In this document: positions 1 to 64,000 of the stretch, piece after piece
How the letters are laid out: each line of letters starts with the position of its first letter
How positions within the stretch are numbered: the stretch's first letter is position 1
Sequence record: PQ671644.1
Source: Escherichia phage DCP80
Reading direction: 5' to 3' (one strand)
DNA: 64,000 nt
Translations under genes and position numbers: made by a program
The notes under the pieces: generated by a model
The model's input: only the letters and a program-made list of their open reading frames with translations
Told to the model about the DNA's origin: nothing
Databases searched by the model: none

Positions 1-111
1 TGTTCATAATTTTCTCTTTGTGTTTGGTTGATATGATAATGATACACCCTTTTGATGAGGTTGTAAACCCCTTATTGCAAATACATCTGGCATTGAAACA
101 AATAAATGCCA
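1..111. repeat. Exact direct repeat of 30600-30710 (terminal overlap of block 1)
   Basis: Bases 1-111 match 30600-30710, which are followed directly by an N-run. Confidence 0.8.
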
Positions 112-198
112 AATGACAATTGGTAAAACACCAGATGATGAACTGCAACAAATGGTATCTGATTACAAGTGCTTGATTTATAACAAACAGGAAACACC

Positions 199-232
199 AG
201 GTACATCTGGCATTGAAACAAATAAATGCCAG
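199..232. repeat. Perfect hairpin, 12-bp stem ACATCTGGCATT/AATGCCAGATGT with 10-nt loop; partial copy at 84-112
   Basis: Read directly from sequence; not followed by a T-run. Confidence 0.7.
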
Positions 233-715
233 ATGTATGCCAAATGTAATTTCTGCGGACTGTTGATAGTAATTCTTGTTTAGAAAAAACCCATGCAGAT
301 TAATAGTTTAGAGAGCAAAAACAAGCCTTTCAAAAACAGTCACTCGGCTGCAAAACCCTTACTTAATAAGTCAACACCTGGTTCCGCCTTCGGCGTCACT
401 AATACTGCCACTCAATAAAAATCATAAGCGCAGCGACTAAGACAGGGCGTAGCCCGTGCCGAAGGCCTATTGCATGTACTAAGAACAATCAAAACAATAC
501 TGATTAATAATTGTAATGAGCCTTCGGCCACTCACTTCGTTCGTGATTATGATTTGATTAATTGATTACTAGATACAACTTGTATTGATAACAAATTGCT
601 TGTAGAATTGATTCTAAGAAGGTTTTAGATGAGACTAGTAGATTTTACTAGCATTAGAAGATTAGAAGCCCTACGGGCTCCGCAGGAGCTATATGATACT
701 AGTAAGAATCATCAA

Positions 716-1010
716 TACAATTATCATTCGCTTCGCTCATGAGTTTCACATTTTATCTTCTGTGATTGATTGTTCTTAGTAGTAATGAATCTTGTTAGAA
801 CCATTATAACATGTAAATCTTAAAGCAAATAACAAACGCTTTAAATCTTAGTAGTATTAATGAGAACAATTATCATTCGCTTCGCTCATGAGTTTTACAT
901 TTCTTTTTTGTTGATTTGTTAATGATGATTCTTAGTAACCTTGTAGAACCATTATAACATGTAATTTTTGAAGCAATAAAGATTGGATTGTTCTTAGTAG
1001 TATCAATTAG
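716..1010. repeat. Two diverged tandem copies of a ~150-bp unit (about 716-865 and 871-1010)
   Basis: Both copies share AATTATCATTCGCTTCGCTCATGAGTTT and GAACCATTATAACATGTAA blocks. Confidence 0.65.
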
Positions 1011-1259
1011 CACCTGCGGTGCGCCTTCGGCATAGAATTTTTAAAGTCAATTTTATTAGAAGTTTTTACAAGCTATTGATTTGATTAGTATTAATTAATC
1101 ATCTTGTGTTGAAATTGCTGTTGTAAGTTATTGATTTGATTGATGAATTTAAAAACTGATAAAAATATATCAAAAAGGTAAGACGTGTGTCTTAGTGTAC
1201 CAAAATGTGAAGGCCCGAAGGGACTGAACTGTCATCATGTTGTTGAAATTTGATGCTGT

Positions 1260-1267
1260 TATAAATA
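1260..1267 (+). promoter_or_regulatory. T4-type late promoter TATAAATA
   Basis: GTTATAAATAAATAAAAAGAGG then ATG at 1287. Confidence 0.6.
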
Positions 1268-1286
1268 AATAAAAAGAGGAAACACA

Positions 1287-1469
1287 ATGGATATCAAAAA
1301 ACTTTCTGAAGTTGCATTAGGTAAATGGAATCACCCAGCACCGCGGGTGTCAAAGTACGAAACGGATTTGCTGATAAATTCTGTGATGGATTATCTGTCG
1401 TACAGAGGTATCAAGCATGAAGAAATTCATGTTCAACGTTTGAAGAAATTCTTTGAAGGTAAAAAATGA
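1287..1469 (+). CDS. Hypothetical protein, first gene of late packaging operon
   Basis: 60-aa ORF with SD AGAGGA, late promoter upstream, stop overlaps next start (ATGA). Confidence 0.4.
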   Translation: MDIKKLSEVALGKWNHPAPRVSKYETDLLINSVMDYLSYRGIKHEEIHVQRLKKFFEGKK

Positions 1470-1744
1470 AATTTTATATCTACGATTACAAAAACCAATT
1501 AAGAACCAACCAGATTGTTCGTACTGGTGATTTGAACCATCAGAACCCTAACGTTTATTCAATCAAGATATACGGTACGAAAACACAACTTGAACAAAAT
1601 CCGGACCAGCTAATCAAAGCTGCTCTGCGTCGTATCAGCGAACAATTCGTAGATACAACTTACATCATTCCTGAGGTTGAAATCCAGATAACTGGTGGAT
1701 TGAAATCTTATGCTGAAATTTTTGTGAGGACTTATGAACATTGA
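1466..1744 (+). CDS. Hypothetical protein upstream of terminase
   Basis: 92-aa ORF translationally coupled to flanking genes. Confidence 0.4.
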   Translation: MKFYIYDYKNQLRTNQIVRTGDLNHQNPNVYSIKIYGTKTQLEQNPDQLIKAALRRISEQFVDTTYIIPEVEIQITGGLKSYAEIFVRTYEH

Positions 1745-3716
1745 AGAAAATTTGAGTGTTGAATTCCCTGAAGAAGTTGAACAAGAACAATTCAACCCTG
1801 TAGTTGAACGTATGAAAATTAAAAACATAATCCAGAGAGTATCAAAGTATATCAAAGCTCCTGAAGTGTGTAAGCCATCAGAATGGGTTGAGCGTAATTT
1901 GTATTTCCCTGATGGTCCGATGGCTAACCAACCGATGAAGCTTGATAACTTCCAGAAGGGAATGATTGATTCCATCAACGAAGGCAAGGTTAAAATTATT
2001 TTCATGACCTCCGCACAGATAGGAAAGACAACTGTTCTTAATGGTATGTTGTTCTGGAAATCTGCAATCGAAGGTGGAAACGTTGGTATCGCACAGGCAA
2101 CAGGCAAGGAAGTGTCTAACTGGTTGAACAGTAAGATAAGACCAATGATTGAAGTCTCCCCTGTTATGAAAGACCTGGTTGCGTCAAAAGCTGACCGTGA
2201 TAAATCAAACAACGAATCACGTATCGACCTTATGAACGGTGGTACATGGTTCATGATGTCATTAGGTTCCCCTACGCACCTGCGTGGTAAGACATTACCA
2301 ATGATTCTGATGGACGAAGTTGAAGGCGCAGAAGAATCTGAAGAAGGTTCTCCTATTAACCTGGCTGCCAAACGTGCAACGACTTTCCAGGACGAAGCGA
2401 GATTGATTATTTGCTCAACGCCAAATACGAAGTACGGTCCTATCAATAAAGAATTCGAAGCTTCTGATAAACGATACTTCATGGTTGATTGCCCCCATTG
2501 TGGTCATAATCACAGGATTACGTTTAAAGAGTGTATTAAATTCAATATGATACGTGAACAAGGTAAAGAGATTCCTGATGTTGATTCAGCTGTTCAAATC
2601 TGTCCTTCATGTGAACAGACCATAACAGATATCCAACGTACACGTATGATTCATAACGGTAAATGGGTAGCAACTAATCCAAACTCAAGCTCCATTGGAT
2701 TCCATATCTCTGCTCTTTATTCTCCGCGAAACTCCGTAAAAGGAATCGTGGAAGAGTATAAACAAGCGAGAGCATCGTTTGATGTTAAAAGTTTTTACAA
2801 CACAGTTCTGGGTGAACCATGGTCTGACGGAAACGAAAACATTGAGCTGCATGTTATTGATTCATTAAGAGAACCTATTGGATTGGAAAACATACCTGAT
2901 GATGTGTTGTTCTTAACAGCGGGCGTTGACCAACAGAAAGACCGTTTAGAAATTACAATCTTCGGTCACACAAAACATAAGCTGTACGTATTATCACACA
3001 AATCCATCCACGGACAGAACCTTGAATTGCATAACGACCCGGCATACAAAGGACTATATAATTACATAAGATTACCGTTCACAACTTGTACAGGTCGTAA
3101 GTTGACATTAGCACGAGTTAACATGGACTCCGGTAACGGTCGAGCAACGAAGGTAATTTATTCTTTTGCGCAGAAATGGAACAATATAAAGCCTATCAAA
3201 GGTGCATCAAAAGTTGAAGCTCCGTTTATTCCACCAAAATCTTCAACATCAGGTGGTTATGAATTATGGATGATTGGTGTTAACGAAGGCAAAAACAAAG
3301 TTCGTGAAATTCTTGCATCAAACATAAATGAGGCTGATACTCCTGAACTGGAATTGTCATTGTCTGATGATTTACCTGATGATTATGCTGAACAGTTGTT
3401 ATCAGAAGAAGTTGTCAAATCTGGTACAGCCAGACGCTGGGTAATCAGAAAAGGTGGTGGCCGAAATGAGTGCCTTGATACGTTTGTTTACGGATTAGCT
3501 GCTAGATTTCAAGTACTTAATACAAGTAATTGGGGATTCTGGGAAAAACTGAAAGACAAGAATGAAAAAACTGAGCAAATATCTCAAGAAGAAATTGATG
3601 AATCGGTAGAAACAGGTGTTGTTAACTATGTTGATATTAAACCTGAGAAACCAAAAGTTCAAAGACCACAACGTCCGCAAAGACCAAGGCCAACAACACA
3701 AAGAAGGAGATTCTAA
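1734..3716 (+). CDS. Terminase large subunit, lambda gpA-like
   Basis: 660 aa; CPHCGH...CPSC zinc motif, TAGVDQQKDRLE nuclease region and C-terminal FVYGLAA recalled from lambda gpA. Confidence 0.8.
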   Translation: MNIEENLSVEFPEEVEQEQFNPVVERMKIKNIIQRVSKYIKAPEVCKPSEWVERNLYFPDGPMANQPMKLDNFQKGMIDSINEGKVKIIFMTSAQIGKTTVLNGMLFWKSAIEGGNVGIAQATGKEVSNWLNSKIRPMIEVSPVMKDLVASKADRDKSNNESRIDLMNGGTWFMMSLGSPTHLRGKTLPMILMDEVEGAEESEEGSPINLAAKRATTFQDEARLIICSTPNTKYGPINKEFEASDKRYFMVDCPHCGHNHRITFKECIKFNMIREQGKEIPDVDSAVQICPSCEQTITDIQRTRMIHNGKWVATNPNSSSIGFHISALYSPRNSVKGIVEEYKQARASFDVKSFYNTVLGEPWSDGNENIELHVIDSLREPIGLENIPDDVLFLTAGVDQQKDRLEITIFGHTKHKLYVLSHKSIHGQNLELHNDPAYKGLYNYIRLPFTTCTGRKLTLARVNMDSGNGRATKVIYSFAQKWNNIKPIKGASKVEAPFIPPKSSTSGGYELWMIGVNEGKNKVREILASNINEADTPELELSLSDDLPDDYAEQLLSEEVVKSGTARRWVIRKGGGRNECLDTFVYGLAARFQVLNTSNWGFWEKLKDKNEKTEQISQEEIDESVETGVVNYVDIKPEKPKVQRPQRPQRPRPTTQRRRF

Positions 3717-4201
3717 TGGCTGAAATTACAAATCCCGATGTTACCTTATACATCGGTTCTGAACTAACTGTTACTATCAAGGGCTCCCATGGGGCCTTTG
3801 GACGTAATGACGGTGAAACATATGGTTTAGAAAACGGTATAAATAAAATCAATACAGACAATCTGACACCAGGTGTTTACACGTTAGTTGATTATGCTGA
3901 TACAATTGAATTCACACGTTATGCTGTGAAATCTCCGTTCGGTAAACAATCTCAACTTGAACAAATTAAAGAAATGATTCGCGCAATCAGAGCTTGTTTG
4001 TTAGCACGTGTGAACGGTGATGATGCATATCTTCAAAGCATGGCTTCAGATGGTTATACATTTGCTTATGCTTCTGTCATGGAGCTTGAAGAATTGTTAT
4101 CTGCAAACGAACGCAGATTAGCAAGAGCCAAACAAGCAGATGACATTAAGAAAGGTAAATCACCTATGAGAACAATTAAAGCGAGGTTCCGTCATGCTTA
4201 A
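3716..4201 (+). CDS. Head-module protein of unknown function (at lambda W position)
   Basis: 161-aa ORF between terminase and portal, overlapping both. Confidence 0.35.
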   Translation: MAEITNPDVTLYIGSELTVTIKGSHGAFGRNDGETYGLENGINKINTDNLTPGVYTLVDYADTIEFTRYAVKSPFGKQSQLEQIKEMIRAIRACLLARVNGDDAYLQSMASDGYTFAYASVMELEELLSANERRLARAKQADDIKKGKSPMRTIKARFRHA

Positions 4202-5735
4202 TCCATTTAAAGTCTTCAAAAGAAATGGTATAAATAAAGCTATTAAAAAGAAACAACGTGATGAACAAAAATTACGAATCATCAACGATTCACCACGAAG
4301 TCAAATTCGTGCTCTGGCTGTACAGTCTTCACGTTTAACAGAAACATTTGAACAAGATATGATTCGCGGTTCTATTAACCCTGCGATTCGTCTTGGAAAT
4401 CAGGCTTTAATGGACCAGGCCCAAACAATGGCTGTACAATCTGTTTACGGTAAAAAAGCTGTTCAATACAGTATCGACCAGGTTGTTGGTGCAGAGGGAA
4501 TTCTGCCTATGCCGATTGTTATGAAAAATAAAGAACTTGATGAAGCACTGAACGATGAAATCAGTTATGAATTTGATAAGTGGGCACGTAAAGCTTCTAA
4601 ATTTTCAACCAACGGACAAATGAACTTCCGTCAATTCCAACAGCAAATGGAAGCATCAAGATTTATTTTTGGTGAAGCTTTTGCGATTATCGAAGAAGAT
4701 GATTATGGAATTCGTGTTGAGGTAATTTCTCCGCAACGTTGTCGAATGAATTATTCCGAAAAGACCAAAGAAGGTAACTATATCATCGATTCAATCGAGT
4801 ATACCCCTAGTGGTCGCCCTGTAGCTTATTATTTTGAAATTCTTGACGTAATGGCAAACGATTCCATCACTGGTAATAAATTCCGTGTTGATGCTGATGA
4901 TTGTTTCCACTATTTCAAACCAAACGTTCCAGGACAACGACGTGGGATTTCTGAATTCGCACCTGTTATTAAAGAGTTGAACCAGTTGGATGAATTTACG
5001 TTTTCTACAATCGTTCAAAAACGTATGGCTTCTAACAGCATGGGATTCATTACAACAGATGCAAACGGTCACGATTCAATTGATATTGAAATGGACGATG
5101 AAGCTGATGATGTTTATCAAGAGCCGGATATTATCCAAGAATTTGAAGCTGGTACGATGCACCAGTTAGCCGCTGGTCAAGACATTAAACAAATTACAGC
5201 AACACAAGGAGCTGATGATTATGTCGCGTTTAACTCCGCTATGGAATCAAAAATCGCAATGGGTTTTGGATTCTTTAAACAGGGTTTTCTTGGTGATACC
5301 AGTTCAATTAACTATTCCTCTGCTCGATTTGGTGATGCACAGCAACGTAATATGATTAAATCAACACAATCAACTTTGCGTGAATCTGTTCTGGAACCAT
5401 TATATGAGCGTTGGCTTGAGTGGATGTATATGCAAGGGAAATTGGTCAAATCAGACCGAATGGTTGAGTTTATTGCAGTTAATACAGATTGGATTTATCC
5501 TAAATCTGAGAGCATCGACCCAATGAAAGACCTTGATATCGAGATTAAAGCCGTTGAAGCTGGTATGCGCACCCGTCGTGATGCAATTACAAGACTTGGT
5601 GGTGACGATGTTGATGCAACTTTTGCTGGTATCGAAGCTGAACAAGGTTTACGCGTTCCGAAGAATGAACAACAGTTGGCTGCAGTATCTGCTCCTGCAG
5701 AAATCGCCGCCGGGGTCTCCGAAGAAGGTGTATAA
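4194..5735 (+). CDS. Portal protein, lambda gpB-like
   Basis: 513 aa, position directly after terminase; size and sequence character of lambda-family portals. Confidence 0.75.
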   Translation: MLNPFKVFKRNGINKAIKKKQRDEQKLRIINDSPRSQIRALAVQSSRLTETFEQDMIRGSINPAIRLGNQALMDQAQTMAVQSVYGKKAVQYSIDQVVGAEGILPMPIVMKNKELDEALNDEISYEFDKWARKASKFSTNGQMNFRQFQQQMEASRFIFGEAFAIIEEDDYGIRVEVISPQRCRMNYSEKTKEGNYIIDSIEYTPSGRPVAYYFEILDVMANDSITGNKFRVDADDCFHYFKPNVPGQRRGISEFAPVIKELNQLDEFTFSTIVQKRMASNSMGFITTDANGHDSIDIEMDDEADDVYQEPDIIQEFEAGTMHQLAAGQDIKQITATQGADDYVAFNSAMESKIAMGFGFFKQGFLGDTSSINYSSARFGDAQQRNMIKSTQSTLRESVLEPLYERWLEWMYMQGKLVKSDRMVEFIAVNTDWIYPKSESIDPMKDLDIEIKAVEAGMRTRRDAITRLGGDDVDATFAGIEAEQGLRVPKNEQQLAAVSAPAEIAAGVSEEGV

Positions 5736-5738
5736 ATA
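5731..5738 (+). promoter_or_regulatory. T4-type late promoter TATAAATA
   Basis: GTGTATAAATAAAGG about 50 nt upstream of ATG 5789. Confidence 0.6.
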
Positions 5739-5788
5739 AAGGTATAACGGGACTTCTAACGAGGTCCCAAAAAATAAGGACAAAAACA

Positions 5789-7789
5789 ATGTCGCAAACA
5801 ATCAGATTAAAACGTGAAATTTCTGTAGAGAAAATTCAGGCTGATGAAGACGGGATTTATGAAATTGCATTTTCTTCTGAAACCCCTGTTGAACGTCAGA
5901 TTGATACTCGTCACGGTCCACAAATTGTGAATGAAATTCTCATGCACACAGGTCCGGAAAACGCAGATTTAGAGCGTATAAATAATAATGCAAGCTTGCT
6001 GTTTAACCACAATTTCGACAACCATTTAGGTGTTGTTGTTCCTGGTTCAGTACGTATTGACAATGATAAAGTTGGCCGCGCTAAAGTAAAATTTTCAAGC
6101 GTTGGACAATTAGCACAAGAGATTAAAGCCAAGGTCGATGAAGGCACAATCTCAAAAATTTCGTTTGGATACGACATTAACGAGTATGATGTTGTTGGTG
6201 ATGACATGCTTGTTTCTCGTTGGGCACCATATGAAATTTCTTTCGTCACTGTCCCGGCAGATGATAAGGTTGGCCTCGGCCGCAGTATAAATAATATTGT
6301 AATTAACACAAATAAGGAAAAACGAATGAAACGTTACGAAGATTTTGAAATTGAAGACATCGTTGAACTGTCACGTGAAGAACTCGCTGATATGACAATC
6401 GCTGAAATCGAAGCCCTGGCTGAAGATGTACGTGCTAAGCGTGAAGAATTGCTTGACGAAGTTGAAGACGCTGAGAAAGAAGAAAAAGTTACCGATGAAG
6501 AAGATGCTGACTACGACAAAGCTGAAGGCAAAGATGCAGAAGCTAAAGTTGAAGATAAAAAAGCCGAAGGCATCGAAGACGAACTCACTGCTGAAGAGCG
6601 TGAAGAAGAAATCATCGAAATTGAAGAAATCGCTGAACGATACAAAATCGGTCGCGGAGAAGTTCGCAAAGCCATCGCAAGTGGCATGACTGCTCGTCAG
6701 TTCAAACGTTCTATTAAACCATCTAAAAACAAAAAGGAAATTCGTACTATGACTACCTCTATCGCTAAAGATACCCAGAAAAACCTCGAAGCTCGTTTTG
6801 ACCTGGCTGAAGTAACCCGTTCACTTGCTGCTGGTAAAGACATTAAAGGCGCTGCTGCTGAGTACTCTCAGGAAATGACTCGTAAACGTCAGAACGCAGG
6901 TCGTGACATTAACGGTCGTGCATATATCCCGGTAAGTGCTCTGCAAGGTCAGCGCGCAGTAAACACCGTTCCTACCGTTGCAAATATCGAACAGCACTAC
7001 GTTGATTACAACAGCTTTGTTGAATTGCTGCTCAAACCAACTGTAATTGGTAAACTGGGTGTTAACTTCCAGACCGGTCTGACCACTCCTTACGATGTAC
7101 CGAAACAAACTTCCAGCTCTGTTGATGCGTTTGGTTTCGTTGCTGAAAACGGTGACTCTCCTGAAGGCGAAAGCGGATTTGACATCATCAAATTCATGCC
7201 GCACACCTTTACTGGTGGTAACCCGATTTCTCGTCAGGCTCTTAACACCATGCCTAACCTGGCAAGCTTCATCTCTAACCACATCGTAGAACAATCTCGT
7301 TCTAAGATTCAAGGTCTGATGTTTGGTTCTGCTACTGACCCGGTTGCTTCTGGTGCTAACGCTCCGCAGAGCATCATCGCTCAGTTGGTTGCTAAGCAGA
7401 TTGGTATGACCTACAAAGAATTCGTTACCCTGGCTGCTGAAGCTGAAGGTAAAGGCGTTGCAATGGACCGCTTCAAGTATCTGATTGCTTCTGCACTTGG
7501 TGGTGAACTGAAATCCACTCTGCGTGATGCTGCTGTTGCTGGTTACATCATCGATGATGAAAACCGTATCGGTGGTCATGATGTAGTTACCTCTGGTCTG
7601 GTTAAACCTGGTCAGATTCTGTCTGGTGACTTCTCTGCAATCACTGTTGCTGAATGGGAAGGTCTGGCACTGGATATGGACGACACGACCTATCGTAACA
7701 AAGGCGCTATCGTTCCGCGTGTTTGGTGTGATATCGATTGGAAAGTTACTGCTGACGACCGTCTGTTCTTGTTCGAAAAGACAGCATAA
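5789..7789 (+). CDS. Fused prohead protease (HK97/S78-like) - acidic scaffold - major capsid protein
   Basis: N-terminus has LLFNHNFDNHLG and ISFVTVPADDKV motifs like HK97 gp4; central acidic coiled coil; C-terminal ~330 aa capsid-like. Confidence 0.7.
   Translation: MSQTIRLKREISVEKIQADEDGIYEIAFSSETPVERQIDTRHGPQIVNEILMHTGPENADLERINNNASLLFNHNFDNHLGVVVPGSVRIDNDKVGRAKVKFSSVGQLAQEIKAKVDEGTISKISFGYDINEYDVVGDDMLVSRWAPYEISFVTVPADDKVGLGRSINNIVINTNKEKRMKRYEDFEIEDIVELSREELADMTIAEIEALAEDVRAKREELLDEVEDAEKEEKVTDEEDADYDKAEGKDAEAKVEDKKAEGIEDELTAEEREEEIIEIEEIAERYKIGRGEVRKAIASGMTARQFKRSIKPSKNKKEIRTMTTSIAKDTQKNLEARFDLAEVTRSLAAGKDIKGAAAEYSQEMTRKRQNAGRDINGRAYIPVSALQGQRAVNTVPTVANIEQHYVDYNSFVELLLKPTVIGKLGVNFQTGLTTPYDVPKQTSSSVDAFGFVAENGDSPEGESGFDIIKFMPHTFTGGNPISRQALNTMPNLASFISNHIVEQSRSKIQGLMFGSATDPVASGANAPQSIIAQLVAKQIGMTYKEFVTLAAEAEGKGVAMDRFKYLIASALGGELKSTLRDAAVAGYIIDDENRIGGHDVVTSGLVKPGQILSGDFSAITVAEWEGLALDMDDTTYRNKGAIVPRVWCDIDWKVTADDRLFLFEKTA
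6286..6293 (+). promoter_or_regulatory. Internal TATAAATA late promoter inside the protease-capsid ORF
   Basis: TATAAATA then AAGGAAAAACGA-ATG, in frame, at about 6326. Confidence 0.5.
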
Positions 7790-7904
7790 ACCTAATGGAG
7801 AGAGCAATCTCTCCTATGAGTTTGGGCGCAGAAGCTCTTGATGCCGCTCCGGTTAAAAAAAGCAAGAGCGCGTCGGGTTAAATCTACTGACTAACAAACT
7901 ATAA

Positions 7905-7929
7905 GGGAGCCTTCGGGTTCCCTTTTTTG
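7905..7929 (+). terminator. Rho-independent terminator, UUCG tetraloop
   Basis: GGGAGCCTTCGGGTTCCC followed by TTTTTT. Confidence 0.7.
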
Positions 7930-7930
7930 T

Positions 7931-7938
7931 TATAAATA
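7931..7938 (+). promoter_or_regulatory. T4-type late promoter TATAAATA
   Basis: GTTATAAATAAGGTAAAGGAGAAATT-ATG (7955). Confidence 0.65.
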
Positions 7939-7954
7939 AGGTAAAGGAGAAATT

Positions 7955-8350
7955 ATGGAAATAAAAGATTCATCTACAACCAAATTTGTCCAGGAAGCAG
8001 TATTGATTTCTAATAAATCATATGGTCAACGTCGTTTTAACAGTTTCACTCAGAAAGAACAATCATTGTTCACCAAAAAGATGGGGCTTAAAACACGTGT
8101 TAGAGATAACTTTGCACCTGAAACGATTGAAGAAATAAACGCAATCTGGCGTGAACAACGAGAAGACACCGACCTTTCTGTTGGTAGTATGATTTATATC
8201 TTGATAGACGAAGATGATTTCTTTTTCTGGCGCGAGTATGAATCACCTGAAGGAAAATGGTATAAAGCTGGTAATACCACCAAATCTTATAACGGTATGC
8301 TCCGTGTAGAATTATCAATAGGGGAAGCAGATGGCAAGTTCAATTATTAA
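7955..8350 (+). CDS. Hypothetical head-tail joining module protein
   Basis: 131-aa ORF with late promoter and SD GGAG. Confidence 0.35.
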   Translation: MEIKDSSTTKFVQEAVLISNKSYGQRRFNSFTQKEQSLFTKKMGLKTRVRDNFAPETIEEINAIWREQREDTDLSVGSMIYILIDEDDFFFWREYESPEGKWYKAGNTTKSYNGMLRVELSIGEADGKFNY

Positions 8351-8753
8351 TTATCCACCGTTGAGCGTTAAAAAAGGCCTCGAAACTGTTATGAAACAAA
8401 TTGGTATCAAAGTTAACGTTGATTCTTATAAAGCTGATGTTAATGATGAAATCCAAGGTGTAGTAATGGGAATTCAATCCGAGTATCAAGAGCCAACTCC
8501 TATGCAGAAACACCAATTTGTTGACCTGACAGTTAACGTTGGATTGTTTACCAAACGTGATGCATTGCTGTTAGCCGAAGCCGCTGAAGAAATTAAGAAA
8601 ATCGATTTTGCACAAAAACCTTATAATGATTTGGTTGATTTCAAAGTTAACCGCATGTGGGTGTCTTCTGATACGATTGATTTCAGCGAAACAGATTCCG
8701 ATGGTAACGTACAAGCGATAATCATTTTCAATATCCAATACCTCAAAATTTAA
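8331..8753 (+). CDS. Hypothetical head-tail joining module protein
   Basis: 140-aa ORF, coupled to neighbours. Confidence 0.35.
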   Translation: MASSIINYPPLSVKKGLETVMKQIGIKVNVDSYKADVNDEIQGVVMGIQSEYQEPTPMQKHQFVDLTVNVGLFTKRDALLLAEAAEEIKKIDFAQKPYNDLVDFKVNRMWVSSDTIDFSETDSDGNVQAIIIFNIQYLKI

Positions 8754-8759
8754 GGAGCT

Positions 8760-10859
8760 ATGATGGCTGAAGTTTTTGCAGGAACTAAAGTACGTATGGC
8801 TGTTAACGAAGACCTAACTTCTAACAGCCCTATGTACATTGACGCAGGGTATGTACCCTTAGATAATCTGGTTGCATTTCCAGAGATAACCACACAAACT
8901 GAAACATACAAAATGGAATCATATAACGAGGATTATGAGCGCGTTATATTAGGAGCATATGGTTCCGCCCCAGTTACAATCCAAGTTGCCGAAGTTGCCG
9001 ATGATGAAGCACAAGGTATCCTTGACAAGTATCTTAACTCAATGAAAATGTTACGATTCCGTATCATGTGGGTTGAAAAGGAATTACCTCCGGTTGAAGG
9101 TATGCCTGCTGAAGAACAATACAGTGGTCCAACTGCAATCTTTGATGCTTATGTGACTTCTACTCATCTGTCGGGTGGTGAAAACCAAACTGTTATTCGC
9201 AGTTATACATTATCCCCGTTTGGAAAAGTTACACGTGATGTAACAAACCTTGGTGAGTACGTTCGTCGTGGACAATATGGCGTAGGTGGTGGTACAACTG
9301 ATTATCCGGGCCCTACAGACACCAATAGTTATGAAGGTAACCGTTGGGTCAACCTGTCGGCAGCAAGCTCCCAGAACCCATTTGCGGACTCCACAGGGGC
9401 TATGACAGTACAATCAGGTGAGCAAGGTTGGGCATTAGTCGGTTCTTCAACTGGTAACATGATGCTCCGTGCCAGAAACCGTCAGCTATCACGTGTTGGT
9501 GAGTGGACCAAAATCTATACCTCCGCTGAACCACCTACTGCAGCTGAAATTGGTGCTATCCCAACAGTAGGTGATGCTTATGTACAAGGTAACTTGAAAG
9601 CAAACAGCTTCTACGTAACTGATACTGCTGGAACAACTATCACCACGCAGATTAACAAAGACGGTATCACCACTAACGTGTTGAAAATCACAGGCTCTGT
9701 TAACTCTCCTAACTCTAATATCAGCGGCACATCAACGCTTAATATTGTAACGGCGAATAAGTTAACTGCTCAGGAATTGATTTCTCCATTGGCTCGTATT
9801 GATACTGGTACAGTTACAACGTTGGGTTCAACTGATTTCACAGCTTTCGACGCAGTTGTTAATAACAAGTTGGTTGCGAAAGAAGCAGAGATTGATGATT
9901 TAACGATTAACACAAGATTCCACGTAGGTGCAGGTGCTTCGTTCCAGATTGCTGGTAACGTACAATCAGCAACTGTAACTGCAACGGATAAAGTTACAAC
10001 CAAGAACCTTGAAGTACAAGAGGTTGAAAAGGTTGGACAAGTTAACCCTAACCGTGTTTTTATTCACTCTGTAAATGAGACTCCAGAAGCATACGACTCC
10101 ATGAACACAGGTATATCGCCTAAGTTGTCGTTATCCCAAGCAGCAACATTAGTTGGATATGCAGGTGAATTTAAACCAGACGGCTCAACACTGAAAGCTT
10201 ACGAGTTTACAAACAACTTGCAACAGTTAGAAAATGCCAGAATTACCAACTTAACAGTTGTGAATGGAATTGGTGTTAATAACTTATCATTCAGTGGGGC
10301 AATCACAGCTGGTAATAGCGATGCTAAGATTTTGTTAGAAACTCCGGACCAAGTTATTGTCTCAAATGATGCAACTCCTGGAGTAGCTGCAGCTCACTGG
10401 ACTGAAATTCGAGCAGGTGTTATCTACATCGATGGTAAACCAATTTGGCACGATGGTAATATCCCTAACGTTGTACAAATGGGCGGTGTTCCATTAAATG
10501 GTAACTCAACAATAACTGGTGATGTAACTGTTAAAGGCCGTGTTTCTGCTGATTCAATGCGTGTCGGTCCAAACATTTTGATGACAACGGACCTTATAAA
10601 TATTGGTATCGGAACAATCAAAATCGGTGGACAAGAAATTTTCCATCCAGGTAACCCTCCAACTGCTGCACAATGTAAAGCTGTTCCATTAGCTGGTAAC
10701 TCGAGAATGGACGGTGAATTGACAGCTAACAAACTTTACGAGTACAACACTGTTACTTCTACACAAGAACGTGTTTTTAGCCCGTTAAACAGACCAACTG
10801 CAGCAAATGCCGGTGTTATGGTTCTGCTTGGTGACGTTATCGATTTTGGTTTAGAATAA
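8760..10859 (+). CDS. Tail-tube-like N-domain with long fibre-like repeat extension
   Basis: First ~100 aa paralogous to 13211..13705 (FAG, VP..FPE, Y.DNY motifs); C-terminus has repeated G/P/N-rich fibre motifs. Confidence 0.5.
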   Translation: MMAEVFAGTKVRMAVNEDLTSNSPMYIDAGYVPLDNLVAFPEITTQTETYKMESYNEDYERVILGAYGSAPVTIQVAEVADDEAQGILDKYLNSMKMLRFRIMWVEKELPPVEGMPAEEQYSGPTAIFDAYVTSTHLSGGENQTVIRSYTLSPFGKVTRDVTNLGEYVRRGQYGVGGGTTDYPGPTDTNSYEGNRWVNLSAASSQNPFADSTGAMTVQSGEQGWALVGSSTGNMMLRARNRQLSRVGEWTKIYTSAEPPTAAEIGAIPTVGDAYVQGNLKANSFYVTDTAGTTITTQINKDGITTNVLKITGSVNSPNSNISGTSTLNIVTANKLTAQELISPLARIDTGTVTTLGSTDFTAFDAVVNNKLVAKEAEIDDLTINTRFHVGAGASFQIAGNVQSATVTATDKVTTKNLEVQEVEKVGQVNPNRVFIHSVNETPEAYDSMNTGISPKLSLSQAATLVGYAGEFKPDGSTLKAYEFTNNLQQLENARITNLTVVNGIGVNNLSFSGAITAGNSDAKILLETPDQVIVSNDATPGVAAAHWTEIRAGVIYIDGKPIWHDGNIPNVVQMGGVPLNGNSTITGDVTVKGRVSADSMRVGPNILMTTDLINIGIGTIKIGGQEIFHPGNPPTAAQCKAVPLAGNSRMDGELTANKLYEYNTVTSTQERVFSPLNRPTAANAGVMVLLGDVIDFGLE

Positions 10860-10898
10860 AATTAATCGGGGCTTCGGCCCCCTAAATGAGGAATTAAA

Positions 10899-13136
10899 AT
10901 GGCTGACGTACGCGCAAATTCAAAATTTAAATTTCGTAGGTCTCGTAACCCTGGTTATATCCCTAAAGCAGCAGACCTATTAGAAGGTGAACTGTTTATC
11001 AACGTTGCTGATAAAAAATTGTATACAAAAGATGAAGAAGGTGGCGTAATTATTGCTATTGGCGGTGGTTCAGGCGGCGGCGGTGGTGAATTAGGCGGTG
11101 GCGCAATTATCATTCGTCCGGAAGACGCAGTTAACAGCAGCGGCAACTTGATTCTTTCTACAACTAAAGTTGGTGAAGCTTCTTATGCTCGTGGTTTATC
11201 TGGTCTTAATATGAAAATGCAGCAATATATACCAACTGATTCAGACCCAATAAACGTTGACTCGCTTTATCTGGAGATTGGCTCCAAAACCCAACTCAAC
11301 GATGGAGCAGCCAACCCTTATGTTGAAATTCCCGGTAAATTGGCATTTGTTACATCTCGCGGAAACTCATCAGGCGTAACAACTGCATCACCTGGTGCAA
11401 CAGTAATAACTGCAAAACCTGGTGCAACATGGCACCGTGAATTTGGTACCCCTGTTGATGAATCAACACTAAAACTTGGCGACGGCACGGTCACGATTTC
11501 TTCAAAAGACATTATAATTGGTAAGAGCACATCAGATGTTTTTACAAAATCTATACAAAATAATATGGTTTATATTAACAGCCCAAATCTTATTTTAGGT
11601 GGTTCTGTTGACATTTCTGGATTAAAAACTTTAAACGGCGGCGCAACCTCAACAATTGATGTTGGTGCTTTAACTTCACAAGGTAACACAGTTGTTAAAG
11701 GTGACCTTTATGTTGAAGGTGAAATTATTTCTGGCTCCCCAACTCCAGGTCCAAAGCCTTTAGAAGACTTAGCTGGATTAAGTTTAAAATTAACATATGG
11801 TGCAACAGTTGGTACTAATATTGATGCTGGTGGTTATGTTCGTTTAAAAGACGAATTAACTGTTAAAGGTAAACAAAATACAACTGATTACGAATTTAGT
11901 ATCCAACATCGTAATCGTTCCGGTGAAGACTGGGAAGGTAACACAATTTTTTATTCAGAAACTTTCTTAAAATCAACTAATGATGTTTATTTTGTTTCAG
12001 AAATTAATGAATTTACAACTTCTGACCCAACTTATCAAAACATAAGAGCAGCTAATATCCGTGGTAGCAATGGTACCTTTAGTGGTAATTTAACTGGTTA
12101 TTATGGTGGATTCTTTGATAATAATATCACAATCAACGAAAACGGTATTAATTTAGCAAATGATTCTGGTTATTCACTTGGATTAAACTTCTTCAGTAAT
12201 AAATCTGTTGCAATCAGTCTGAAAACTGAAGCCGATGGTGCTGGTCTGGTAACCGATTATAATGCATCTTATACCAAGTTGAAAGATGATGAATTTGTTA
12301 TCGGTACCTCAATTGGTGATGGTTTTAAAGGTGTTACAATCAATAACGTTAAAGAGACAAACGCGGGCGTAACTGTTACTCCTTCCGTTTCTTCTACAAC
12401 TGTTAAACTGATTGAAGCTAACTATGGTAACTTTTCTCCATATATCAGTTCAACGTCCAACAGCATCACTATTGCACCTGATGAACAATCTAAAGTAACT
12501 TTTAGTAACACTGGTGTAGTATTTGGCCGTGAAGTTACAACTCCTGCTGTTCAATTAGGTCAGGCCAGGGTTGAGCAAACTGGTAACATCCTGGGTGGTA
12601 CATGGGGTGTAGACCTTAAGAGTTATATCAATAACCAGATTGCAAATGGATTTGTTAACGTTACAACCAACACTGTACAACTTCCTGATGCATTAATCAG
12701 TGCAGACGGTAACGTAACTGGTGGTATCTGGGGCACTGATAAGACTTTGAAAGAGTATATCGATGCTAATGCAGGCGGTGGCGGCGGTTCAGGTGGTCGT
12801 AAAGAAGCGGTTAAAGTTTGGACTGGTTCTGTATCCGGCGCGGCGAACACAAGCCCGATGACTATTACTTCTACAGAAGATGGTGACTTCCGTTGCGGTG
12901 GAAAGTTAATGCTTAAAGAATCATCTGGTGCTTGGTTAGAGTATGATTTTGATTGTCCAGATTCAGCATCACCTCCGGCTGGCACTGTTCAGTTTAACAG
13001 ACAAATCTTTTCTCAGAACACAGGCGCATCTGATATGATTCTTGCTCAGAACAGCATGTCCGGTACAAAAACTACATGGTCGCTTTACGGTCACGCTCGT
13101 AAAACATACACCGAAGCTTGGTGGCGTCCATACTGA
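10899..13136 (+). CDS. Tail fibre protein with glycine-rich linkers
   Basis: 745 aa; N-terminal GELFINVADKKLYTKDEEG fibre motif; GGGSGGGGGELGGG and GGGGGSGG linkers. Confidence 0.55.
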   Translation: MADVRANSKFKFRRSRNPGYIPKAADLLEGELFINVADKKLYTKDEEGGVIIAIGGGSGGGGGELGGGAIIIRPEDAVNSSGNLILSTTKVGEASYARGLSGLNMKMQQYIPTDSDPINVDSLYLEIGSKTQLNDGAANPYVEIPGKLAFVTSRGNSSGVTTASPGATVITAKPGATWHREFGTPVDESTLKLGDGTVTISSKDIIIGKSTSDVFTKSIQNNMVYINSPNLILGGSVDISGLKTLNGGATSTIDVGALTSQGNTVVKGDLYVEGEIISGSPTPGPKPLEDLAGLSLKLTYGATVGTNIDAGGYVRLKDELTVKGKQNTTDYEFSIQHRNRSGEDWEGNTIFYSETFLKSTNDVYFVSEINEFTTSDPTYQNIRAANIRGSNGTFSGNLTGYYGGFFDNNITINENGINLANDSGYSLGLNFFSNKSVAISLKTEADGAGLVTDYNASYTKLKDDEFVIGTSIGDGFKGVTINNVKETNAGVTVTPSVSSTTVKLIEANYGNFSPYISSTSNSITIAPDEQSKVTFSNTGVVFGREVTTPAVQLGQARVEQTGNILGGTWGVDLKSYINNQIANGFVNVTTNTVQLPDALISADGNVTGGIWGTDKTLKEYIDANAGGGGGSGGRKEAVKVWTGSVSGAANTSPMTITSTEDGDFRCGGKLMLKESSGAWLEYDFDCPDSASPPAGTVQFNRQIFSQNTGASDMILAQNSMSGTKTTWSLYGHARKTYTEAWWRPY

Positions 13137-13140
13137 TAGA

Positions 13141-13159
13141 AGGCCTTCGGGCCTTTTTC
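13141..13159 (+). terminator. Rho-independent terminator
   Basis: AGGCCTTCGGGCCT plus TTTTT. Confidence 0.7.
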
Positions 13160-13164
13160 AGCGT

Positions 13165-13172
13165 TATAAATA
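13165..13172 (+). promoter_or_regulatory. T4-type late promoter TATAAATA
   Basis: GCGTTATAAATAAT upstream of 13211. Confidence 0.6.
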
Positions 13173-13210
13173 ATATTGTAAATTAACCCCAAATAAAAGG
13201 AAACTAAACA

Positions 13211-13705
13211 ATGTCTACATTTGATATTTTTGCAGGTTCGTATGTATCGGTTTTCATGACTGAAGACATCACTAACAAACTCCCGGCTTTCGCAGGTTAT
13301 AAATTTGTTCCAGAAACGGGTGCTTTCCCTGAATCCGGTTCAGAGCGTCAGGTAATCGATGTTCCTAACTACTCTGATAACTATAACCGTAAACTGGTTG
13401 GTCGTGGTTCTGTTCCGGCTATTGACCTTACTGTTAACTACAAAGCTGGCTCTATCCATGATACTCTTTCTAAATTGTCTGATGACGGTAAACGCTTCCA
13501 GATTAAAATTGTATACTGGATGGACGGTACTTATACTGATGGTATCGCAATCATCTATAATGGCTTCTTGAGTTCAGACCGTACAACTGGTTCTGATAGT
13601 TCTGCTGTTCAGAAAGTGTTTACGTTTGAAGTTGATGGTGGCCCGGTTGCTCGTGCTATCGTTACAGGCAGCGGTGAGAAACCTACCGAAGAGCCTATCG
13701 TTTAA
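13211..13705 (+). CDS. Major tail tube protein
   Basis: 164 aa, own late promoter, directly upstream of chaperone pair and tape measure. Confidence 0.6.
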   Translation: MSTFDIFAGSYVSVFMTEDITNKLPAFAGYKFVPETGAFPESGSERQVIDVPNYSDNYNRKLVGRGSVPAIDLTVNYKAGSIHDTLSKLSDDGKRFQIKIVYWMDGTYTDGIAIIYNGFLSSDRTTGSDSSAVQKVFTFEVDGGPVARAIVTGSGEKPTEEPIV

Positions 13706-13710
13706 TGAAC

Positions 13711-13732
13711 GGGACCTTCGGGTCCCTTTTTT
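13711..13732 (+). terminator. Rho-independent terminator
   Basis: GGGACCTTCGGGTCCC plus TTTTTT. Confidence 0.75.
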
Positions 13733-13735
13733 GTT

Positions 13736-13743
13736 TATAAATA
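13736..13743 (+). promoter_or_regulatory. T4-type late promoter TATAAATA
   Basis: TTTATAAATATTGC upstream of the tail chaperone gene. Confidence 0.6.
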
Positions 13744-13776
13744 TTGCTATATAATAACCTAACCAAAGAGGCTGAT

Positions 13777-14133
13777 ATGAACTTAGATGAATTAATGGAA
13801 GCGGTAACCCCTGAAGGGTTGGAATTCCTGGAAGTAAAATTAAAAGACAAAACTTTTAAATTCTATTGTCAACCAATGGACCTGAAAACTTATCAACTTT
13901 TTACAATGAACAGAGACCTTGCTGCTGTTGCTCCTTACGTTATTATGAAAGGGATTGTTGATGTTGACCGTAACCCTATTTTTAAAACAGCAAAACAAGT
14001 AACAAACCTGCCCACATGGTTGCAGAGTGATTTATTCAACTACGTTTTCGCATTTACAACTCGTTTGCCAGAAGACGTTGAGATTGAACAAAGTTTAAAG
14101 CCGATTGGGTCAAAAGATTCCGCTACCGATTAA
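13777..14133 (+). CDS. Tail assembly chaperone, G-like
   Basis: Start moved to internal ATG with SD AAAGAGG (track ORF 13744); precedes frameshift partner and tape measure. Confidence 0.5.
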   Translation: MNLDELMEAVTPEGLEFLEVKLKDKTFKFYCQPMDLKTYQLFTMNRDLAAVAPYVIMKGIVDVDRNPIFKTAKQVTNLPTWLQSDLFNYVFAFTTRLPEDVEIEQSLKPIGSKDSATD

Positions 14134-14144
14134 TTCTTCGTGGA

Positions 14145-14462
14145 TTGCTTCCAGAGATTATTGATAGCATGTCATTGCATGAATTTAAAGAGCTCTATAT
14201 TATGGATACCTATTTGGAACCGCAAGGACCAAACGCAGACGAAATGAGAGCAGCCAGACAAATTCATGCTCAATATATGACATCTCCAAACATGACCGCA
14301 AAAGCTGCTAAGGAAATTAAAGTTACAAACTTTACAATGCTTGGTAAAAATGTGTTCAAAACTCAGGAAGACATCATTGAAGAGAATAAAATCAAACAGA
14401 AAGAGGCTATGGAGCTTCAATTCGGCGACCTTTTGGCCCAAATGAAAAAAGAGGAAAAATAA
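14145..14462 (+). CDS. Tail assembly chaperone T-like segment (probable -1 frameshift extension of G)
   Basis: ORF in -1 frame with no ATG start; slippery TTTAAAG near end of upstream gene. Confidence 0.45.
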   Translation: MLPEIIDSMSLHEFKELYIMDTYLEPQGPNADEMRAARQIHAQYMTSPNMTAKAAKEIKVTNFTMLGKNVFKTQEDIIEENKIKQKEAMELQFGDLLAQMKKEEK

Positions 14463-16877
14463 ATGGCTGGTTCAAATTATAATTTAGAGATTACAGGTGA
14501 TAATAATAAATTTAAGCGTGTTGTCTCCGATTCCATGAAGCAGCTTGATGATTTATCTAAAAAAACCGGTGGTGCTTTTGCAAGCATCTCCGGTCAAATG
14601 GGTAATATGTCAGGACTGTTAAGCTCTATTAAAGGACTCCCTGCGCCATTGATGGCTGTTGGTGCTGCTGCTTCTGCGGCTTCATTAGCTTTTGATGCTT
14701 TTAACAAATCAAGAGACCAAGTTGCTGACCTTAATAAGTTGTCAACTGCAACAGGATTAACTGTTGAAGAATTACAGAAAATAACAAACGCTTTCAAAGA
14801 AACTGGTATTGAAATGGAACAATTCACGGCTATTAACCAGGACACGCTTGATAAGTTAGCAGACGGTGTTAAAGATGGTTCCGGTATTGTACAAGACCTG
14901 AAAGATTATGGAATCGAAGTACAACAATACTCCGAATTTATTAACCAGGCAAATGGTGGTTTAAAAGCTGTTATTCGTACGTTCTATGAAATGCAAGCAG
15001 CTGGTAAATCTCAAGCAGAAATGATTAACATGATGGAAGCAATGGGTTCAGACGCTTCTAAACTGATTCCTATTCTTAAGAATCTGGGTTCAGAACAATT
15101 AGCTCTCCAACACATCAATGGACAATCTGTTACTGTTACTAATGAAATGGCCGAATCTTACAAAGCATATGAAACAGCATTGTCAAAAATGTCAACAGAA
15201 GTTGATGCTCTGCGTAACGATGCAATGGTACCATTTGTTGAAATCATGACGGATATCCTGGAAGATGGTGGAAAGGTAATTCAAATTATTAACTCCATTC
15301 GTACTGATGATTCACAGGAAAACATCAAACGTTTAACAAAAGAATTTGGTGCATTAGCCGAATCTATTAAATTCGTTGCGGACACGTGGGACATGTTAAC
15401 TGGACTGGAACATTGGCTTGATGATGCAAAAGATAAATCCCAATCATGGATTGCAGATGGATTGGCAAGTGCAAGTAACAATGCGTTTGGTACGAATTTT
15501 AAAACAGATTCGATGATTAAATCTAACGCGCAAATTTCTGCCCGTGATTATGATATATCAGGTCCAGCTCCGCAAGGTGATTGGAAACCGGCAGCTCCCA
15601 AAACTCCTGACCCTAATGTCAATATGTATAACAAGGAAGATAACGATAAGGCTAAAAAGGCTAAATCTGCACAAGATGCGGCTAAGAAAGCAGCAGCGGA
15701 AATGGCTAAGCAGTTGGCTGAACGTAAGGCTATGCTTGCAGAAATTAATACAATTAACCAGAGTCTTTATACACAACAAGCATCAACCTTCGCAGCTGAA
15801 TCACAGCAGGCGGAAGCAAACGTTGCTAAGTTGCAGGAATTGCTCAGTAAAGGTATTATTACACAGCAAGAGTTTGAAACTAAACGTAAAGCTATCATAG
15901 ACCAATCAAGCTTCAACCTTGAACAAACTTTGCTTGGTACAACTGATGGTGACCTGTCAACTATCCTGGCTGGTATCAATCAGGTTTATACAGACACTAA
16001 CAATAACTTGAAATCCCAGTTGGAAGCACGTCTGATTACTCAGGAACAGTATAATCAGAAACTGGAATTAAACGAACAGATGCATACAGCAAGGATGTAT
16101 GAATTCCAAGTTGCAAAGGACAACTCCCTCCAGGCTCTTCGTGAATTAGGATTCACAACTGATGAAGAAAACTTCCAGATGGAAATGGAAAAAATGGACG
16201 AACAATTTGAGAAATTACAAGCTGATAACCAAGCTCGTTATGATGCACAGATTATTTCTTATGAAGAATTTCTGGCTTCTAAAGCTCGATTGGAAGATGT
16301 TTATGCAGCCAAATCAACTCAGTTGGAAAATGACCGAATGAAATCCAACCTGGCCGTTGGTGAATCTCTGGCAACTTCTATGCAGGGAATCTTTGCAGGT
16401 GCTTTTGGTGAACAATCTAAAGCTGCTAAAGCCGCGTTTGTTGTATCAAAATCTTTAGCAATCGCTCAGAGTACAATGGACGCTCACTCTGCTGCAACTA
16501 AAGCTCTGGCAACTTATCCACAACCAATGGGTGGAATCATGGCTGGTGCTGCTTATGCTCAGGTTCTGGCACAGGTTGCATCGATTAAATCCACCAACCT
16601 AACTGGTATGGCTCACGATGGCATTGATACCGTTCCAGAAGAAGGCACATGGTTACTCCAGAAGGGTGAACGTGTGGTTGATAACAGGACTAACCAAGAC
16701 CTGAAAGATTTCCTTCGTGATGGTTCCGGTTCAGGTGGTAATCCGATTGAGATTAATGCCCCATTAAATATCAGTGGGAACGTCGATTCTTCTGACAGAA
16801 TGGTAATGGATGCGATTAACCGTTATCCTGAAGAGGTTGCTCGCATGGTCGAGAAAGCACAATCTAAACGCATGTAA
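14463..16877 (+). CDS. Tail tape measure protein
   Basis: 804 aa, Ala/Gln-rich coiled-coil, standard position after chaperones. Confidence 0.8.
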   Translation: MAGSNYNLEITGDNNKFKRVVSDSMKQLDDLSKKTGGAFASISGQMGNMSGLLSSIKGLPAPLMAVGAAASAASLAFDAFNKSRDQVADLNKLSTATGLTVEELQKITNAFKETGIEMEQFTAINQDTLDKLADGVKDGSGIVQDLKDYGIEVQQYSEFINQANGGLKAVIRTFYEMQAAGKSQAEMINMMEAMGSDASKLIPILKNLGSEQLALQHINGQSVTVTNEMAESYKAYETALSKMSTEVDALRNDAMVPFVEIMTDILEDGGKVIQIINSIRTDDSQENIKRLTKEFGALAESIKFVADTWDMLTGLEHWLDDAKDKSQSWIADGLASASNNAFGTNFKTDSMIKSNAQISARDYDISGPAPQGDWKPAAPKTPDPNVNMYNKEDNDKAKKAKSAQDAAKKAAAEMAKQLAERKAMLAEINTINQSLYTQQASTFAAESQQAEANVAKLQELLSKGIITQQEFETKRKAIIDQSSFNLEQTLLGTTDGDLSTILAGINQVYTDTNNNLKSQLEARLITQEQYNQKLELNEQMHTARMYEFQVAKDNSLQALRELGFTTDEENFQMEMEKMDEQFEKLQADNQARYDAQIISYEEFLASKARLEDVYAAKSTQLENDRMKSNLAVGESLATSMQGIFAGAFGEQSKAAKAAFVVSKSLAIAQSTMDAHSAATKALATYPQPMGGIMAGAAYAQVLAQVASIKSTNLTGMAHDGIDTVPEEGTWLLQKGERVVDNRTNQDLKDFLRDGSGSGGNPIEINAPLNISGNVDSSDRMVMDAINRYPEEVARMVEKAQSKRM

Positions 16878-16904
16878 GGGGCTTCGGCCCCCATAAGGAA
16901 CAAT

Positions 16905-17465
16905 ATGATTAACAGTAAAGAAGTTGTCTTAACAGACATGAAACTAAGCGATAACGCTCAGGTGTTTACCTCCCAAACATTTACAGGGAAGGTACAACGT
17001 CGATTCTCCGGGATTCAATATTACACGCTGAAATTCAGTGCTCAGTATAACAAAAAAGATATTGCAGTTGTTAAAAGATTTTTGACAGAGTATAGATTTG
17101 GTAAACCATTTAACCTGCCGCTTCCTAAGTACTCCGGTTCAACTAGCACGGTAACTGGTAACGTTGCTGCTGCTATTGCTGCTCCAGCTGGTTCACGAAA
17201 GGTTAAACTTTCAGGATTCACGGGTCAGCTTGATGTTGGTACGGTTATTCAATTTGCTAACCATAAAAAATTATACCAAGTTGCATCAGATACAAGAGGT
17301 AACGGTGAACTTTCTATCGTTCCTAATCTGCGAGCTGCTGTACAAGTTGGTGAATTGATTAAGTACAGGAACATCGAAGGTAGCTTTATCCTTACAACTG
17401 ACTCTGTAGAATGGCCACAAACCGAACTGCAAACTATTGAACTAGAGGCGACAGAAAACGTATGA
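16905..17465 (+). CDS. Minor tail protein (distal tail)
   Basis: 186-aa ORF directly after tape measure. Confidence 0.45.
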   Translation: MINSKEVVLTDMKLSDNAQVFTSQTFTGKVQRRFSGIQYYTLKFSAQYNKKDIAVVKRFLTEYRFGKPFNLPLPKYSGSTSTVTGNVAAAIAAPAGSRKVKLSGFTGQLDVGTVIQFANHKKLYQVASDTRGNGELSIVPNLRAAVQVGELIKYRNIEGSFILTTDSVEWPQTELQTIELEATENV

Positions 17466-18124
17466 CAATTAATGAAATCAAAGCAGCGTTTGAAAAGCTT
17501 GGCACCAACCCAGATTTTCTGGAAGTGTACAACCTTTACAATGGTACGAGCAAAACATCACTAACGGTATCAGAAGTGCAATCAATTGGTTACGCGTACA
17601 ACATTGTTAAAATTCAGCTCAAACAAGATACATTATATCTAACTGATTGTGGTTATGACATCCTTTATAACGGAAATCTATATCTGGCATCAGGTGATTT
17701 CATGGGAATGGGAGCAATCTCTGATTCTAAAGAAATCAATAACAAAGGACTGTCTGTAACAATGGCTAACATCAAGCCCGAATTTGCAGACCGTGTTACA
17801 AGTGGACAATTTAAAAATGCTCCAGTTGAGTTAAGTATTTGTTTTATAAACCCTAATACTGGTGTTCCTGAAGTTGTTTATTCAGTTTTCTCTGGTTCAG
17901 TTGATTCTGTCCAGATAACGCTTTCTCCAGATTCTAATGGAACAGCTATCAGCAATAGCATTAAAGCTGAGTTAAATAGCATCTGGGAAATTCTGGCTTC
18001 TAAGCCGAGGGCTCATTGTTCTGATGCTGTACATCGTTCAACACCAGGCAATGAGAATGATATGTTCTTCAGCCGAATCGGTAAATGGAATTCTGAAGAG
18101 GTGTGGAAATCAGGTAAACGATAA
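17462..18124 (+). CDS. Minor tail protein, lambda L position
   Basis: 220 aa, overlaps previous stop; cysteines near C-terminus. Confidence 0.45.
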   Translation: MTINEIKAAFEKLGTNPDFLEVYNLYNGTSKTSLTVSEVQSIGYAYNIVKIQLKQDTLYLTDCGYDILYNGNLYLASGDFMGMGAISDSKEINNKGLSVTMANIKPEFADRVTSGQFKNAPVELSICFINPNTGVPEVVYSVFSGSVDSVQITLSPDSNGTAISNSIKAELNSIWEILASKPRAHCSDAVHRSTPGNENDMFFSRIGKWNSEEVWKSGKR

Positions 18125-18186
18125 GAGACCATATGGATACTGAACAAACTGCTTTAAAATTTAGTAAAATGCAATAGCCTAACCAG

Positions 18187-18208
18187 GGGACCTTCGGGTC
18201 CCTTTTTT
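18187..18208 (+). terminator. Rho-independent terminator
   Basis: GGGACCTTCGGGTCCC plus TTTTTT. Confidence 0.75.
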
Positions 18209-18211
18209 CGT

Positions 18212-18219
18212 TATAAATA
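18212..18219 (+). promoter_or_regulatory. T4-type late promoter TATAAATA
   Basis: CGTTATAAATAAAGT upstream of 18261. Confidence 0.6.
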
Positions 18220-18260
18220 AAGTAACAAAAGTTTAGAAATTAAAATAATTCTTAGGGGGA

Positions 18261-18677
18261 ATGATGTACGAAAGACATATCAAAATCATCAACATCATTG
18301 ATAAGTATCGTGGTGAAGAACATGTGTATGGATTAAATGATTGTAATATCCTTGTAGCAGATGTTATCGACGCACTATGTGGAACGGAGTATGCTGATAA
18401 ATTACGTGGAAGTTACGACAGCATAATCTCAGGGATGATTGTTGCAAAGGAAAAGGTTGGATTCTCCAACGCAAGACAAGCTCTTGTTAAACACGGTGAA
18501 AAAGTTGATTATCCGATGAACGGTGATTTCTGTATCATCAAGCACTTGAATGAAGGGAAAACCTTTTACGCAACAACCATTTATTGGAATGGGAAGGTTC
18601 TTCTAGAGAAAGATAATCATTATCAATGGTGTCTTTTTGAAAAAGACAATTACAAAGAATTCTTTAAGGTGGTATAA
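18261..18677 (+). CDS. Tail-associated protein, possible NlpC/P60-like peptidase (lambda K position)
   Basis: 138 aa with GLNDCN cysteine motif; position before tip protein. Confidence 0.4.
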
Positions 18678-18678
18678 A

Positions 18679-21600
18679 ATGGCAGTAGTAGCTATAGGTG
18701 TAATTGTTGCAGCGGCATCAGCAGGTGCTGCAGCGGCGGCCGCTGGTTTATCAATAGCATTATCTATTGGTATCGCCGTTGCAGTTGGTGCGTTAAACGC
18801 ATTAATGACATACAGCATGATGAATCAACAATCAGCAAGCTTCAACTCTCCTGATACTGGTTCAACATTAGGGACAGCAAGTAACCCAAGCACAGTTCTC
18901 CCGTTAGTTTATGGCGAACAACGTGTTGGTTCTATTGCAGTTTGGAAAGCTCTTGACAACCAAGACAGACGTCGCCTGGTACAAGTGTTTGCTGTTGCTC
19001 AGGGTGAAATTGATGGATTCAAACAGCTCTATATGGACAACAAGAAAATCTTCCGTGATGATTTGTTCTTCCGTAATGGCGTTGTGCAGAATGGACAGAT
19101 TCTTGACATCTATAAAAAAGCTGTTGAAGTTGAATTTGGTTGTGGTGGTCCAGGTCAGAAAGCTTCTGTTCTTGCTCAGAAATATCTGGGTAAAGGCGAA
19201 TGGCCAGATACAATGACCGGTAACAACGTTGCATGGTGTGTTATTGTTATGTACAAATCCAACGACCAGTTACAAGACGGTGTTGACATCCTCCAGCCAC
19301 AATCACAAGTTGCTCTGGATATTGTTGGGAAGAAAATCACAGACCTTACAACAGGTGTAGTTGGTCCATCTCAGAACGGTCCATCTCAGGCATACGATTA
19401 TTTCGTAACCCCAACCGGCCGTGGTGGTCTTGGAATCTCTGGTACTAAACTGGATATTGATTCCTTCCGTGAAGCTGCGTTTAAAGTATCAGGAGCCAAG
19501 CTTTATTCCAATGGTACGTTTGACCCGAACGCAACTGCTAAAGAAAACCTGACACAGCTGTGTGGTAGTTTCCAAGGATTTTGTTTAACTCAATTCGGTT
19601 TAATCTCTCTGGTTATTGATGAACCAGCTCCAGTTGCATGGTCTTTTACAGAGAACGAAGTTGAATTAAAAGATGTTTCCCTGAAAGATGGTGAATCGGA
19701 AAAAGACTGGAACGTATTAAACGTGTCTTATCAGGAACCTCGTCTTGATTACTCCAGCCAGATTCTGCGTTATCCTTCTGTTATTACCCCAGAATGGATT
19801 CAAGCAAACGGTGACCCGAAATCAAAAGACATTGAGTACAAATTTGTTAAAGATAAAGCACAGATTGATAAGTTAGCTTCTATTGAACGAAACAAAATGA
19901 GCCTGACTCGTAGCGTTACTTTCAGAACGTTTGCAACTTATACAGTACAAGTTTGGGACGTTATCGAATTTACTTTCGAAGAATTCAATCTTAACAAATC
20001 TAAATGGCGCGTAACTTCTGTTAACCGTGATGCAATCGGTGGTACCTTCGGTGCTGTAACGATTCAAGCATCAGAGTATAACGAACAAGTATACACCAAT
20101 ATGGATTTTGCTAACAACCCTAACTATAACGAATCAAACATTCCTAACGTTGGAGTTCTTCAGCAGCCAACCAATCTTCGTTGTCGTGCTGTAATGGCTA
20201 CTAACTTTGGTACAAGCTTCCTCGCAACATGGGACGCTATCCAAGATTACAACCGTATCGGATTCCGTGTAGAGTACAAACGCTCCGGTTCAAACAACTG
20301 GATTAACGGTGGTACGACTTCATATAATGAATTCCGTATCGAAGGTCTGGTTATGAATGATGGTGAGCTGATTGATGTACGAGTTTGTGCATACGGTTTG
20401 TTCGGTCGTTCAGAATGGGTAACACTGCAAGCTTCACAAGAGATTCCATATGACCTCCCAGGAGTCACAGGATTGCGTCTGGTGAACAATGCCGGTAATG
20501 CTAACACTACACTAGATAAAGACTTTATCTTCGCATGGGACGACCAGGGCGACCAGATACTGACAATTGATGGTGAGCGTGTGAAGTACAACCAAGTGTT
20601 CAGTCATTATCAGATTTATGTAACAGTTAATAACGTTGTACGTACCTACGTTACCAAAGATGTTGGATTCACGATTTCTTATGAAATCAACCGTGATATT
20701 GCTGGTATTGCTAAACGTGATGTTAAGATTGAAGTGCAACCGATTGGTGTACAACGCCGTTCAGGTCCTAAAGTTGGAATGACAGCAAGGAACAACCAGG
20801 CAACTGCGATTCAGAACTTCAACGCTACTCCAGGTTTTGGTTATATCGTTTGTTCATGGAATGACCCGATATCAATTCCAGATTGGGCAGGTACACAGAT
20901 TCAGTTCAGTAAGACTCCAGGATTTGAGACTCCACTTTATGCAACAACTTCCGACCGCTTCCAACAGTTTGTAGATATTGATGATGGCGATTACTATGTA
21001 AGAGCTGGTTGGTTTGACGTGTTCGGTGTTGATAATGAAATGGTTCTCTCCCAACCGATTTTTGTTTCTCTGAAATCGAAGGTGGACTGGACGCAGCAAG
21101 ACCAAGACCAGATTGATGACCTGTTGAACTTAACAGACCGTCTTGACCAGGCGATTGCTGATGCTCTTCTGTTAGCTGGACAACAAATGACAATCATGGA
21201 AAATCGTATCAACGAAACAACTGATGCGAAGATTTTAAATTCCAAAGCAACAACCCTTACTGAAGCTGGTGAGATGATTGCACAGCAGATTAACATTGTT
21301 AACTCTAACATGGATGAAATGTCTGCAACAATCACCAAACTTGACCAAGCTGTAACGTCTCCGACAGGTTCGGTTGCAACGCAGATTAATCAGGTTAAAG
21401 CTGAAATGGGTTCACAGATTGCATCGGTTGACCAGGAATCTAAAGCAAGTATCGATAAGTTAACAGGGGATATTAACTCCAGTTATTCATTAGCAGTTAA
21501 TGCTAATGGTCGTGTAGCTGGTATGAAGTTAATCGCTTCTAATGACCCAACTAAAGATACTGCAATCTATTTCACCGCAGACAAGTTTGCGATTACTTCT

Positions 21601-22437
21601 CAGACAGCTGGTGGAACAACGATTATTCCGTTTGCAGTACAAAACGGTCAGGTGTTTATGAACAGCGCATTGATTGCTAACGCATCAATCGGTTCAGCTC
21701 AAATCGCCAACGCAGCTATTAACAATGCTAAGATTTCTGATGCGGCTATCAACACAGCCAAAATCCAGGATGGAGCCATCACTAATGCTAAAATTGTTAA
21801 CGGTGCGATTGATAACGCTAAGATTGGTCAGTATATAAGAAGCAACGACTTTGTATCAGGTTCTCGTGGATGGAACATAGATAAAAGTGGTTATGCTGAA
21901 TTCAACAACGTAACAGTTCGTGGTAACATCTACGCGAATAATGGATTATTCAGAGGACGTATCGAAGCTACTGACGGTTATTTTAGTGGTACTGTTTACG
22001 CTAACAAAATCGAAGGTGATATCGTTACACCTGAGCGTGGTACAGTTGGATTGGACTTCCGTTGGGAAGGTGACCTCAGTGGTACAAGAAGAGTAATGCA
22101 ATTCGCCGGTGCTGATTATAAACGATTCCTGGATTCAAACTTAGTGTTAAGGATTTATGCTACATGGGAAAACAACGAATTCCGTGTTTATAGTTGTTCT
22201 TCAGCTGGTCATAGAACCGAATTGTTCTACTATCGTAACCCAGGACCATATGCAGGTGTTAAGGATTTCAGACTACAAGGTGTACCATTAGAACAGGCTG
22301 GTAGAGCTGGGTCTAACTGGATTGAAGTAACAAATACGGCGAATAGAAACGCTAGATACGGTTGGTTTACAACTGATGGAACAAGTACATCTTATGTTTG
22401 CGCATATCGTGCAGGTTCACAACGTTTAGTTATATAG
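18679..22437 (+). CDS. Tail tip assembly / central fibre protein, lambda I-J fusion
   Basis: N-terminus has Ala/Gly-rich segment and [12 protein letters not shown] like gpI (LPVLYGEMRVGS); remaining ~1100 aa J-like; start set to ATG after SD AAGGTGG. Confidence 0.7.
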
Positions 22438-22442
22438 TAAAA

Positions 22443-22458
22443 GGGGACTTCGGTCCCC
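22443..22458 (+). terminator. Terminator-type hairpin
   Basis: GGGGACTTCGGTCCCC. Confidence 0.55.
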
Positions 22459-22471
22459 TTAAGGATAGGAA

Positions 22472-22933
22472 ATGGAAGTAATGAGTTTGGCTGCATTTGT
22501 AAAATTAGTTGGTTGGTTAGTAGGAGCAATTGCTTTTGTTGTCGGTTCAATCTGGAGCGTAGGTAAAGGCATAGGTGCTATCAAGGGAAAGTTTATTGAT
22601 AACCCAATCAAGGAAGTTAAAGACGAAGTTAAAGCTTTACAGGATAATCTTTCTGAAGTTGAAAAGAAGATTGAATCTGTGGATATCAAACAGCAAGCTC
22701 TGATTGATTCTATCAAGACCAATAGTGATATGACAATGTTGCATATCGAAAAGATTTCAACACAGATGGATGGTATGAAGGAGTTAGTATTATCAAAGAA
22801 TGATGAAGTAAACCGCAGGCTGGCCGAGACTGAAAAACGTCAACAAGACCAGATTAATGAATTTCTGAAAGCTGCACTGGCTAAGGGAATTTCCAACAAC
22901 GTAAACTTTTCCGGAGACCAACGTGTACGATGA
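22472..22933 (+). CDS. Membrane-anchored coiled-coil protein, possible i-spanin
   Basis: 153 aa, N-terminal hydrophobic segment then charged coiled coil; same size and layout as lambda Rz. Confidence 0.4.
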   Translation: MEVMSLAAFVKLVGWLVGAIAFVVGSIWSVGKGIGAIKGKFIDNPIKEVKDEVKALQDNLSEVEKKIESVDIKQQALIDSIKTNSDMTMLHIEKISTQMDGMKELVLSKNDEVNRRLAETEKRQQDQINEFLKAALAKGISNNVNFSGDQRVR

Positions 22934-22958
22934 GTTCGATGGATTCTAAGAGGTTATT

Positions 22959-23426
22959 ATGAAAGCAATAGAGTACAAACATATGTTATACGAAAGACAA
23001 CATGGAATTTGTCTGCTATGTAAACTTCCGCTTGAAGATGTTAAAAGTTCCCATCTAGACCACGACCACGCTTTAACAGGTCCTAATGCTGGATTCTGCC
23101 GAGGACTTCTATGTCCTAGTTGTAACGTCTTGGAAGGAACTTTGCTGCATAAATTCAACAGAAGTGGATTAAAAAGTAAAACAACCTTTACAGCTTATCT
23201 TAATAACCTGCTATCTTATTATGCAAATCCACTGCATGAAAAGATACACCCTAATTTTATTAGAGATAAGGTGAAGGCTGTTTCACGGATGAGCAATCAA
23301 AGTATCATAGCTGAAATTGAAAAACTGACCTTTAACCTCCCAGCTGATAAGTCAAAGAAAGGACTTGTCAGTTTCTATCGTAAGGCTCTTAAGAAGTCCC
23401 TGGAGGACGTATGTCTGCAAAGTTAA
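22959..23426 (+). CDS. 49: Endonuclease VII-like Holliday junction resolvase
   Basis: CLLC...HLDHDH...GLLCPSCN...HKFNRSGLK...IHPNF closely follows T4 gp49 as recalled. Confidence 0.8.
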   Translation: MKAIEYKHMLYERQHGICLLCKLPLEDVKSSHLDHDHALTGPNAGFCRGLLCPSCNVLEGTLLHKFNRSGLKSKTTFTAYLNNLLSYYANPLHEKIHPNFIRDKVKAVSRMSNQSIIAEIEKLTFNLPADKSKKGLVSFYRKALKKSLEDVCLQS

Positions 23427-23583
23427 AGGTTAATAAAGATTTACTAAAAAAAGTGCTCATGGCGGCCCTGATAAGCTCCTTGGTATGGAATCATATAGTA
23501 TCACCTATAATTCTAATAACCACAGGTGTAAGTATCACGATTCCGATGCATGAAGTACTTCAACCGTTAATGCTATTACTATA
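23410..23583 (+). CDS. Small membrane protein, possible holin
   Basis: 57-aa ORF below track cutoff, SD GGAGGA, one hydrophobic helix; overlaps end of gene 49. Confidence 0.3.
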
Positions 23584-23592
23584 AGGAATGAT

Positions 23593-24144
23593 ATGAGAGA
23601 CCCTAATAAAGGTAAAGCTCGGAAGGTCAAGGAAGACCTTCAAAAGTGGGCGATTAAGGAAGATGACGTTTTCAGTAAGAAATTAACAAAGGCTTCCAAG
23701 CTGGCATCAGTTCAGTTACAGAGATATATCAACGGTAACATCAAAGGAGGTGCAACACCTTTTACACAGAAAGCAGTGGGATTCCAATTTAGATATGATA
23801 AGTTTGGTTCCTGGAACAGAATCTATATAAGAGATGCACAAGCGGCTTATCTTGGTGACCTGATTGATGATGACAAACGCTTTAAGAAGTTTGTACCAAT
23901 CGCTGGCAGGAACACAAACAAGTTCGGTAACATAATTGGTTTAAGGAATTTCAGAAACCTTATTCCCGTTAAACAGATGCATAACGGACGAATGAGAACA
24001 ATTCTCATCAAGCCATCAGCTAAAGGTATAAAAAGATTCGTTGCTGTACAGAAGGAAATTTCCCCACGGAAAACATTAGGTTCATGGAAAGAAATGGAAA
24101 AGAGAATGATAAATAACATTAACAGAGTCATTCACTCCAAATAA
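23593..24144 (+). CDS. Hypothetical basic protein
   Basis: 183-aa ORF, Lys/Arg-rich. Confidence 0.4.
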   Translation: MRDPNKGKARKVKEDLQKWAIKEDDVFSKKLTKASKLASVQLQRYINGNIKGGATPFTQKAVGFQFRYDKFGSWNRIYIRDAQAAYLGDLIDDDKRFKKFVPIAGRNTNKFGNIIGLRNFRNLIPVKQMHNGRMRTILIKPSAKGIKRFVAVQKEISPRKTLGSWKEMEKRMINNINRVIHSK

Positions 24145-24157
24145 ACTAAGGATTAAC

Positions 24158-24457
24158 ATGTACAAGTACAGATATTATAACGAAGAATCATTACTAACGT
24201 TAAAGATAAACGGTGTGAATCCACCAGGTTGTTCATTACCAGAACCAGCTAAAAGTTTAAAGAAATTCCAGAAGGTAAATGATAACGATTACTTTGCTGT
24301 GTCAACTTTGTTCAAGACACCAAAGGTTTCTTATAAGAAAGGGGAAGTTGTTAAACTAGAAGGATTCCCGTTAAGGAGAGAGGCTGTGTGTATCGGTGAT
24401 TTGTTACACACAGAGAAGGGGTACAGAATTAAAAGTTATATCTTCCAATTCTGTTAA
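24158..24457 (+). CDS. Hypothetical protein
   Basis: 99-aa ORF. Confidence 0.35.
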   Translation: MYKYRYYNEESLLTLKINGVNPPGCSLPEPAKSLKKFQKVNDNDYFAVSTLFKTPKVSYKKGEVVKLEGFPLRREAVCIGDLLHTEKGYRIKSYIFQFC

Positions 24458-24464
24458 TTTTAGT

Positions 24465-24776
24465 TTAGTTGAGTTTTTTACAATTAGTTATCAATAAACC
24501 GTTGACATAGAATTCACGTTCCCCACCACGAATCCATGTACCATACATGATTCCATCTCGTTCACGTTTCAGAGCAGGGATTTTCTTCCCGTCGATTTCA
24601 ACAGAACTAGAGCGCAAAGGTGGTGAACGGAATTCCTCTGAACTGAAAGATTCGATAACTGTAACGAACTCCACTTTAATCTCAGGACTGTAACACTGGA
24701 ACTTTTGTACTTCCATTGCATAACTTGATGCAGAGATAAGAAGCAATGATGCGATGATTGTTTTTAAAGTTTTCAT
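24465..24776 (-). CDS. Secreted protein with signal peptide, opposite strand to late operon
   Basis: MKTLKTIIASLLLISASSYA signal-like N-terminus; SD GGAGA before ATG. Confidence 0.5.
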   Translation of the reverse strand: MKTLKTIIASLLLISASSYAMEVQKFQCYSPEIKVEFVTVIESFSSEEFRSPPLRSSSVEIDGKKIPALKRERDGIMYGTWIRGGEREFYVNGLLITNCKKLN

Positions 24777-24868
24777 ATAGTCTCCAAAGTAATAATCTTA
24801 TTTAGTGTTTCAATAGTATAAGATAAGTATAACACATAAATTCTAAAGCGTAAACCTAAGGAGGTTTT

Positions 24869-25333
24869 ATGTCAGAAGCTTTTAACATGCTGATGAAAGA
24901 TGAAGGCATCGAGTATCATCTTTATAAATGCACGCAAGGATACTGGACAATCGGGATTGGTCATATGATTTCCCGTGATAAACAAACAGCTGAACGATTC
25001 CTTAATGAGAAATTTGGGAAGTGTGTAATAAGTAAGGAGCAGGCTATCCAGTTGTTCAAGCAAGATTATAATCATGCAGTATTAGGTGCACAGAGTATCG
25101 TAAGATTAGACACCTACCGTGAATTAGCATTGTCTAATATGGTTTTCCAGATGGGACTTGGTGGTGTACTGAAGTTCAAGAAAATGATAGCTGCACTGAA
25201 GATACAAGACTGGAACGAAGCTTATAAGCAGGCTTTAGATTCTACATGGTATAAACAAACACCTAATCGTGCCAAACGTGTGGCCGAGGTACTAAGAGAT
25301 GGGAAACAAGCATATGTCAAACATTACTCCTGA
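24869..25333 (+). CDS. e: Lysozyme, T4 e-type (GH24)
   Basis: EG..Y.C..GYWTIGIGH, NMVFQMG and WYKQTPNRAKRV match T4 lysozyme motifs. Confidence 0.85.
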   Translation: MSEAFNMLMKDEGIEYHLYKCTQGYWTIGIGHMISRDKQTAERFLNEKFGKCVISKEQAIQLFKQDYNHAVLGAQSIVRLDTYRELALSNMVFQMGLGGVLKFKKMIAALKIQDWNEAYKQALDSTWYKQTPNRAKRVAEVLRDGKQAYVKHYS

Positions 25334-25526
25334 AATGATTGCTGAACTATACGTTGAGAATCATAACTTAAAGCGTCAATTCAAAGCTGCTAACGATTTC
25401 GTCGGGCAGGTAGCCATGGCTCTCCAGATGGATTCTGAAGACTCTATCGTAACTTATGAAGCATTGTCTAACAAGTTAGCTTCCGCGCTCGCCGGGGCCT
25501 CCCAGGGCGTCCAGGAAAAGCAATAG
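25299..25526 (+). CDS. Hypothetical protein
   Basis: 75-aa ORF overlapping lysozyme end; weak. Confidence 0.25.
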   Translation: MGNKHMSNITPEMIAELYVENHNLKRQFKAANDFVGQVAMALQMDSEDSIVTYEALSNKLASALAGASQGVQEKQ

Positions 25527-25534
25527 TTACTTTC

Positions 25535-25554
25535 CGGGGGCCCCCTCCCCGGGA
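25535..25554. promoter_or_regulatory. GC-rich near-dyad element CCGGGGGCCCCCTCCCCGGG, candidate cos nicking site
   Basis: Isolated GC-rich imperfect twofold symmetry in AT-rich region ~200 bp upstream of Nu1-like gene. Confidence 0.4.
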
Positions 25555-25759
25555 TGTTACGCCCACCCATTCTTCTGTTTACCAGAAATTTTTTTGGGAT
25601 AGCTAACACAACTTTATAATTATAAAATATTTTTTAAAATTAAAAATAGTTTTGAAAATAAATTTTGATTTTAAAATTAATTTTACAATTCATGAACTTA
25701 TAAGTTCTTAATTTCTAAAAGATTTTCAAGAGCTTTTCCAAAACTGATGAGGAATTAAA

Positions 25760-26251
25760 ATGTCAACCAAAGACCCGATTTATCTTAACCAAAAACAAAT
25801 CTCCGAATCCTACGGAGTTACGCGCCAGACGATTGCAGAGTGGCAGAAGCGTGAAAATCCAATTCCGTGGATTGCTGGACGGGGATATCCGATGCCTGAT
25901 GCCGGAGTTTGGATTGCAGAAAATTTTATAAAAACTTTAAGACAGAACAACGAAGCACAGGATTTTAATTATCACAAGACAAGGAAGATGGCAGCAGAAG
26001 CGGACATTGCTGAAAGGGAAAACATGCTCGAGGCGCAATCCGTTATCAGAACAGATTTCGTAGAAGAGGAGTTAAGGAATTTTGTTACAAGAGTTAAGGA
26101 AACCCTCCGCGTCATTCCATTGAAGTATGCAGAAGATATTGCTATAAGAGCAACAAGCACATCAGAAGTTAAGAAGGCATTAAGGGAAGCGATTGATAAA
26201 TCCCTGAACGAGATTGACCTGTTGATGTTGTTTGAAGAGCATGAAGAATAA
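25760..26251 (+). CDS. Terminase small subunit, lambda Nu1-like winged HTH
   Basis: KQISESYGVTRQTIAEWQKRE parallels Nu1 KQLADIFGASIRTIQNWQEQG; downstream coiled region matches Nu1 layout. Confidence 0.55.
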   Translation: MSTKDPIYLNQKQISESYGVTRQTIAEWQKRENPIPWIAGRGYPMPDAGVWIAENFIKTLRQNNEAQDFNYHKTRKMAAEADIAERENMLEAQSVIRTDFVEEELRNFVTRVKETLRVIPLKYAEDIAIRATSTSEVKKALREAIDKSLNEIDLLMLFEEHEE

Positions 26252-26281
26252 TCCATTCCCCCAATAAAAAAGGGACCCGAA

Positions 26282-26298
26282 GGTCCCTTACGTCATTC
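26282..26298. terminator. Bidirectional terminator hairpin between convergent genes
   Basis: AAAAAA-GGGACCCGAAGGTCCC. Confidence 0.65.
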
Positions 26299-26532
26299 CC
26301 ACTTAATCGTTGCTACTCGCTCATACACGAGACGTAAATCAATCTTTCCTTTTACGGTATATGTTCTTTGAACTTCCCCTTGTGCTTCCACTGTGAGGCT
26401 ATCAATTAATTCATCGTTTTGATACAATCGATATAGGTTTTTCTGACGGTTTGAAATTGTTAAAGTACGTTGAACTTCTTCTTTAGTATCTTCCAATTTA
26501 TGGAGAGCTTTTAGACTAGTTGATTCGTACAT
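26293..26532 (-). CDS. Hypothetical protein
   Basis: 79-aa ORF. Confidence 0.4.
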   Translation of the reverse strand: MYESTSLKALHKLEDTKEEVQRTLTISNRQKNLYRLYQNDELIDSLTVEAQGEVQRTYTVKGKIDLRLVYERVATIKWE

Positions 26533-26563
26533 AGTTTTCCTTTTTAAAGGGGACCGAAGTCCC

Positions 26564-26890
26564 TTATGCGTATAAGTGTTTTTCTTTCTTACGAAGACAG
26601 TTTTCAGAAGCTGTCAGGAGCTGCAAGTTACTTGGAGCGTTGTTCTTGCGGTTAAAATCGATATGGTCAATGTGCATACCCTCAGGAACTTCAGAATCGT
26701 TATCAAGCATCCACACGATTCGGTGAGCATACTCGTTATTATGAACCGGGTGGAAAACATGGATATAACCAGAAGGTAATTCGTAACCAGCTTCTTTGCC
26801 AGCGTGCTTACCAGTGGTGTAAATCAGTTTGTCATCAACGATTGCATAGTGAGCTTTAACGATGTCGAGAGTAATTTTAGTACGTGCCAT
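26564..26890 (-). CDS. HNH endonuclease
   Basis: HIDHIDFNRKNNAPSNLQLLTASEN HNH motif. Confidence 0.7.
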   Translation of the reverse strand: MARTKITLDIVKAHYAIVDDKLIYTTGKHAGKEAGYELPSGYIHVFHPVHNNEYAHRIVWMLDNDSEVPEGMHIDHIDFNRKNNAPSNLQLLTASENCLRKKEKHLYA

Positions 26891-26908
26891 TTGATATACC
26901 TTTTAAAA

Positions 26909-26957
26909 ATGAAGCACCGGAATTGATGCTTCGCGTTTTCATACTTTTATTTATAAC
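26909..26957 (-). promoter_or_regulatory. Intergenic cassette: TATAAATA, then hairpin with loop TCAATTCCGG
   Basis: Minus-strand reading TATAAATAAAAGTATGAAAACGC-GAAGCA-TCAATTCCGG-TGCTTC-ATTTTT. Confidence 0.5.
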
Positions 26958-26969
26958 AGCTTTTCGGGC

Positions 26970-27152
26970 TTATTCAGAAGTCAGAATAAATTTTTGATAC
27001 TGTTTACCAGTTATCTTGTATCTGATGAAGTTGAACAAATCGAACAAATATCCAAGAGGAATCAGAGCAATCAGAAGTGGTGCCATGATGAACATCAGGA
27101 TTGCTTGGATAACAAACAGAATTGTTTCACCCAGAAATTTTAAAATAAACAT
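26970..27152 (-). CDS. Small membrane protein
   Basis: 60 aa, two hydrophobic segments. Confidence 0.4.
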   Translation of the reverse strand: MFILKFLGETILFVIQAILMFIMAPLLIALIPLGYLFDLFNFIRYKITGKQYQKFILTSE

Positions 27153-27185
27153 AGTTCTCCCGTTGGGGCCGAAGCCCCAGATAAG

Positions 27186-27401
27186 TTAGCGAATTGATTT
27201 TTGTTCTTTAGCGCGATTCTTAATACCAAGTCCTTGCATCGTGGCTTCGATAACCTCGATTGCTTTAACACGTTTTTCATACTCTGCCAGAGTGATTTGT
27301 TTTTTGGCGAATTGTACATAAAGGGCAGACATAGCTTCGTAACTGTTCATAGGATTTCTCTTTAAAGGGAGACACCGGAATTGATGTCTCGTTGTTTTCA
27401 T
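27186..27401 (-). CDS. Hypothetical small protein (true start probably the internal ATG near 27347)
   Basis: Track start lies inside the TATAAATA motif; internal ATG has SD AAAGAG. Confidence 0.35.
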   Translation of the reverse strand: MKTTRHQFRCLPLKRNPMNSYEAMSALYVQFAKKQITLAEYEKRVKAIEVIEATMQGLGIKNRAKEQKSIR

Positions 27402-27418
27402 ACATTTATTTATAACGG
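27369..27418 (-). promoter_or_regulatory. Intergenic cassette: TATAAATA, then hairpin with same loop and covarying stem
   Basis: Stem GAGACA/TGTCTC versus GAAGCA/TGCTTC in the 26909 copy; loop TCAATTCCGG identical. Confidence 0.5.
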
Positions 27419-27422
27419 TCTT

Positions 27423-27713
27423 TTAACGCTTTTTAAAACCACCGAAGAAGGTGCCAGATAATGATTGAGCGATTTTAGAAGCTTCATAGTTGTTTGATTC
27501 AACTTCACCATACTTCCAACCTTTACCAAGGAGTTTCAACCATTTCAATCTAGCGATTGTCACATCATGACCTGCGCAAAGGAGTTCAAATTCTTCCAGT
27601 TCATCATTAAGTAGATAAGCAAGTTTTTCTTTATCCACAGCGTATGTCCAATTGGTACCTTCGAATTCGAAGAAAACTGAATCACCGTGGGTTTCTACAT
27701 TTTTAATCTTCAT
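27423..27713 (-). CDS. Hypothetical protein
   Basis: 96-aa ORF. Confidence 0.4.
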   Translation of the reverse strand: MKIKNVETHGDSVFFEFEGTNWTYAVDKEKLAYLLNDELEEFELLCAGHDVTIARLKWLKLLGKGWKYGEVESNNYEASKIAQSLSGTFFGGFKKR

Positions 27714-27904
27714 TAGATTTCCTTTACAATAAATTTATAAGTTACTTGGGACTCTTTAAAGACAGCTTCCGTTGCCCATTCTTCAGGTTTTTTCGAAAGC
27801 TCTGTGTGATAAAGCATTGCAGCTTCACCCTCTTGTGCTTCCAAAGCTTCTATGTAGCTTCGGCCTTCTTTAAGTTTAATAACACCGCAATCTATGATTC
27901 TCAT
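27713..27904 (-). CDS. Hypothetical protein
   Basis: 63-aa ORF. Confidence 0.35.
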   Translation of the reverse strand: MRIIDCGVIKLKEGRSYIEALEAQEGEAAMLYHTELSKKPEEWATEAVFKESQVTYKFIVKEI

Positions 27905-28215
27905 TTCTTGTCCAGTAGTTGTTGGTAAAATTCGATATGAGCATAAACATCTTGAATCCCGTGTAGGTAATCATCAAAGGTGATGTCCAGGTCTTCAAAG
28001 AAGTTATGATAAATTTCTTGTAGTTTGGTATAACCGTTTTCGTTAGTCATAAGTACCTCGTTGTTTTCATAATTTTATTTATACTGATTAATACTGGTTT
28101 AAATGGCGCCACAACGTGGTTCTGGATATACTATGTTTCTTCAGAACAGATTTCTTATCTTTACGACGAGCATTTTTATACTCGTCTGCAATTTGATTTA
28201 ACTTCTCGTTGGTCA

Positions 28216-28947
28216 TTAAAATTTTACGCATAACAGGTTGTCCAGTTGGTCTTCATGGGTTTCGATTAAGATTTCAGATTCCAGAGCTTCAGCAGCCTGA
28301 ATCATTGTGGCAGTATCACCACCAGCTTTAGCAACGTGAATCACAGTATCGAATTTACGTTTGTAAAGATTTTTCAGTTTAACTTCTTTAGTTTTCTGTG
28401 CAAAGTGTTTTTCAGATTTACGTTTAACTTCAACCAGTTCTTCTTTAACAACTTCAACTTCTTCTTCAGCTTCCTGGATAGCAACGTTTGCTTTCTTCAG
28501 AGCAGCATGTTGTGCACGAATGATTTCCATCATTTCTTCCACAGATAATTCCTCAAGATTGTTGATGTCAAATTTGACAACTTCTTTCTTTTCAACATGG
28601 TGATTAGAATTAACGGTATCGATTTCGTAAATCCAAGTTTTGTCACCGCGACGAGTCATTTCCAGGTTCTGCTGGATATAACCTTTACCTACTTTGTGAA
28701 TCACACGAGCTGAATTCCAATCAGTATGAACTACACAGATTGAATTTTCAAATTCTGCAACAAAGTAATCTCCCTCACCAAAATCAACTGCTTTAGCTTT
28801 AACTGCACGATACAGAGAACGATTAGCTGAACCAATTTCTTGTAACAAAGATTTAACAGAACTAGCATGAATTACTTTGGTTGCATTTTGTACAGACATG
28901 TTGCTTTCAGCTTGGTTTTCGCATTTTTTAAAAAGTTTGATAATCAT
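28216..28947 (-). CDS. Hypothetical protein with C-terminal charged coiled coil
   Basis: 243-aa ORF, no family recognised. Confidence 0.45.
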   Translation of the reverse strand: MIIKLFKKCENQAESNMSVQNATKVIHASSVKSLLQEIGSANRSLYRAVKAKAVDFGEGDYFVAEFENSICVVHTDWNSARVIHKVGKGYIQQNLEMTRRGDKTWIYEIDTVNSNHHVEKKEVVKFDINNLEELSVEEMMEIIRAQHAALKKANVAIQEAEEEVEVVKEELVEVKRKSEKHFAQKTKEVKLKNLYKRKFDTVIHVAKAGGDTATMIQAAEALESEILIETHEDQLDNLLCVKF

Positions 28948-29772
28948 GTGTTTTCCTTTATTTGTTAATCGTGTTATTATTTAGAATTAAAAAGTGATGT
29001 GTAATTCTTTGTTGATTTCAAAGATGACAGTTGCTAATGTCAAGTTGTGTTCTTTACACCAATCAGCACGTTTAGCCGGTGGCAATTTGTTTAACGCACA
29101 GAAGATTTTCATTAATTTAATCTGATAAGAATTCATGGTGACCTCAAGTGTTTCGATGTTTGTTAGGGTTTAAAAAAGAGGTTGTTCACCTCGTCGCTTT
29201 CATACATTTATTTATACACTAATTTTCGGCTCATTAGACAATCAGAAAAGTTCAATCCGGATTCAATCGCGTCAGGAGAATTTCCATGATAATATTTATC
29301 TCTTTATACTCACAAAAAACATTGAAACACATTTTGCAGTTTTTGGACTTTTAATCAAAAAAGGCTGTTTTTGATATTTCCGGGGGGTGCCTATGCCTTC
29401 CGGAGCACTTTTTGAGGCAAAAGTTATAAGAAACCTATTTTAATATATCAAAAGGTAATAACAAAGGCCTTTTTTCCCTCAAAAAACGTCAGAAAAAGGC
29501 TGTTTTTTCAGCTTATTTTGAGCCTTTTTTGAAGGTTCATTTTTGGGACTTTTAATCAAAAAACAAGGGAATTTTTCGGGAGCAGTACAGGGGTACTATC
29601 AGATGATAGGAGCTATCATTTAGAAGGGAGAATTGTGATTACTTATGACCGTTATACGATTGTATCGCGATTATTTGGTCAAATAACGACGAAATAATCA
29701 AAATAAATCATCGAAACACTTAGAAAACAGGCTGTTTTAGGTATAAAAATGGCCCCTTTCGGAGCCTAAAAT

Positions 29773-29979
29773 TTATTTCATACGCAGGTATTTTTCATAA
29801 CTAACTTTTGACAGAGCCAAATAGTAAGCTGCATCTTTTTCTCCCGATAATTTACCTTCAGCAACTGTTGCACAATCTTCTTTGAAAGTTGCTTCCCAGG
29901 AAAATCCATCAAGCCAATCGGAAAATTGTTGTTCGTTCATATTAACCTCTGTAATGTCTGTTGTAATGGTGTACTGCAA
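29773..29979 (-). CDS. Hypothetical protein
   Basis: 68-aa ORF. Confidence 0.35.
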   Translation of the reverse strand: MQYTITTDITEVNMNEQQFSDWLDGFSWEATFKEDCATVAEGKLSGEKDAAYYLALSKVSYEKYLRMK

Positions 29980-30288
29980 TTTCTGTGCAAAGGTCTTCGA
30001 AGACCAATGGGATTATGTTTTCTCGGTAGACAACATAACTGTACTGTCTGTAGGTGTAGACCTCTTTATATTTCTCGAAGAACATAAACAGGTCTTGATT
30101 AGCTGTAACTTCTAACGGGGTGATTTTCCCGGCTGCATCAACTATCATACTTCCTCCTTATTAACTTAATAATAGGCTCCCGCTCAGAAACCTATGATAA
30201 GGTACCACACATGAATTTAATCAAAGGTCTTCACATCACTAAAGACCTTTTGTTAAACACATGAATCAGGTCATCACTCCTGATACTT

Positions 30289-30609
30289 TTATTTATAACG
30301 GGATTTATTCATCCATTCAAATATGCCAGGGTTCCATTCGATGTTACCCATCGCTACATAATGATTGATTGCTTCTCGCAGAGACACCTGGAAGAATTCG
30401 GATTCGTCAAGTAATGAAACAATGATTTCCCCTTGTGCCTGTAAATCATCAACTGTCATCATGGAAAGAATTTCATATGCTGATTGAATTTCGTCTTCTG
30501 TGAAATCTGTGTCGAACCAATCATTAAGGTTATCATCAGATTTGTAATTATTGTAATAAGCCATACCTTCGATAACCAGATTGATAATTTCATTTACGTT
30601 GTTCATAAT
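30289..30609 (-). CDS. Hypothetical acidic protein
   Basis: ~106 aa from ATG near 30609; track ORF 30289..30768 reads through the N-run. Confidence 0.4.
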   Translation of the reverse strand: MMNNVNEIINLVIEGMAYYNNYKSDDNLNDWFDTDFTEDEIQSAYEILSMMTVDDLQAQGEIIVSLLDESEFFQVSLREAINHYVAMGNIEWNPGIFEWMNKSRYK

Positions 30610-30710
30610 TTTCTCTTTGTGTTTGGTTGATATGATAATGATACACCCTTTTGATGAGGTTGTAAACCCCTTATTGCAAATACATCTGGCATTGAAACAA
30701 ATAAATGCCA

Positions 30711-30720
30711 NNNNNNNNNN
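30711..30720. other. Assembly gap (N10), scaffold joint
   Basis: Run of N after the repeated terminal 111 bp. Confidence 0.9.
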
Positions 30721-30839
30721 CTTTGACCTTGACAATAGTTCCAAGGTAAGCGCCATGATACCAAACATCCCAACCCTCTTGAGTAGGTTCTACACAAGCG
30801 CGCAATTCATTAACAATATTCAGCTTATTCATAATTTCC

Positions 30840-31448
30840 TCACTTTAAGATGTTAATAACATGTTGAATGTTTTCAGTTGACATAACGTTGTCAATGTAG
30901 GTATTCAATCCACCCACTTTAACGCTAAATCCCACGTCTGTAAACTGTTTTACTATCTTTTGTTCAGTATTATACGCATGTACGCGAATCTGACCATCAC
31001 GACGAACATCAATCTGTTTTAATGTCTTGACGCGCTTGAACTTCACAATCAGATTGCTGCGGTCTTCTGAAATGCTCTTAAAGTCAATACCAATAGACAA
31101 CAATTGCTCTTTGATATATTCTGCAGTCGCTTCCATTTCATCAGTCACACCGCGTTTTGTTCTTGTCTTCTTCACTTCCAGAAGGTCAGGATTATTTTCA
31201 TTCGCCCAAAGTTCAGCTGCATCCAGAATAAGGTCAACACCCTTTTCTGTAATCATCAAACCATCACCAGAAGCTTCAACATAGTTGTTATTCAACAAGG
31301 TCTGCACACTATCAATTGATGTGTTCTGCTGGTCTAAAACAACCTCTGGACTCACGAAGTTGTTTTTGTATACAAACACCAGAGCATTGACATCAGTCTC
31401 ATGCAGCGCGTTCTGGGAGCATTTAACGATATAATTTAACTTGTTCAC
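30840..31448 (-). CDS. motA: Middle transcription activator MotA-like
   Basis: 202 aa; SGDGLMITEKG and overall layout resemble T4 MotA; next to gene 52 as in T4. Confidence 0.65.
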   Translation of the reverse strand: MNKLNYIVKCSQNALHETDVNALVFVYKNNFVSPEVVLDQQNTSIDSVQTLLNNNYVEASGDGLMITEKGVDLILDAAELWANENNPDLLEVKKTRTKRGVTDEMEATAEYIKEQLLSIGIDFKSISEDRSNLIVKFKRVKTLKQIDVRRDGQIRVHAYNTEQKIVKQFTDVGFSVKVGGLNTYIDNVMSTENIQHVINILK

Positions 31449-31450
31449 AA

Positions 31451-31678
31451 TTATCCCTTAATAGATTTCATATAATTTGATGCATATGATTGTACCACAG
31501 TACGTTTCATATGGGAAGTAGAAACAATCACATCAATCGCTTGTTTGCGTTCTTCTTTAGAATTCGCCAGTTTGAACATATCAAAGTAGTAGTAACAAGC
31601 TTCTTTGTTAGATTTGAATTTAGCGTTGATGTATTCTTGACCTTCATTCTGTTGTGCAGTAAACATTTTATTCTCCAA
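31451..31678 (-). CDS. Hypothetical protein
   Basis: 75-aa ORF; probable ATG start a few codons in, with SD GGAG. Confidence 0.4.
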   Translation of the reverse strand: MENKMFTAQQNEGQEYINAKFKSNKEACYYYFDMFKLANSKEERKQAIDVIVSTSHMKRTVVQSYASNYMKSIKG

Positions 31679-31765
31679 AGTTTTTATGATTCATTGTGTA
31701 ACTCAGTATGGAATCATTATGCCTCATGACCATCTGGTTGTACACTACTTTTTTAAAATAAAAAA

Positions 31766-31783
31766 GGACCCCGAAGGGTCCTA
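31766..31783 (-). terminator. Rho-independent terminator on minus strand
   Basis: GGACCCTTCGGGGTCC then T-run on minus strand. Confidence 0.65.
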
Positions 31784-31875
31784 GTCTTTATCTATCTTAT
31801 TACCAATAAACATACCAACAATCACACCTGCGATTGCCGCAAAAATACAAAGCAATGCAAACTCAACTCCAAAAC

Positions 31876-33255
31876 TCATAGAGCCTCCAAATCATTAAGG
31901 TATTCAGTTTTAACATCAGTTGTCTTCCAGTACTCATGCTCAGCTTTCTTAGCCTTTGCTTCGTCTGCAAGCTTCTTGGCTTCATCAGAGGTCATATGGT
32001 AGATGTTCATTGCCACTAACTTCTCTGCATAATCGCCATATATTTCACTCGCCTGGAGTTCCTCAATCAACTTCTTACGAGGTTTCCCCTGGATAACAAC
32101 CTTACCGTCAATCACTTCTTTAATAAAGAAGACTTTTGCCCGGGCCAGTTTAAATGCTGCTTCAGTTTCTTTAATCTTACTGTCAATTCGCACTTGAACA
32201 TAAGTCTTACGGACATCAACGAAATCGCGAATCAGGTCAAGCGTGTTGGTGTATTCAGCCAGCTTGCCTTTGTGATTAAGCACTGTTAAGTTTTGGGAGA
32301 GCTTCTCAATCAGACCAAAGTCTTTCATGATTTTCTCATGATTTTCTTCTTCAGTACCATCCAGCTTGTATTCTTTGCGGAATTTAATCTTAAACCCAAA
32401 ACCATGCTCGCCGCAGTTATCTTTCCAGGTGATAAAACCTTTCTCTTCCAGCGGGTCCAGGATTTTACTTGTATACTTTTCTAGGTTCCATTGGACCGGG
32501 ATTTCAGTAATTTCCATTTGGGTCCTGGAAGTCATTTTGTACGTGCCATGAAGCTCATACTTACCAGGCTCTTCCAGCTCAACCACTTCACCACGGAATT
32601 CTGGATATTTTACTTTCGGCGCAACCGGCTCACGACCTTCCACGATAGCTTTAACAGCTTCCTTGACGTCCTGGAACGAATGAGGAAGAATATCAGTAGC
32701 GAAGCCAACAGCAATCCCAGAAGTGGCGTTAAGTAATACAGTAGGAATAACAGGAAGATAAAAAGCAGGAGGCTTATGTTCTTCATCAGGATGGACCGGA
32801 GCATATTCTGTATCCTTAAACAAGTTATAAAAGTTCTTTGAAACCCGTGCGAATACATAACGAGCTGATGATGCTTCTGGCACCATTCTGGAACCAAAGT
32901 TGCCTTGTCCATCAAACATGGGGTATTCATTTTTATATGTTGCGACCAGACCAGAAGTTGCTTCTTCCGCTGATGCTTCACCATGGTGATAACCATAATC
33001 AGCTACGCCGCCGGCGATGGATGCAACTTTATGGAATTTATTCTTATCACCGCGCGCCAGGTCTAATGCTCTCGCCATAACAAATCTGTGAACTGGTTTA
33101 AAACCATCAATCATGTTTGGGATTGCGCGACCTTCCACAGTGTAGATAGCATATGATAATGCTTCCACATCAATAATGTCTTTTAGACTGCGTGGGTTAA
33201 GGGTCCCCATTGAATCACTGAACTGTTTGGACATCATACTTAAAACGTCAGACAT
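31876..33255 (-). CDS. 52: DNA topoisomerase II medium subunit (GyrA-like), gp52
   Basis: 459 aa; AIPNMIDGFKPVHRFV and catalytic Tyr region typical of type II topo A subunit. Confidence 0.85.
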   Translation of the reverse strand: MSDVLSMMSKQFSDSMGTLNPRSLKDIIDVEALSYAIYTVEGRAIPNMIDGFKPVHRFVMARALDLARGDKNKFHKVASIAGGVADYGYHHGEASAEEATSGLVATYKNEYPMFDGQGNFGSRMVPEASSARYVFARVSKNFYNLFKDTEYAPVHPDEEHKPPAFYLPVIPTVLLNATSGIAVGFATDILPHSFQDVKEAVKAIVEGREPVAPKVKYPEFRGEVVELEEPGKYELHGTYKMTSRTQMEITEIPVQWNLEKYTSKILDPLEEKGFITWKDNCGEHGFGFKIKFRKEYKLDGTEEENHEKIMKDFGLIEKLSQNLTVLNHKGKLAEYTNTLDLIRDFVDVRKTYVQVRIDSKIKETEAAFKLARAKVFFIKEVIDGKVVIQGKPRKKLIEELQASEIYGDYAEKLVAMNIYHMTSDEAKKLADEAKAKKAEHEYWKTTDVKTEYLNDLEAL

Positions 33256-33396
33256 ATATCACCTTACCAGATTAACGAATGTACTGCCATTATAGCATCA
33301 GAAATAAAAAGCACAACCTGCACTAATGCAAATACAACTCCATAATATAGCGCTACCAATAAGGCAGCAAGGGCTAACGAGTAGCCCAGGATTTTC

Positions 33397-33579
33397 TTAA
33401 TCATTTTTAATCATCTTAAGTAAACCGACAAAAGTAGAAAGAATCCAGCCAATAAACAGAAAACTTAAGAATAGCGGACCAGGGGTCCAGACTCCTAAAA
33501 AGAAGCAGACTGAACAAACCACGGCAATAATAAGTTCGATAAAAGCCAGAATAATCATATTTTCCTCAAGGGCGTCCAA
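33397..33579 (-). CDS. Small membrane protein
   Basis: 60 aa, two hydrophobic helices. Confidence 0.35.
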
Positions 33580-33647
33580 AGACGCCAGTTAATTTAAGAT
33601 TATGGCGATGCCATTGCATCACATGTTCATTATGGAAATTACTCATA

Positions 33648-34097
33648 TTAATAACTCTGCAGAATGAATTTAAAGTTATCAGCAAGCATGCGATTCATTT
33701 CTGAAAGGGTCTGGCAATCAGAACTATGTGAGCGAGTGAACGCCATCGCAATTTGACCTTTACCATAACCAGTTGTCAGGGGTTTCATTTTAGAAACTGG
33801 AACAAACAGGACTTCATAGATAACACCATTGTTCGCCATTGTGCGCGACAGTTGCGAACGCTGTTTGCGGATGTGACTTAATACAGTGTCAAACCCTTGT
33901 TGTGAACGTTGGTTACCAACGTAAAAACGTGCAGCAACAATACGTGATTCGCCTTCACCCTTAACTACAAAATAAAAACCTGGTTGAGTGATAGCTTCTT
34001 TAGTTGGACGCCCTGCAACATAATTACCATTATGGATATAAGCAACAGTGGTAGCGCCAGCATTCAGTACGTCACGACGGGTCATGTAAGTATTCAT
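33648..34097 (-). CDS. ndd: Nucleoid disruption protein Ndd-like
   Basis: [26 protein letters not shown] and MLADNFKF match T4 Ndd as recalled. Confidence 0.7.
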
Positions 34098-34170
34098 ATT
34101 AATTTCCTCAGTAAGTTAAAGTTTTGTGCTCCAGTGGGGTCATTATACTCTGACCCCAAGAGTATGTACA

Positions 34171-34515
34171 CTATTTTTGAAGTTGTTCTAAAATAAATCC
34201 GCTGGTGTAAAGGCTTGCATTATACAGGCGGTCAAGAGACAACGAATCCAATCCATAAGCTTCGCGAATTGCATTGATAGCACTCTCATAACTTGTATAA
34301 TAAACATCGCGATAATCGCGGTCCATAGTCATGCGGAACTTAATAAATTTGTAGAAACCAGTTTCAGGGTCCTGATAGAATGCAAATTCTGCAGACATCA
34401 AATTTTTAAGGTTAACAGCTTTTGTACCACCTGAATAACTTAAATCAAATGCTTCTGATACGCTAATCTGTTTAAAGAACATAATGTTGCGATTACCAAA
34501 AAATACTTTAGACAT
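34171..34515 (-). CDS. Hypothetical protein
   Basis: 114-aa ORF. Confidence 0.4.
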   Translation of the reverse strand: MSKVFFGNRNIMFFKQISVSEAFDLSYSGGTKAVNLKNLMSAEFAFYQDPETGFYKFIKFRMTMDRDYRDVYYTSYESAINAIREAYGLDSLSLDRLYNASLYTSGFILEQLQK

Positions 34516-34530
34516 AATATTTTCCTCAGC

Positions 34531-34776
34531 TTATTCAGGGTCTACTGCGCCATCCCACAAGTCAACTTCTTCTGATGATTCCATCAGTTCATCAACTGTG
34601 AAGCACTCAGTATTATTTTCAATTGCAAAACGCTTCTGATAAAAAGGATAATCCAAACAGTTTTCAGTGCGCACTGGACGCTCGCTGTTATCCATTAAAG
34701 GCGAAATGCGAATCAGTTGTTGACCATTACCCAGGACAAATTTTTCACCAACTGCAACGTCTTTAAAAAGTTTCAT
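34531..34776 (-). CDS. Hypothetical protein
   Basis: 81-aa ORF. Confidence 0.4.
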   Translation of the reverse strand: MKLFKDVAVGEKFVLGNGQQLIRISPLMDNSERPVRTENCLDYPFYQKRFAIENNTECFTVDELMESSEEVDLWDGAVDPE

Positions 34777-34979
34777 TGCTTAGCTCCATTCCAAATTACA
34801 TCAACAACAGACTTCAAACCATTATCCTGGATTTGTGTGAATACTTCAGCAGCAATCCAGACCTGGAAACCAATCATTGCAATGGCACCAATGAAAATCA
34901 GGATAATCATTGCCACAATAAACTTGAACATAAAGTCAAAGCGACGATTGGATTTCTGAAAGTGTGAATTGTAATTCAT
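34773..34979 (-). CDS. Small membrane protein
   Basis: Start moved to internal Met MNYNSHF; homolog truncated by gap at 49790. Confidence 0.4.
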   Translation of the reverse strand: MNYNSHFQKSNRRFDFMFKFIVAMIILIFIGAIAMIGFQVWIAAEVFTQIQDNGLKSVVDVIWNGAKQ

Positions 34980-35132
34980 AATATTATCCTCAAAAGAAAT
35001 AGTTAAAGTAAACACGTACATGGTCAATCATAAAAATAATTGGGAAAATGCTCAGGACAACAAACAATACAAACATGTTCCAAATGGCTTTAAGTAACTT
35101 TTTCATAATCATCTCCAGTAGTTGATAGGTTC

Positions 35133-35161
35133 ATTATACTACAACCACCGGAGATGTACAC
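35133..35161 (-). promoter_or_regulatory. Sigma70-type early promoter (-35 GTGTACA, -10 TATAAT) with conserved leader CTATCAACTACTGGAG
   Basis: Minus-strand AAAAGAGTGTACA-16 nt-TATAAT; same cassette recurs at many minus-strand genes. Confidence 0.55.
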
Positions 35162-35251
35162 TCTTTTATGCAAGTTTCATTAATAATAAACTAAAACAAA
35201 CGCAAATTACTGGAATACACAACATCCAGATAAGACACCAGGTTTTGCTGC

Positions 35252-35518
35252 TCAAAATATCACCTCTTTTATTTCAATCAGACCCCTGTGCAATGCGGTG
35301 CGAAGGTCATAAAGAATATCTATGCCATCAACATTATCCAGTTTTCCATCAATAAGCTTTTTTAAATCATGCTTTGATGCAACTAGCGGGCGAAGAAATT
35401 TACATTCAGAAAGAGACAATTCTGTAGTAATATCATCACCATCACCTGACGCATCATACATGGCAGCAACAACCATACCTGTAACTTTGTGCTTGGCGTA
35501 ATATAATTTAATATCCAT
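35252..35518 (-). CDS. Hypothetical protein, member of small paralog family
   Basis: MDIKLYYAKHKVTG; paralogs at 48689 and 48949. Confidence 0.4.
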   Translation of the reverse strand: MDIKLYYAKHKVTGMVVAAMYDASGDGDDITTELSLSECKFLRPLVASKHDLKKLIDGKLDNVDGIDILYDLRTALHRGLIEIKEVIF

Positions 35519-35762
35519 TCTGTTTTCCTCACGCATAACGATTGTATGTATTTTTACGACAAGCGTAAAATTGACGCTCAGTAACTGCAAAACTTTTTCC
35601 GCGTTGTTGCATTAATTTAAAAAATTCAGTAATATCGCCATTAACTTCAAGGTATAAAGTCATTGCATATTGAGCAGGTTTCATTTTATTCTCCAGTCTG
35701 TTTGGTAACTCAGTATGGAATCATTATGCACTGACTCCATACTGATGTACACTACTTTTTAA

Positions 35763-36038
35763 TTAATTGTGCATTTGTTCTTTAACTTCTTTATATGCGC
35801 CAACTGCATTCACGACCCCAGTAAAATCTGCAGTCCCACGATAGAGATAGAAAGCAATTTCAGTCAGGTGGTAGACTTCAAATTCTGAAAGATAAACGAT
35901 AACGTCATAATATGCAACTTGACCCTGGACTTCGTTGAATGCCACATCAAAAATTTCATGGGTTGGAAAATTGATGTTGTTGTTTTTGAGTGCTTGGATA
36001 AGAATTTGTTTGATGTTGTGAGTAGTAACGTGTTCCAT
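35763..36038 (-). CDS. Hypothetical protein
   Basis: Start set at MEHVTTH after promoter cassette. Confidence 0.4.
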   Translation of the reverse strand: MEHVTTHNIKQILIQALKNNNINFPTHEIFDVAFNEVQGQVAYYDVIVYLSEFEVYHLTEIAFYLYRGTADFTGVVNAVGAYKEVKEQMHN

Positions 36039-36085
36039 GATAATGTCCTCATTTGTTGGTATGAGGACATTATTACACGGTTGGT

Positions 36086-36679
36086 TCAGCTTGTAAACCG
36101 GTGATAGGGAAATTTTTCTTCTGAACAAGAACGGAGGTACCAGCCATCCCCTTGTGACTTCTGCACAAGACCAGACTCAGGAACGAAAGCACCAGGCCCA
36201 GCAAGGAATTTTGGTTTAAATCTATAACCTTTGAGAGTCTCTTTTACATCGAGCATAATCATAAGGTCAGCAAGCTTGTGCTGCATAAAAGGACCAAGAT
36301 TAATCCCGTAACCATGCGGATAATCGCCCTGGTGGCCAGTGTGTACGGATATCCATTTGGAACCAGACTGGTGGGTCTTGACTTCGATTCTTACCCCTTC
36401 CTTCGAAACTACATCAAATGCAAAGGAATAAGGATTATCGTAATCTTCGTCGCCGCCACATAAAAAACCAGAAGTCCATTTAGCAATAGCTTGTTCAGCC
36501 ATTGTAGCAACCATGCATCTTTGCATGACTTGCTCACGGTCCTGACCTGGGTCTTTACGCAATGAATACCGGGTAGTGTCTACAATCTTCTGCAGGGATT
36601 CGGGGTTTAAGTCTTCCTTTGTATAAAGAAAGGAGGGCATCTTTTTCAGATGCTCCCAGGTTTTACTCTTCTGAATCAT
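36086..36679 (-). CDS. denB: Endonuclease IV DenB-like
   Basis: AIAKW, YDNPY, FAFDV.SKEG.RIEVK.HQSGSKWI and GLVQKS.G.GWYLR resemble T4 DenB; sits between rIIB and ndd as in T4. Confidence 0.6.
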   Translation of the reverse strand: MIQKSKTWEHLKKMPSFLYTKEDLNPESLQKIVDTTRYSLRKDPGQDREQVMQRCMVATMAEQAIAKWTSGFLCGGDEDYDNPYSFAFDVVSKEGVRIEVKTHQSGSKWISVHTGHQGDYPHGYGINLGPFMQHKLADLMIMLDVKETLKGYRFKPKFLAGPGAFVPESGLVQKSQGDGWYLRSCSEEKFPYHRFTS

Positions 36680-36932
36680 TTACGACCTCATCGATACCGA
36701 CGATTCCACGGATGTGAAGCTCACCATAATACAAACGGTCATTAGCATCAAATGTATCAGAATCCGGGTCAGGGAATTCCCCAACAACTACTTCATCACA
36801 TTCCAACCAACCATAGTGAACATCACCTTCATGCTTGATGAGCTTACCGCAGTAAACTATTCCTGCATAATGATGACCCCGGAGATTTGAAACTTTGATG
36901 TCACGGTCTGACACATTGAAATGCTTAATCAT
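36663..36932 (-). CDS. Hypothetical protein
   Basis: 89-aa ORF. Confidence 0.4.
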   Translation of the reverse strand: MIKHFNVSDRDIKVSNLRGHHYAGIVYCGKLIKHEGDVHYGWLECDEVVVGEFPDPDSDTFDANDRLYYGELHIRGIVGIDEVVNDSEE

Positions 36933-36935
36933 AAT

Positions 36936-37133
36936 TTATTCACCAAAATAAGAGATACGAGTTGCCAGTACATGAGCATAAGCGCCCATCGCGTCTAACT
37001 GTGCAATCAAAAGACCTTGTTGACGAGCATCGAGAGTTTCAAAAACACCGCCCTTAATAAATTCTTCAAGAGCATTGATTTTCAAAACCAGCTGGTCATG
37101 TTCTTCAACTACACGTGCTTGGAAACCTAACAT
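36936..37133 (-). CDS. Hypothetical protein
   Basis: 65-aa ORF. Confidence 0.4.
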   Translation of the reverse strand: MLGFQARVVEEHDQLVLKINALEEFIKGGVFETLDARQQGLLIAQLDAMGAYAHVLATRISYFGE

Positions 37134-37146
37134 AAAGCCTCATTAG

Positions 37147-37160
37147 GGGCCGAAGCCCCG
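37147..37160. terminator. Terminator-type hairpin GGGGCCGAAGCCCC
   Basis: In the rIIB-downstream intergenic gap where arm 2 carries an HNH gene. Confidence 0.5.
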
Positions 37161-37166
37161 ATTAAT

Positions 37167-38141
37167 TTAGAATTGTTCAGTTACATCATCAAGGACCAGG
37201 TAACCACAGACCCTCATCTTACTATCACCATAATCCACCGGGATACTTACAACATCACGCGGGTGAACTTTACAGGATACGATGCGTCCATCACCATGAC
37301 CAAAACCACTTCCAATATAACCTTTAGAGCAAACATGCAACCCAGTTGAACAAGTTTGTTCGTCATTATCGTTCACACGAGAGCGCGGCATTTTAACATA
37401 TTGACCAGGGCTGTTGTCGAATGTATTTGAGTGACAATCTTTGTAAGTTGCACGAACCATTTTCCATGCGATGAAATGACCGTCTTCGGTGATTTCGATA
37501 TCGTTCGCAACCAGGAAGTCAAACAAACGCTGTACGGCTTTCTCACTCGGGTTCTCAAGGAGATTCTCAAGGAACGGCAGATAGAATTCAAAGTCTTCGC
37601 CATTTTGCATTGAATCAATGATACGAGTAACCAGGCCAGAGCGTAGTTCAATTCCCTGATAGAACAGACTACCACCTTCAATACGCACATCGCCTTTCAC
37701 ATATTTTTGTACTGCAGCTTTGATTGAGATAAACTCGATAGCATCATCAAAACGAGATTCAATCAATGCCTGAATAATATCATTAAAGTGTTTATGGTCT
37801 TTTGTGGCGTTCCAGACTGTGCGACCTTCAGTGATGGAAACGAATTTGCTTGATGCGTTCCATACGATTTCTGGGCGGCTACCGCCGATTGTATCTTCAA
37901 CGACCGGAACTTCAACCATTACTGTCACCGGAGCATTAATCGCCACACCAACAGCTGCTTTCAGTGATGCAGAAATGGTTTTAGATAATTTTGATTCTTT
38001 ATCATTTTTCAAAACACGGCGAATGGTGTCAACCGATACACCGAAATTATCTGCTAGTTCCTGTTGGGTATAATTACCAGTTTTATAAAGAGAAACTACC
38101 TGGTTTTGGTCAAATTTGGATAAAGCTTTAATATTAAACAT
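37167..38141 (-). CDS. rIIB: rIIB protein
   Basis: MFNIK...GNYTQQELA..GVSVDTIRRVLKN and C-terminal HVCSKGYI...VHPRDVVSIP match T4 rIIB. Confidence 0.85.
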   Translation of the reverse strand: MFNIKALSKFDQNQVVSLYKTGNYTQQELADNFGVSVDTIRRVLKNDKESKLSKTISASLKAAVGVAINAPVTVMVEVPVVEDTIGGSRPEIVWNASSKFVSITEGRTVWNATKDHKHFNDIIQALIESRFDDAIEFISIKAAVQKYVKGDVRIEGGSLFYQGIELRSGLVTRIIDSMQNGEDFEFYLPFLENLLENPSEKAVQRLFDFLVANDIEITEDGHFIAWKMVRATYKDCHSNTFDNSPGQYVKMPRSRVNDNDEQTCSTGLHVCSKGYIGSGFGHGDGRIVSCKVHPRDVVSIPVDYGDSKMRVCGYLVLDDVTEQF

Positions 38142-38142
38142 A

Positions 38143-40377
38143 TTATTCCTTATTGGCCGCTTCCACGGCCTTCATGATTTGAGCAACGTTCTGTACTTGT
38201 TCAGTTGACATAGCGTTACGGTTATATAAAAAGTGTGAAACAATCGGGTGATTCTTTTCAAATTCAAAAACCATTTTATCGCTTGTTACCGAAGCGTTTT
38301 TGGTCAGGTCGTCATAAATCTTATTACAAAGGACCAGCGTTTCCTGCATGGTCTTATCAACCGTTCCACTGTTATATGCGTTATAAGCAAAGAACTTATT
38401 GAACTGCATTAGTTCGGCATAGTCAGTATTCACATCTTTCTGAACATCTTTTGCATAAAAATACTTGAACATAAAATTCAGTTCTGCATATTCAGACAGG
38501 ATAGGAATATAATAACGCGAACGGCTTGAAGCGGCAATGTACTGGTCTGCATCAACCGCATCAATCAATTCCACATAACGATTGACTGCAGCTTCAATCA
38601 GACAATCGCACTGCGCCAGCTTGGTAACCTTTTTCTGAAGCTGTGGACGAATAACACAGAATTCATTGATTTCCAACAGATTCGCCAGTTTGCACAATGT
38701 CTGGGTCCCGAAGGTCGTGGTGCCATATTCTTGATTCAACGGGGAAATGCTACTGCGGTTAATGAATACAGCATAACCATCGATTTCCTCTGCATCAGCT
38801 GCACATGTAAATTCTTCAACAGACTGCCAGCGACCATTGGTTTTAGTCCAACGAATCAATGATGGAGTCTTTGACTTAATGCGCGCTTTCGGGTCAGCAA
38901 CCGGAATCCAGTCTTTTACAAGGGCAGTCAGTTCAGACGTACGATAGATATTAACCGTATCGCCTTCAAATCGTTCCTGGAGTTGAACCATCAACCGTGT
39001 CTGAATTTCGCTGGTCGGGTCAACAAACAGTAAACTACTACCCTGACGAGTCGGGACTTTACCAGATGCAATAAGCTTTTTAGCTTTTGCGCTGGTATCA
39101 TACAACATTGAACTGATACCACGAATCATCGCAATTCGCCCTTTAACATCGTCAATAACAATGTTCAAGGTATCATTCTGAATACCAAACATGCTCGTCA
39201 GACTTGCCGTGTTCGAGCTTGAGCTTGAGTTGCGCAGACGTTTCAGACGAGTGTCACGATAGATATCATAGACAACCCCGGCATTAATAAGGTCTTTGTC
39301 CAGCTCGAACATTTCGTACATCTGGTTAAAGGTCAATTGTGATTTCGTAAATTTCGTTTCAGCATTACGAGCTTTCAGAAAATTACGAGCTTCATAATTC
39401 AGATTCTGCAATTCGCGATATGTATGGCGAAGACATTCTGATTCCTGCCATTTCTTACAATCGTCTTCCATGACTTTCTTATCAAGGGCTTCAATACGTT
39501 CAACGATATTTGCGACCGTACGTTTGTCCAGTGATAACGCTTCGCGAGAAGGTGCAATATCCAACGAACCCATCGGGAACTTAATAAAGACAACATCATT
39601 TTTGGCAGTCATCCAGGTTTTCTTGGTGTAACCATCACCAATCGGATAAACAATTCCGCCATAAATTGCATAAAGTCCATAACGTTCTGGACTGCTATAA
39701 TTAATACGCGCTGGAGCATAGTAATCATCAAATTCCGGGAAGTATTCAATTTCGCCAGCGCCTTGCACTTCAGCCAGCCCAGCAAATGGACGCATGATAT
39801 ACGCAATCTCGTAGCGGAACTTACCAAAATCATTACTATCAACCGGGACAACAACTTCAATCCCTGTGCGGTCACCAGGTTTCATTGGTTCACTAAAGGT
39901 TGGCTTAATCTGTGGACCATCGCCGTCCATATAAGCGACATATCCATTAACTTGACCATCATGATATGAAATCAGGCTAAACGTCTCGGTATAACTGAAC
40001 GGAGATTTAGAACCCAGACCAAAGCCACCAATAAAATCGTTGGATTCGGCCTTGGATGATGCAAAGAAACTGTTATACAGACCTGGAGTATTTTCATCAC
40101 CACGAATCTGGAAATCACTCATACCCGGACCAAAGTCACGACATACAAAACGTGGGTCCAGTTCACCAGGAGCTTGCACAATGAATTTATCCTGACATCC
40201 ATTGAGCATATGAGCATCAATCATATTGGTAATCAGCTCACGAACAACCGCGCGCACCTTGTTTGTATAAAGGTCGCTGGTCAGAATCTTAAACACCTTT
40301 GGAGATGCCTGGATTGTGAATGCTGATGCCTTGGCACCATTACCAAGGATTGTTTCCTTTTCAGTTTCTAAAATCAT
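38143..40377 (-). CDS. rIIA: rIIA protein
   Basis: MILETEKETILGNGAKASAFTIQASPKVFKIL...VVRELITNMIDAH matches T4 rIIA N-terminus. Confidence 0.9.
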   Translation of the reverse strand: MILETEKETILGNGAKASAFTIQASPKVFKILTSDLYTNKVRAVVRELITNMIDAHMLNGCQDKFIVQAPGELDPRFVCRDFGPGMSDFQIRGDENTPGLYNSFFASSKAESNDFIGGFGLGSKSPFSYTETFSLISYHDGQVNGYVAYMDGDGPQIKPTFSEPMKPGDRTGIEVVVPVDSNDFGKFRYEIAYIMRPFAGLAEVQGAGEIEYFPEFDDYYAPARINYSSPERYGLYAIYGGIVYPIGDGYTKKTWMTAKNDVVFIKFPMGSLDIAPSREALSLDKRTVANIVERIEALDKKVMEDDCKKWQESECLRHTYRELQNLNYEARNFLKARNAETKFTKSQLTFNQMYEMFELDKDLINAGVVYDIYRDTRLKRLRNSSSSSNTASLTSMFGIQNDTLNIVIDDVKGRIAMIRGISSMLYDTSAKAKKLIASGKVPTRQGSSLLFVDPTSEIQTRLMVQLQERFEGDTVNIYRTSELTALVKDWIPVADPKARIKSKTPSLIRWTKTNGRWQSVEEFTCAADAEEIDGYAVFINRSSISPLNQEYGTTTFGTQTLCKLANLLEINEFCVIRPQLQKKVTKLAQCDCLIEAAVNRYVELIDAVDADQYIAASSRSRYYIPILSEYAELNFMFKYFYAKDVQKDVNTDYAELMQFNKFFAYNAYNSGTVDKTMQETLVLCNKIYDDLTKNASVTSDKMVFEFEKNHPIVSHFLYNRNAMSTEQVQNVAQIMKAVEAANKE

Positions 40378-40384
40378 GTTTTTC

Positions 40385-40594
40385 TCACTTTATGTTACGT
40401 TTGATTAATTCTGCAACTTCAAGAAGTTCATCCTTTGTTGCGGTGTCTGAAGCTATTTTAATACGGATTTCTTTGAAGCGTTCTTTAAACTCTTCAGCTT
40501 CTCTTATATCAAAAAAACGTTGGATAACACGGTATTCTTTATGGATAGCCTTATCAAACAGTTCCATATTAACTTTGAAGTTCGTCATTTCCAA
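40385..40594 (-). CDS. Hypothetical protein upstream of rIIA
   Basis: 69-aa ORF, same in both arms. Confidence 0.4.
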   Translation of the reverse strand: MEMTNFKVNMELFDKAIHKEYRVIQRFFDIREAEEFKERFKEIRIKIASDTATKDELLEVAELIKRNIK

Positions 40595-40853
40595 TCTCCT
40601 GTAATATTTTTCTCATACTACGCATGGTAGCTTTATGTTCTTGGTCATGGTATATCAATGCAAGGAGTGCTTCAATTCGCTCCTCAGGGACCTTCTGGCC
40701 AGCCTTAATTCTCATGGCTGATGTTCTTACAGCTAACAAGTAACTTCGCTTCCTGTCGTTATCTGGGAGCCCCTGCACTTTCCTCAGACCTGCTTCCATA
40801 ATACACCGTGCGACATTTTGCAGATTAACTAAACTTCCGTCAGACATAATCAT
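40569..40853 (-). CDS. Hypothetical protein
   Basis: 94-aa ORF, same in both arms. Confidence 0.4.
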   Translation of the reverse strand: MIMSDGSLVNLQNVARCIMEAGLRKVQGLPDNDRKRSYLLAVRTSAMRIKAGQKVPEERIEALLALIYHDQEHKATMRSMRKILQEIGNDELQS

Positions 40854-40910
40854 ATTTTCACCTCAAAGACATCTTAACACACTTTTTGTGGCTTGTACAT
40901 AATAAAAAGG

Positions 40911-40928
40911 TCTCCCGAAGGAGACCAA
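40911..40928. terminator. Terminator hairpin GGTCTCCCGAAGGAGACC
   Basis: Inverted copy at 42992. Confidence 0.6.
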
Positions 40929-40983
40929 ATTTTATTCTACTTTATAGACTTGACCATACGCCATGAAAGTTTCACCTTCCCAG

Positions 40984-41040
40984 GTTTCGCACGNNNNNNN
41001 NNNNNNNNNNNNNNNNNNNNNNNNNNNNNNNNNNNNNNNN
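40984..41040. other. Assembly gap (N57), scaffold joint
   Basis: N-run; removes 5' end of gene 39. Confidence 0.9.
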
Positions 41041-41044
41041 ATTC

Positions 41045-42793
41045 TTGTTTGGTGAATATAAGTCCGTAAGCTATGTTCCTGGTATTGTAAAACTGATTGA
41101 TGAAATTATCGATAACTCTGTTGATGAAGCAATTCGCACCAGTTTTAAATTCGCCAATAAAATTGATGTTCAAATTAAAGGCAATAAGGTTATCGTTGAA
41201 GATAACGGACGCGGTATTCCACAAGCAATGGTTGTCGACCAGACCGGTGAACAAATACCTGGCCCTGTCGCGGCATGGACTATTCCAAAGGCCGGTGGCA
41301 ACTTCGGTGATGATGCTGAGCGTAAAACTGGCGGGATGAATGGCGTTGGTAGTAGTTTAACCAACATCTTCTCTGTAACATTTGCGGGTGCAACTTGTGA
41401 TGGTGAGAATGAAATTGTCGTACGTTGTTCTAACGGAATGGAAAATAAGAGCTGGAATAAAGTTCCCGCTTCGAAGAAAGAACATGTGAAGGCTAAGACT
41501 GGTACGGTTGTTTCCTTTATTCCCGAATTCAGCCATTTTGAAACTAATGGACTCGACGAGACTTATGACGCCATCACATTGGACCGTCTACAGACTCTTG
41601 CGGTTGTTTATCCGGATATTCAGTTTACCTTTAATGGCAAAAAGGTTGATGGTAACTTCAAGAAGTTCGCCAAGCAATTTGGAACCGAAGTTGTTATCCA
41701 GGAAACTGATACGGTATCGATGGCCTTTACGACTAGCCCGGATGGTTTCCGTCAGTTGACTTATGTCAACAACATTCATACAAAGAATGGCGGACACCAC
41801 GTTGAATGTGTTATGGATGATATCTGTGAACATCTTCAACCAGCCATTAAACGCAAATATAAAGGCATCGAGGTGACCAAGGCACGAGTTAAAGAATGTC
41901 TCACCATGCTTATGTTCATCCGCGATATGAGCAACATGCGATTTGATTCCCAGACCAAAGAGCGATTGACTTCTCCGGCTGGTGAAATTCGAAATCACAT
42001 TAAGATTGATGCTAAGAAAATCGCGCAAGCTATTCTGAAAAATGAACCGCTGATTATGCCGATTGTTGAAGCTGCATTAGCCCGTAAATTGGCTGCAGAA
42101 AAAGCAGCAGAGACTAAAGCGAATAAGAAAGCTTCGAAGGCTAAGGTACAAAAGCATATCAAAGCCAACGAATGGGGTAACGACAAACTTGAAACGACTC
42201 TATTCCTGACCGAAGGGGATTCTGCAACGGGTCCATTTATCAAGGTTCGCGACCGTGAATTGCAAGGTGCTTATCCATTACGTGGTAAGTTTAAAAACAC
42301 ATGGGGTCTGAAAGCTGTTGACGTTATGAAGAACGCTGAAGCCTTTGATGTGTGTGCAATTACTGGGTTAACGATTGGACAACCGGCCAAGAATATGAAT
42401 TACCGAAACATTGCTATCATGACAGATGCGGATGTGGATGGTGTCGGTAGTATCTATCCATCGTTATTGGCGTTTTTCAGTAACTGGCCAGAGCTGTTCC
42501 ATGAAGGACGAATTCGCTTTGTGAAAACTCCTGTTATTATTGCGCAGCTCAAAGACAAACAAGAATGGTTCTATTCTCTTCCTGACTATGAAGAAGCTAA
42601 GGATAAACTTCCGAAGCACACCATCCGATATATCAAGGGGCTTGGTTCTCTGGAAGATTCCGAGTATAAACGCGTATTGCTCGAACCAGTATTCGAAGTT
42701 GTCCAATTGCCTGATAACTGGAAAGAACTGTTCGAAATGTTATTCGGTAAAGATTCACAACAGCGTAAAGATTGGATGAATGCGACGCTATAA
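41045..42793 (+). CDS. 39: DNA topoisomerase II large subunit (GyrB-like), gene 39 with gene 60 region fused; 5' end missing
   Basis: VPGIVKLIDEIIDNSVDEAIRT, EDNGRGIP and GGMNGVGSS ATPase motifs; TOPRIM MTDADVDG; C-terminus continuous. Confidence 0.85.
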   Translation: MFGEYKSVSYVPGIVKLIDEIIDNSVDEAIRTSFKFANKIDVQIKGNKVIVEDNGRGIPQAMVVDQTGEQIPGPVAAWTIPKAGGNFGDDAERKTGGMNGVGSSLTNIFSVTFAGATCDGENEIVVRCSNGMENKSWNKVPASKKEHVKAKTGTVVSFIPEFSHFETNGLDETYDAITLDRLQTLAVVYPDIQFTFNGKKVDGNFKKFAKQFGTEVVIQETDTVSMAFTTSPDGFRQLTYVNNIHTKNGGHHVECVMDDICEHLQPAIKRKYKGIEVTKARVKECLTMLMFIRDMSNMRFDSQTKERLTSPAGEIRNHIKIDAKKIAQAILKNEPLIMPIVEAALARKLAAEKAAETKANKKASKAKVQKHIKANEWGNDKLETTLFLTEGDSATGPFIKVRDRELQGAYPLRGKFKNTWGLKAVDVMKNAEAFDVCAITGLTIGQPAKNMNYRNIAIMTDADVDGVGSIYPSLLAFFSNWPELFHEGRIRFVKTPVIIAQLKDKQEWFYSLPDYEEAKDKLPKHTIRYIKGLGSLEDSEYKRVLLEPVFEVVQLPDNWKELFEMLFGKDSQQRKDWMNATL

Positions 42794-42796
42794 ATA
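42789..42796 (+). promoter_or_regulatory. TATAAATA late-type promoter
   Basis: GCTATAAATAG after gene 39 stop, before SD AGGAGA. Confidence 0.4.
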
Positions 42797-42991
42797 GATG
42801 TGGGAGAATATTCTCCCGCTACTAGGAGACAATATGACTAAATACTGGATTACACTCGCTACCGGTGAATATGGTTTTCTCTGGGCAGAGAAAAAGCCTT
42901 TGTTTGCAGAATTTGTAACAATCACGTGCGAAACCTGGGAAGGTGAAACTTTCATGGCGTATGGTCAAGTCTATAAAGTAGAATAAAATTT

Positions 42992-43014
42992 GGTCTCCTT
43001 CGGGAGACCTTTTT
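42992..43014 (+). terminator. Rho-independent terminator
   Basis: GGTCTCCTTCGGGAGACC plus TTTTTATT. Confidence 0.7.
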
Positions 43015-43064
43015 ATTATGTACAAGCCACAAAAATTGTGTTAAGATGTCTTTGAGGTGAAAAT

Positions 43065-43349
43065 ATGATTATGTCTGACGGAAGTTTAGTTAATCTGCAG
43101 AATGTCGCACGGTGTATTATGGAAGCAGGCCTGAGGAAGGTACAGGAGCTCCCAGATAGCGACAGGAAGCGAAGTTACTTGTTAGCTGTAAGAACAGCAG
43201 CCATGAGCATTAAGGCTGGCCAGAAGGTCCCTGAGGAGCGAATTGAAGCACTTCTTGCATTGATATACCATGACCAAGAACATAAAGCTACCATGCGTAG
43301 TATGAGAAAAATATTACAGGAGATTGGAAATGACGAACTTCAAAGTTAA
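43065..43349 (+). CDS. Hypothetical protein (homolog of 40569..40853)
   Basis: 94 aa, 4 substitutions versus arm 1. Confidence 0.4.
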   Translation: MIMSDGSLVNLQNVARCIMEAGLRKVQELPDSDRKRSYLLAVRTAAMSIKAGQKVPEERIEALLALIYHDQEHKATMRSMRKILQEIGNDELQS

Positions 43350-43533
43350 TATGGAGCTGTTTGATAAAGCTGTTCATAAAGAATACCGCGTTATCCAACG
43401 ATTTTTTGATATAAGAGAAGCTGAAGAGTTTAAAGAACGCTTCAAAGAAATCCGTATTAAAATAGCTTCAGACACCGCAACAAAGGATGAACTTCTTGAA
43501 GTTGCAGAATTAATCAAACGTAACATAAAGTGA
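43324..43533 (+). CDS. Hypothetical protein (homolog of 40385..40594)
   Basis: 69 aa. Confidence 0.4.
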   Translation: MEMTNFKVNMELFDKAVHKEYRVIQRFFDIREAEEFKERFKEIRIKIASDTATKDELLEVAELIKRNIK

Positions 43534-43540
43534 GAAAAAC

Positions 43541-45775
43541 ATGATTTTAGAAACTGAAAAGGAAACAATCCTTGGTAATGGTGCCAAGGCATCAGCATTC
43601 ACAATCCAGGCATCTCCAAAGGTGTTTAAGATTCTGACCAGCGACCTTTATACAAACAAGGTGCGCGCGGTTGTTCGTGAGCTGATTACCAATATGATTG
43701 ATGCTCATATGCTCAATGGCTGTCAGGATAAATTCATTGTTCAAGCTCCTGGTGAACTGGACCCACGTTTTGTGTGTCGTGACTTTGGTCCAGGTATGAG
43801 TGATTTCCAGATTCGTGGTGATGAAAATACGCCAGGTCTGTATAACAGTTTCTTTGCATCATCCAAGGCTGAATCCAATGATTTTATTGGTGGCTTCGGC
43901 TTGGGTTCTAAATCTCCGTTTAGTTATACAGAGACGTTTAGCCTGATTTCATATCATGATGGACAAGTTAATGGTTATGTCGCTTATATGGACGGTGATG
44001 GTCCACAGATTAAGCCAACCTTTAGCGAACCAATGAAACCTGGTGACCGCACAGGGATTGAAGTTGTTGTCCCGGTTGATAGTAATGATTTCGGTAAGTT
44101 CCGTTATGAGATTGCATATATCATGCGTCCATTTGCTGGACTGGCTGAAGTGCAAGGCGTAGGCGAAATTAATTACTTCCCAGAATTTGATGATTATTAT
44201 GCTCCAGCGCGTATTAATTATAGCAGTCCAGAACGTTATGGACTTTATGCAATTTATGGTGGAATTGTTTATCCGATTGGTGATGGTTACACCAAGAAAA
44301 CCTGGATGACTGCCAAAAATGATGTTGTCTTTATTAAGTTCCCAATGGGTTCGCTGGATATTGCACCTTCTCGCGAAGCGTTATCACTGGACAAACGTAC
44401 GGTCGCAAATATCGTTGAACGTATTGAAGCCCTTGATAAGAAAGTCATGGAAGATGATTGTAAGAAATGGCAGGAATCAGAATGTCTCCGCCATACATAT
44501 CGCGAATTGCAGAATCTGAATTATGAAGCTCGTAATTTTCTGAAAGCTCGTAATGTTGAAACGAAATTTACGAAATCACAATTGACCTTTAACCAGATGT
44601 ACGAAATGTTCGAGCTGGACAAAGACCTTATTAATGCCGGGGTTGTCTATGATATCTATCGCGATACTCGTCTGAAACGTCTGCGTAACGCAAGCTCAAG
44701 CTCGAACACGGCAAGTCTGACGCGCATGTTTGGTATTCAGACTGATACCTTGAACATTGTTATTGATGATGCTAAAGGGCGAATTGCGATGATTCGTGGT
44801 ATCAGTTCAATGTTGTATGATACCAGCGCGAAAGCTAAAAAGCTTATTGCATCTGGTAAAGTCCCGACTCGTCAGGGTAGTAGTTTACTGTTTGTTGACC
44901 CAACCAGCGAAATTCAAACACGGTTGATGGTTCAACTCCAGGAACGATTTAAAGGCGATACGGTTAATATCTATCGTACGTCTGAACTGACTGCCCTTGT
45001 AAAAGACTGGATTCCGGTTGCTGACCCGAAAGCGCGCGTTAAGTCAAAGACTCCATCATTGATTCGTTGGACTAAAACTAATGGTCGCTGGCAGTCTGTT
45101 GAAGAATTTACATGTGCAGCTGATGCAGAGGAAATCGATGGTTATGCTGTATTCATTAACCGCAGTAGCATTTCCCCGTTGAATCAAGAATACGGCACCA
45201 CGACCTTCGGGACCCAGACATTGTGTAAACTGGCAAACCTGTTGGAAATCAATGAATTCTGTGTTATTCGTCCACAGCTTCAGAAAAAGGTTACCAAGCT
45301 GGCGCAGTGCGATTGTCTGATTGAAGCTGCAGTCAATCGTTATGTGGAATTGATTGATGCGGTTGATGCGGACCAGTACATTGCCGCTTCAAGCCGTTCG
45401 CGTTATTATATTCCTATCCTGTCTGAATATGCAGAACTGAATTTTATGTTCAAGTATTTTTATGCAAAAGATGTTCAGAAAGATGTGAATACTGACTATG
45501 CCGAACTAATGCAGTTCAATAAGTTCTTTGCTTATAACGCATATAACAGTGGAACAGTTGATAAGACCATGCAGGAAACATTGGTCCTTTGTAATAAGAT
45601 TTATGACGACCTGACCAAAAACGCTTCGGTAACAAGCGATAAAATGGTTTTTGAATTTGAAAAGAATCACCCGATTGTTTCACACTTTTTATATAACCGT
45701 AACGCTATGTCAACTGAACAAGTACAGAACGTTGCTCAAATCATGAAGGCCGTGGAAGCGGCCAATAAGGAATAA
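43541..45775 (+). CDS. rIIA: rIIA protein (second copy)
   Basis: 744 aa, about 8 substitutions versus 38143..40377. Confidence 0.9.
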   Translation: MILETEKETILGNGAKASAFTIQASPKVFKILTSDLYTNKVRAVVRELITNMIDAHMLNGCQDKFIVQAPGELDPRFVCRDFGPGMSDFQIRGDENTPGLYNSFFASSKAESNDFIGGFGLGSKSPFSYTETFSLISYHDGQVNGYVAYMDGDGPQIKPTFSEPMKPGDRTGIEVVVPVDSNDFGKFRYEIAYIMRPFAGLAEVQGVGEINYFPEFDDYYAPARINYSSPERYGLYAIYGGIVYPIGDGYTKKTWMTAKNDVVFIKFPMGSLDIAPSREALSLDKRTVANIVERIEALDKKVMEDDCKKWQESECLRHTYRELQNLNYEARNFLKARNVETKFTKSQLTFNQMYEMFELDKDLINAGVVYDIYRDTRLKRLRNASSSSNTASLTRMFGIQTDTLNIVIDDAKGRIAMIRGISSMLYDTSAKAKKLIASGKVPTRQGSSLLFVDPTSEIQTRLMVQLQERFKGDTVNIYRTSELTALVKDWIPVADPKARVKSKTPSLIRWTKTNGRWQSVEEFTCAADAEEIDGYAVFINRSSISPLNQEYGTTTFGTQTLCKLANLLEINEFCVIRPQLQKKVTKLAQCDCLIEAAVNRYVELIDAVDADQYIAASSRSRYYIPILSEYAELNFMFKYFYAKDVQKDVNTDYAELMQFNKFFAYNAYNSGTVDKTMQETLVLCNKIYDDLTKNASVTSDKMVFEFEKNHPIVSHFLYNRNAMSTEQVQNVAQIMKAVEAANKE

Positions 45776-45776
45776 T

Positions 45777-46754
45777 ATGTTTAATATCAAATGTATGTCT
45801 AAAGCCGAACAAGAACGAGTTGTCTCTCTTTATGAATCTGGTAACTATACGCAAGACGAACTTGCACTCGGTTTCGGCGTTTCGGTTGACACCATTCGTC
45901 GCGTTTTGAAAAATGACAAAGAATCAAAATTAGCTAAAACCATTTCTGCATCACTGAAAGCCGCTGTCGGGGTGGCGATTAATGCTCCAGTGACAGTAAC
46001 AGTTGAAGCCCCGGTTGAAGCCACAATCGGTGGAAGCCGCCCGGAAATCGTATGGAATGCATCAAGTAAATTCGTTTCCATTACTGAAGGTCGTACAGTC
46101 TGGAATGCAACAAAAGACCATAAACACTTTGATGATATTATTCAGGCACTCAAAGAATCTCGTTTTGATGATGCTATTGAGTATATCTCAATCAAAGCTG
46201 CAGTACAAAAATATGTGAAAGGCGATGTGCGTATTGAAGGTGGTAGTCTGTTCTATCAGGGAATTGAACTGCGCTCTGGCCTGGTTACTCGTATCATTGA
46301 TTCAATGCAAAATGGCGAAGACTTTGAATTCTATCTGCCATTCCTTGAGAATCTCCTTGAGAACCCGAGTGAGAAAGCCGTACAGCGTTTGTTTGACTTC
46401 CTGGTTGCGAACGATATCGAAATCACCGAAGACGGCCATTTCATCGCATGGAAAATGGTTCGTGCAACCTACAAAGATTGTCACTCAAACACATTCGACA
46501 ACAGCCCTGGCCAATATGTTAAAATGCCACGCTCTCGTGTGAATGACAATGACGAACAAACTTGTTCGACTGGTCTGCACGTTTGCTCTAAAGGCTATAT
46601 CGGAAGTGGTTTTGGTCATGGTGATGGACGCATCGTATCCTGTAAAGTTCACCCGCGTGATGTTGTAAGTATCCCGGTGGATTATTCCGATAGTAAGATG
46701 AGGGTTTGCGGTTACCTGGTTCTTGAAGATGTGACCGAACGTTTCAATGATTAA
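45777..46754 (+). CDS. rIIB: rIIB protein (second copy)
   Basis: 325 aa; N-terminal ~90 aa diverged from arm 1, remainder near identical. Confidence 0.85.
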   Translation: MFNIKCMSKAEQERVVSLYESGNYTQDELALGFGVSVDTIRRVLKNDKESKLAKTISASLKAAVGVAINAPVTVTVEAPVEATIGGSRPEIVWNASSKFVSITEGRTVWNATKDHKHFDDIIQALKESRFDDAIEYISIKAAVQKYVKGDVRIEGGSLFYQGIELRSGLVTRIIDSMQNGEDFEFYLPFLENLLENPSEKAVQRLFDFLVANDIEITEDGHFIAWKMVRATYKDCHSNTFDNSPGQYVKMPRSRVNDNDEQTCSTGLHVCSKGYIGSGFGHGDGRIVSCKVHPRDVVSIPVDYSDSKMRVCGYLVLEDVTERFND

Positions 46755-47238
46755 ACAAACAATTGCTAAAGATGGCTCGGCTCGTGGTATTGTCCACGGG
46801 CTAGGTCACACGCCTGAATACATTGTATGGATTGGCATGAAAGCTCGGTGTTGCAATCCAACACATATTAGTTATTCTCGATATGGCGGTCGGGGTATCA
46901 CTGTTTGCGATGAATGGCTGCATGATTTTGAAAGATTTTATACAGATATGGGGCCACGACCCACTGACAAACATCAACTTGACCGAACAGATAACGATAA
47001 AGGGTACTCTCCCGATAACTGCAGATGGGTTAGTCCAGGCGAGAATGCTTTAAATAAGCGCCCGTATAATAACAACAAGTCTGGATTTAAAGGAGTCTCG
47101 TTTGATAAACGAGCTTTGAATAAACCATGGCGAGCCACTATTATGCGAAATAAAAAACAAATTCAAGTCGGAGCTTTTGCAACTCCAGAAGAAGCAAATG
47201 AAGCTCGATTAAAATATATGGAAGAACACAATGTCTAA
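46747..47238 (+). CDS. HNH homing endonuclease with AP2-like DNA-binding domain
   Basis: GGRGITVCDEW...LDRTDNDKGYSPDNCRWV then KSGFKGVSF...WRA; absent from equivalent site in arm 1. Confidence 0.7.
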   Translation: MIKQTIAKDGSARGIVHGLGHTPEYIVWIGMKARCCNPTHISYSRYGGRGITVCDEWLHDFERFYTDMGPRPTDKHQLDRTDNDKGYSPDNCRWVSPGENALNKRPYNNNKSGFKGVSFDKRALNKPWRATIMRNKKQIQVGAFATPEEANEARLKYMEEHNV

Positions 47239-47440
47239 AGAAATGTTAGGTTTCCAAGCACGTGTAGTTGAAGAACATGACCAGCTGGTTTTGAAAATTA
47301 ATGCTCTTGAAGAATTTATTAAGGGCGGAGTTTTTGAAACTCTCGATGCTCGTCAACAAGGTCTTTTGATTGCCCAGTTAGATGCAATGGGTGCATATGC
47401 TCATATACTGGCAACTCGTATCTCTTATTTTGGTGAATAA
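47231..47440 (+). CDS. Hypothetical protein (homolog of 36936..37133)
   Basis: 69 aa. Confidence 0.4.
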   Translation: MSKEMLGFQARVVEEHDQLVLKINALEEFIKGGVFETLDARQQGLLIAQLDAMGAYAHILATRISYFGE

Positions 47441-47443
47441 ATT

Positions 47444-47713
47444 ATGATTAAGCATTTCAATGTGTCAGACCGTGACATCAAAGTTTCAAATCTCCGGGGT
47501 CATCATTATGCGGGAATAGTTTACTGCGGTAAGCTCATCAAGCATGAAGGTGATGTTCACTATGGTTGGTTGGAATGTGATGAAGTAGTTGTTGGGGAAT
47601 TCCCTGACCCGAATTCTGATACATTTGATGCTAATGACCGTTTGTATTATGGCGAGCTTCACATCCGTGGAATCGTCGGTATCGATGAGGTCGTAAATGA
47701 TTCAGAAGAGTAA
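47444..47713 (+). CDS. Hypothetical protein (homolog of 36663..36932)
   Basis: 89 aa. Confidence 0.4.
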   Translation: MIKHFNVSDRDIKVSNLRGHHYAGIVYCGKLIKHEGDVHYGWLECDEVVVGEFPDPNSDTFDANDRLYYGELHIRGIVGIDEVVNDSEE

Positions 47714-48290
47714 AACCTGGGAGCATTTGAAAAAGATGCCCTCCTTTCTTTATACGAAGGAAGACTTAACCCCCGAATCCCTACAAAAGATTGTAGACAC
47801 TGCCAGATATTCATTGCGTAAAGACCCAGGTCAGGACCGTGAGCAAGTCATGCAAAGATGTATGGTGGCCACAATGGCTGAACAAGCTATTGCTAAATGG
47901 ACCTCCGGTTTTTTATGTGGCGGTGATGAAGATTACGATAATCCTTATTCCTTTGCATTTGATGTAGTTTCGAAGGAAGGGGTGAGAATCGAAGTCAAGA
48001 CCCACCAGTCTGGGTCCAAATGGATATCCGTGCATACTGGCCACCAGGGCGATTATCCACATGGTTACGGGATTAATCTTGGTCCTTTTATGCAACACAA
48101 GCTTGCTGACCTTATGATTATGCTCGATGTAAAAGAGACTCTCAAAGGTTATAGATTTAAACCAAAATTCCTTGCTGGACCCGGTGCTTTCGTTCCTGAG
48201 TCTGGTCTTGTGCAGAAGTCACAAGGGGATGGCTGGTACCTCCGTTCTTGTTCAGAAGAAAAATTTCCCTATCACCGGTTTACAAGCTGA
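47697..48290 (+). CDS. denB: Endonuclease IV DenB-like (second copy)
   Basis: 197 aa, near identical to 36086..36679. Confidence 0.6.
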   Translation: MIQKSKTWEHLKKMPSFLYTKEDLTPESLQKIVDTARYSLRKDPGQDREQVMQRCMVATMAEQAIAKWTSGFLCGGDEDYDNPYSFAFDVVSKEGVRIEVKTHQSGSKWISVHTGHQGDYPHGYGINLGPFMQHKLADLMIMLDVKETLKGYRFKPKFLAGPGAFVPESGLVQKSQGDGWYLRSCSEEKFPYHRFTS

Positions 48291-48337
48291 ACCAACTGTG
48301 TAATAATGTCCTCATACCAACAAATAAGGACATTATC

Positions 48338-48613
48338 ATGGAACACGTTACTACTCACAACATCAAACAAATTCTTATCCAAGCACTCAAAAACAACAAC
48401 ATCAATTTTCCAACCCATGAAATTTTTGATGTGGTATTCAACGAAGTCCAGGGTCAAGTTGCATATTATGACGTTATCGTTTATCTTTCAGAATTTGAAG
48501 TCTACCATCTGACTGAAATTGCTTTCTATCTCTATCGTGGGACTGCAGATTTTACTGGGGTCGTGAATGCAGTTGGCGCATATAAAGAAGTTAAAGAGCA
48601 AATGCACAATTAA
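48338..48613 (+). CDS. Hypothetical protein (homolog of 35763..36038)
   Basis: Start at MEHVTTH. Confidence 0.4.
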   Translation: MEHVTTHNIKQILIQALKNNNINFPTHEIFDVVFNEVQGQVAYYDVIVYLSEFEVYHLTEIAFYLYRGTADFTGVVNAVGAYKEVKEQMHN

Positions 48614-48688
48614 TTAAAAAGTAGTGTACATCAGTATGGAGTCAGTGCATAATGATTCCATACTGAGTTACCAACCTGGAGAAACAAA

Positions 48689-48952
48689 ATGAAATTTAAA
48701 TTTTATTATATTAAGCATAAAGTTACTGGGGAGTTTATTGCATTTACAACTTCATCCAATAATCAAGGTGATACTTTTACTTCATTGTTCTTATCTAGAT
48801 GGGATTCAGACCAGCCTTATTTGTCCACAAAAGAGCATCTTCAACGTATGGCGAAGGGCGAGCTAAACGATTCTTGGGATAATATTGTGAATAATTGTAT
48901 CAAGAAAGCTATCCAAGAAAATCAACTTGAAATCATTGAGGTGGAATTGTGA
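48689..48952 (+). CDS. Hypothetical protein, paralog family member present only in arm 2
   Basis: MKFKFYYIKHKVTG; arm 1 has an unrelated 51-aa ORF here. Confidence 0.4.
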   Translation: MKFKFYYIKHKVTGEFIAFTTSSNNQGDTFTSLFLSRWDSDQPYLSTKEHLQRMAKGELNDSWDNIVNNCIKKAIQENQLEIIEVEL

Positions 48953-49215
48953 ATATTAAATTATATTACGCCAAGCACAAAGTTACAGGTATGGTTGTTG
49001 CTGCTATGTATGACGCGTCAGGCGATGGTGATGATGTTATTACAGAGTTATCTCTTTCTGATTGTAAATTTCTTCGCCCGTTGGTTGCATCAAAGCGTGA
49101 TTTAAAAAAGCTTATTGATGGTAAGCTGGACAATATTGATGGTATAGATATTTTTTATGACCTCCGCGTCGCATTGTCTGATGGATTGATTGAAATCAAA
49201 GAGGTGATATTTTGA
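48949..49215 (+). CDS. Hypothetical protein (homolog of 35252..35518)
   Basis: 88 aa. Confidence 0.4.
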   Translation: MNIKLYYAKHKVTGMVVAAMYDASGDGDDVITELSLSDCKFLRPLVASKRDLKKLIDGKLDNIDGIDIFYDLRVALSDGLIEIKEVIF

Positions 49216-49486
49216 GCAGCAAAACCTGGTGTCTTATCTGGATGTTGTGTATCCCAGTAATTTGCGTTTGTTTTAGTTTATTATTAATGAAACTTGCATA
49301 AAGAGTGTACATCTCCGGTGGTTGTAGTATAATGAACCTATCAACTACTGGAGATGATTATGAAAAAGTTACTTAAAGCCATTTGGAACATGTTTATACT
49401 GTTTGTTGTCCTGAGCATTTTCCCAATTGTTTTTATGATTGACCATGTACGTGTTTACTTTAACTATTTCTTTTGAGGATAATACT

Positions 49487-49633
49487 ATGATAGTTATGAA
49501 AAAGTTTAAAGAATATCATTGCTATGAATGTGGCAAAAAGATTGATTCTATTCATTCATTAAACGTCTTTTCTTTTGATAATTTAAACTATGCACACATT
49601 TGGTGCCTTCGTGGAATGACTAAATTTAACTGA
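49487..49633 (+). CDS. Small Cys/His-containing protein, possible zinc ribbon, arm 2 only
   Basis: HCYECGKK...HIWC spacing; absent from arm 1. Confidence 0.3.
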   Translation: MIVMKKFKEYHCYECGKKIDSIHSLNVFSFDNLNYAHIWCLRGMTKFN

Positions 49634-49790
49634 GGATAATATTATGAATTACAATTCACACTTTCAGAAATCCAATCGCCGCTTTGACTTTATGTTCAAG
49701 TTTATTGTGGCAATGATTATCCTGATTTTCATTGGTGCCATTGCAATGATTGGTTTCCAGGTCTGGATTGCTGCTGAAGTATTCACACAA

Positions 49791-49800
49791 NNNNNNNNNN
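49791..49800. other. Assembly gap (N10), scaffold joint
   Basis: N-run; truncates arm 2. Confidence 0.9.
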
Positions 49801-49831
49801 TTTACAATTGAGTTAACTCCCAAGGATTAAT

Positions 49832-50143
49832 ATGCAAGCTCCAGATATTTCTCAACTGACCGATAAGCAGATTGAAGAAGCACAGGAACGTCTCGAAGAA
49901 GCGAACGCACTTGAAGCACGCAGTCAAGCAGCGAAGATTCTGAAAAAGAATGCTCGTGAAATTGCACGACTGAATAAGCATGCTCAAGGGGCAGTGCTGG
50001 AAAACAATTTTGAAGCATACAAATATGCTTTAGTTAAACTGCGTGGAATTTACCGCCAACCAGTTACGGAAGACCTGATTAAGTTGATGTGGGAAACTAC
50101 TCGCAAACAAATTTGGGAAATCGTAAATGGCATTAGTAAATAA
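49832..50143 (+). CDS. Hypothetical coiled-coil protein
   Basis: 103-aa ORF. Confidence 0.4.
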   Translation: MQAPDISQLTDKQIEEAQERLEEANALEARSQAAKILKKNAREIARLNKHAQGAVLENNFEAYKYALVKLRGIYRQPVTEDLIKLMWETTRKQIWEIVNGISK

Positions 50144-50554
50144 ACCGTTTAAGCGGCTTCGTGTAGGGGCCGCTTTCAGATTTCGCTCATATGGTGATAT
50201 CTGTATCAAGCAGACCGAAACCGAATGTAAGCTCCTTGGCCCTTATGGTGTTCCAAAAGGTATTGTTAAAATTGAGCCGACATCCAAAGTTTGGGTGGAT
50301 TCACACCAACTTAAGAAATGGTGGCAACGATGATAACATGGACAGCAGGCTAATGAAAGACGAATACGAAAAAGTTTAAGAGGTTGTATGAATGACGAAT
50401 TCGATGGATTTTGATAAGATTAAATCTGACAAAAATGAGATGTTGCTTAAATTTGAAGCCGCTCGTATTAAAGCAGAAAATGAAGGTACTATTACCTATA
50501 AGCCTATCAAGTTCAGGTCTTCTCATGAACCTCTGTATGGTGTATTAATTGGAA

Positions 50555-50577
50555 AGGAAGCCTAGTGCTTCCTTTTT
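50555..50577 (+). terminator. Rho-independent terminator
   Basis: GGAAGCCTAGTGCTTCC plus TTTTTT. Confidence 0.65.
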
Positions 50578-50762
50578 TGCTTTATATTCGGGATGATAAA
50601 ATGAACCAACTGAGGAGAACATATGGAATTATTTTTAGGATATGTCGTGCTATTCATGGCATTCTATACATTCACACGAGCTTGTTGGATAGGATTCTTT
50701 TCCACTCCTGACGGGTTCATTTCAATAATTTTATTTTGCATTGCGATAACGGTGCTTGGCTT

Positions 50763-51782
50763 ATGAAAATTTTAAATTTAGGTGATTGGCACTTGGGTGT
50801 CAAAGCTGACGACCCATGGGCTCAAAACATTCAACGCGATGGTATTTTACAGGCGATTGCGTATTCCAAAGCGAATGGGATTAAAGTCTGGATTCAATAT
50901 GGCGATATTTTTGACGTCCGTAAGGCCGTAACGCATAAGACGATGGAATTCAGCCGTGAGATTATGGAACTCCTTCGTGAAGCAGGAATTACTATGCACA
51001 CGATAGTCGGGAACCATGACATGAATCTGAAGAATAAGATTCATCCTAATGCTATCACTGAACTCCTGAATAAGTATGACCATGTTAAAATCTACGACAA
51101 GCCAACGACTGTTGATTTTGACGGTTGTCAGATTGATATGATTCCATGGATGTGTGACGAGAACGCAACTGACATTCACCAACATATCAAAACTTCTGGT
51201 GCTGAATATTGCATCGGTCACTGGGAATTAACCGGGTTTTATTTCTATAAAGGATTGAAATCCCACGGACTTGAGCCTGATTTCCTTAAGAAGTACAAGC
51301 AAGTTTGGTCTGGTCACTTCCACACAATTTCAGAAGCTGCGAACGTTAAGTACATAGGAACACCATGGACATTAACAGCAGGTGATGAGAACGACCCACG
51401 CGGGTTCTGGGAATTTGATACCGAAACCGAAGAGATGAAATTTATTCCGAATGAAACCACCTGGCATCGGAAGATTTTTTATCCAAACGAAACTATTAAC
51501 TACGACGACTTCAAAGACTTATCAGTCCGTGTTATTGTAGAAAAAGTCGATAAAGACCTGACCAAGTTCGAATCCGAATTAGAAAAGCGTGTGCATGAAT
51601 TGCGTGTTGTCAATAAGGTTGATAACAGTGTTGATACGACTGACTCCGAAGAAGAGTTAGACATAAAACGCTTAACTGATATGATGGCAGAATATATTGA
51701 TGCATTACCTGACACCAATGAGAAAGAATCAAAAGCTCTTAAAGCATTGGCCAACAAATTATATCTTGAGGTGCAACCGTGA
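50763..51782 (+). CDS. 47: Recombination endonuclease subunit gp47 (Mre11-like)
   Basis: MKILNLGDWHLGVKADD, YGDIFDVRKA, GNHD and GHFH phosphoesterase motifs match T4 gp47; start moved to MKIL. Confidence 0.85.
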   Translation: MKILNLGDWHLGVKADDPWAQNIQRDGILQAIAYSKANGIKVWIQYGDIFDVRKAVTHKTMEFSREIMELLREAGITMHTIVGNHDMNLKNKIHPNAITELLNKYDHVKIYDKPTTVDFDGCQIDMIPWMCDENATDIHQHIKTSGAEYCIGHWELTGFYFYKGLKSHGLEPDFLKKYKQVWSGHFHTISEAANVKYIGTPWTLTAGDENDPRGFWEFDTETEEMKFIPNETTWHRKIFYPNETINYDDFKDLSVRVIVEKVDKDLTKFESELEKRVHELRVVNKVDNSVDTTDSEEELDIKRLTDMMAEYIDALPDTNEKESKALKALANKLYLEVQP

Positions 51783-52042
51783 AACTTTATGATTTTAATG
51801 AAGCGGGGCTTGAACATATCCGCGAATGTGATGTGGTTGACGACGATAATCAACCGAATACTATTAAGTATTGGTTTGAAGCTATCACTGACCGGGAAAC
51901 CGGTCAACTTATCAAAGTCTATGTAGTCACCGATTGGGCCGTAGAATTTAGTTTTAATGTAATGGAAGATGATACTCCAGAAACATTAATTCATATGGCT
52001 GAATCATGCATCAAGGATGCTTATAATGATGAAAATGTATAA
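51779..52042 (+). CDS. Hypothetical protein
   Basis: 87-aa ORF. Confidence 0.4.
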   Translation: MKLYDFNEAGLEHIRECDVVDDDNQPNTIKYWFEAITDRETGQLIKVYVVTDWAVEFSFNVMEDDTPETLIHMAESCIKDAYNDENV

Positions 52043-52241
52043 ACATGATTTTCATATTGGCGATGGCTGGTTCGGTAATGTAGAATGGGACGTGGATGGT
52101 TCTTGGTATACCGGAACTATGTATGTCACTTCTGAATATTCTGAAGGTGTTTCATGGGCCATGGAACTTGACGACGTGTTTGCTTCTTCCGAAGAAATGC
52201 TAGAATATGCTGAACAAACAATTCGTGAGAACAATACATGA
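52017..52241 (+). CDS. Hypothetical protein
   Basis: 74-aa ORF. Confidence 0.35.
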   Translation: MLIMMKMYKHDFHIGDGWFGNVEWDVDGSWYTGTMYVTSEYSEGVSWAMELDDVFASSEEMLEYAEQTIRENNT

Positions 52242-53920
52242 AAACGTTTAAGCTAAAGAAAGTAACGTATAAAAATATTATGTCTGTAGGCCAGCAGCCT
52301 ATTACAATCCAACTTGATAAGGTCCAAAAGACCTTAGTCACTGGTAAAAATGGCGCTGGTAAATCGACATTCCTTGAAGCTGTTACTTTTGCTTTATTTG
52401 GTAAGCCTTTTCGTGATGTTAAGAAAGGGCAATTAATTAACTCAAGTAACAAGAAAGACCTTTTGGTCGAACTGTGGATGGAATATGATGGAAAAGAATA
52501 CTATATCAAGCGCGGGCAAAAACCCAACGTTTTTGAAATCTCTTGTGGCGGTGAACGTCTTGATGAATCTGCCAGCAGTAAAGACTTCCAAGCGGAATTT
52601 GAACAGCTCATCGGAATGTCCTATGCGAGCTTCAAACAGATTGTCGTACTCGGCACAGCTGGATATACCCCTTTTATGGGCCTATCCACTCCTGCAAGAA
52701 GAAAACTTGTCGAAGACCTTTTAGAGGTTTCTGTACTGGCCGATATGGATAAGCTGAACAAATCTCTTATCCGTGAAGTCAATAGTCAAATCCAGGTGAT
52801 GGATGTGCAGCATGACGGGATTGTTCAACAGATTAAAATCTATCAGGACAACGAAGACCGTCAAAGAAAATTATCAGGCGATAATCTGTTGCGACTGCAA
52901 ACGATGTATGATGAACTTGCCACAGAAGCACGTGGAATCAAGGCAACTATCGAAGAAGCAACGACAAGACTGACCGAGATAATCTTGGGAGAAGACCCTG
53001 AGCACGAACTCACAAAGTTAAAGCAGGAATCATTCCTGATTAAATCGAAGATTGACGATTATCGAAAGGTTGTTGGTCTGTACGAGAAAGGTGGTTGTTG
53101 TCAGACCTGTGCTAGTCAGTTGCATCCAGGAGACCCTATTGTCGCCAGGATTGAGTCAAAGATTGAAGAATGTAATGCATCGGCTGATAAGCATAAAGCT
53201 CGCCAGAATGCTGTTCAGGAGCAATTTGATGCGTATACCAAGGCAAGACAAAACCAGCGTACAATAGCTCAAGACATTCAAACCAAGAAACAAACCTTAG
53301 TCCAGACTGTCGAAAAAGCTAAAAAGGTTAAAGCATTAATCGAGCAAGCCAAGTCAGAATTCATCGACCATGCAGCAGACATTAAAATGCTTCAAGACCA
53401 GCTTGATAAAATAGTCAAACAGAAATCTGACCTTGTGATGGAAAAATATCAACGTGGCATCCTAACGGATATGTTGAAAGATTCCGGTATCAAAGGTGCG
53501 ATTATTAAGAAATATATTCCTATCTTTAATAAGCAGATAAACGCTTACCTTAAAGTTATGGAAGCTGATTATAGTTTTACGTTAGATGAAGAGTTCAACG
53601 AAACGATTAAATCTCGTGGACGTGAAGACTTCAGCTATGCATCATTTAGCCAGGGTGAAAAAGCTCGTATCGATATTGCATTGCTGTTTACATGGCGTGA
53701 TATTGCTGCGAAAGTATCTGGTGTTAATATTAACACCTTGATTCTGGATGAAGTTTTTGACTCGGCCACCGATGTAGAGGGTGTTAAAGCAATTGCTACC
53801 ATCCTGAACAAATTGGAAGACACCAACATCTTTATTATCAGTCACCGAGACCATGACCCGGAAGCATACGGGCAACATCTCCAGATGAAAAAAGTTGGTC
53901 GATTCACTGTTATGGAATAA
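52238..53920 (+). CDS. 46: Recombination ATPase gp46 (Rad50/SbcC-like)
   Basis: Walker A TGKNGAGKST, central coiled coil with CxxC hook (CCQTC), signature SQGEKARIDIA and Walker B LILDEVFD. Confidence 0.85.
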   Translation: MKTFKLKKVTYKNIMSVGQQPITIQLDKVQKTLVTGKNGAGKSTFLEAVTFALFGKPFRDVKKGQLINSSNKKDLLVELWMEYDGKEYYIKRGQKPNVFEISCGGERLDESASSKDFQAEFEQLIGMSYASFKQIVVLGTAGYTPFMGLSTPARRKLVEDLLEVSVLADMDKLNKSLIREVNSQIQVMDVQHDGIVQQIKIYQDNEDRQRKLSGDNLLRLQTMYDELATEARGIKATIEEATTRLTEIILGEDPEHELTKLKQESFLIKSKIDDYRKVVGLYEKGGCCQTCASQLHPGDPIVARIESKIEECNASADKHKARQNAVQEQFDAYTKARQNQRTIAQDIQTKKQTLVQTVEKAKKVKALIEQAKSEFIDHAADIKMLQDQLDKIVKQKSDLVMEKYQRGILTDMLKDSGIKGAIIKKYIPIFNKQINAYLKVMEADYSFTLDEEFNETIKSRGREDFSYASFSQGEKARIDIALLFTWRDIAAKVSGVNINTLILDEVFDSATDVEGVKAIATILNKLEDTNIFIISHRDHDPEAYGQHLQMKKVGRFTVME

Positions 53921-53954
53921 TGCTTTAAACAAGGATGTTATAATAGAGGCTATT

Positions 53955-54146
53955 ATGGCTGACTTCTTAACCGGGCAGCATTTACTGGCTGTCCCTGAAA
54001 TTAAACGGTATGTGTTAGTTAATACCTTTTCGAAAGATGAACACCTTGTTACTGAACGTGACTTACAAAACGCTTTCGGTGAAGAATATGTTAAAATAAT
54101 CGCGAACAGACACAATGCCTGGTTCGCATATGAATACTTTGATTAA
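53955..54146 (+). CDS. Hypothetical protein
   Basis: Start at MADFLTGQ. Confidence 0.35.
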   Translation: MADFLTGQHLLAVPEIKRYVLVNTFSKDEHLVTERDLQNAFGEEYVKIIANRHNAWFAYEYFD

Positions 54147-54578
54147 TTGATAATGAATAGAGAGAATATTATGAACAACGTAACTGCTAAAGATATCCAA
54201 GTTAAAACCATCCGCACCGACGCTAACCCACATAACCAAAACCGCATCCGCAAATCCTGGGTCCTGGCGTGTGATGAAGTATCTGCCACCCGTCTGCAGT
54301 CTCTGCCGCAAGAAGTTAAATTCATGTTGTATGGTGTTATCGATACTGATGTATCTGATAAGTGGATTGAACTGATGCAACGTCATTACAACGATTCACT
54401 GGCTGCTGGTGCTAAACTGGTTATCGACCGTGACGGTTCCGAACGTCTTGAAGATGATTACTGTGTTAACTCTGACGACCATCTGGTGCAAGCTGGTTCT
54501 ATTATTGCTGCGCAACTTCCAGAGTATATTGAATCTCTTCCGGAAGCTATCCACAAACAAATGGCAGTTGTTGCTTAA
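54147..54578 (+). CDS. Hypothetical protein at T4 rpbA position
   Basis: 143 aa between 46 and 45; assignment positional only. Confidence 0.35.
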   Translation: MIMNRENIMNNVTAKDIQVKTIRTDANPHNQNRIRKSWVLACDEVSATRLQSLPQEVKFMLYGVIDTDVSDKWIELMQRHYNDSLAAGAKLVIDRDGSERLEDDYCVNSDDHLVQAGSIIAAQLPEYIESLPEAIHKQMAVVA

Positions 54579-54608
54579 TTAATTTTGATTTGAATAAAAG
54601 GTAATTAA

Positions 54609-55304
54609 ATGAAATTCTCTAAAGACACTATCGCAGTTTTGAAAAACTTCACCTCCATCTACTCTGGCATTATGCTTAAACCAGGCAATACCATCCTGAC
54701 TCGTTCTGTAACTGGAGCGTCATATGGCGAATCCGAAATCAATGATACAATTGACTTTGAAGCTGCGATTTATGACCTGAACGGCTTCTTAAGTATCCTG
54801 GGCCTGGTAACTGACCAAGCTGAAGTATCTCTGGCTGAAGACGCATCAAATATCATTATCAAAGACCAACGTTCAACGATTCACTGGCCTGCGGCTGACC
54901 CGAGCACTATCGTGTTCCCTGCTAAGAAGATTCCTTTCCCGGTAGCTAAGGTTATCTTCGACCTGAAAGGCAGTGACCTGCAGCAGCTTCTGCGTGTGGC
55001 TGGTGGTTTGTCTCTGGACACTTTTGCAATCACCAACAAAGACGGTAAGATTGTTATCCATGGTTATAACCAGCTCGAAGATAAAGAATTAGCGCGTCCA
55101 TTGTATTCCCTGGTGTGTGGTGATTACGAAGGCGATGCAGCGTTTAAATTTATCATTAACAAACTGAACATGAAAATGATTCCGGCTGATTACCGTGTTA
55201 TGCTTTGGGCAAAAGATGATAAATTTGCTACGAAGTTTGAAGGCACACAAGCAAGCTATGTGATTGCAATGGAACAAGGCTCTAGCCACGAATTCCAAGA
55301 TTAA
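54609..55304 (+). CDS. 45: Sliding clamp gp45
   Basis: MKFSKDT.AVLKNF....SGIMLK, AIYDLNGFL, WPAADPST and QQLLRV match T4 gp45. Confidence 0.85.
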   Translation: MKFSKDTIAVLKNFTSIYSGIMLKPGNTILTRSVTGASYGESEINDTIDFEAAIYDLNGFLSILGLVTDQAEVSLAEDASNIIIKDQRSTIHWPAADPSTIVFPAKKIPFPVAKVIFDLKGSDLQQLLRVAGGLSLDTFAITNKDGKIVIHGYNQLEDKELARPLYSLVCGDYEGDAAFKFIINKLNMKMIPADYRVMLWAKDDKFATKFEGTQASYVIAMEQGSSHEFQD

Positions 55305-55309
55305 TAAAT

Positions 55310-55323
55310 GGGGCTTCGGCCCC
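55310..55323 (+). terminator. Terminator-type hairpin GGGGCTTCGGCCCC
   Basis: Directly after gene 45 stop. Confidence 0.55.
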
Positions 55324-55360
55324 ATGGAGTACAAAGTAGAAACTAATATGAGGAAAATAT

Positions 55361-56320
55361 ATGTTAACGGTTAATGACAAAGAATTCATGTGGGAACAAA
55401 AATACCGCCCAGGTACATTATCAGAGTGTATTCTCCCGGCTCATGATAAAGAAACATTAGAGGCGATTGTTAAAAAAGGTTTGATTCCTAACTTGATTCT
55501 GGTCAGTAGTTCCCCTGGTACTGGTAAGACAACAGTTGCAAAAGCTATGTGCGCAGATACGAATTCTGATATGCTGTTTGTTAACGGCTCCGATTGCCGA
55601 ATTGACTTTGTGCGTAATGAATTGACTCGCTTTGCATCATCCAAATCAATCGAAGGTCGCCGTAAGGTAATTGTTATCGATGAGTTCGACCGTGCAGGTC
55701 TGGCAGAATCACAACGGCATCTTCGTAGCTTTATGGAAGCTTATTCAAGCAACTGTTCAATCATTATGACCGCGAACAATATTGATGGCATCATCACTCC
55801 GTTGCAGTCTCGTTGTCGCGTCATTAAGTTTGGTGAAGCAACTCCGGCTGACCAGACTACCATGATGAAAGAGATGATTCATCGTGCAGTCGCGATATGT
55901 AAAAACGAAGGCGTTGAAATCGAAGACCTGAAAGTTGTTGCTGCTTTGGTTAAGCATAACTTCCCGGACCTGCGTAAGACAATTAATGAGCTTGACCGTT
56001 ACTCTGCAAAGGGTGTTATCGATTCCGGTATTCTAAGCATCGTGACAAACAATCGCACGCCAATTGATGATGTGATTGATGCCCTTAAGGACCGTAACTT
56101 TAAAGTTCTCCGTGGTCTGGCTCCTAAGCATGCAAATGATTATTCAAGCTTCATTGCAAAGCTGGCTGATGAAATGTATGGCAAACTGACTGGTGCAAGT
56201 ATTATCCGCATGTATGAGATTGTAGGTGAGAATAATCAGTATCATGGCATTGCAGCCAATACCGAAGTTCACTTGACTTATCTGTTTGCTCAACTGGCTG
56301 GGGAAATGAAATGGCTGTAA
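55361..56320 (+). CDS. 44: Clamp loader large subunit gp44 (AAA+)
   Basis: EQKYRP, Walker A SPGTGKTT, DEFDR and SRC motifs. Confidence 0.85.
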   Translation: MLTVNDKEFMWEQKYRPGTLSECILPAHDKETLEAIVKKGLIPNLILVSSSPGTGKTTVAKAMCADTNSDMLFVNGSDCRIDFVRNELTRFASSKSIEGRRKVIVIDEFDRAGLAESQRHLRSFMEAYSSNCSIIMTANNIDGIITPLQSRCRVIKFGEATPADQTTMMKEMIHRAVAICKNEGVEIEDLKVVAALVKHNFPDLRKTINELDRYSAKGVIDSGILSIVTNNRTPIDDVIDALKDRNFKVLRGLAPKHANDYSSFIAKLADEMYGKLTGASIIRMYEIVGENNQYHGIAANTEVHLTYLFAQLAGEMKWL

Positions 56321-56742
56321 GTCTCTTTGATGATGACGTTCAATTAAACGAACATGAGGTTGCGTGGAAATCACGCGACTTTAACAAAATTCAGGAATTG
56401 TCCGATTCATACAAAGAGAAAGCAGAAAATGAATTGTTCGCGATTCTTAACGACATAACCGTTAGCAAAAAACCACGGAACCTGATTCAATCGGAAAACT
56501 ACAATAAATTCTGGCTGGACAATGCCTTGAGTCAACATGTCGATTGCATCATGCAGGTGAACGTGATGAACTTAATCGGTTCTGGATTAACAGACCAACA
56601 GCATTATAATTATTTGCTGCATGCGGTTCCACAAGGCAAGCGTTATGGCAAATGGGCGAAGGCTGAACCGGATGTAGTCAGCGTCCAGCTTGTGTTAAAG
56701 CTTTTGATGAAATATTATACAATTAATGCAGATGATGCTTTG
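56311..56742 (+). CDS. 62: Clamp loader small subunit gp62, 3' end lost at gap
   Basis: LFDDDVQLNEHEVAW...KEKAENE...NLIGSGL...VPQGKRYGKWAK matches T4 gp62; downstream of N-run is unrelated. Confidence 0.7.
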
Positions 56743-56760
56743 NNNNNNNNNNNNNNNNNN
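56743..56760. other. Assembly gap (N18), scaffold joint
   Basis: N-run; T4 synteny and strand break here. Confidence 0.9.
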
Positions 56761-56911
56761 ACGAATCTGACGTTTAGTCGGTCGCGCAACGTAAGCTTGT
56801 GTAGTTACTCGTCCAAAAACACCATACTTAGGCGAAGGAGTATCAATAAAGACTTCCCACTGGCAAGAGTAGCTATATATTGCTTTAGAGAATTGGGTCA
56901 AAACAAACATA

Positions 56912-57271
56912 TTAACCTCGCTTCATGAAGGCATTAAAAATCTGGTCATCAATATCAGTAGGCGGTTCTTGAGCTTTGACCCAAGCCCCTTCCAGAATGT
57001 CATTCGCTTCAGTAGATAACATGACCCCAATTTCGGGGTTTCCCGTTATCCAGGCGGCGCAATCACGTACATTCTTTTTATCAAATGGATAGCCACGAGT
57101 ATCTTCATAAGGTCCATTCATTACCAGGAATGAGCGAGCCTTTATGATAATATCATCTTTAACGATAATATAACCAATCGCTTGATTAAACTGAGGGTCG
57201 CGGAATTCATAATGAGCATTACCATCATTATTGCTCGCCAGTTCAAAATTCAGAAAATTGTAATCATTCAT
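56912..57271 (-). CDS. Hypothetical protein
   Basis: 119 aa; C-terminal DDQIFNAFMKR shared with next gene. Confidence 0.4.
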   Translation of the reverse strand: MNDYNFLNFELASNNDGNAHYEFRDPQFNQAIGYIIVKDDIIIKARSFLVMNGPYEDTRGYPFDKKNVRDCAAWITGNPEIGVMLSTEANDILEGAWVKAQEPPTDIDDQIFNAFMKRG

Positions 57272-57272
57272 A

Positions 57273-57706
57273 TTAATCTCGCTTCATGAAGGCATTAAAA
57301 ATCTGGTCGTCAACTGAATATACAGGGGTTTCCAGAAGTTTCAAAAGACTGTTTTTGATGTACTTACCCGGGATACCCTTAACAATACTGTCATTCAACT
57401 CATTATCAGGGTTGATGTCTTTAAATTCAAACCCGTCAAACTCAACCTTGTCAGGAATACCGTCAGCGAAAAAATAAACCAATTGGTGCATTGTATTGCG
57501 CGAAAATAATTTAGACTTGACCGCAATAAGTTCTTGCCAATGGTTTAATTCTTTGTTAAGAAGTTTATGAGCAAACGTAATTCTATTATCACTATCAACA
57601 AGAAAATAACCCAGGTATTGAATCTCGTCGCTCCAAAACACCCTGTATGCCTGCGCATTTGGATTTTTACAACGAAGTTTTTTGATAACCAAATTTCTGT
57701 TAATCA
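57273..57706 (-). CDS. Hypothetical protein
   Basis: Start moved to MINRNL after SD AGGTGA (track ORF extends to 57842). Confidence 0.4.
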
Positions 57707-57708
57707 TT

Positions 57709-58002
57709 TTATTCACCTGTAACCCATTGAACAATTTTGCTATTGTCAAATGAAGCATCGCAATACAGAATATAGTTATACTGCATAACGTCACCAGAAG
57801 ACAATTGGTCAGATACTTCTTTAACCATATCAGGGCGGTCACGTTTGGTTATGTTCATGATATCAGCACGAATCTGGGTTTCAACTTCAGATTGCTCTGC
57901 TGTCATAGACCATTCACAAAGGTTTTTATCAAGCCCAGCAGTAACTGGAGCTGTACCACATGATGCTACGGTAAGAATTGCTGCAATAATTAACTTTTTC
58001 AT
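57709..58002 (-). CDS. Putative lipoprotein
   Basis: MKKLIIAAILTVASC signal and lipobox. Confidence 0.5.
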   Translation of the reverse strand: MKKLIIAAILTVASCGTAPVTAGLDKNLCEWSMTAEQSEVETQIRADIMNITKRDRPDMVKEVSDQLSSGDVMQYNYILYCDASFDNSKIVQWVTGE

Positions 58003-58266
58003 AATGTTCTCCTCAGTAGTTGATATGGATAATATACTGCATTATCCCTTTGATGTAAACTGTTATTTTTCGTTAGAACGATAATCACATTCAAAAACTT
58101 TATTGCCATTAACAAAGGCTTTAACCAGCGCATTATTCACTTCTGCATACTGCACTGTAACCCATTCAATCATATTTTTGTCACTGACATCCAGGGCGGT
58201 TTCTTTGGTAAACATATTACCATTTTCAAACCAACCAATAAACACTACGTTCTCTAATTTATACAT

Positions 58267-58584
58267 TTAGATTTCCTCACAAAACGCCCAAGCGGCGTGA
58301 TAAACTGTTGCGCCTTTAGTATCATTTAAACAAACCACGTCAACAGGTGCAATCACACGATAAAGACGGGGTTCTCCTCCATATGAGCGAGCTGCTCTTC
58401 CTGCATAGATACGCGCCAAACCAATATCTTCAGTAAAAAACACACGCCCTAAATTTTTCTTACGTCCAACTTCTGACAGAACACCAGTTGCATCAGGAGG
58501 ACAAAGCATATTTTGGATTCCAGCATTAGAGCTTGACCCATGATAATAAACTTTGTATTCTGCCTTGCAATCAATGGTTTTCAT
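58267..58584 (-). CDS. Hypothetical protein
   Basis: 105-aa ORF with early promoter cassette upstream. Confidence 0.35.
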   Translation of the reverse strand: MKTIDCKAEYKVYYHGSSSNAGIQNMLCPPDATGVLSEVGRKKNLGRVFFTEDIGLARIYAGRAARSYGGEPRLYRVIAPVDVVCLNDTKGATVYHAAWAFCEEI

Positions 58585-58627
58585 TTTATTCTCCAGTAGT
58601 TGATAGAGTCATTATAACATAAGAAAA

Positions 58628-58642
58628 AGGGGCTGTAAGCCC
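58628..58642 (-). terminator. Minus-strand terminator
   Basis: GGGGCTTACAGCCCC then T-run on minus strand. Confidence 0.6.
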
Positions 58643-58652
58643 CTTTGTTCAC

Positions 58653-58955
58653 TTACGCCAACTCATAGTTGTGCATAGTCAGACAACGAATTTTCCCAGT
58701 AGTTGGGTGCATAACAGTCACACTAATTGTGTAATCATCACACACGTTAACAAAAGGTTCAGCGATAACATATACTGCCCCACCCGCCAACAGGTATTCA
58801 CGAAGAGAGCTGCGAACAGATGAAGGTTGAACATCGCTTTTGAGCTTTATTAATTTACCAGTTTGAATGCCTGATGCGATAAGAGCAGCACAGTTTTCAT
58901 CACGGCGAGCGAATTGTCCAAAATAGTAACGATTCATGTCGGTTTGATTAAACAT
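58653..58955 (-). CDS. Hypothetical protein
   Basis: 100-aa ORF. Confidence 0.35.
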   Translation of the reverse strand: MFNQTDMNRYYFGQFARRDENCAALIASGIQTGKLIKLKSDVQPSSVRSSLREYLLAGGAVYVIAEPFVNVCDDYTISVTVMHPTTGKIRCLTMHNYELA

Positions 58956-59033
58956 ATGGTTTTCCTTTTAACAGTTGGTTTATTGTGTAACTCAGTATGA
59001 AATCATTATGTCCTAAGACAAGGGGCTTGTACA

Positions 59034-59282
59034 CTATTTTAATTCATTAATTAAATGAAAATCTTGTGCATTGAAAGTAATGAAAAAATAATCATTCCCT
59101 TCAACTGAAGCATGACAGGCAACACTACACCAGCGCCTTGCTCTGTTCAAGGAGCAATCCAAAATTTTAAAAGGCTTCAGACCAACAATGGCAGCTGTTC
59201 TTTTATTATGCTCACAAATATCAGCATACTTTTGGAGAGCTTCTTCAGATTTGAACTGGTAATGCACATTAACTAATAACAT
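59034..59282 (-). CDS. Hypothetical protein
   Basis: 82-aa ORF. Confidence 0.35.
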   Translation of the reverse strand: MLLVNVHYQFKSEEALQKYADICEHNKRTAAIVGLKPFKILDCSLNRARRWCSVACHASVEGNDYFFITFNAQDFHLINELK

Positions 59283-59372
59283 TTTATTATCCTCATCAGT
59301 AGTTGATGGGATAATAGTACACCCTTTTTATGGTGATGTAAACCTCTAAAATGAAAAAGACCCGAAGGGTCT

Positions 59373-60812
59373 TTAGAATTTCATTTGAGCAGCAAGGTCG
59401 TCCAGGTCGCTCCTGTTGACCCTGGTTTGTCTATTCATTTCAGCCTGGCGATTCATCTCACCGGTGGCTTCTTTAACCGTAGGGCCTTGTTTAGGAGCTG
59501 AATCATCATCAACCTCGTACCAGCGCTGATTACCTTTCTTAACACCCATCTTGAATTTATTATAGTAGTTCTTATCGCCATAACGAGACTTAAGCTGTTT
59601 GATTAACTGCAGACCCATTTGAGCGAATTCTTCAGTCTCAACAACACCCAACATAAAGTCGGCCGTGTGAGCAATACCAAAGGATTCTGCGATGTCAGCC
59701 ATATCAATCTCAGCTGCAACGTTCGCGCCCCTGGTTGTCTGTGCTGCAGTCCACAGGACCACATTTTTCTCAACAGCCAGACCACGAAGTTCTTCTGCAA
59801 CCATCTTAATCAGGCCGTAACTGTTTTCGGTAAACGTTTTCAGTCTTGAGCTTGCACAGATTGCCAGGTAGTCAACAATAATCACATCCGGCACAAACCC
59901 TTGCTTCAGTTTGTATTCATTCAATAATGCACGGAAGGTATCTGCATGAGCACCGCCAGTTGGATATTGTTTTATCTTCAGAGTCCCAAGAGTCCCTGAT
60001 GCCCGCCATTTTTCCATCTTAGCTTTGTATTCTGCCCATGATATATGACCTTCATCAATATCATCCAGAGACACATCCAGCAAGTTGGCATCAATACGTT
60101 TGGCACATACTTCTTCAGCCATTTCCATGCTTATATAAAGCACGTTATGACCAGTCTGAAGATAGTCGGCCGCTAACGAACAAAGTCCCAGAGATTTCCC
60201 GACGTTTGTCCCGGCCAGTAAAACGTTCTCTGTGCCGTACTCAACTCCACCCTTCGTAATTTTATTCAGGATGTTAATACGGAACGGAACCTTCTTCGAT
60301 TTGTTCAGATAAGTCTGGAATCGAGCTTCGTAATCGTTTAACCAGTCATGGCCCAGTGCAGAGTCAAAACAGATAGACAATGCATCGCGCATGATATCAG
60401 GGATAGCACCAATATCTGGGATTCGTTTATCACGTTTATCTTTCGGAAGTTCGGCATTACTCTGGATTTCGATAATCCTGGATGTGGCATTGAACATCGC
60501 AGACTTCTGTACATACTTCTCGGTTTCTCTAACCAACCATTCCTGGTCTTCTGGAGTATCAGCCAGAACTCCTAAGAGTTTCTTTGTGCCTTCATATTCG
60601 ACTTCAGAAAGGTCAGAACTGTCAAGCGCAATATCAAGTGCAGTCTTAGTTGGTACCGCTTGATATTCTTTTACGTGTTCGTTAATCGTATTAAAAAGGG
60701 TCTTTGCAGGACCCTTTTCAAAATATGTGTTATTCAGATATGGCCAGACTTTAACAAAATATTCCTTGTTAAAGAGTAGCTGGGATAAAATAGTTTCTAC
60801 CACTTCCACCAC
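59373..60812 (-). CDS. 41: Replicative DNA helicase gp41 (DnaB-like)
   Basis: Walker A GTNVGKSLG, VLYISMEMAEEVCAKRIDAN, IVDYL and LWTAAQ motifs match T4 gp41. Confidence 0.9.
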   Translation of the reverse strand: MVEVVETILSQLLFNKEYFVKVWPYLNNTYFEKGPAKTLFNTINEHVKEYQAVPTKTALDIALDSSDLSEVEYEGTKKLLGVLADTPEDQEWLVRETEKYVQKSAMFNATSRIIEIQSNAELPKDKRDKRIPDIGAIPDIMRDALSICFDSALGHDWLNDYEARFQTYLNKSKKVPFRINILNKITKGGVEYGTENVLLAGTNVGKSLGLCSLAADYLQTGHNVLYISMEMAEEVCAKRIDANLLDVSLDDIDEGHISWAEYKAKMEKWRASGTLGTLKIKQYPTGGAHADTFRALLNEYKLKQGFVPDVIIVDYLAICASSRLKTFTENSYGLIKMVAEELRGLAVEKNVVLWTAAQTTRGANVAAEIDMADIAESFGIAHTADFMLGVVETEEFAQMGLQLIKQLKSRYGDKNYYNKFKMGVKKGNQRWYEVDDDSAPKQGPTVKEATGEMNRQAEMNRQTRVNRSDLDDLAAQMKF

Positions 60813-61141
60813 CTCTTTTTCATTTTAATTTTATCAATTTCATCTTGTATTTGCATTGTAACACACTTTTCTACATGCACTGCAAGCTCCGCTTTGCGGT
60901 CTTCAGAAGGGGTGCCGAAATCAACTGAAACTTTTCCAGATGGTTCAATTTTAATTCCGGTTACGTACACAATGTGACTGGACCCATCAGGGAGTGATAA
61001 CAGAATTTCCTGCCGTACAGTTCCCATGGATTGCCGGATAATCTCCAAACTTTTTTCGTAGTAAGGTACAGAAGGAGCCTTAGCTCCCTCCGCATCTTTC
61101 TCGAAATTATCTAAATCAGATAAATCGATATCATTCATCAA
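60797..61141 (-). CDS. 40: Gene 40-position protein
   Basis: 114 aa between uvsX and 41 as in T4; positional call. Confidence 0.45.
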   Translation of the reverse strand: MMNDIDLSDLDNFEKDAEGAKAPSVPYYEKSLEIIRQSMGTVRQEILLSLPDGSSHIVYVTGIKIEPSGKVSVDFGTPSEDRKAELAVHVEKCVTMQIQDEIDKIKMKKRWWKW

Positions 61142-62309
61142 GGTCTTCCATCATATCTAAATCGTTTTCGATATCTGCCGCAGACGGTTTTGTCTTACCT
61201 TCAGGAGCAGTGTATTTTTCAACCTTGGAGGCAATAAGCGCATCAACTTCGGCATCAACAACAGCATTGCTATCGATTGCACCCAGTTGGTAATGGCGTT
61301 TGATTGCATCACGGAAAGGTTCGTGCTTGAACAGCGGGCCCCAGAATTCGGTGCAGTTAGTATCTTTTGCGCGCCATGATTTTTCTTCGCGGACCATTTC
61401 ACCGGTCTCAACATCAAGATATTCACGGTTATACCAACCAACTTTTGGTTTCACCACAAATCCGATTTCCATTGCCATATCAAGCAGGCCAGAATACGGG
61501 TCAATCCCACCATCGAATTTTACATCAATGAAGAATTTACTTTTCTCTTTGACCATACGAGATTTTTCGGCGTTCAGAACAAATTGGAAGCCTTCAAGTT
61601 CTTTACCAGTTTCTTTAATCTGGCGTTTGCCGATAATGAATACGGTGTCCGCAGAATACATAACACCTGTACCGCCGGTCATAACGGTTTTACTGTACAT
61701 CTCAATCGTCTCGATTGTATGGTTAACCGCGACACAAGGAATATCCTTGATGCTAAAATACGGGGTAACAATACGGAACAGAGATTTCAGGGATTTGGCA
61801 CGAGTCATATCACCAACGACTTTTTCGTTCATCGCATCTTCTGTTTCTTTTTTCGACGCCATGTTACCGATTGAGTCAATAAAAATAATGACTTTTTCAC
61901 CACGCTCAATTGCTTCAAGCTGGTTAACCATATCAACTTTCAATTGTTCAACCGACTGGATTGGTGTATGGATAACACGTTCCGGGTCAACTTTCATTGC
62001 ACGAAGATATGCTTCTGTGATACCAAATTCTGAATCATAGAACAAACAGATTGCATCGGGGTATTTGTTCATATATGCAGAGACCATCGTTAAACCCATA
62101 TTGGATTTAAAGTGTTTTGACGGACCAGCAAAAATAGTCAAACCTGACTGCATACCACCATCTAGTGCACCGCTGATTGCAATGTTCAGCATCGGGATTT
62201 TTGTACGAACTACATCTTTACCATTAAAGAACTTGGACTTGGTAAGAGTCGCGGTCATTTTGGATGTAGAAGCTTTAATCAAACGGGATTTCAAATCTGC
62301 AATAGACAT
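61131..62309 (-). CDS. uvsX: Recombinase UvsX (RecA-like)
   Basis: SIADLKSRLIKASTSK, Walker A AGPSKHFKS and PYFSIKDIPCVAVNH are near identical to T4 UvsX as recalled. Confidence 0.9.
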   Translation of the reverse strand: MSIADLKSRLIKASTSKMTATLTKSKFFNGKDVVRTKIPMLNIAISGALDGGMQSGLTIFAGPSKHFKSNMGLTMVSAYMNKYPDAICLFYDSEFGITEAYLRAMKVDPERVIHTPIQSVEQLKVDMVNQLEAIERGEKVIIFIDSIGNMASKKETEDAMNEKVVGDMTRAKSLKSLFRIVTPYFSIKDIPCVAVNHTIETIEMYSKTVMTGGTGVMYSADTVFIIGKRQIKETGKELEGFQFVLNAEKSRMVKEKSKFFIDVKFDGGIDPYSGLLDMAMEIGFVVKPKVGWYNREYLDVETGEMVREEKSWRAKDTNCTEFWGPLFKHEPFRDAIKRHYQLGAIDSNAVVDAEVDALIASKVEKYTAPEGKTKPSAADIENDLDMMEDLDE

Positions 62310-62886
62310 TCATTTTTTCCATAGGCACCATCATATTTTTCTCACAGGTTTAAGATAGGATAATTATATCACTGTATTTTTAGAGCAATTAACGATTGAA
62401 TCCACGATTAATTGCACGTTCAACAATCTTCCGGGTCTGACGTTTGTCCCACCAGTACATAAACCCAATACCAAATGCAGACAACAGCCATAAGCTAATC
62501 AATAACATACCAATCATAATATTCTTCTCACAGTTCAGGGAAATTTAGTAAACGTTACCACGTTTCCAGTTTTCTTCAGCCAAATGCTTATTACGCTTTT
62601 CTAATAGCAACAAACCAATTACTGTTACAACAATCAGAAGTAATAATAACATCAGTTAATACCTTGGCGTGCTTTCTCTTTAGCTACACATTTATTAATA
62701 TAGCTCAGACGGTTTTGAGCAGAACGCTGATACATATCACGATACTCATTAGCTTTTGGAGAACCCGTCTCCGCTGCCTGATAAGCTTCCGCGCGCATGA
62801 TGTTTATCTGCATATTGATGTATGACATGCAGACCTGCGAAATCTGGTTAACAGTATCCAGGTCATTTTGTCGCTTGGTTTCTGCT

Positions 62887-62940
62887 NNNNNNNNNNNNNN
62901 NNNNNNNNNNNNNNNNNNNNNNNNNNNNNNNNNNNNNNNN
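62887..62940. other. Assembly gap (N54)
   Basis: N-run inside ORF 62652..63104; frame-preserving length. Confidence 0.9.
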
Positions 62941-63093
62941 AGATTGGTTGCAAGACTGTGCTCACCAACAAGCCATAATGAGTATGTTTGAACATCCAGA
63001 CCATAATTTCTGTCTTTATGAACTCGTACACCCATTACTTCAAATTGTTCACTCGCCTTTTCTACTGCATCCAGGAAATCATCTTTAGTCATG

Positions 63094-63531
63094 TTAGACC
63101 CCAAAAGTTGCTTTAATCAGTGCAATGACTTCTGCTGCATTTTTGTGATTGACTTGCACATGAATGGTTTGAGTATCAACATCAGGAGCATCACCATCAA
63201 CTTCCAGGAAGTGACAGAATTCCCATTCAGCGAGTTCAAAGTACTCATCAACATCACCCATACTATTCAGGATGGTGCCATCTTTCATTTCAACTTTTTC
63301 AACAAAATAATCACCTTCAATATAACACATATCCAGGACTTTGAAGGAATTGCCATGTTGTTCCATCAACTTGACCATGCACGAATTATCATCAGGACTA
63401 CCAGCGATGAATTGTTTTTTAGCAGCAGGGTCTAATACGTAAAATTTACCAGTTTCCATCATTTTAATTTCCTCATTTTTGTTGAGGGAACATATTATCA
63501 TGTTCCCGTTGGTTTGTATATTAAGCTTCAA
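63094..63531 (-). CDS. Hypothetical acidic protein
   Basis: 145-aa ORF; C-terminus related to partial ORF at window end. Confidence 0.35.
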
Positions 63532-63748
63532 TCAAATTCATATAAAATTTAGCGTCTTCCGGGTGCATCCCTTCGCAATATTCATTTTGCATAAAGCGGG
63601 TAAGGTCTTCAAGAGGACCTTGAACTTCAATTTGAATACTAAAGAATTGGGTATCTTTAATGTAAGTCATACACAAAGAAGGATACCGATTACGAATAAC
63701 TTCGTAAGTGTATTCAAAATCAACGATATCAATATTAACCTTAGCCAT
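63521..63748 (-). CDS. Hypothetical protein
   Basis: 75-aa ORF with early promoter cassette upstream. Confidence 0.35.
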
Positions 63749-64000
63749 TTTATTTTCCTCATGTAGTTGATAGGTCTATAATAACATAATCATAGACCCG
63801 TTGTAAACTGCTATTTGAAAGCTTTTTGCAGAAGTTCAATGATTTGGTCGACGTTATTAGCATCTACAACACAATTAATAGAAACCGCCCCCGAAGGTGT
63901 TTTTGTATAATTGGAGTATTCACGGAAGCAATAAAACTCTTCTTCACTAAGTTCAAAATAATCATCACCCATACCATCATCATTATAGATTGCACCATTA

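Follow-up and report, generated by a model that had tools for sequence, protein, structure and literature searches.

PeSL and PmSL cassettes of T4-type phages are short, near-identical units that run from a promoter to a Shine-Dalgarno sequence between small accessory open reading frames (ORFs); their copies are homogenised within each genome, and insertions, deletions and relocations are found at their edges (Arbiol et al., 2010, PMC2839356; Comeau et al., 2014, PMC4122927). In the PeSLs, according to the legend to Figure 3 of the latter paper, the early promoter is of the sigma-70-like −35/−10 type, and the stem-loop just upstream of it acts as a terminator (PMC4122927). The late promoters of T4 consist of a box about one helical turn upstream of the transcription start, without a −35 element and with an AT-rich segment downstream (Geiduschek and Kassavetis, 2010, PMC2988020). 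Hairpins in the leaders of T4 messages have been described in two settings. The operators of gp43 in T4 and RB69 have the top 10 bases including the loop in common (PMC3014915), and the T4 genes e, soc, 49 and I-TevI as well as the HNH gene mobE are summarised in the same article as having a late promoter with a hairpin that sequesters the ribosome-binding site (PMC3014915; Gibb and Edgell, 2007, 2009 cited therein).

The window (the whole stretch of DNA analysed, 64,000 nt) consists of several contigs joined together, with an N10 run at 30711–30720 marking the joint; an insertion into a T4-like genome and a chimeric ORF at 30289–30768 are thereby ruled out. All cassettes lie in the first of these contigs, contig A (Table 1), whose circular junction is spanned by a relative, L142, and which shares the window with contigs of T4-like phages. 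Contig A has a complete virion set (terminase, portal, capsid, tail and fibres) and promoters of both the T4 late and the MotA middle type. No T4 genes for transcription or replication were recognised in it, and gp55, gp33 and gp45 have no match in any of its ORFs. The relatives L101, L102 and L137 share the motif TGCTT[CT]A-N12-TATAAT of its tandem middle-type promoters, as do the window's T4-like contigs. There is no integrase in the clade of contig A. Relatives in E. coli chromosomes (L138 and L141, TerL approximately 52% identical) were inspected and rejected: they encode a serine recombinase, have hardly any TATAAATA boxes and lack the hairpin described below. A blastn search, near and distant, with positions 26500–30600 against 50,697 phage records yielded no match, no relatives came up in IMG/VR with TerL as the query, and a 243-aa protein had neither a tblastn match nor a record in an exact-protein look-up.

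On the minus strand of contig A, TATAAATA followed by AA[AT][GT]TATGAAA[AG]C[AG]ACGAG is found in four copies (c1–c4), each ahead of a small gene, and a weaker fifth (c5), also ahead of a small gene, has only TATAAATA plus AAAGTAT in common with them. These copies bear out an earlier note on this DNA, which had described recurrent promoter cassettes ahead of small minus-strand genes. The 26-nt pattern matches, always on the minus strand, at 27390–27415 (0 mismatches), 28059–28084 (3) and 29192–29217 (2), with 0 matches expected by chance (100 shuffles), and a repeat finder adds copies at 26935–26964 (1-nt indel) and 30277–30306. The box itself occurs 17 times in the window, where 3.8 are expected; 16 of the 17 are within 1–30710, all 16 of them co-oriented with the surrounding genes. 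The structural genes of contig A likewise use TATAAATA, and the plus-strand boxes are often located 3′ of UUCG-loop terminators.

A −35 element is absent at the cassettes, and a sigma-70 scan gave no site at any of them. In 34 promoters of the family the positions upstream of the box are unconserved, the downstream segment is AT-rich and TRT is found at +5 to +7 past the box, the family-wide pattern being TATAAATA-N4-TRT. Judged by these sequence features, namely an 8-bp box, no −35, an AT-rich downstream segment and a distance of about one helical turn to the predicted start, the TATAAATA boxes are T4-type late promoters. From the pattern TATAAATA-N4-TRT and the T4 spacing rule, transcription would start at the purine 6 nt past the box, and it would probably be dependent on gp55. 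Because gp55, gp33 and gp45 are not encoded in contig A, use of the boxes would need a putative helper phage or an unrecognised factor. The exact 8-mer and its location before virion, lysis and packaging genes on either strand are in common with T4; the differences are that contig A is a 30.6-kb siphovirus-like genome without recognisable gp55/gp33/gp45, that TRT is specific to the family and that one subset has a conserved 12-nt leader. Since the extension of the motif supplies the start site (TRT), the 12-nt leader and, as GAGG, the Shine-Dalgarno block, the motif amounts to a complete expression cassette. This is supported by c3, in which the motif's ACGAGG is the Shine-Dalgarno sequence 5 nt before the ATG and which, without a hairpin, is the minimal form of the cassette.

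Table 1. Features of contig A and its cassettes (positions in the window).
Feature	Position	Strand	Remarks
Contig A	1..30710	.	30,599-bp siphovirus-like genome, assembled as a circle; ends overlap by 111 bp; contains all cassettes
Tandem MotA-box middle-type promoters (n = 2)	803..975	-	TGCTT[CT]A-N12-TATAAT with TGn extended −10; directed into accessory arm
Strong UUCG-loop terminator	26270..26289	-	ends minus-strand accessory arm
HNH endonuclease gene, 108 aa	26564..26890	-	downstream of c1; PHROG HNH matches; Pfam HNH_3, 7e-15
c1 hairpin	26911..26932	-	GAAGCAUC-AAUUCC-GGUGCUUC, then AUUUUUAAAAGG (Shine-Dalgarno); HNH start codon at 26890
c1 TATAAATA box	26948..26955	-	predicted +1 at 26942; leader AUGAAAACGC
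54-aa gene	27186..27350	-	downstream of c2; basic C-terminal tail GLGIKNRAKEQKSIR
c2 hairpin	27369..27390	-	GAGACAUC-AAUUCC-GGUGUCUC, then CCUUUAAAGAGAAAUCCU-AUG
c2 TATAAATA box	27407..27414	-	predicted +1 at 27401; leader AUGAAAACAAC
Three-gene module (49, 63, 96 aa)	27423..28050	-	between c3 and c2; compared with L101 by tblastn
c3	28056..28083	-	box 28076–28083; predicted +1 at 28070; GAGG Shine-Dalgarno 28056–28059; ATG 28050
c4 weak hairpin	29178..29192	-	GAGGU-GAACA-ACCUC, 5 bp, + U6 (terminator-like); 49-aa gene starts at 29136
c4 TATAAATA box	29209..29216	-	leader AUGAAAGCGAC; identical in L136 and L142
c5	30200..30297	-	box 30290–30297; strongly structured leader of ~85 nt (fold z = −4.6); 68-aa gene ATG at 30148

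In c1 and c2 the leader is directly followed by a 22-nt insert, +11/+12 to +32/+33 from the predicted +1, which folds as an 8-bp stem with the 6-nt loop AAUUCC (approximately −11 kcal/mol). Both differences between the two stems are double compensatory changes. The two hairpins with identical loop and compensatory stems that the earlier note had pointed out are therefore real, its 6 bp and 10-nt loop being a conservative reading of the 8 bp and 6-nt loop given here; the conservation in relatives on which its interpretation depended is found as well. L143–L145 (~70% nucleotide identity) have the hairpin at each of the two orthologous positions, the loop being unchanged and the stem altered by compensatory changes, and the same fold is predicted for all copies including those of the relatives (−10 to −12 kcal/mol). 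The alignment contains 4 distinct sequences from 3 lineages, with 98% of the cells paired; sliding the 3′ partners lowers this to 32–54%. Double changes are seen in two pairs (G-C/A-U and A-U/G-C/U.G), and one pair changes from U.G to U-A; with only four distinct hairpin sequences, the count of two covarying pairs was reached in 195 of 500 shuffles. The G.U pairs are confined to the sense strand, which points to RNA. All 6 loop positions are conserved and the upper stem (CAUC/GRUG) shows one compensated change, whereas in the promoter extension a few nucleotides upstream 6–9 of 16 positions differ between the same genomes. This constancy is particular to the AAUUCC hairpin, since in the hairpin at the capsid promoter (5731) both stem and loop change in relatives.

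Each genome that carries the hairpin has exactly two copies and none elsewhere. It is present at only 2 of the 16 late promoters of contig A and is missing at both orthologous sites in L101, so it is an accessory insert rather than a part of the repeated unit, and since L101 works without it, it is dispensable. When 298 kb of related and T4-like DNA were searched with a covariance model of the hairpin, no additional copies came up, and the Rfam 15 covariance models gave nothing relevant in 1–30710 at E ≤ 1. A loop-centred scan of the loci examined confined the 8-bp version to the contig A clade. Pattern scans of IMG/VR, JGI metagenomes and GTDB genomes (promoter alone, leader plus hairpin, promoter plus hairpin) yielded nothing or single matches in unrelated contigs, and in none of 13 box-plus-CATCAATTCCG matches inspected is the hairpin formed. 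A MotA box within the c1 hairpin (GGTGCTTCA) was considered and rejected: TATATC downstream does not qualify as a TAnnnT −10, the start would fall within the ORF, and c2 reads TGTCTC. The third hairpin of the earlier note, followed by T6, does exist (in c4), but it has only 5 bp and is the minimum free energy (MFE) fold of just the first 48 nt; in the full 76-nt RNA from leader to AUG it is not, the CCUC arm being paired with the real Shine-Dalgarno sequence instead.

We hold with moderate confidence that the repeats are late-gene expression cassettes and that the hairpin in two of them acts as a sequence-specific RNA operator and possibly as a leaky terminator too. With the gp43 operator (PMC3014915) the hairpin shares its position tens of nucleotides before the start codon and a loop and upper stem that are invariant across diverged relatives while the remainder, here the covarying lower stem, varies. 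It differs in that the gp43 operator has an 8-nt loop containing UAAC in an early message, whereas the candidate operator of contig A has AAUUCC, in two copies per genome and in late messages. Recognition of the loop by a protein is plausible. The 54-aa protein encoded behind c2 has no family or phage match (tblastn included); its basic tail GLGIKNRAKEQKSIR tracks the hairpins in three lineages, being present with them and absent from the orthologue in the hairpin-less L101, which is counted in favour of the operator analogy.

In the mechanism proposed, the cassettes head successive small-gene units of the minus-strand accessory arm of contig A, which is additionally fed by the MotA-box middle-type promoters, and they lie at the boundaries of the gene modules in which relatives differ. 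Selection would keep the pairing, the AAUUCC loop and the upper stem (CAUC/GRUG). A protein binding the hairpin, perhaps the 54-aa product or else one supplied by a T4-like helper phage, would set translation, stability or read-through of the late messages for the 54-aa protein and the HNH nuclease, and the U-run after the hairpin may add leaky termination. Lambda nut sites (boxA-boxB) also have a promoter-proximal hairpin with fixed loop and variable stem, preceded by a short conserved linear motif, each genome having two copies that co-vary by lineage. The hairpin of contig A differs from a lambda-type nut site in having neither a boxA consensus nor a GNRA-like purine loop and in being located behind T4-type late promoters; an N-like protein was not identified.

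It could be argued that the hairpin is a leaky intrinsic terminator or attenuator only, which with its U-run stops most late transcripts and read-through, thus keeping the HNH nuclease and the 54-aa protein low, the loop sequence being meaningless. This would be a simpler role, needing no specific loop. Indeed, c1 (8 bp, 4 G-C, then AUUUUU) and c4 (5 bp, U6) pass the terminator scan, L143 retains U5 in both c1 and c2 and L144 retains it in c1, and the A-tract of the leader can pair with the U-run. Moreover, the L101 slot orthologous to c4 shows a sigma-70-type promoter, then a UUCG hairpin with a U-run, then the gene, and hence the order of promoter and terminator-like hairpin recurs. We nevertheless consider a terminator role alone unlikely: c2 of the window, with only UUU past the stem, is not called a terminator; an invariant non-tetraloop AAUUCC is not needed for termination, all other terminators in contig A having UUCG-type loops; and conserved genes would be silenced if an efficient stop lay 35 nt past the one promoter dedicated to them.

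The earlier note had suggested a mobile regulatory cassette comparable to the promoter-early stem-loops. A rival reading is that of a mobile or recombinogenic, PeSL-like cassette without RNA function: a repeated linker that gene conversion or homologous recombination spreads, and in whose palindrome DNA repair gives rise to the compensatory changes. The PeSLs are a precedent (PMC2839356, PMC4122927), and the evolution of the cassettes is concerted: in the extension, paralogues are identical at 13/16 and 16/16 positions versus 7/16 and 10/16 for orthologues, and 3′ of the hairpin the orthologues are the closer pairs (21/24 and 16/21). The copies in one genome thus appear to be kept alike by recombination or gene conversion, and the latter alone could hold the loops identical within a genome. 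The cassette edges also coincide with indels and relocations. For example, the stretch that begins with c3, continues with the genes for 49, 63 and 96 aa and ends with c2 is without a homologue in the 21.2 kb of L101 examined, the 68-aa gene has its homologue in another slot of L101, L142 lacks the 105-aa gene, with the indel ending 9 nt before the c5 box, and the hairpin itself is a clean 22–23-nt indel between the window and L101. It should be noted that such events at cassettes are few, the window and L142 being otherwise colinear.

Because copies within a genome are closer than orthologues and gene indels adjoin them, the cassettes do behave like recombining cassettes, and to this extent the suggestion of a mobile cassette stands, except that the hairpin is only an accessory insert. 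A linker without RNA function is nonetheless quite improbable, since loop and upper stem are constant where the adjacent leader has diverged by 40–55%, the G.U pairs are restricted to the sense strand and the features that define a PeSL (sigma-70 promoter, upstream stem-loop) are not found. The likeness to promoter-early stem-loops does not hold either: PeSL and PmSL cassettes use an early promoter (−35/−10, spaced ~17 nt) or a Mot-box middle promoter, have the stem-loop upstream of the promoter and reside in T4-like myoviruses, whereas the cassettes of contig A, which is not a T4-like myovirus, have the late TATAAATA promoter and, in 2–3 of 5 copies, a stem-loop downstream of it, inside the transcript. 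On sequence evidence, the cassettes of contig A would work like PeSLs as recombination substrates but fall outside the PeSL family.

A role of the hairpin in shielding late or processed read-through mRNAs from 5′-end-dependent decay is very unlikely. The hairpin is close to the 5′ end, pairing of the A-tract with the U-tract in c1 leaves just 1 unpaired 5′ nucleotide, and there is a strong 5′ hairpin also at the capsid late promoter. However, c2 and both L143 copies keep 11 nt single-stranded at the 5′ end, and a stretch of this length, judging from work on the ompA leader, would not allow protection; a fixed loop is unnecessary for stabilisation; and such hairpins are present at only 3 of 16 late promoters. 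It is highly improbable that the conserved CATCAATTCCGRTG is recognised as DNA, e.g., nicked by the adjacent HNH enzyme, the nick loading the gp45 clamp and activating late promoters in cis. Nicks in the non-transcribed strand do enhance T4 late transcription at a distance (PMC2988020), the HNH gene adjoins c1, and the conserved block is near-palindromic. But the lower stem covaries to keep pairing, G.U included, which is useless to a site in duplex DNA, and L101 has the HNH gene without the site.

With the mobE-type switch c1 has in common a late promoter right before a free-standing HNH gene and a hairpin in the leader. In c1 and c2, unlike in this switch, the ribosome-binding site is outside the hairpin, and the hairpin, wholly past the late start, is in both early and late RNAs; only c3 fits a switch of the e/I-TevI/mobE type, its Shine-Dalgarno sequence being paired in read-through RNA with a segment upstream of the box. 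The unpaired probabilities of Shine-Dalgarno/AUG in late versus read-through RNA are 0.62 versus 0.55 for c1, 0.76 versus 0.70 for c2 and 0.65 versus 0.24 for c3. The target of T4 RegB is the tetranucleotide GGAG. Scarcely credible, finally, even taken jointly, are a leaderless mini-ORF from the ATG in GTATGAAAAC (in the window the predicted +1 is the A of this ATG, but the latter reads ATC or GTA in L142 c3, L101 and L143, and length and frame of the mini-ORF are unconserved), a ribosome-binding-site switch (a known T4 paradigm, described for the HNH gene mobE too, PMC3014915, but rejected for c1 and c2, where Shine-Dalgarno and AUG are about equally accessible in the two RNAs) and the RegB-type cleavage site of the earlier note (GGAG is absent from loop and stem, from next to the loop and from the Shine-Dalgarno regions of c1 and c2).

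More tentatively, contig A may be a satellite-like virus dependent on T4-type phages. The MotA-dependent middle and gp55/gp33/gp45-dependent late promoters would be driven by the helper, contig A's own endonuclease VII would resolve T4-style branched DNA, the cassettes would be the late switch, and the AAUUCC hairpin would be a private operator tuning the HNH packaging or homing nuclease via, e.g., the 54-aa protein or the helper. This is a possibility that we regard as somewhat doubtful. Like contig A, phage satellites such as PLE/ICP1, P4 and the (cf)PICIs are small genomes without recognisable replication or transcription machinery that bear the regulatory signals of a larger phage occurring together with them. 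Contig A differs from these in encoding a complete virion and in belonging to a clade without integrase, and its dependence on a helper is putative.

The type of element is thus a familiar one, and contig A looks wired to a T4-like gene-expression programme. The idea of recombination linkers, known from the early promoters of T4-like myoviruses, is extended to late promoters and to a small genome of quite another kind. As a candidate RNA operator, the hairpin is compact and comes with natural controls: two copies per genome, covarying stems and a knock-out relative. A complete small siphovirus-like genome, found beside T4-like contigs, bears T4-type late and middle signals and encodes no recognisable factors to read them. 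If the dependence is true, contig A would be the first satellite-like element to parasitise T-even-type coliphages and would represent a new way of outsourcing a viral expression programme.

The five minus-strand cassettes c1–c5, each a late-promoter box and leader, lie in short gaps 5' of small minus-strand genes and are all placed in one group by a repeat finder. In c1–c4 they follow the pattern TATAAATA plus AA[AT][GT]TATGAAA[AG]C[AG]ACGAG, and the 26-nt pattern finds three matches at ≤3 mismatches versus none in 100 shuffles. The recurrence of a motif ahead of at least five minus-strand small genes, described in the earlier note, is thereby confirmed and lies far beyond chance. The 8-mer box TATAAATA occurs 17 times in the window versus 3.8 expected, 16 times in contig A (1–30710), where each copy runs in the direction of its neighbouring genes (11 plus in the virion arm, 5 minus in the accessory arm), every virion gene block is headed by one, and several plus-strand boxes lie directly 3' of UUCG-loop terminators. 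Across 34 pooled sites from contig A and the related loci L101, L102 and L143, the upstream sequence is unconserved except for a G/T preference, the downstream sequence is A/T-rich, and T-R-T stands at positions 5–7 past the box. A published definition gives T4 late promoters no −35 element and an 8-bp TATA box, set roughly one helical turn 5' of the start and followed by AT-rich sequence (PMC2988020). Judged by sequence, the box is a T4-type late promoter matching this definition, and we infer that the transcription start (+1) is the purine 6 nt past it. The extended motif of the earlier note has two parts: the part up to TAT is the family-generic start site, and GAAAAC[AG]ACGAG(G) is a 12-nt leader with a Shine-Dalgarno end. 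In c3 the GAGG of this leader stands 5 nt 5' of the ATG at 28050 and serves as Shine-Dalgarno. The repeat is thus a full expression unit, from promoter to Shine-Dalgarno.

Coordinates of promoters, hairpins and other features of contig A
Feature	Position	Strand	Remark
c1 box	26948-55	-	ahead of HNH gene (108 aa)
c2 box	27407-14	-	ahead of 54-aa gene
c3 box	28076-83	-	ahead of 49-aa gene
c4 box	29209-16	-	ahead of a second 49-aa gene
c5 box (weaker copy)	30290-97	-	ahead of 68-aa gene
c1 hairpin	26911-26932	-	GAAGCAUC-AAUUCC-GGUGCUUC
c2 hairpin	27369-27390	-	GAGACAUC-AAUUCC-GGUGUCUC
c3 pairing region	28040-28130	-	ACCACGUUGU with Shine-Dalgarno ACAACGAGGU
c5 leader	30200-30284	-	-28 kcal/mol, z = -4.6
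Capsid late promoter	5731-5790	+	hairpin GGGACUUCUAACGAGGUCCC from +6, z = -5.7
Protease-capsid fusion ORF	5789-7789		
Internal TATAAATA, Shine-Dalgarno and ATG	6286-6330	+	inside protease-capsid fusion ORF
gp37-like fibre N-terminus	10899-13136		
Endonuclease VII homologue	22959-23426		full-length, 50% identity to gp49 of T4-like phages
Tandem MotA-box promoters (2)	975 and 827	-	TGCTT[CT]A-N12-TATAAT, TGn extended -10
Non-coding stretch (560 bp)	29220-29780		repeats AAAAAGGCTGTTTT(T) x4, TTTGGACTTTTAATCAAAAAA x2
12-bp hairpin in non-coding stretch	29378-29405		
105-aa gene	7 through junction to 30289	-	
Junction palindrome, 11-bp stem	~75-250	-	CATCTGGCATT-N10-AATGCCAGATG, 2-3 copies

The relatives used for comparison were found through protein searches: L142 (Logan SRR29999939) and L136 (SRR10828603) with 94% and 95% nucleotide identity, L143–L145 (SRR27732226, SRR27732229, SRR14574106) with 71% amino acid identity in HNH and ~70–84% nucleotide identity, and L101 (ENA ERZ14207148, a 31.6-kb contig) with 72% identity in TerL and 55% in HNH. 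The promoter extension agrees at 13/16 positions between the two cassettes of the window and at 16/16 between those of L143, versus 7/16 and 10/16 between orthologues; the post-hairpin segment follows orthology (21/24 and 16/21 versus ~14/23 between paralogues). The two copies in L101 share their own version, ATTATATCAAA, and the two cassettes of a genome also agree in having or lacking the hairpin. Gene content changes at the cassette edges. The 21.2 kb of L101 compared contain no counterpart of the three genes between c3 and c2 (49, 63 and 96 aa), nor of the 47-aa gene immediately 5' of c3, the 68-aa gene that follows c5 has its homologue just upstream of c1 in L101, and the 105-aa gene, together with the early-type promoter GTTTACA-N17-TATCAT preceding it, is absent from L142, the indel ending 9 nt before the c5 box. 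The pair of 49-aa and 243-aa genes recurs with its order kept in L137 (region 9284–15700), a 23.8-kb Logan contig with T4-baseplate-type genes that, like contig A, has late promoters of the TATAAATA-N4-TRT form and a promoter of the MotA-box type. The comparison with promoter-early stem-loop (PeSL) cassettes of T4-type phages, drawn in the earlier note, is therefore apt for the concerted evolution and the changes of gene content at the edges (PMC2839356, PMC4122927) and fails for the defining anatomy: PeSLs consist of a sigma-70-like −35/−10 promoter with the stem-loop just upstream (PMC2839356, PMC4122927), unlike the cassettes here, which have a late promoter and the stem-loop within the transcript.

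The leaders of c1 and c2 contain a hairpin that RNAfold predicts in every copy with an 8-bp stem and a 6-nt loop (~−11 kcal/mol). L143–L145 have it at both orthologous sites, GAGUCAUC-AAUUCC-GAUGGCUC and GAGGCAUC-AAUUCC-GAUGGCUC, so that the constant loop and compensating stems first noticed in the window extend to these relatives. The sample comprises no more than four distinct sequences, drawn from three lineages. In their alignment 98% of the cells are paired versus 32–54% with the 3' partners slid, two pairs show double compensatory changes, one changes from U.G to U-A, and one position is a G-G mismatch. The two G.U pairs lie on the sense strand and would be A.C mismatches on the opposite strand, which assigns the structure to the RNA. 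The loop shows no change at all and the 4-bp upper stem only one, compensated; in the leader a few bases 5' of the hairpin, 6–9 of 16 positions differ between the same genomes. L101 has neither hairpin: both orthologous promoters run directly to the Shine-Dalgarno, and a clean 22–23-nt gap takes its place in the alignment. A covariance model finds exactly two copies in each hairpin-bearing genome and none in L101, the E. coli chromosomal relatives or the T4-like contigs, and pattern scans of IMG/VR, JGI metagenomes and GTDB genomes give chance matches only.

With its invariant loop and upper stem, its covarying lower stem and its position ~20 nt 5' of the start codon, the hairpin has the look of protein-bound RNA operators, and this resemblance is why a sequence-specific operator is favoured, although tentatively and somewhat short of an even judgement. 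The gp43 operators of T4 and RB69 have the top 10 bases in common, loop included (PMC3014915), and the AAUUCC hairpin likewise keeps its loop and upper stem across diverged relatives. Such an operator would tune expression of the HNH nuclease and the 54-aa protein, possibly through termination; the combined explanation, promoter cassette plus operator hairpin, we regard as evenly balanced. In the window and L143, the 54-aa protein encoded just after c2 has the basic tail GLGIKNRAKEQKSIR; its orthologue in hairpin-less L101 has 43 aa and lacks this tail. The co-occurrence, in three lineages only, is a lead for the operator role. That the hairpin is a pure terminator or attenuator is possible, as c1 and c4 are picked up by a terminator scan and c1 conserves its U5; however, c2 in the window is followed by UUU only, the clear terminators of contig A all have UUCG-type loops, and a terminator does not require a particular loop. 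In c2 and the L143 copies 11 nt at the 5' end stay single-stranded, which makes a 5' stabiliser unlikely there. Of the other leaders, only that of the capsid promoter has a clear 5' hairpin, and in relatives this varies in both stem and loop. The RegB-like site proposed earlier does not hold, GGAG being absent from the hairpin. A leaderless mini-ORF at the ATG of GTATGAAAAC was rejected since this reads ATC or GTA in L142 c3, L101 and L143, and a T4 e/I-TevI/mobE-type switch at c1/c2 was rejected since neither Shine-Dalgarno nor AUG is part of the helix and both are as accessible in the late RNA as in the read-through RNA.

The other leaders differ in structure. In c3 the hairpin is absent, and in c4 there is a weak 5-bp hairpin with U6, which is the fold of the first 48 nt but does not appear in the minimum-energy structure of the whole RNA from leader to AUG (76 nt). 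In the read-through RNA of c3 a segment upstream of the box pairs with the Shine-Dalgarno, with a predicted accessibility of 0.24 versus 0.65 in the late RNA; L142 (~2593–2683) has a different upstream arm, GUUACCUUGU, and keeps the pairing. By these predictions c3 fits the T4 gene e/I-TevI paradigm. The c5 leader, identical in sequence in L142, is predicted to be very strongly structured, with a 6-bp hairpin at its 5' end and a long irregular hairpin. The strong capsid-promoter hairpin, whose orthologues (L101 14025; L102 4811) differ in stems and loops, is likely a 5' stabiliser of the most abundant late message. The box, Shine-Dalgarno and ATG inside the protease-capsid ORF are conserved in L101 (14573) and L102 (5365), a sign that a shorter product may be made from a nested late transcript.

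The window is interrupted by N runs (30711–20, 40994–41040, 49791–800, 56743–60, 62887–940) and is therefore a concatenation of contigs; ORFs across them, e.g., 30289–30768, were rejected as artefacts of contig joining. The real gene at the contig A junction is the 105-aa gene. Because bases 1–111 are repeated exactly at 30600–30710 and L142 is continuous across the junction, contig A is circular or circularly permuted, with 30,599 bp. One copy of the junction palindrome takes the place of the 105-aa gene in L142 (copies at 230–400); the palindrome is possibly a site of packaging (cos) or of recombination. The non-coding stretch could be an origin or control region between two accessory-arm transcription units. 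The contigs outside contig A (30721–64000) are 91–97% identical to Gaprivervirus-type T4-like coliphages, e.g., vB_EcoM_VR20, and carry gp52, motA, ndd, denB, rIIB, rIIA, gp39 and gp46-like genes; two ~96% variants in inverted relative orientation (34833–40993 versus 42925–49790) point to two T4-like strains co-occurring in the source sample.

Contig A has a complete siphovirus virion gene set: gpA-type large terminase, Nu1-like small terminase, portal, protease-capsid fusion, major tail protein, tape measure, distal tail protein, J-like tip and fibres. Lysozyme, the endonuclease VII homologue and the HNH gene are also recognised. Its ~45 ORFs have no matches to polymerase, helicase, primase, integrase or repressor, nor to MotA, AsiA or the T4 late-transcription factors gp55, gp33 and gp45. 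Among 50,697 phage records there is no nucleotide match to contig A and no terminase ≥30% identical to its own. The MotA-box pair (803–975) lies within a tandem repeat (717–1013); the same motif occurs in L101 (8578, 6764), L102 (135) and L137 (9389), and the T4-like contigs of the window have five copies, which point at genes that are annotated or likely. The ~30-kb chromosomal relatives L138–L141 (E. coli and Enterobacter, chromosomal or Logan contigs; TerL ~52% identity) have the virion module in common and differ by a serine recombinase, a GntR-like regulator, a TIR-domain gene and a near lack of TATAAATA boxes; a T4 gp36-like fibre domain is present in one of them, and relatives of this type are widespread, being listed in 427 blocks of the collection searched. 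Since late and MotA-box promoters are present here and the chromosomal relatives have almost no boxes, the contig A clade appears to be a lineage of siphoviruses that has been re-wired to the regulatory cascade of T4. Contig A has an endonuclease VII suited to T4-style branched DNA and none of the T4 factors is recognised in it, so that a satellite-like virus dependent on T4 is a possible reading; that it needs a T4-like helper phage we rate between doubtful and, at most, finely poised, and an unrecognised sigma-like factor among the small ORFs possibly acts instead of a helper.

T4-type late promoters, repeated regulatory cassettes and leader hairpins are each of known kinds, and a literature search found no description of such a T4-wired siphovirus-like element. 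New are the late-promoter cassette with its stem-loop downstream, the conserved AAUUCC-loop hairpin, and their setting in an undescribed small genome that apparently borrows the T4 expression programme.

Follow-up and report, generated by a model that had tools for sequence, protein, structure and literature searches.

The rII locus is found twice, in inverted orientation, in the 64,000-nt stretch of Escherichia phage DCP80 (sequence record PQ671644.1) analyzed here, referred to below as the window. This 6-kb inverted duplication is almost certainly an assembly artefact, produced by two co-assembled haplotypes of two related T4-like coliphage strains. An initial annotation of the window had offered two alternatives, namely that the topoisomerase gene is enclosed by a large imperfect inverted repeat, or that two alleles from a mixed population were co-assembled; the geometry of the overlap, its k-mer length of 111 nt and the single-copy state of the locus in relatives support the second and lead to rejection of the first. 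It can be inferred that the sequences phase into two haplotypes, that the flanks are common to, i.e., collapsed between, both strains, and that both strains come from one sample or one assembly.

Composition of the window

The window is made up of six contigs with N spacers between them (see the table for the features of contigs 2 and 3). The five N runs are 10, 47, 10, 18, and 54 nt long and, with lengths ranging from 10 to 54 nt, all end at a multiple of 60, which identifies them as padding between records. Neither this regularity of the five runs nor the fact that both arms of the apparent repeat end exactly at N runs had been noticed previously. The run between the two arms consists of 47 N, and not 57 as first reported, and it is a concatenation spacer between independent contigs rather than a join made by the assembler.

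Contig 1 is a circular contig from an unrelated siphovirus, whose ends share an exact terminal self-overlap of 111 nt, and contigs 4 and 5 are further Gaprivervirus pieces of 6–7 kb; together, these show that the sample is mixed and the T4-like genome fragmented. Contigs 2 and 3 belong to the same genus, based on 93–97% identity over 85–99% of each contig to phages P896, MN01, CJ20, TH57, UPEC01, and TH54, all of them Gaprivervirus. Contig 2 has a collinear counterpart in P896 (positions 76630–87009, 96.9% identity), and the reverse complement of contig 3 matches positions 80802–88872 of the same genome and maps in one piece onto phage 212, with 96.0% identity. A 40-mer from the start of contig 3 has exact matches only in two complete 170-kb Gaprivervirus genomes of IMG/VR, and a 41-mer specific to arm 1 gave no exact match in viral, metagenome, and genome contig collections.

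Gene 39 had been described as flanked by the two arms, which is misleading, as this gene just forms the portion that is unique to contig 3. Its product matches residues 34–609 of P896 gp39, and the first 33 codons (99 nt) are absent at the contig edge; the 47-N spacer is thus too short to contain the rest of the gene.

Table. Features of the two Gaprivervirus contigs that carry the rII genes; positions are those of the window.
Feature	Coordinates	Strand	Basis or remarks
Contig 2, 10273 nt, Gaprivervirus fragment	30721–40993		Bounded by N runs 30711–30720 and 40994–41040; genes (- strand): gp52, ndd, small ORFs, denB, rIIB, rIIA, two small ORFs
Gene 52, topoisomerase II medium subunit	31876–33255	-	Pfam DNA_topoisoIV, E=4e-77; reference annotation; unique part of contig 2
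ndd, nucleoid disruption protein	33648–34097	-	Pfam Phage_T4_Ndd, E=1e-68; unique part of contig 2
Arm 1 (haplotype A, rII region), 6161 nt	34833–40993	-	Suffix of contig 2
Shared 111-mer, contig 3 end	34833–34943		Reverse complement of 49680–49790; first SNP at 34944
denB (endonuclease IV), allele A	36086–36679	-	
rIIB allele A, 324 aa	37167–38141	-	Corresponds to annotated rIIB of CJ20 and UPEC01; Pfam HTH_7 at residues 6–45
rIIA allele A, 744 aa	38143–40377	-	ORF; 98.9% nucleotide identity to CJ20 rIIA
Shared 111-mer, contig 2 end	40883–40993		Reverse complement of 42925–43035; last SNP at 40882
47-N spacer between contigs 2 and 3	40994–41040		Concatenation padding, not a sized gap
Contig 3, 8750 nt, Gaprivervirus fragment	41041–49790		Bounded by N runs on either side; genes (+ strand): 5'-truncated gp39, small ORFs, rIIA, rIIB, HNH, denB.1, denB, small ORFs
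Gene 39, topoisomerase II large subunit, 5' end cut	41041–42793	+	Pfam HATPase_c, DNA_gyraseB, TOPRIM_C
Arm 2 (haplotype B, rII region), 6866 nt	42925–49790	+	Suffix of contig 3
rIIA allele B, 744 aa	43541–45775	+	ORF
rIIB allele B, 325 aa	45777–46754	+	Divergent N-terminal module
Free-standing HNH homing-endonuclease gene, 163 aa	46747–47238	+	Haplotype B only; phrog_374 HNH endonuclease, E=7.9e-59
denB (endonuclease IV), allele B	47697–48290	+	

Two arms that overlap at contig ends

As originally described, the two arms are reverse complements of each other and carry the same gene series. Their outer limits (34833 and 49790) were correctly placed; the inner ones need slight adjustment, since arm 1 ends at 40993 (not 40983) and arm 2 starts at 42925 (not 42926). 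Global alignment of one arm to the reverse complement of the other gives 5814 matches, 334 mismatches, and 731 gap columns, i.e., 94.6% identity over aligned columns, in agreement with the earlier view that this is not an exact assembly duplicate. Locally, identity varies between 100% and about 64–68%, with the lowest values around positions 35476–35775, and six internal exact runs of 113–318 nt are common to both arms.

Positions 4113–10273 (the end) of contig 2 align to contig 3 from its own end, position 8750, down to position 1885. The alignment of one suffix to the other, reverse-complemented, suffix thus reaches the ends of both contigs (40993 and 49790 in the window), and each arm borders unique sequence on a single side, the other side being a contig end. 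This location of the arms at contig ends defines a dovetail overlap. From both contig ends, the exact match extends over 111 nt and is interrupted by a SNP at nt 112; the probability that both ends of the overlap lie at precisely this distance from a mismatch by chance is about (8/6161)^2 = 1.7e-6. Taken with the self-overlap of contig 1, which has the same length, these overlaps point to an assembly from a de Bruijn graph with k=111. All six internal exact runs are longer than this k, which implies that they were bridged inside the arms by read-pair information; for the same reason, either contig could be a chimera of both strains.

A single-copy locus in related phages

Appending contig 3, reverse-complemented, to contig 2 yields the order gp52-ndd-denB-rIIB-rIIA-gp39. 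The same single-copy order is present in all seven Gaprivervirus (VR7-like) genomes inspected (P896, 212, MN01, CJ20, TH57, UPEC01, and TH54); each of them has a single rIIA and a single rIIB gene, at one locus to which the two contigs align collinearly and with overlap. More broadly, rIIA matches were found at 53 places in 53 phage records, so that the gene is single-copy in every one of them. The resemblance to the rII locus of Gaprivervirus (P896, CJ20, MN01, VR7, 212, TH44, and TH54) goes beyond gene order and a nucleotide identity of 93–97%, as it includes the same indel polymorphisms, which concern the HNH gene located between rIIB and denB.1 as well as small ORFs upstream of denB. What distinguishes the two haplotypes from these references is that each combines known alleles into a new mosaic, with a best whole-arm identity of 96.7%.

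The two arms as independent alleles

Arm 1 is overall nearest to CJ20 (96.7%), versus 94.6% to arm 2; arm 2 is in turn nearest to CJ20 (96.5%), followed by phage 212 (96.2%). The identity between the arms falls inside the range observed among the seven independent isolates (92.4–97.9%). Among 23 windows of 300 alignment columns, there are 20 in which some reference is nearer to arm 1 than arm 2 is, and 16 in which some reference is nearer to arm 2 than arm 1 is. All ORFs are intact in both arms and dN/dS is 0.02–0.2 across all genes that they have in common, which indicates that both arms are functional alleles and not the product of sequencing errors.

The two rIIA alleles differ by 55 nt and 9 aa (97.5% nucleotide identity, dN/dS of 0.058), with 45 synonymous and 10 non-synonymous substitutions; the figure of about 8 substitutions initially given is hence close to the count for the protein, and far from that for the gene. 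For denB, there are 23 nt and 2 aa differences, with a dN/dS of 0.022. The stronger divergence of the rIIB N-termini was rightly pointed out, since 11 of the 24 differing alignment positions lie within the first 32 residues. Over residues 1–35, dS is about 1.1, i.e., near saturation, and dN/dS is 0.22. Allele B of rIIB is 95% identical to that of TH44 and at most 88% identical to those of all other records, making it a rare N-terminal allele; exact-protein look-ups of both rIIB alleles found none on record. Positive selection on the rIIB N-terminus after duplication was considered and rejected in view of the low dN/dS, the high dS, and the similar allele in TH44. Recombinational import of a divergent module would fit these sequence data better.

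The other private feature of arm 2 is the HNH gene, which is absent from arm 1. Its DNA is 99.8% identical to that of TH54 and MN01 and 98.5% identical to VR7 ORF292c, annotated as "HNH endonuclease" in RefSeq, and it occupies the same intergenic site as these HNH homing endonuclease genes of T4-like phages. The Pfam AP2 match of the ORF is weak (21.9 bits, versus a gathering score of 33.3). The gene is found in 5 of 30 matching records, the other 25 or so matching only a 58-nt flank, and the copy of phage 212 is degraded. This predicted endonuclease gene, present in some relatives and missing from others, therefore resembles a mobile homing gene. Both private features of arm 2, the HNH gene and the rIIB N-terminal allele, thus occur in other isolates too.

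Probable origin of the apparent repeat

The following scenario almost certainly accounts for these observations. The sample would have contained several phages, including two close VR7-like Gaprivervirus strains, and the window would consist of concatenated short-read contigs. In a de Bruijn graph with k=111, the two strains would form two parallel paths over the rII region, between the shared 111-mers at 34833–34943 and 40883–40993. The assembler would then have output the left flank with haplotype A as contig 2, and haplotype B with the right flank as contig 3, both contigs being trimmed at a shared vertex, which would produce the dovetail. The "inverted repeat" would arise only from the fact that contig 3 happens to be given in the opposite orientation and to follow contig 2 after an N spacer.

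Strain bubbles and the binning together of variant phage genomes are a documented outcome of assembly (PMC10104058). The bubble and dovetail overlaps of de Bruijn virome assemblies described with Phables (PMC10104058) are similar in that two paths run between shared k-mers, contigs end at a shared vertex, and the overlap equals k; they are also alike in having flanks on one path only, short contigs, and a circular contig with a k-length terminal overlap. Nothing substantive differs here, apart from the considerable length of the bubble (6.1 and 6.9 kb) and the six internal identical stretches longer than k that it includes.

Alternative explanations

A genuine large imperfect inverted duplication of rII in one phage genome, with its arms around gene 39, is suggested only by the placement of the arms, as reverse complements 1.9 kb apart in the window. 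It is extremely improbable, and effectively already refuted: the arms are without physical linkage, since the spacer between them is artificial and cannot accommodate the 5' end that gene 39 lacks, and they stop at contig ends with k=111 overlaps. Furthermore, related genomes have no second copy (rIIA is single in 53 of 53 records), neither arm has the other as its nearest relative, their private features are ordinary alleles in other isolates, and the union of the contigs restores the canonical gene order. A variant of this idea, in which a single Gaprivervirus carries a real, diverged 6-kb denB-rIIB-rIIA duplication and the contig ends mark repeat boundaries because the repeat broke the assembly, is scarcely credible either. 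T4-type terminal redundancy was also considered as a source of the two copies and discarded; such redundancy consists of direct rather than inverted copies, and diverged copies would not result from it.

Redundant contigs do arise in draft assemblies, and the arms share long identical stretches of up to 318 nt, so that the two contigs could in principle be redundant assemblies of one clonal phage, and the arms would then differ only through sequencing or assembly errors. The probability of this is nonetheless close to nil, since the 334 substitutions are overwhelmingly synonymous (45 versus 10 in rIIA), dN/dS is 0.02–0.2, and the ORFs are all intact; in addition, indels of entire genes, e.g., the HNH endonuclease, have counterparts with 99.8% identity in other isolates, and errors would not imitate alleles of independent phages. 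Finally, the contigs could originate from different pooled samples or assemblies, e.g., through binning or dereplication, rather than from one read set. This is very unlikely: independent assemblies would end their overlaps at arbitrary positions, whereas both overlap ends lie one 111-mer past a SNP, as expected only if both contigs come from the same graph, and contig 1 displays the same k. Co-assembly of two strains is hence the explanation retained here.

Implications

The main value of this analysis lies in quality control, as contigs joined by N and read as one molecule gave rise to a spurious 15-kb "inverted repeat" that, taken at face value, would imply that the classic rII locus of a T4-like phage is duplicated, which would be unprecedented. 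Overlap ends that are exact to the k-mer provide a read-free diagnostic for such artefacts, which can be reused elsewhere. The biology is modest and known in kind, namely the co-occurrence of strains with mosaic alleles in natural Gaprivervirus populations; the variation consists of the presence or absence of an HNH homing endonuclease beside rIIB and of a sharply divergent rIIB N-terminal segment. Strains that co-circulate in one sample, distinguished by the HNH gene beside rIIB and by an exchanged N-terminal module of rIIB, are more plausible than a real duplication and, if this is true, they would capture a moment of recombination at the rII locus that may be driven by the endonuclease.

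Contig layout and similarity between the arms

The window contains five runs of N, all of at least 10 nt and each ending at a multiple of 60, and it therefore consists of six independent contigs in order of descending length (see table). These runs are padding to line ends between concatenated FASTA records, not sized scaffold gaps, and features that seem to cross any of them are to be regarded as unlinked; the run separating the two rII regions, taken as 57 nt in the initial annotation, is actually 47 nt long. Arm 1, the rII region of contig 2, is the 3' suffix of that contig, and arm 2 the 3' suffix of contig 3, each reaching its contig's last base. Such a match of suffix to reverse-complemented suffix constitutes a dovetail overlap, as expected of two contigs over one locus and unlike the pattern of an internal inverted repeat.

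Coordinates of contigs, N runs and features in the window
Feature	Position	Strand	Remark
Contig 1	1-30710
TerL gpA (gpA-type terminase)	1734-3716		contig 1
Portal, lambda-family	4194-5735		contig 1
Fused protease-capsid	5789-7789		contig 1
Tape measure	14463-16877		contig 1
J-like tail tip	18637-22437		contig 1
N run	30711-30720		10 nt
Contig 2	30721-40993
Arm 1 (haplotype A)	34833-40993	-
rIIB N-terminal stretch, arm 1	38040-38141	-
N run	40994-41040		47 nt
Contig 3	41041-49790
Arm 2 (haplotype B)	42925-49790	+
rIIB N-terminal stretch, arm 2	45777-45880	+
Arm 2 extra sequence, putative HNH gene	46747-47238	+	461 nt in global alignment
Arm 2 extra sequence	near 48850-48930		about 100 nt in global alignment
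Arm 2 extra sequence	near 49485-49641		157 nt in global alignment
N run	49791-49800		10 nt
Contig 4	49801-56742		gp46/47-gp45-gp44/62 region
N run	56743-56760		18 nt
Contig 5	56761-62886		gp41-uvsX-gp40 region
N run	62887-62940		54 nt
Contig 6	62941 onward		cut by window end

That the arms are reverse complements carrying rIIA and rIIB, as first noticed, was borne out by a repeat search of the window (six collinear inverted pairs, 91-99% complementarity), by BLAST of window segments against one another and by global alignment; the initial coordinates were broadly right, except that arm 1 ends at 40993 and arm 2 starts at 42925. When arm 1 (6161 nt) and reverse-complemented arm 2 (6866 nt) are aligned globally, 5814 columns match, 334 mismatch and 731 contain gaps, i.e., 94.6% identity over aligned columns, and nearly all gap columns are additional arm 2 sequence. 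The two shorter insertions lie in the small-ORF region upstream of denB, where an additional 147-nt ORF is annotated in phages MN01 and 212; between them, the arms share 64-74% identity (35476-35775 in arm 1). rIIA encodes 744 aa in each arm, with 55 nucleotide and 9 amino-acid differences.

One locus in two allelic versions

Contigs 2 and 3 are 93-97% identical to VR7-like T4-type coliphages (genus Gaprivervirus). On phage P896, the two fall on overlapping, collinear intervals of one locus, 76630-87009 for contig 2 and 80802-88872 for contig 3 in reverse complement. There, the genes are annotated in the order gp52 (topoisomerase medium subunit), ndd, small ORFs, denB (endonuclease IV), rIIB, rIIA, small ORFs and gp39 (topoisomerase large subunit), and this single-copy order is also found in 212, MN01, CJ20, TH57, UPEC01 and TH54; gp52, Ndd and gp39 of the window were confirmed by Pfam. 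An rIIA query found 53 places in 53 matching phage records, with no second copy in any of these relatives, and therefore two copies occur in no sequenced relative. In contig 3, gene 39 is truncated by the contig start: compared with P896, its first 33 codons (99 nt) are missing, more than the 47-N spacer could hold.

Both arms were aligned with these seven references, and identity was also computed per 300 alignment columns. The 94.6% identity between the arms falls within the range among independent isolates (92.4-97.9%). CJ20 (96.7%), TH57, P896 and TH54 all resemble arm 1 more closely than arm 2 does, and CJ20 (96.5%) and 212 (96.2%) are closer to arm 2 than arm 1 is; likewise, some reference is closer than the opposite arm in 20 of 23 segments for arm 1 and 16 of 23 for arm 2. 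For instance, rIIA of arm 1 is 98.9% identical to that of CJ20 versus 97.5% to that of arm 2. The best-matching reference shifts along the arms, which is the usual T4-like mosaic. Substitutions between the arms are overwhelmingly synonymous, which rules out sequencing errors as their source, and dN/dS is low (0.058 for rIIA, 0.022 for denB, 0.135 for rIIB overall); each copy is therefore an intact allele kept under purifying selection. All arm-specific features are ordinary alleles circulating in the genus.

Assembly signature and origin of the apparent duplication

Read back from its last base (40993), contig 2 agrees with contig 3 without a mismatch for 111 nt and first differs at 40882; contig 3, read back from 49790 (paired with 34833), likewise agrees with contig 2 for exactly 111 nt before the first mismatch, at 34944. 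Contig 1 begins and ends with the same 111 nt (1-111 = 30600-30710, an exact direct repeat), as circular contigs from de Bruijn graph assemblers usually do. This length, in three independent occurrences, identifies k=111. Only 8 of 267 exact-match runs between the arms are at least 111 nt long, hence a chance of about 8/6161 that one end lies exactly 111 nt past a mismatch, and of about 1.7e-6 for both. The three occurrences show that each contig stops at the first k-mer common to the other path beyond the last SNP, and the shared 111-mer is the vertex where both branches of the bubble merge. Exactly such contig behaviour has been described for mixed phage strains, whose variant genomes can land together in bins (Phables paper, PMC10104058).

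The initial annotation had left two readings, an imperfect inverted repeat around the topoisomerase gene or two alleles co-assembled from a mixed population. The inverted repeat is rejected on the dovetail at the contig ends, the k=111 overlaps and the single-copy relatives, and co-assembled alleles prove correct, given the k-exact ends, the collinear mapping and alleles such as those of independent isolates. Almost certainly, then, two Gaprivervirus haplotypes were assembled together and emerged as a pair of dovetailing contigs, and the rII locus is single in every genome here, with no duplication; the apparent inverted repeat comes from setting contigs 2 and 3 side by side in opposite orientations. 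The k-exact ends strongly suggest that both strains come from one read set. The flanks were probably common to both strains and collapsed in assembly, and the haplotypes are presumably phased correctly across the six stretches of 113-318 nt inside the arms that are identical and exceed k.

Within the 111-mer common to both haplotypes, in the interval from gene 39 to the next small ORF, lies a GC-rich hairpin (GGTCTCC-CGAA-GGAGACC, 40909-40926, the reverse complement of 42992-43009) that has an A run on one side and a T run on the other and looks like a candidate bidirectional intrinsic terminator.

Haplotype-specific features

The 461-nt insertion of arm 2 corresponds to a putative free-standing HNH homing-endonuclease gene (163 aa; phrog_374, E=7.9e-59), with a sub-threshold AP2 domain match. 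It is 99.8% identical to its counterparts in TH54 and MN01 and 98.5% to VR7 ORF292c, annotated in RefSeq as an HNH endonuclease, and has no counterpart in about 25 other matching records. Found in haplotype B only, it sits between rIIB and denB.1; phage 212 has a degraded copy and most other Gapriverviruses lack it. Two strains differing in this gene appear to co-occur in one sample.

The greater divergence of the rIIB N-termini reported initially holds: the proteins (324 versus 325 aa) differ at 24 alignment positions, 11 of them within the first 32 residues, and the first 35 or so residues are the most diverged stretch of the overlap. For residues 1-35, dS is about 1.1 and dN/dS 0.22, which indicates a probable imported divergent module rather than rapid adaptive change. 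Arm 2 carries a rare allele, 95% identical to TH44, the sole match at this level, and at most 88% to every other record. These residues fall within a region matching Pfam HTH_7 (helix-turn-helix) above the gathering score in allele A (E=2.8e-6) and just under it in allele B (E=8e-5); a DNA-binding-like fold swapped as a module might deserve a closer look.

Other contigs and composition of the sample

Gaprivervirus sequence also makes up contigs 4 and 5 (96-97% identity to phages 212 and TH44), which overlap neither one another nor contigs 2 and 3. With contigs 2-5, a genome of roughly 170 kb is therefore broken into 6-10 kb pieces, a shattering that fits a strain mixture. Contig 5 contains a 45-nt direct repeat (56908-56952 and 57269-57313, 2 mismatches, copies 361 nt apart), possibly a repeated regulatory element located between small early genes.

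Contig 1 represents an unrelated siphovirus, lambda-like and circular, of 30.6 kb. Megablast against phage and plasmid collections found no nucleotide match, and no GenBank phage has a terminase more than 30% identical to that of contig 1; the contig is apparently a distant, undescribed small phage. Upstream of its terminase gene, a unit of about 150 nt occurs twice, side by side and in the same direction (717-867 and 866-1013, 73% identity). The sample demonstrably contains a mix of phages, and the apparent rII duplication arose through assembly and concatenation, as an artefact superimposed on ordinary strain microdiversity.

Follow-up and report, generated by a model that had tools for sequence, protein, structure and literature searches.

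In T4-like phages, many small early genes are preceded by a strong early promoter and a short leader, and this type of cassette has already been described as a hotspot of gene shuffling. The published T4 early consensus comprises GTTTAC at -36 to -31 and an A-rich segment at -40 to -44. In relatives, a C-rich segment at -3 to -1 is described, along with "additional regions of consensus", and an extended -10 (TGn) is typical of T4 early promoters. The composite elements known as PeSLs (promoter-early stem-loops) are another described system to which such cassettes can be compared. In RB49 and phi1, mini-circles between PeSLs have been shown experimentally and a stem-loop arrangement with the -10 in the loop has been reported; a composite terminator-promoter form has been described in PST and T4, and an exchange between PST and T4 in the ndd-denB region is linked to PeSLs (Comeau et al. 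2014). Here we analysed a window of 64,000 nucleotides, i.e., the whole stretch taken from the Escherichia phage DCP80 record (PQ671644.1), in which a cassette of this kind is located upstream of an ndd.4 homolog and recurs before other small early genes.

The probable early-promoter cassette upstream of the ndd.4 homolog and its copies

The unit under study lies on the minus strand (35169-35104) and reads ATAAAAGA-GTGTACA-(16 nt)-TATAAT-GAACCT-ATCAACTAC-TGGAG-ATGATTATG. It begins with the A-rich, UP-element-like tract ATAAAAGA (35162-35169), followed by the -35 element GTGTACA (35155-35161), for which the T4 consensus is GTTTACA, and by a 16-nt spacer (35139-35154) which, according to folding, is also the 5' arm of a hairpin pairing with the leader and the Shine-Dalgarno sequence. 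The -10 element TATAAT (35133-35138) is found in the loop of this hairpin. Six nucleotides past it stands the conserved block ATCAACTAC (35118-35126), the putative transcription start and initially transcribed sequence, judging from the identical register in the copies (5 loci of the window, about 15 loci of the Gaprivervirus VR7 and the T4 motA, ndd.4 and ndd.6 promoters). The Shine-Dalgarno sequence GGAG follows at 35113-35116. The downstream gene (34990-35106, minus strand), identified as an open reading frame and by homology, encodes 38 amino acids (MKKLLKAIWN...). Its relatives are annotated as Ndd.4 in VR7, JS98 and T4, and tblastn matches to it were obtained in 594 T-even-type records. 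The second ATG of ATGATTATG (35106) has proper Shine-Dalgarno spacing from GGAG and agrees with the 38-aa Ndd.4 annotated in VR7.

T4 promoters were located by scanning about 57 kb of T4 sequence. The regions upstream of motA, ndd.4 and ndd.6 have GTTTACA-N17-TACTAT-N6-ATCAACTAC/T, the motA site being one that we take to be a mapped early promoter. Since the T4 ndd.4 upstream region has this arrangement, the cassette at 35104-35169 is, by sequence, the ortholog of the T4 ndd.4 promoter. In the same way, the cassette at 58060 is by sequence the ortholog of the T4 sp promoter, which has ATAAACTACTGAGGAG. An ATCAACTAC-like leader was found in only about 4-6 of the approximately 14 early-type promoters scanned in T4, so the block marks a subset of promoters, and the idea that it is a universal part of the T4 early consensus was rejected on this 57-kb scan.

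The original prediction held that the same unit recurs upstream of many minus-strand early genes. This was borne out, as all eight other loci proposed are such cassettes. In each, an A-tract precedes GTGTACA or GTTTACA, a spacer of 16-18 nt leads to a hexamer resembling TATAAT, and the short leader that follows contains a Shine-Dalgarno sequence and ends at an ATG. The motif is in excess over shuffled sequence. In the window, the 16-mer leader query CTATCAACTACTGGAG gave 7 matches with at most 3 mismatches for 0.49 expected, a number reached in none of 100 shuffles; GTGTACA-N17-TATAAT gave 11 matches with at most 2 mismatches for 2.5 expected (0/100 shuffles). Every cassette is co-oriented with its downstream gene, and each of the loci proposed occupies the interval from the stop of one open reading frame to the ATG of the following one. 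At these loci, 26-31 nt separate the -10 from the ATG when the leader is of the ATCAACTAC type, and 35-49 nt when it is not (17-49 nt over all window copies, the motif closing at its 3' end with the Shine-Dalgarno sequence and the start codon). Since these distances are consistent and each ATG opens a program-listed open reading frame, motif copies inconsistently placed relative to start codons, which would speak against the unit, were not found.

A GTTTAC-like -35 and a TATAAT-like -10, 16-18 bp apart, are present in 15/15 window copies. GTGTACA is the usual -35 variant, four loci having GTTTACA or GCTTACA, and the -10 variants are CATAAT, TATATT, TACTAT and TATTAT. Most copies have an A/T-rich, UP-like tract before the -35 (AAAAAGTAG, AAAATAG or AAAAGAG), and in the aligned copies AAAAAGTAG or AAAGGGG stands ahead of the -35. 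An extended -10 is absent from most window copies, which lack the T at -15 and the G at -14. The leaders are not uniform, with ATCAACTAC at 5 loci, CATACTGAGTTAC at 3 and neither at 3. In type A, ATCAACTAC occurs exactly 6 nt past the -10 (sites 35161/49305, 58060, 58640, 59342 and 63808). Type B reads (C/T)ATAAT-GATTCCATACTGAGTTAC (sites 31745, 35752/48624 and 59034), and its 13-nt block CATACTGAGTTAC is invariant in 13 aligned copies. The sites 34171, 36098 and 40899 have leaders of their own. The conserved leader originally attributed to all copies is thus confined to the five type A loci; 31745, 35752 and 59034 proved to be of type B, and 34171 belongs to neither type. One leader-like match (27910-27925) was set aside as a chance occurrence, being inside a coding region of the siphovirus contig described below, with no promoter upstream.

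The minus-strand copies represent eleven distinct loci, and window cassettes are found before the ndd, ndd.4, sp and frd.3 orthologs and before ORFans. The B-type cassette at 31664-31782 comprises a terminator hairpin (31765-31782), a T-run, an A-tract, GTGTACA, N17, CATAAT, GATTCCATACTGAGTTAC and GGAGAATAAAATG. Upstream of ndd (34095-34171), consensus -35 and -10 elements are combined with a leader of its own and a hairpin GGGGTC/GACCCC around the -10 (z = -2.6). The B-type cassette at 35682-35752 has a 14-bp hairpin around the -10 (z = -4.8) and a perfect RegB site, directly followed by a 51-aa ORFan. The next one (36036-36098) overlaps the end of denB, has a leader hairpin (z = -6.0) and precedes an HNH-like open reading frame, the VR7ORF288c homolog. 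At 40851-40926, a terminator hairpin (40909-40926) is followed by TGTACA-N17-TAAGAT, leader and ATG, with a VR7 counterpart at 2764. Type A cassettes are found upstream of the sp (spackle) homolog (58000-58060), where VR7 ORF041c and ORF042c are missing immediately upstream; at 58582-58660, with a hairpin GGGGC-TTACA-GCCCC plus T-run, the -35 in the loop (z = -4.2) and a perfect RegB site GGAGAATAAAA at the end; at 59280-59372, with a terminator hairpin and the -10 TACTAT (z = -4.1), this cassette together with an 82-aa open reading frame being an insertion relative to VR7; and upstream of the frd.3 homolog (63746-63808), with an 11-bp hairpin around the -10 (z = -2.9). The remaining B-type cassette (58953-59034) precedes the VR7ORF045c homolog. 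All of these are on the minus strand.

A scan of the complete VR7 genome required, after the promoter, a Shine-Dalgarno sequence, an ATG and an open reading frame of at least 25 codons. This gave 52 matches, 50/52 of them on the early strand, and about 44 cassettes. Exact copies of ATCAACTAC number 13 on the VR7 early strand, all 6 nt past a -10, whereas a 9-mer would be expected about 0.65 times in a genome of this size. Blastn places the B-type cassette at 10-13 sites per Gaprivervirus genome and, outside this genus, mainly in Morganella phage MP1 (4 places, annotated there as promoter); isolated weak matches were obtained in a few further records of coliphages and Shigella phages. The CATACTGAGTTAC leader family gave no Tequatrovirus match by blastn and is absent from the approximately 57 kb of T4 scanned. 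An element equivalent to the window cassettes is annotated as a predicted early promoter in the fPS-90 record. Specific to the VR7-like group are the GTGTACA form of the -35 and the fact that the two leaders, the B block included, are so numerous and so uniform. The proposal that the units are early-promoter cassettes is supported by the T4 architecture, by the match to the T4 motA, ndd.4, ndd.6 and sp promoters, by the early-gene orthologs downstream and by the strand distribution in VR7.

Contigs joined in the window

Runs of N at 30711-30720, 40994-41040, 49791-49800, 56743-56760 and 62887-62940 divide the window into six pieces. The T4-like part has 91-97% identity to the Gaprivervirus VR7, and for the non-siphovirus pieces the identity to VR7-like relatives of T4 (genera Gaprivervirus and Dhakavirus) is 79-97%. 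The T4-like pieces are out of VR7 gene order and neighbouring pieces are not syntenic; the window therefore strings contigs together and does not represent a single continuous genome. An apparent 6-kb inverted repeat with rIIA and rIIB is formed by 34833-40993 and 42925-49790. The corresponding "rII arms", 30721-40993 (minus) and 41041-49790 (plus), both stop exactly at N runs, correspond to one and the same interval of VR7 and have a mutual identity of about 96%. They are contigs joined by N runs, with no real inverted duplication, and most likely represent two co-assembled strain variants. The premise of shuffling between rII arms of one genome thus falls, and the misreading of these arms as a genome feature is corrected. 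Plus-orientation copies had also been announced for the second arm, and they do exist: 43019-43067 (locus 40899), 48278-48340 (locus 36098), 48624-48691 (locus 35752, here with a different, 87-aa ORFan coming next) and 49305-49362 (the ndd.4 cassette). Since the arms are two contigs of the same region, these four are the same loci seen twice and not additional copies.

The first piece (1-30710, about 30.6 kb) is siphovirus-like, encoding a terminase, portal, capsid, tape measure and tail tip of siphovirus type together with lysozyme and HNH genes. No close match to it was found among 50,697 deposited phage records, and PHROG searches with its small minus-strand open reading frames gave almost nothing. 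Its first 111 nt recur unchanged at 30600-30710, the pattern of a circular contig or of a contig that has short terminal repeats. A T-even-type cassette is found on this siphovirus-like contig at 30626-30680 (minus strand, equal to 27-81), with the sequence GTTTACA-ACCTCATCAAAAGGGTG-TATCAT-TATCAT-ATCAAC. It has 85.5% identity over 55 nt to the VR7 cassette 51010-51064 (E = 1e-8 against 2.3 Gb) and falls within the 111-nt terminal overlap. It could result from a cross-family transfer of a promoter cassette or from an assembly effect at a shared repeat.

Predicted hairpins, ribosome-binding sites and RegB sites

The hairpin of the ndd.4 cassette has 17-18 bp and a folding energy of -24.8 kcal/mol (z = -5.6), none of 200 shuffles folding as well. 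In the folded structure, the promoter spacer pairs with CUAUCAACUACUGGAGAUG. The predicted probability that the Shine-Dalgarno GGAG is unpaired is 0.00 in a read-through RNA versus 0.60 in the transcript of the cassette's own promoter. Among the window cassettes, 7/10 have z values of -2.6 or below and 3/10 have no significant hairpin. For the 44 VR7 cassettes the mean z is -1.9 versus -0.26 for random windows (Mann-Whitney p = 2e-8), with 48% of the cassettes and 6% of the random windows below -2. Stems of at least 5 bp occur in 35/44 VR7 cassettes, the commonest layout having the -10 in the loop, as in the PeSLs of RB49 and phi1. As a general property, occlusion of the Shine-Dalgarno sequence specific to read-through RNA is clear in only 5/44 VR7 cassettes, and such masking is accordingly proposed, from the folding model, for the ndd.4 cassette and a few others only.

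The stem of the ndd.4 cassette is kept with another sequence in the Dhakavirus ortholog (UCUCCAUUAG/CUAAUGGAGA) and in a Mosigvirus paralog (UCUCCGGUAGUUG/CAACUACCGGAGA), with three compensatory pairs across Gaprivervirus, Dhakavirus and Mosigvirus. In T2, T4, AR1 and ZCEC14, a stem of 15 bp forms in a different register and likewise covers GGAGGAACAG, the Shine-Dalgarno sequence; the Kanagawavirus ortholog is without the stem. The G-U pairs and the U/C changes opposite G point to a structure at the RNA level. Hairpins that are G+C-rich, followed by T-runs and predicted to be terminator-like occur at 31765-31782, 40909-40926 and about 59353-59372, and one lies over the -35 at 58640. Placed just ahead of the -35 or over it, these stems have the composite terminator-promoter form known from PST and T4. 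The stem at 58640 (58630-58650, minus strand, -35 in the loop) reads GGGGC...GCCCC versus GGGGG...CCCCC at VR7 20740-20765, one pair being changed on both sides; the two-sided change is consistent with selection for the stem. In the region 30721-64000, Rfam gave 0 matches at the gathering score.

In the T4 genes e, soc, 49 and I-TevI, the ribosome-binding site is occluded in read-through transcripts. The ndd.4 hairpin resembles these cases in silico, the promoter being inside the hairpin so that only transcripts starting there would expose the Shine-Dalgarno sequence; it differs from them in that their internal promoter is late or middle, whereas the promoter predicted here is early.

The 3' end of the cassettes can also be compared with the cleavage target of RegB/S1, the single-stranded 11-mer GGAGAAUAAAA and more generally GGAGRAYARAA (Durand et al. 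2006). VR7 encodes regB. An exact GGAGAATAAAA-TG stands at the end of the cassettes 31745, 35752 and 58640 as well as of most B-type copies in VR7, and the site at 59342 is GGAUAAUAAAA, a type of sequence that can be cut by RegB (Durand et al. 2006). The 3' end of many cassettes thus fits the consensus, whereas the GGAGAUGAUUA of the ndd.4 cassette is a poor match to GGAGAAUAAAA.

A model in several steps could be put forward. Immediately after infection, host sigma-70 RNA polymerase would bind three elements, namely the A-rich tract, the -35 in its GTGTACA or GTTTACA form, and the -10. Since the spacing is fixed, transcription would start about 7 nt past the -10, at the A of ATCAACTAC in type A or ATACTGAGTTAC in type B, the predicted 5' ends being the A of ATCAACTAC or ATACTGAG. 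The 5' UTR, only about 20-45 nt long, would lead straight into a GGAG or GAGG Shine-Dalgarno sequence and the start codon (ATG) of a small early gene. Since this Shine-Dalgarno region is in many copies identical to the RegB/S1 consensus GGAGAAUAAAA, the mRNA would be inactivated once RegB is made. The G+C-rich hairpins with T-runs should terminate or attenuate transcription coming from upstream. At the ndd.4 cassette, the spacer is modelled to pair with the leader as well as with the Shine-Dalgarno sequence and the first AUG; a read-through RNA should therefore be untranslatable, only the RNA from its own promoter exposing the ribosome-binding site. Finally, copies share 25-95 nt of near-identical, co-oriented sequence and hence could also be patches for homologous recombination that inserts, deletes or swaps small early genes.

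Probable recombination at cassettes and comparison with known systems

Several junctions in the window bear on this last step. Both flanks of the 31745 cassette follow its VR7 ortholog 162619, and its 17-nt spacer is 17/17 identical to the VR7 paralog 46974. The three cassettes share an identical 47-nt upstream block (terminator, T-run, A-tract and -35) and a 30-nt downstream block, and by sequence the spacer of 31745 is a patch exchanged between paralogous cassettes. The VR7 B cassette 166456 leads directly into ORF287c; in the window, ORFans are found exactly between the leader and the ORF287c homolog, either one of 51 aa (35529-35684) or an unrelated one of 87 aa (48689-48952, plus strand). 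The latter is present at 99% identity in only one other VR7-like record. It also has about 72% nucleotide identity to g268c of Tequatrovirus fPS-90, which is in the equivalent ndd-denB position behind a predicted early promoter, in the region of the PeSL-linked PST-T4 exchange (Comeau et al. 2014), and at this level of identity it is found in many Tequatrovirus phages. Between gene 41 and a B cassette, an A-type cassette plus the 82-aa open reading frame is inserted (59016-59346), the inserted 59342 cassette resembling the VR7 cassette at about 51050. VR7 ORF041c and ORF042c are missing directly upstream of the sp cassette. Overall, 5/10 indel events relative to VR7 touch a cassette, about 1/4 of the gene junctions carrying one (rough binomial p ~0.09); this enrichment is suggestive and not significant alone. 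Of the three differences between the two arms, only one is at a promoter cassette.

Other rearrangements were observed in the window. In another cassette-linked event, the cassette-frd.3 module and the frd.2/ORF254c module (62945-63819, minus strand) are in reverse order relative to VR7. A 140-nt insertion with a small open reading frame (49491-49630, plus strand, versus 34976-34992) is flanked by a 17-nt direct repeat, TGAGGATAATAnTATGA, of the ribosome-binding region, and it appears from this sequence to have arisen by recombination between translation-start sequences and not between promoters. One contig (37134-37174, minus strand, versus 46741-47242, plus strand) is without the 163-aa VR7ORF292c homolog between rIIB and denB.1; this homolog is replaced by a short hairpin, GGGGCTTCGGCCCC, with no promoter cassette involved. 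The segments 50636-50761, 52034-52237 and 62536-62653 are absent from VR7, and none has a recognisable early-promoter cassette adjoining. Small open reading frames (47 and 74 aa) are listed at the first two, ahead of genes 47 and 46, and the third (about 118 nt) follows uvsX.

Taken together, it is very probable that each unit is a T-even-type early promoter with a short leader, forming a PeSL-like cassette that also acts as a recombination patch. The most serious competitor, which we nevertheless consider unlikely, is that the units are independently maintained promoters and ribosome-binding sites, their similarity being due wholly to selection by RNA polymerase, the ribosome and RegB, and the units having no special part in recombination. 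In agreement with it, every conserved block is a known functional element, spacers differ between copies, orthologous promoters retain their leaders from T4 to the window phage, and half of the indels are away from cassettes, one of them using the 17-nt repeat of the ribosome-binding site. Orthologous cassettes are conserved across genera, so that much of the similarity between copies may reflect functional constraint and not recent spread. It does not account for the paralog-identical spacer of 31745 between flanks that follow the ortholog, for ORFans inserted exactly at the leader/gene junction in two contigs, for the cassette-plus-ORF module between gene 41 and the next cassette, or for the mini-circles demonstrated between PeSLs of RB49 and phi1. 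The recombination role of the cassettes is apparently shown by these chimeric cassettes and indel junctions. The suggestion that the cassettes are substrates of shuffling is supported by the PeSL literature, the spacer swap, the ORFan insertions and the cassette-ORF insertion, the excess of indels (5/10) adding only a suggestive argument.

The 13-nt B block, invariant in 13 copies, exceeds the length that a promoter would obviously require, and blastn restricts it to Gaprivervirus, with 10-13 places per genome, and to Morganella phage MP1. This could indicate that the leader blocks ATCAACTAC and CATACTGAGTTAC serve a dedicated regulator, either as its binding sites or as structured RNA elements. 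We regard this as improbable: no Rfam family matched, the block forms no conserved structure in its own transcript, no candidate factor was found, and the first nucleotide of the block coincides with the predicted +1, as would suit a function in initiation or promoter escape. Equally improbable is the combined proposal that ATCAACTAC and CATACTGAGTTAC, especially the Gaprivervirus-specific CATACTGAGTTAC, are sites for a phage or host factor, that the hairpins tie translation to the cassette's own promoter through masking of the Shine-Dalgarno sequence in read-through RNA, and that cassettes move between unrelated phage families. MotA/AsiA-dependent middle promoters would be conceivable insofar as this phage group encodes motA and asiA and the GCTTACA at 58640 is faintly like a MotA box. 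That box, (a/t)(a/t)(a/t)TGCTTtA, is centred at -30, 11-13 nt from the -10, and replaces the -35; every copy has instead a TTGACA-like -35 (TGTACA or TTTACA) 16-18 nt from the -10. The box was found in no copy of the window or of VR7, and the middle-promoter reading, rejected on spacing and sequence, is highly unlikely. Least probable is that the recurrence is an artefact of several contigs joined in one window. The N-separated chain and the four plus-strand copies that duplicate minus-strand loci agree with it, but eleven distinct minus-strand loci and about 44 members in the finished VR7 genome refute it for the whole family, and only the plus-strand copies are explained by it.

With the early-promoter and recombination-patch reading retained, the observation is real and what is already known explains it well: counterparts are known for the A-tract, the -35, the -10, the C-rich -3 to -1 segment, the Shine-Dalgarno/RegB site and the hairpin. 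The analysis yields a clean, annotated set of early-promoter cassettes for VR7-like (Gaprivervirus) T4 relatives, and the base-pair-level spacer exchange and the ORFan insertions at leader/gene junctions give added support to the published cassette-steered shuffling in T4-type phages.

The cassettes share with T4 early promoters the A-rich tract, the GTTTAC-type -35, the 16-18 nt spacer, the TATAAT-like -10, the C-rich -3 to -1 segment and the location upstream of early genes on the early strand. They differ in the -35, which is mostly GTGTACA here and GTTTACA in T4, and in the TGn motif, mostly absent here whereas the T4 copies have GTGG-TACTAT. The ATCAACTAC leader is far more uniform and numerous in the VR7 group, with 13 exact copies in VR7, than in T4. 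Promoter and terminator activity and the formation of mini-circles are putative for the window cassettes. Their stems are more varied than the poly-G/poly-C type of the RB49 PeSLs, and their leaders are much more conserved than those of PST and T4. Like PeSLs (Arbiol et al. 2010; Comeau et al. 2014), they are composites of an AT-rich tract, a promoter, a stem-loop, a Shine-Dalgarno sequence and an ATG, with the stem-loop upstream, between the -35 and -10 elements or across the -10, and they are repeated before small ORFans and present at some indel junctions between close relatives.

What the first reader, a model, noticed from the sequence alone, without database searches (positions are those of the whole stretch)
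46747..47238. Homing endonuclease presence/absence polymorphism at the rIIB-downstream intergenic site
Arm 2 has a 163-aa HNH-AP2 gene between rIIB and the next conserved gene. Arm 1 has only a 33-bp gap with a hairpin at the equivalent position (37134-37166), and the rIIB ends flanking the insertion are the most diverged part of the duplication. This is the expected pattern for an active homing endonuclease with co-conversion tracts.
Basis: partly seen in the sequence, partly recalled or inferred. Interest (0 to 1): 0.55.

Follow-up and report, generated by a model that had tools for sequence, protein, structure and literature searches.

The report
Mobile nuclease gene beside phage rIIB
A small selfish "homing endonuclease" gene sits just after the rIIB gene in one T4-like coliphage strain and is absent from a second strain in the same scaffold; this is an ordinary, already annotated kind of phage mobile element, and the "duplication" it was thought to lie in is an artefact of contigs joined by N runs.

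Summary
The ORF (46747-47238, 163 aa) is real, and so is the 33-bp hairpin spacer at the matching site (37134-37166). The two "arms" are not a duplication. N runs at 40994-41040 and four other places coincide with every synteny break, so the window is a scaffold of six pieces. The arms are two Gaprivervirus (VR7/SP18-like) strain variants of one locus.

The protein has a C-terminal AP2 fold and a divergent N-terminal His-Me (HNH-superfamily) domain. That domain is closest to PacI, with Arg in place of the catalytic His and an invariant loop Tyr. The protein is homologous to ICP1 gp59, so it belongs to the described "IPA-HNH" class.

Population data support homing:
- 14 carriers and 16 empty sites were compared.
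- Five carriers share a 605-649 bp tract that is 100% identical, while their flanks differ by 4-15%.
- The nearest flank relatives of carriers are often non-carriers.
- T4 has the empty site with the same kind of hairpin.
- 65-70% identical orthologues sit just after rIIB in two distant T4-like lineages.

Cleavage activity is untested. This is a new member of a known kind, of low to moderate interest.

The parts
46747..47238 (+). Free-standing homing-endonuclease-type gene (163 aa; IPA-HNH / AP2-HNH class)
   Evidence: ORF. PHROG 374 'HNH endonuclease', E 8e-59. 6743 homologues at E<=1e-5. dN/dS is 0.09 against the 6.7%-diverged allele. hhalign of the family profile against ICP1 gp59 gives probability 97%, E 3e-11. 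An identical protein is encoded in TH54, MN01 and four Logan contigs.
46795..47076 (+). N-terminal nuclease-like domain (residues ~17-110): beta-beta-alpha core with D79-R80, Y87, N91, N103 and Cys35/54/92
47080..47226 (+). C-terminal AP2-type DNA-binding domain (residues ~112-160)
46746..47242 (+). Inserted segment (497 bp) that replaces the 36-bp empty-site sequence
   Evidence: Pairwise and population alignments. The HNH ATG lies 5 nt before the rIIB stop (ATGATTAA). The HNH stop overlaps a new upstream ATG of denB.1 (ATGTCTAA).
46671..47275 (+). Core tract that is 100% identical between this contig, TH54, MN01 and two Logan contigs (pairwise tracts run from 46629-46671 to 47275-47319): the insertion plus short co-converted flanks
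   Evidence: Identical-tract boundaries. There are 0/60 and 0/492 differences inside the tract, against 22-38/535 (rIIB middle), 48-57/374 (rIIB 5' end) and 10-17/198 (denB.1) between carriers with different backgrounds.
46686..46745 (+). Last 60 bp of rIIB: haplotype linked to the main HNH allele (protein ends ..LEDVTERFND* instead of ..LDDVTEQF*)
   Evidence: Differentiation between carriers and non-carriers rises only here. The second HNH allele (group B) carries a non-carrier-like haplotype up to ~46738, so obligatory linkage covers only the last ~15 bp.
45777..46754 (+). rIIB of the HNH-carrying strain
   Evidence: PHROG 609, E 5e-103.
47231..47440 (+). denB.1 homologue (PF21825) of the carrier strain. 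Homology with the empty allele resumes exactly at the second ATG, 47243
37134..37169 (-). Empty site in the second strain's contig: rIIB stop codon plus a 33-bp spacer with the UUCG hairpin (37145-37158) and the GAGG ribosome-binding site of denB.1. This is the proposed target of the endonuclease
   Evidence: The sequence is almost invariant in 16 non-carrier genomes. T4 has the same arrangement with a GGC-UUCG-GCC hairpin.
37167..38141 (-). rIIB of the HNH-less strain
   Evidence: inverted match to 45777-46745.
36936..37133 (-). denB.1 homologue of the HNH-less strain
   Evidence: 97% match to 47243-47440.
40994..41040 (.). Run of 47 N that joins the two strain contigs (scaffold or concatenation joint, not sequence)
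   Evidence: It coincides with a colinearity break against phage 212: 36660 on one side and 34776 on the other.

Best explanation
The ORF at 46747-47238 is a free-standing homing endonuclease gene of the AP2-associated, divergent-HNH ('IPA-HNH') class. It is carried by one of two Gaprivervirus (VR7/SP18-like T4-type coliphage) strains whose contigs were joined in this scaffold.

Proposed mechanism:
1. The gene sits inside the rIIA-rIIB-denB early operon. It is probably translated by coupling to rIIB, because its ATG lies 5 nt before the rIIB stop.
2. In a cell co-infected with a phage that lacks the gene, the C-terminal AP2 domain docks on the conserved empty site. That site comprises the rIIB stop codon and the G/C-rich GGGGC-UUCG-GCCCC palindrome between rIIB and denB.1.
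3. The N-terminal beta-beta-alpha-metal domain cuts nearby. It probably uses a PacI-like active site, with Asp79 and Asn103 holding the metal and the invariant loop Tyr87 standing in for the missing catalytic His.
4. Recombinational repair from the carrier genome copies in the 497-bp gene. It also copies roughly 75-115 bp of rIIB 3' end and 35-75 bp of denB.1.
5. The insertion deletes the hairpin site, so carriers are immune.

Shown here: the presence/absence polymorphism; the exact boundaries; that the empty site is ancestral; purifying selection on the ORF; recent horizontal spread of an identical cassette into different backgrounds; conservation of the site across three T4-like lineages; homology to ICP1 gp59; and the AP2 fold.

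Inferred: nuclease activity, the identity of the recognition sequence, the catalytic residues, the translational coupling, and that spread is driven by cleavage rather than by ordinary recombination.
For: (1) Same gene, same site, sporadic distribution. It is present in VR7 (annotated VR7_gp292 'HNH endonuclease'), TH54, MN01 and phage 212, and absent from ~30 other Gapriverviruses. Nine further metagenomic carriers were found.

(2) Recent horizontal movement. Five carriers from unrelated sources share a 605-649 bp tract with zero differences, while adjacent rIIB differs by 4-7% (13-15% at its 5' end) and denB.1 by 5-9%. dS is 0 in the gene against 0.13-0.39 in neighbouring genes. The nearest flank relatives of carriers are often non-carriers, for example YenP8, EAWsc9, TH57 and CJ20. 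Differentiation between carriers and non-carriers is about zero outside the last ~100 bp of rIIB, apart from partial linkage to the variable gene after denB.1.

(3) The empty site is ancestral and conserved. Sixteen non-carriers have a nearly invariant 36-bp stop, hairpin and ribosome-binding-site sequence. T4 has the equivalent hairpin site. The empty allele has no remnant of the gene.

(4) The gene is functional, not decaying. 13 of 14 copies are intact, and dN/dS is 0.09 between the two alleles. One copy (phage 212) is frameshifted, as expected late in the life cycle of such elements.

(5) Site specificity across lineages. Orthologues with 65-70% identity lie immediately 3' of rIIB in Morganella phage MP1 and in an unrelated T4-like Logan contig, where rIIB, rIIA, denB and denB.1 are only 35-57% identical.

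Against: - No cleavage data exist for this protein or any close relative.
- The canonical catalytic His is absent: Arg80 is invariant at that position.
- Pfam finds no HNH domain, and AP2 is below threshold.
- PacI's two Cys4 zinc sites are not reproduced; only three Cys are conserved.
- T4-type phages recombine so readily that an identical cassette in shuffled flanks could arise from ordinary recombination plus selection, without a targeted break.
- Only ~12% of sequenced isolates carry the gene, which is low for an efficient drive.
- Related AP2 proteins of Firmicutes prophages act as pure DNA-binding repressors (CasPRs, bioRxiv 10.64898/2026.02.23.707548). Some homologues here carry a CapR-like domain.
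- Group B carriers keep a non-carrier-like rIIB end. Any recognition site lying only in those 60 bp would therefore not explain immunity.
Confidence: 0.72

Rival explanations
1. The gene is a non-cutting accessory gene. It would be an AP2-type sequence-specific DNA-binding protein whose His-Me domain is catalytically dead (His replaced by Arg). It could act as a regulator or an anti-defence or competition factor. It would spread between Gapriverviruses by ordinary homologous recombination because it is advantageous, not by making a break.
For: The catalytic His is missing, with Arg80 invariant, and there is no Pfam HNH hit. AP2-containing phage proteins (CasPRs) work purely as transcriptional repressors (bioRxiv 10.64898/2026.02.23.707548). 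Homologues with 44-48% identity in Streptococcus prophages have an added CapR-like domain. Strong purifying selection (dN/dS 0.09) and in-operon placement with start/stop overlaps that preserve downstream translation would also fit a useful gene.
Against: D79, Y87, N91 and N103 are invariant or nearly invariant across a family of thousands. This is hard to explain for a dead active site, and it matches the PacI solution in which Tyr replaces His (PMC5714182). The exact same insertion point recurs in three lineages with 35-57% identical flanks. The zero-diversity island has sharp edges. The N-domain also occurs inside DNA polymerase genes and in other sporadic positions, and the family is homologous to HEGs found at recombination boundaries in ICP1 (PMC10448857). 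All of these are typical of homing elements.
Confidence: 0.17
2. The gene is ancestral to the Gapriverviruses and is being lost. On this reading the presence/absence pattern reflects repeated deletion, not gain.
For: The gene is found after rIIB in three T4-like lineages. Phage 212 shows decay by frameshift. Carriers are a minority.
Against: Empty sites contain a conserved hairpin and ribosome-binding site that the occupied allele lacks, so they cannot be produced by deleting the gene. T4, an outgroup genus, has the same kind of empty site. Carriers with flanks 4-15% diverged share a cassette with zero substitutions, including at synonymous sites, which vertical descent cannot give. The protein is more conserved across lineages (65-70%) than every neighbouring gene (35-57%).
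Confidence: 0.05
3. One reading: one phage genome carries an inverted ~8-kb duplication of the rII region, with the endonuclease in one arm and its uncut target in the other.
For: Inverted repeats of 3.1, 1.4 and 0.7 kb at 94-97% identity exist in the window as given.
Against: The arms are separated by 47 N plus the gp39 gene. All five N runs coincide with breaks in colinearity with a complete relative. Piece 1 is an unrelated phage. No Gaprivervirus genome among those matched has such a duplication; each shows a single place for the locus. An active endonuclease and its target could not coexist stably in one genome.
Confidence: 0.02

Closest known systems
IPA-HNH homing endonuclease genes (ICP1 gp59, gp114-115, gp209; Barth, Dunham & Seed 2023, PMC10448857), equivalent to the AP2-HNH elements of Magnani et al. 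2004, noted in RB49 and RB43 (PMC1524935)
   Same: The architecture is the same: an N-terminal HNH-like domain too divergent for Pfam HNH_3, plus a C-terminal AP2 domain. Homology was tested directly: hhalign of the family profile against ICP1 gp59 gives probability 97%, E 3e-11 over 118 columns. It is free-standing, lies next to conserved genes, and sits at a boundary of genetic exchange.
   Different: It is a short form: 163 aa against 272 aa for gp59. It has D-R where gp59 has D-K. The paper states that T4 itself has no IPA-HNH genes, whereas this one is in a Tevenvirinae genus and targets the rIIB/denB.1 junction. No member, including this one, has a mapped cleavage site.
Free-standing homing endonucleases of T-even phages (SegA-G of the GIY-YIG family; MobA-E and I-TevIII of the HNH family), e.g. 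SegG and MobE
   Same: It is an intergenic insertion between conserved genes in a T4-type genome. It is sporadic among close relatives. Short flanks are co-converted. The expected behaviour in mixed infection is marker exclusion (from established knowledge of these systems; refs 10 and 11 in PMC10448857).
   Different: The nuclease domain is different: a PacI-like His-Me domain without the catalytic His. The DNA-binding module is AP2 instead of NUMOD or helix-turn-helix. It occupies a locus (rIIB-denB.1) not used by any T4 seg or mob gene. Activity has not been demonstrated.
PacI restriction endonuclease (PDB 3m7k/3ldy; His-Me finger group 20 of Jablonska et al. 2017, PMC5714182)
   Different: Sequence identity is only 17-20% and the scores are modest. 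The two Cys4 zinc sites are absent. PacI is a homodimeric restriction enzyme without an AP2 domain. The equivalence of Tyr87 to PacI's Tyr was not verified by superposition.
I-HmuI and Pfam HNH_3 homing endonucleases (His-Me group 2, which includes canonical AP2-linked HNH enzymes)
   Same: It shares the beta-beta-alpha core motif. The alignment is weak (E 0.37): query LDRidn...NcrW...N aligns with I-HmuI VDHKDG...NLRW...N. Three of 66 relatives touch HNH_3 weakly.
   Different: The general-base His of I-HmuI (recalled as H75) is Arg80 here. Neither the Pfam HNH_3 model nor the PDB sequence search reaches significance.
CasPR anti-CRISPR repressors (CapR + AP2; bioRxiv 10.64898/2026.02.23.707548)
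   Same: Both are phage-encoded AP2-domain proteins that recognise specific G/C-containing sites. Streptococcus prophage homologues of this protein carry an N-terminal CapR-like Cys domain.
   Different: The window protein has no CapR domain, lies in a virulent T4-type phage, and shows the population signature of a mobile cassette. Whether CasPRs contain the PacI-like domain was not determined.

Membership tests
Free-standing homing endonuclease gene (behavioural definition) | Sporadic presence or absence at one identical locus among closely related genomes | tested here: met
   4 distinct isolates of ~33 in the phage collection, plus 9 metagenomic contigs, carry it at the rIIB/denB.1 junction. 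16 aligned relatives have the empty site.
Free-standing homing endonuclease gene (behavioural definition) | Element more similar between carriers than their flanks are (horizontal spread with short co-conversion tracts) | tested here: met
   A 605-649 bp tract shows zero differences in five carriers whose flanks differ by 4-15%. dS is 0 in the gene against 0.13-0.39 in neighbours.
Free-standing homing endonuclease gene (behavioural definition) | Empty allele is intact and ancestral (no scar); insertion disrupts or replaces the site | tested here: met
   The conserved 36-bp empty site is seen in 16 genomes and in T4. There is no remnant of the gene in the empty allele.
Free-standing homing endonuclease gene (behavioural definition) | Site-specific cleavage of the empty allele and over-transmission in mixed infection | not testable with these tools
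   This needs biochemistry and phage crosses. No published data were found.
HNH / His-Me finger (beta-beta-alpha-metal) nuclease superfamily | Beta-hairpin plus helix core fold | tested here: inconclusive
HNH / His-Me finger (beta-beta-alpha-metal) nuclease superfamily | Catalytic His at the end of the first strand | tested here: not met
   Arg80 is invariant at the position aligned to the I-HmuI general-base His (recalled as H75). ICP1 gp59 has Lys there.
HNH / His-Me finger (beta-beta-alpha-metal) nuclease superfamily | Asp/Asn metal ligands (before the base, and in the helix) | tested here: met
   D79 is conserved in >=90% of sequences and N103 is invariant. They align to the Asp and Asn of the I-HmuI motif (D74 and N96 by recalled numbering), but the alignment itself is weak.
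HNH / His-Me finger (beta-beta-alpha-metal) nuclease superfamily | Match to a curated HNH profile (Pfam HNH, HNH_3, Endonuclease_7; NCBIfam) | tested here: not met
   No hit even at E<=10. Only 3 of 66 relatives reach HNH_3, with E>=0.005. PHROG families named 'HNH endonuclease' match strongly, but those names are annotations.
PacI-like His-Me nucleases (Tyr in place of His) | Conserved Tyr in the loop between the two core strands | tested here: inconclusive
   Y87 is invariant in 50 and 66 sequences and lies in the 81-91 loop. Its spatial equivalence to PacI's Tyr was not checked, because no coordinates were available.
PacI-like His-Me nucleases (Tyr in place of His) | Two Cys4 zinc sites | tested here: not met
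   Only Cys35, Cys54 and Cys92 are conserved, possibly with His76.
AP2/ERF DNA-binding domain (PF00847) | Pfam gathering score | tested here: not met
   21.9 bits against a cut-off of 33.3, E 2e-4. However, 31 of 66 relatives match, with best E 3e-11.
AP2/ERF DNA-binding domain (PF00847) | Three-stranded sheet packed on a helix, superposable on solved AP2 domains | tested here: met
IPA-HNH HEGs (Barth et al. 2023) | Homology to the ICP1 founders, and the architecture of a divergent HNH followed by AP2 | tested here: met
   hhalign of A1 against ICP1 gp59 gives probability 97.2%, E 3e-11, over 118 columns spanning both domains. Pairwise BLASTP gives E 3e-6. gp209 and gp114-115 were not tested.

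The most novel reading that the evidence does not exclude
The AP2-linked 'IPA-HNH' homing endonucleases, including this rIIB-junction element, may be a natural homing-enzyme lineage built on a PacI-type active site. In that site an invariant loop tyrosine (Tyr87), not histidine, activates or performs the attack, with Arg or Lys at the old His position. The AP2 domain of this member would read the G4/C4 UUCG-hairpin palindrome that T-even phages keep between rIIB and denB.1, so that a conserved RNA-stability element doubles as the homing site. If so, thousands of phage proteins now labelled 'HNH endonuclease' or 'AP2 domain protein' would share an unconventional chemistry, and this locus would offer a simple crossable system (VR7, MN01 or TH54 against SP18 or VR20) to prove it.
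Probability: 0.35. Interest if true: 0.5.

Novelty: new member of a known kind. Interest (0 to 1): 0.3.

Why it matters
Taken at face value this is routine. T4-type phages are full of free-standing homing endonuclease genes, the gene is already annotated as an HNH endonuclease in the VR7 RefSeq record, and its class was described in 2004 and again in 2023.

Three points add modest value.
- The apparent inverted duplication is a scaffold artefact. Anyone using this record should know that it mixes at least two Gaprivervirus strains and an unrelated phage.
- Public genomes already contain a very clean signature of ongoing spread: a ~600-bp cassette with zero substitutions in backgrounds 4-15% apart. 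This makes the locus a convenient natural system for measuring homing and co-conversion in a non-T4 genus.
- The nuclease domain lacks the canonical histidine and looks PacI-like, so one biochemical experiment would settle the chemistry of a very large, poorly characterised protein family.

Tried and rejected
- **Source of the window.** A junction pattern in viral contigs, and a strain-specific 46-mer in metagenome and genome contigs, found nothing. An exact-protein look-up returned other carriers, none of which matched the window's contig at more than ~95% identity.
- **Literature.** There is no paper on a VR7 rIIB-adjacent HNH. The PacI structure paper and Magnani et al. 2004 are not held, so PacI's residue numbering and the poly(dG)/poly(dC) preference of a cyanobacterial AP2 domain are cited only second-hand or from memory.
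- **rIIB 5'-end divergence as a co-conversion gradient: rejected.** It is a population-wide polymorphism with no association to the gene.
- **A fixed 'immunity' haplotype in the last 60 bp of rIIB: rejected.** The second allele group lacks it.
- **The spacer hairpin as a terminator: not supported.** It has no T tract, the fold z-score is only -1.2, and the scan of the carrier-side region 46300-47600 found nothing notable.
- **A second copy or remnant of the gene elsewhere in the window:** none found.
Full report
**1. What is in the window**

The ORF listing confirms an ATG ORF of 163 aa at 46747-47238 on the + strand.
- Upstream is rIIB (45777-46754; PHROG 609, E 5e-103).
- Downstream is a denB.1 homologue (47231 or 47243 to 47440; Pfam PF21825, E 4e-19).
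- The ORF's ATG lies 5 nt before the rIIB stop (..TTC AAT GAT TAA). Its own stop overlaps a new upstream ATG of denB.1 (ATGTCTAA).

On the other copy of the locus, rIIB (37167-38141, - strand) is followed by a 33-bp spacer (37134-37166) and then denB.1 (36936-37133). The spacer reads AUUAAUCGGGGCUUCGGCCCCUAAUGAGGCUUU on the coding strand. It contains a GGGGC-UUCG-GCCCC hairpin and a GAGG ribosome-binding site.

Alignment of the two copies puts the extra DNA at 46746-47242 (497 bp) against 37134-37169 (36 bp). Homology resumes exactly at the ATG at 47243. No trace of the gene exists in the other copy.

**2. The 'duplication' is not real**

The window contains five N runs: 30711-30720, 40994-41040, 49791-49800, 56743-56760 and 62887-62940. 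I assembled the complete genome of the close relative Escherichia phage 212 from five fetched stretches and compared it by BLAST. Every N run coincides with a break in colinearity:

| Window segment | Strand | Phage 212 coordinates |
|---|---|---|
| 30721-40993 | - | 47394 to 36660 |
| 41041-49465 | + | 34776 to 43204 |
| 49801-56742 | + | 4309 to 11266 |
| 56761-62886 | - | 22586 to 16112 |
| 62941-64000 | - | about 63499 to 62727 |

Positions 1-30710 have no nucleotide match to any phage record. They encode a terminase, portal, capsid-protease fusion, tape measure and J-like fibre of an unrelated tailed phage, whose terminase is under 30% identical to anything in the collection.

The window is therefore a scaffold or concatenation of six pieces. 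'Arm 1' and 'arm 2' are two contigs covering the same ~6.5 kb of a Gaprivervirus genome (VR7/SP18-like Tevenvirinae) at ~96% identity. They are two strain variants, not paralogous copies. Whether the two strains came from the same sample is likely but not shown. I could not find the source record.

**3. The divergence profile**

Between the two contigs, identity is 96-100% over most of rIIA. It then behaves as follows:
- 78-89% at the rIIB 5' end (45775-46150);
- back to 95-99% in the middle of rIIB;
- 93-94% over 46520-46700;
- about 85% in the last 60 bp of rIIB;
- 95-98% in denB.1 after the insertion;
- 49-85% further downstream, in a region of replaced small genes (48694-49250).

The main peak is 600-970 bp away from the insertion.

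**4. Population test**

I aligned the locus from 19 isolate genomes and 9 metagenomic contigs together with the two window alleles. This gave 14 carriers and 16 non-carriers.

Differentiation between carriers and non-carriers is essentially zero along rIIA, most of rIIB (including its hypervariable 5' end), most of denB.1, and denB. It rises in the last ~100 bp of rIIB. It also rises across the variable gene after denB.1 (about 47400-47690), which reflects partial linkage to that gene's alternative forms (section 9).

The carriers fall into two allele groups.

*Group A.* This group contains the window allele, VR7, TH54, MN01, phage 212 and four Logan contigs. It shares a distinctive last-60-bp rIIB haplotype, with the protein ending LEDVTERFND* instead of LDDVTEQF*.

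*Group B.* This group contains five ENA/Logan contigs. Its protein is 96% identical to group A and its DNA is 6.7% diverged. It keeps a non-carrier-like haplotype up to ~46738. Obligatory linkage is therefore only ~15 bp upstream and nil downstream.

The strongest result comes from five carriers: the window allele, TH54 (USA sewage), MN01 (Bangladesh surface water) and two Logan contigs.
- They share a tract of 605-649 bp (46629/46671 to 47275/47319) with no differences at all.
- Among carriers with different backgrounds, the adjoining 535 bp of rIIB differs at 22-38 positions, the rIIB 5' end at 48-57 of 374, and denB.1 at 10-17 of 198.
- Synonymous divergence is 0 in the gene, against 0.13-0.39 in rIIB, denB.1 and denB.
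- In the flanks, the nearest relatives of carriers are frequently non-carriers, for example YenP8, EAWsc9, M719, TH57 and CJ20.

A cassette this uniform in such different backgrounds must have moved recently. The sharp edges give the size of the co-transferred flanks: about 75-115 bp upstream and 35-75 bp downstream.

**5. Polarity and selection**

The empty site is nearly invariant in all 16 non-carriers (TAA ATTAATCGGGGCTTCGGCCCCTAATGAGGCTTT ATG). T4, from a different genus, has the same arrangement with a GGC-UUCG-GCC hairpin between rIIB and denB.1. The empty site is therefore ancestral. It cannot be derived from the occupied allele by deletion.

The ORF is intact in 13 of 14 carriers. Phage 212 has a 2-bp frameshift. 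dN/dS between groups A and B is 0.09, similar to the neighbouring genes.

Orthologues with 65-70% identity lie immediately after rIIB in Morganella phage MP1 and in an unrelated T4-like Logan contig. In those genomes rIIB is 46-57% identical, rIIA 35%, denB 44% and denB.1 40%. The gene is thus better conserved than its surroundings and faithful to this site.

**6. The protein**

Pfam gives no nuclease domain, and AP2 scores only 21.9 bits against a 33.3-bit cut-off. NCBIfam and the PDB sequence search give nothing. PHROGs families annotated 'HNH endonuclease' match strongly (E 8e-59). The family is large: 6743 proteins at E<=1e-5 and about 1980 phage records.

An AlphaFold2 model (pLDDT 87) has two domains.

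Invariant residues across 50 and 66 relatives are R34, C35, G47, G48, R49, I51, W57, F64, R80, Y87, N91, W94 and N103. D79, C54 and C92 are conserved at >=90%.

A weak profile alignment to I-HmuI (E 0.37) places the query motif 'qlDR' on the I-HmuI motif 'VVDH', and 'alN' on 'VEN'. The residue numbers for I-HmuI (D74, H75, N96) and their roles come from my recollection of the I-HmuI structure paper, not from a tool output. On this alignment the metal ligands are kept, but the general-base His is replaced by an invariant Arg.

PacI is the documented case in which the His is absent and a loop tyrosine takes its role (PMC5714182; PMC4081073). Here Tyr87 is invariant in the corresponding loop. This gives a coherent but unproven catalytic model.

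PacI's two Cys4 zinc sites are not reproduced.

The family profile matches ICP1 gp59 with hhalign probability 97% (E 3e-11) across both domains. This places the protein in the 'IPA-HNH' class of Barth et al. (PMC10448857). That paper also notes that the class escapes the Pfam HNH_3 model and that AP2 domains favour GC-rich targets. AP2-HNH elements were already noted in the T4-like phages RB49 and RB43 (PMC1524935). A PacI-like 'hidden HNH' whose BLAST relatives are AP2 proteins has been described in mycobacteriophages (PMC11855218).

**7. Mechanism proposed**

- The gene is expressed from the rII early operon, probably by translational coupling.
- In mixed infection the AP2 domain binds the conserved, G/C-rich empty site, and the nuclease domain cuts nearby.
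- Repair from the carrier genome copies in the gene plus about 100 bp on each side.
- Because the insertion removes the hairpin site, carriers are immune.

The genetics-like evidence (polymorphism, polarity, recent spread, site fidelity, selection) is shown. Cleavage, the recognition sequence and the catalytic residues are inferred.

**8. Rivals**

*Non-cutting AP2 DNA-binding protein spread by ordinary recombination and selection.* This remains possible at about 0.17. The His is missing, T4-type phages recombine freely, and CapR-AP2 'CasPR' proteins act as pure repressors (bioRxiv 10.64898/2026.02.23.707548). Some Streptococcus homologues of this protein carry a CapR-like domain. Against it are the invariant putative active-site residues, the fidelity to one site across lineages, and the family's general mobile behaviour.

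*Ancestral gene being lost.* This is contradicted by the T4 outgroup, by the hairpin in empty sites and by the zero-diversity cassette.

**9. Other observations**

- **rIIB 5' end.** The region 45777-46150 encodes an HTH_7-like domain and has deep allelic classes that are independent of the gene.
- **Gene after denB.1.** It exists in 89-aa and in 106-aa or 113-aa forms.
- **Indels between the contigs.** The two contigs also differ by a 157-bp indel (49474-49630) and by a replaced segment (48695-48949 against 35518-35678).
- **Endonuclease_7 ORF.** Some Logan carriers have an additional Endonuclease_7 ORF upstream of gp39.
- **N-domain in polymerase genes.** The N-domain also occurs inside DNA polymerase genes of some Salmonella and E. 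coli phages.

**10. Verdict**

This is a genuine presence/absence polymorphism of a homing-type endonuclease gene between two strains, with good population evidence of recent mobility. It belongs to a known class, is already annotated in a reference genome, and sits in a scaffold whose 'duplication' is artificial. It is a new member of a known kind, with interest about 0.3.

Noticed in passing
window 30711-30720, 40994-41040, 49791-49800, 56743-56760, 62887-62940: There are five N runs, and each coincides with a break in colinearity with a complete Gaprivervirus genome. The window is a scaffold or concatenation of six pieces from at least two Gaprivervirus strains plus an unrelated phage. Any 'rearrangement' or 'duplication' seen in it is suspect.
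   Followed up: yes
window 1-30710: An unrelated tailed-phage segment encodes a large terminase (1734-3716), portal, capsid-protease fusion, tape measure (14463-16877), J-like fibre (18637-22437) and a terminase-small-subunit-like ORF (25760-26251). It has no nucleotide match in the phage collection, and its terminase is under 30% identical to any record (best hits are Wolbachia WO, Ralstonia phiRSP and Citrobacter phiNP).
   Followed up: partly
window 45777-46150 (and 37770-38141 on the other contig): The rIIB 5' end, which encodes an HTH_7-like N-terminal domain, is hypervariable. Deep allelic classes differ by 13-15% in DNA and segregate among Gapriverviruses independently of the endonuclease gene. 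This is the real source of the divergence peak between the two contigs.
   Followed up: partly
window 47444-47713; loci L099-L103, L112-L114: The gene after denB.1 (DUF7418, annotated YopX-like in some records) exists as an 89-aa form and as a 106-aa or 113-aa form in different phages. This is a second replacement polymorphism, only partly linked to the endonuclease gene.
   Followed up: no
window 49474-49630 and 48695-48949 versus 35518-35678: Two further differences between the contigs were seen. One is a 157-bp segment present only in the carrier contig, which carries a small Cys-containing ORF (MIVMKKFKEYHCYECGKK...). The other is a non-homologous replacement of ~250 bp against ~160 bp.
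   Followed up: no
L082 13050-13550 (Escherichia phage 212, PQ765507.1): The phage 212 copy of the endonuclease gene has a 2-bp insertion after about codon 49, so it is a frameshifted pseudogene or a sequencing error. It also carries 21 substitutions relative to the common allele.
   Followed up: partly
L112 3450-4208 and L114 1838-2596 (Logan contigs): A 252-aa ORF with an Endonuclease_7 domain sits just upstream of the topoisomerase large-subunit gene (gp39) in some relatives but not in TH54 or MN01. It may be another mobile nuclease polymorphism. The window's carrier contig starts inside gp39, so its state is unknown.
   Followed up: no
proteins P0018, P0030, P0072 (Streptococcus and other Firmicutes prophage homologues): Homologues with 41-47% identity add an N-terminal Cys-rich domain that weakly matches Pfam CapR. 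This gives a CapR, PacI-like, AP2 architecture reminiscent of the recently described CasPR anti-CRISPR repressors. All of the putative active-site residues are retained.
   Followed up: partly
hits H104, H106, H109 (E. coli and Salmonella phage DNA polymerase genes): The N-terminal domain alone (residues ~33-105) matches sequence lying inside annotated, possibly 'intein-containing', DNA polymerase genes. This suggests the domain also travels as an in-gene insertion.
   Followed up: no
L116 1639-1665 (phage T4, between rIIB and denB.1): T4 has a GGC-UUCG-GCC hairpin at the same intergenic position as the Gaprivervirus GGGGC-UUCG-GCCCC hairpin. The stable UUCG hairpin after rIIB is therefore conserved across genera, and it is what the insertion removes.
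   Followed up: partly
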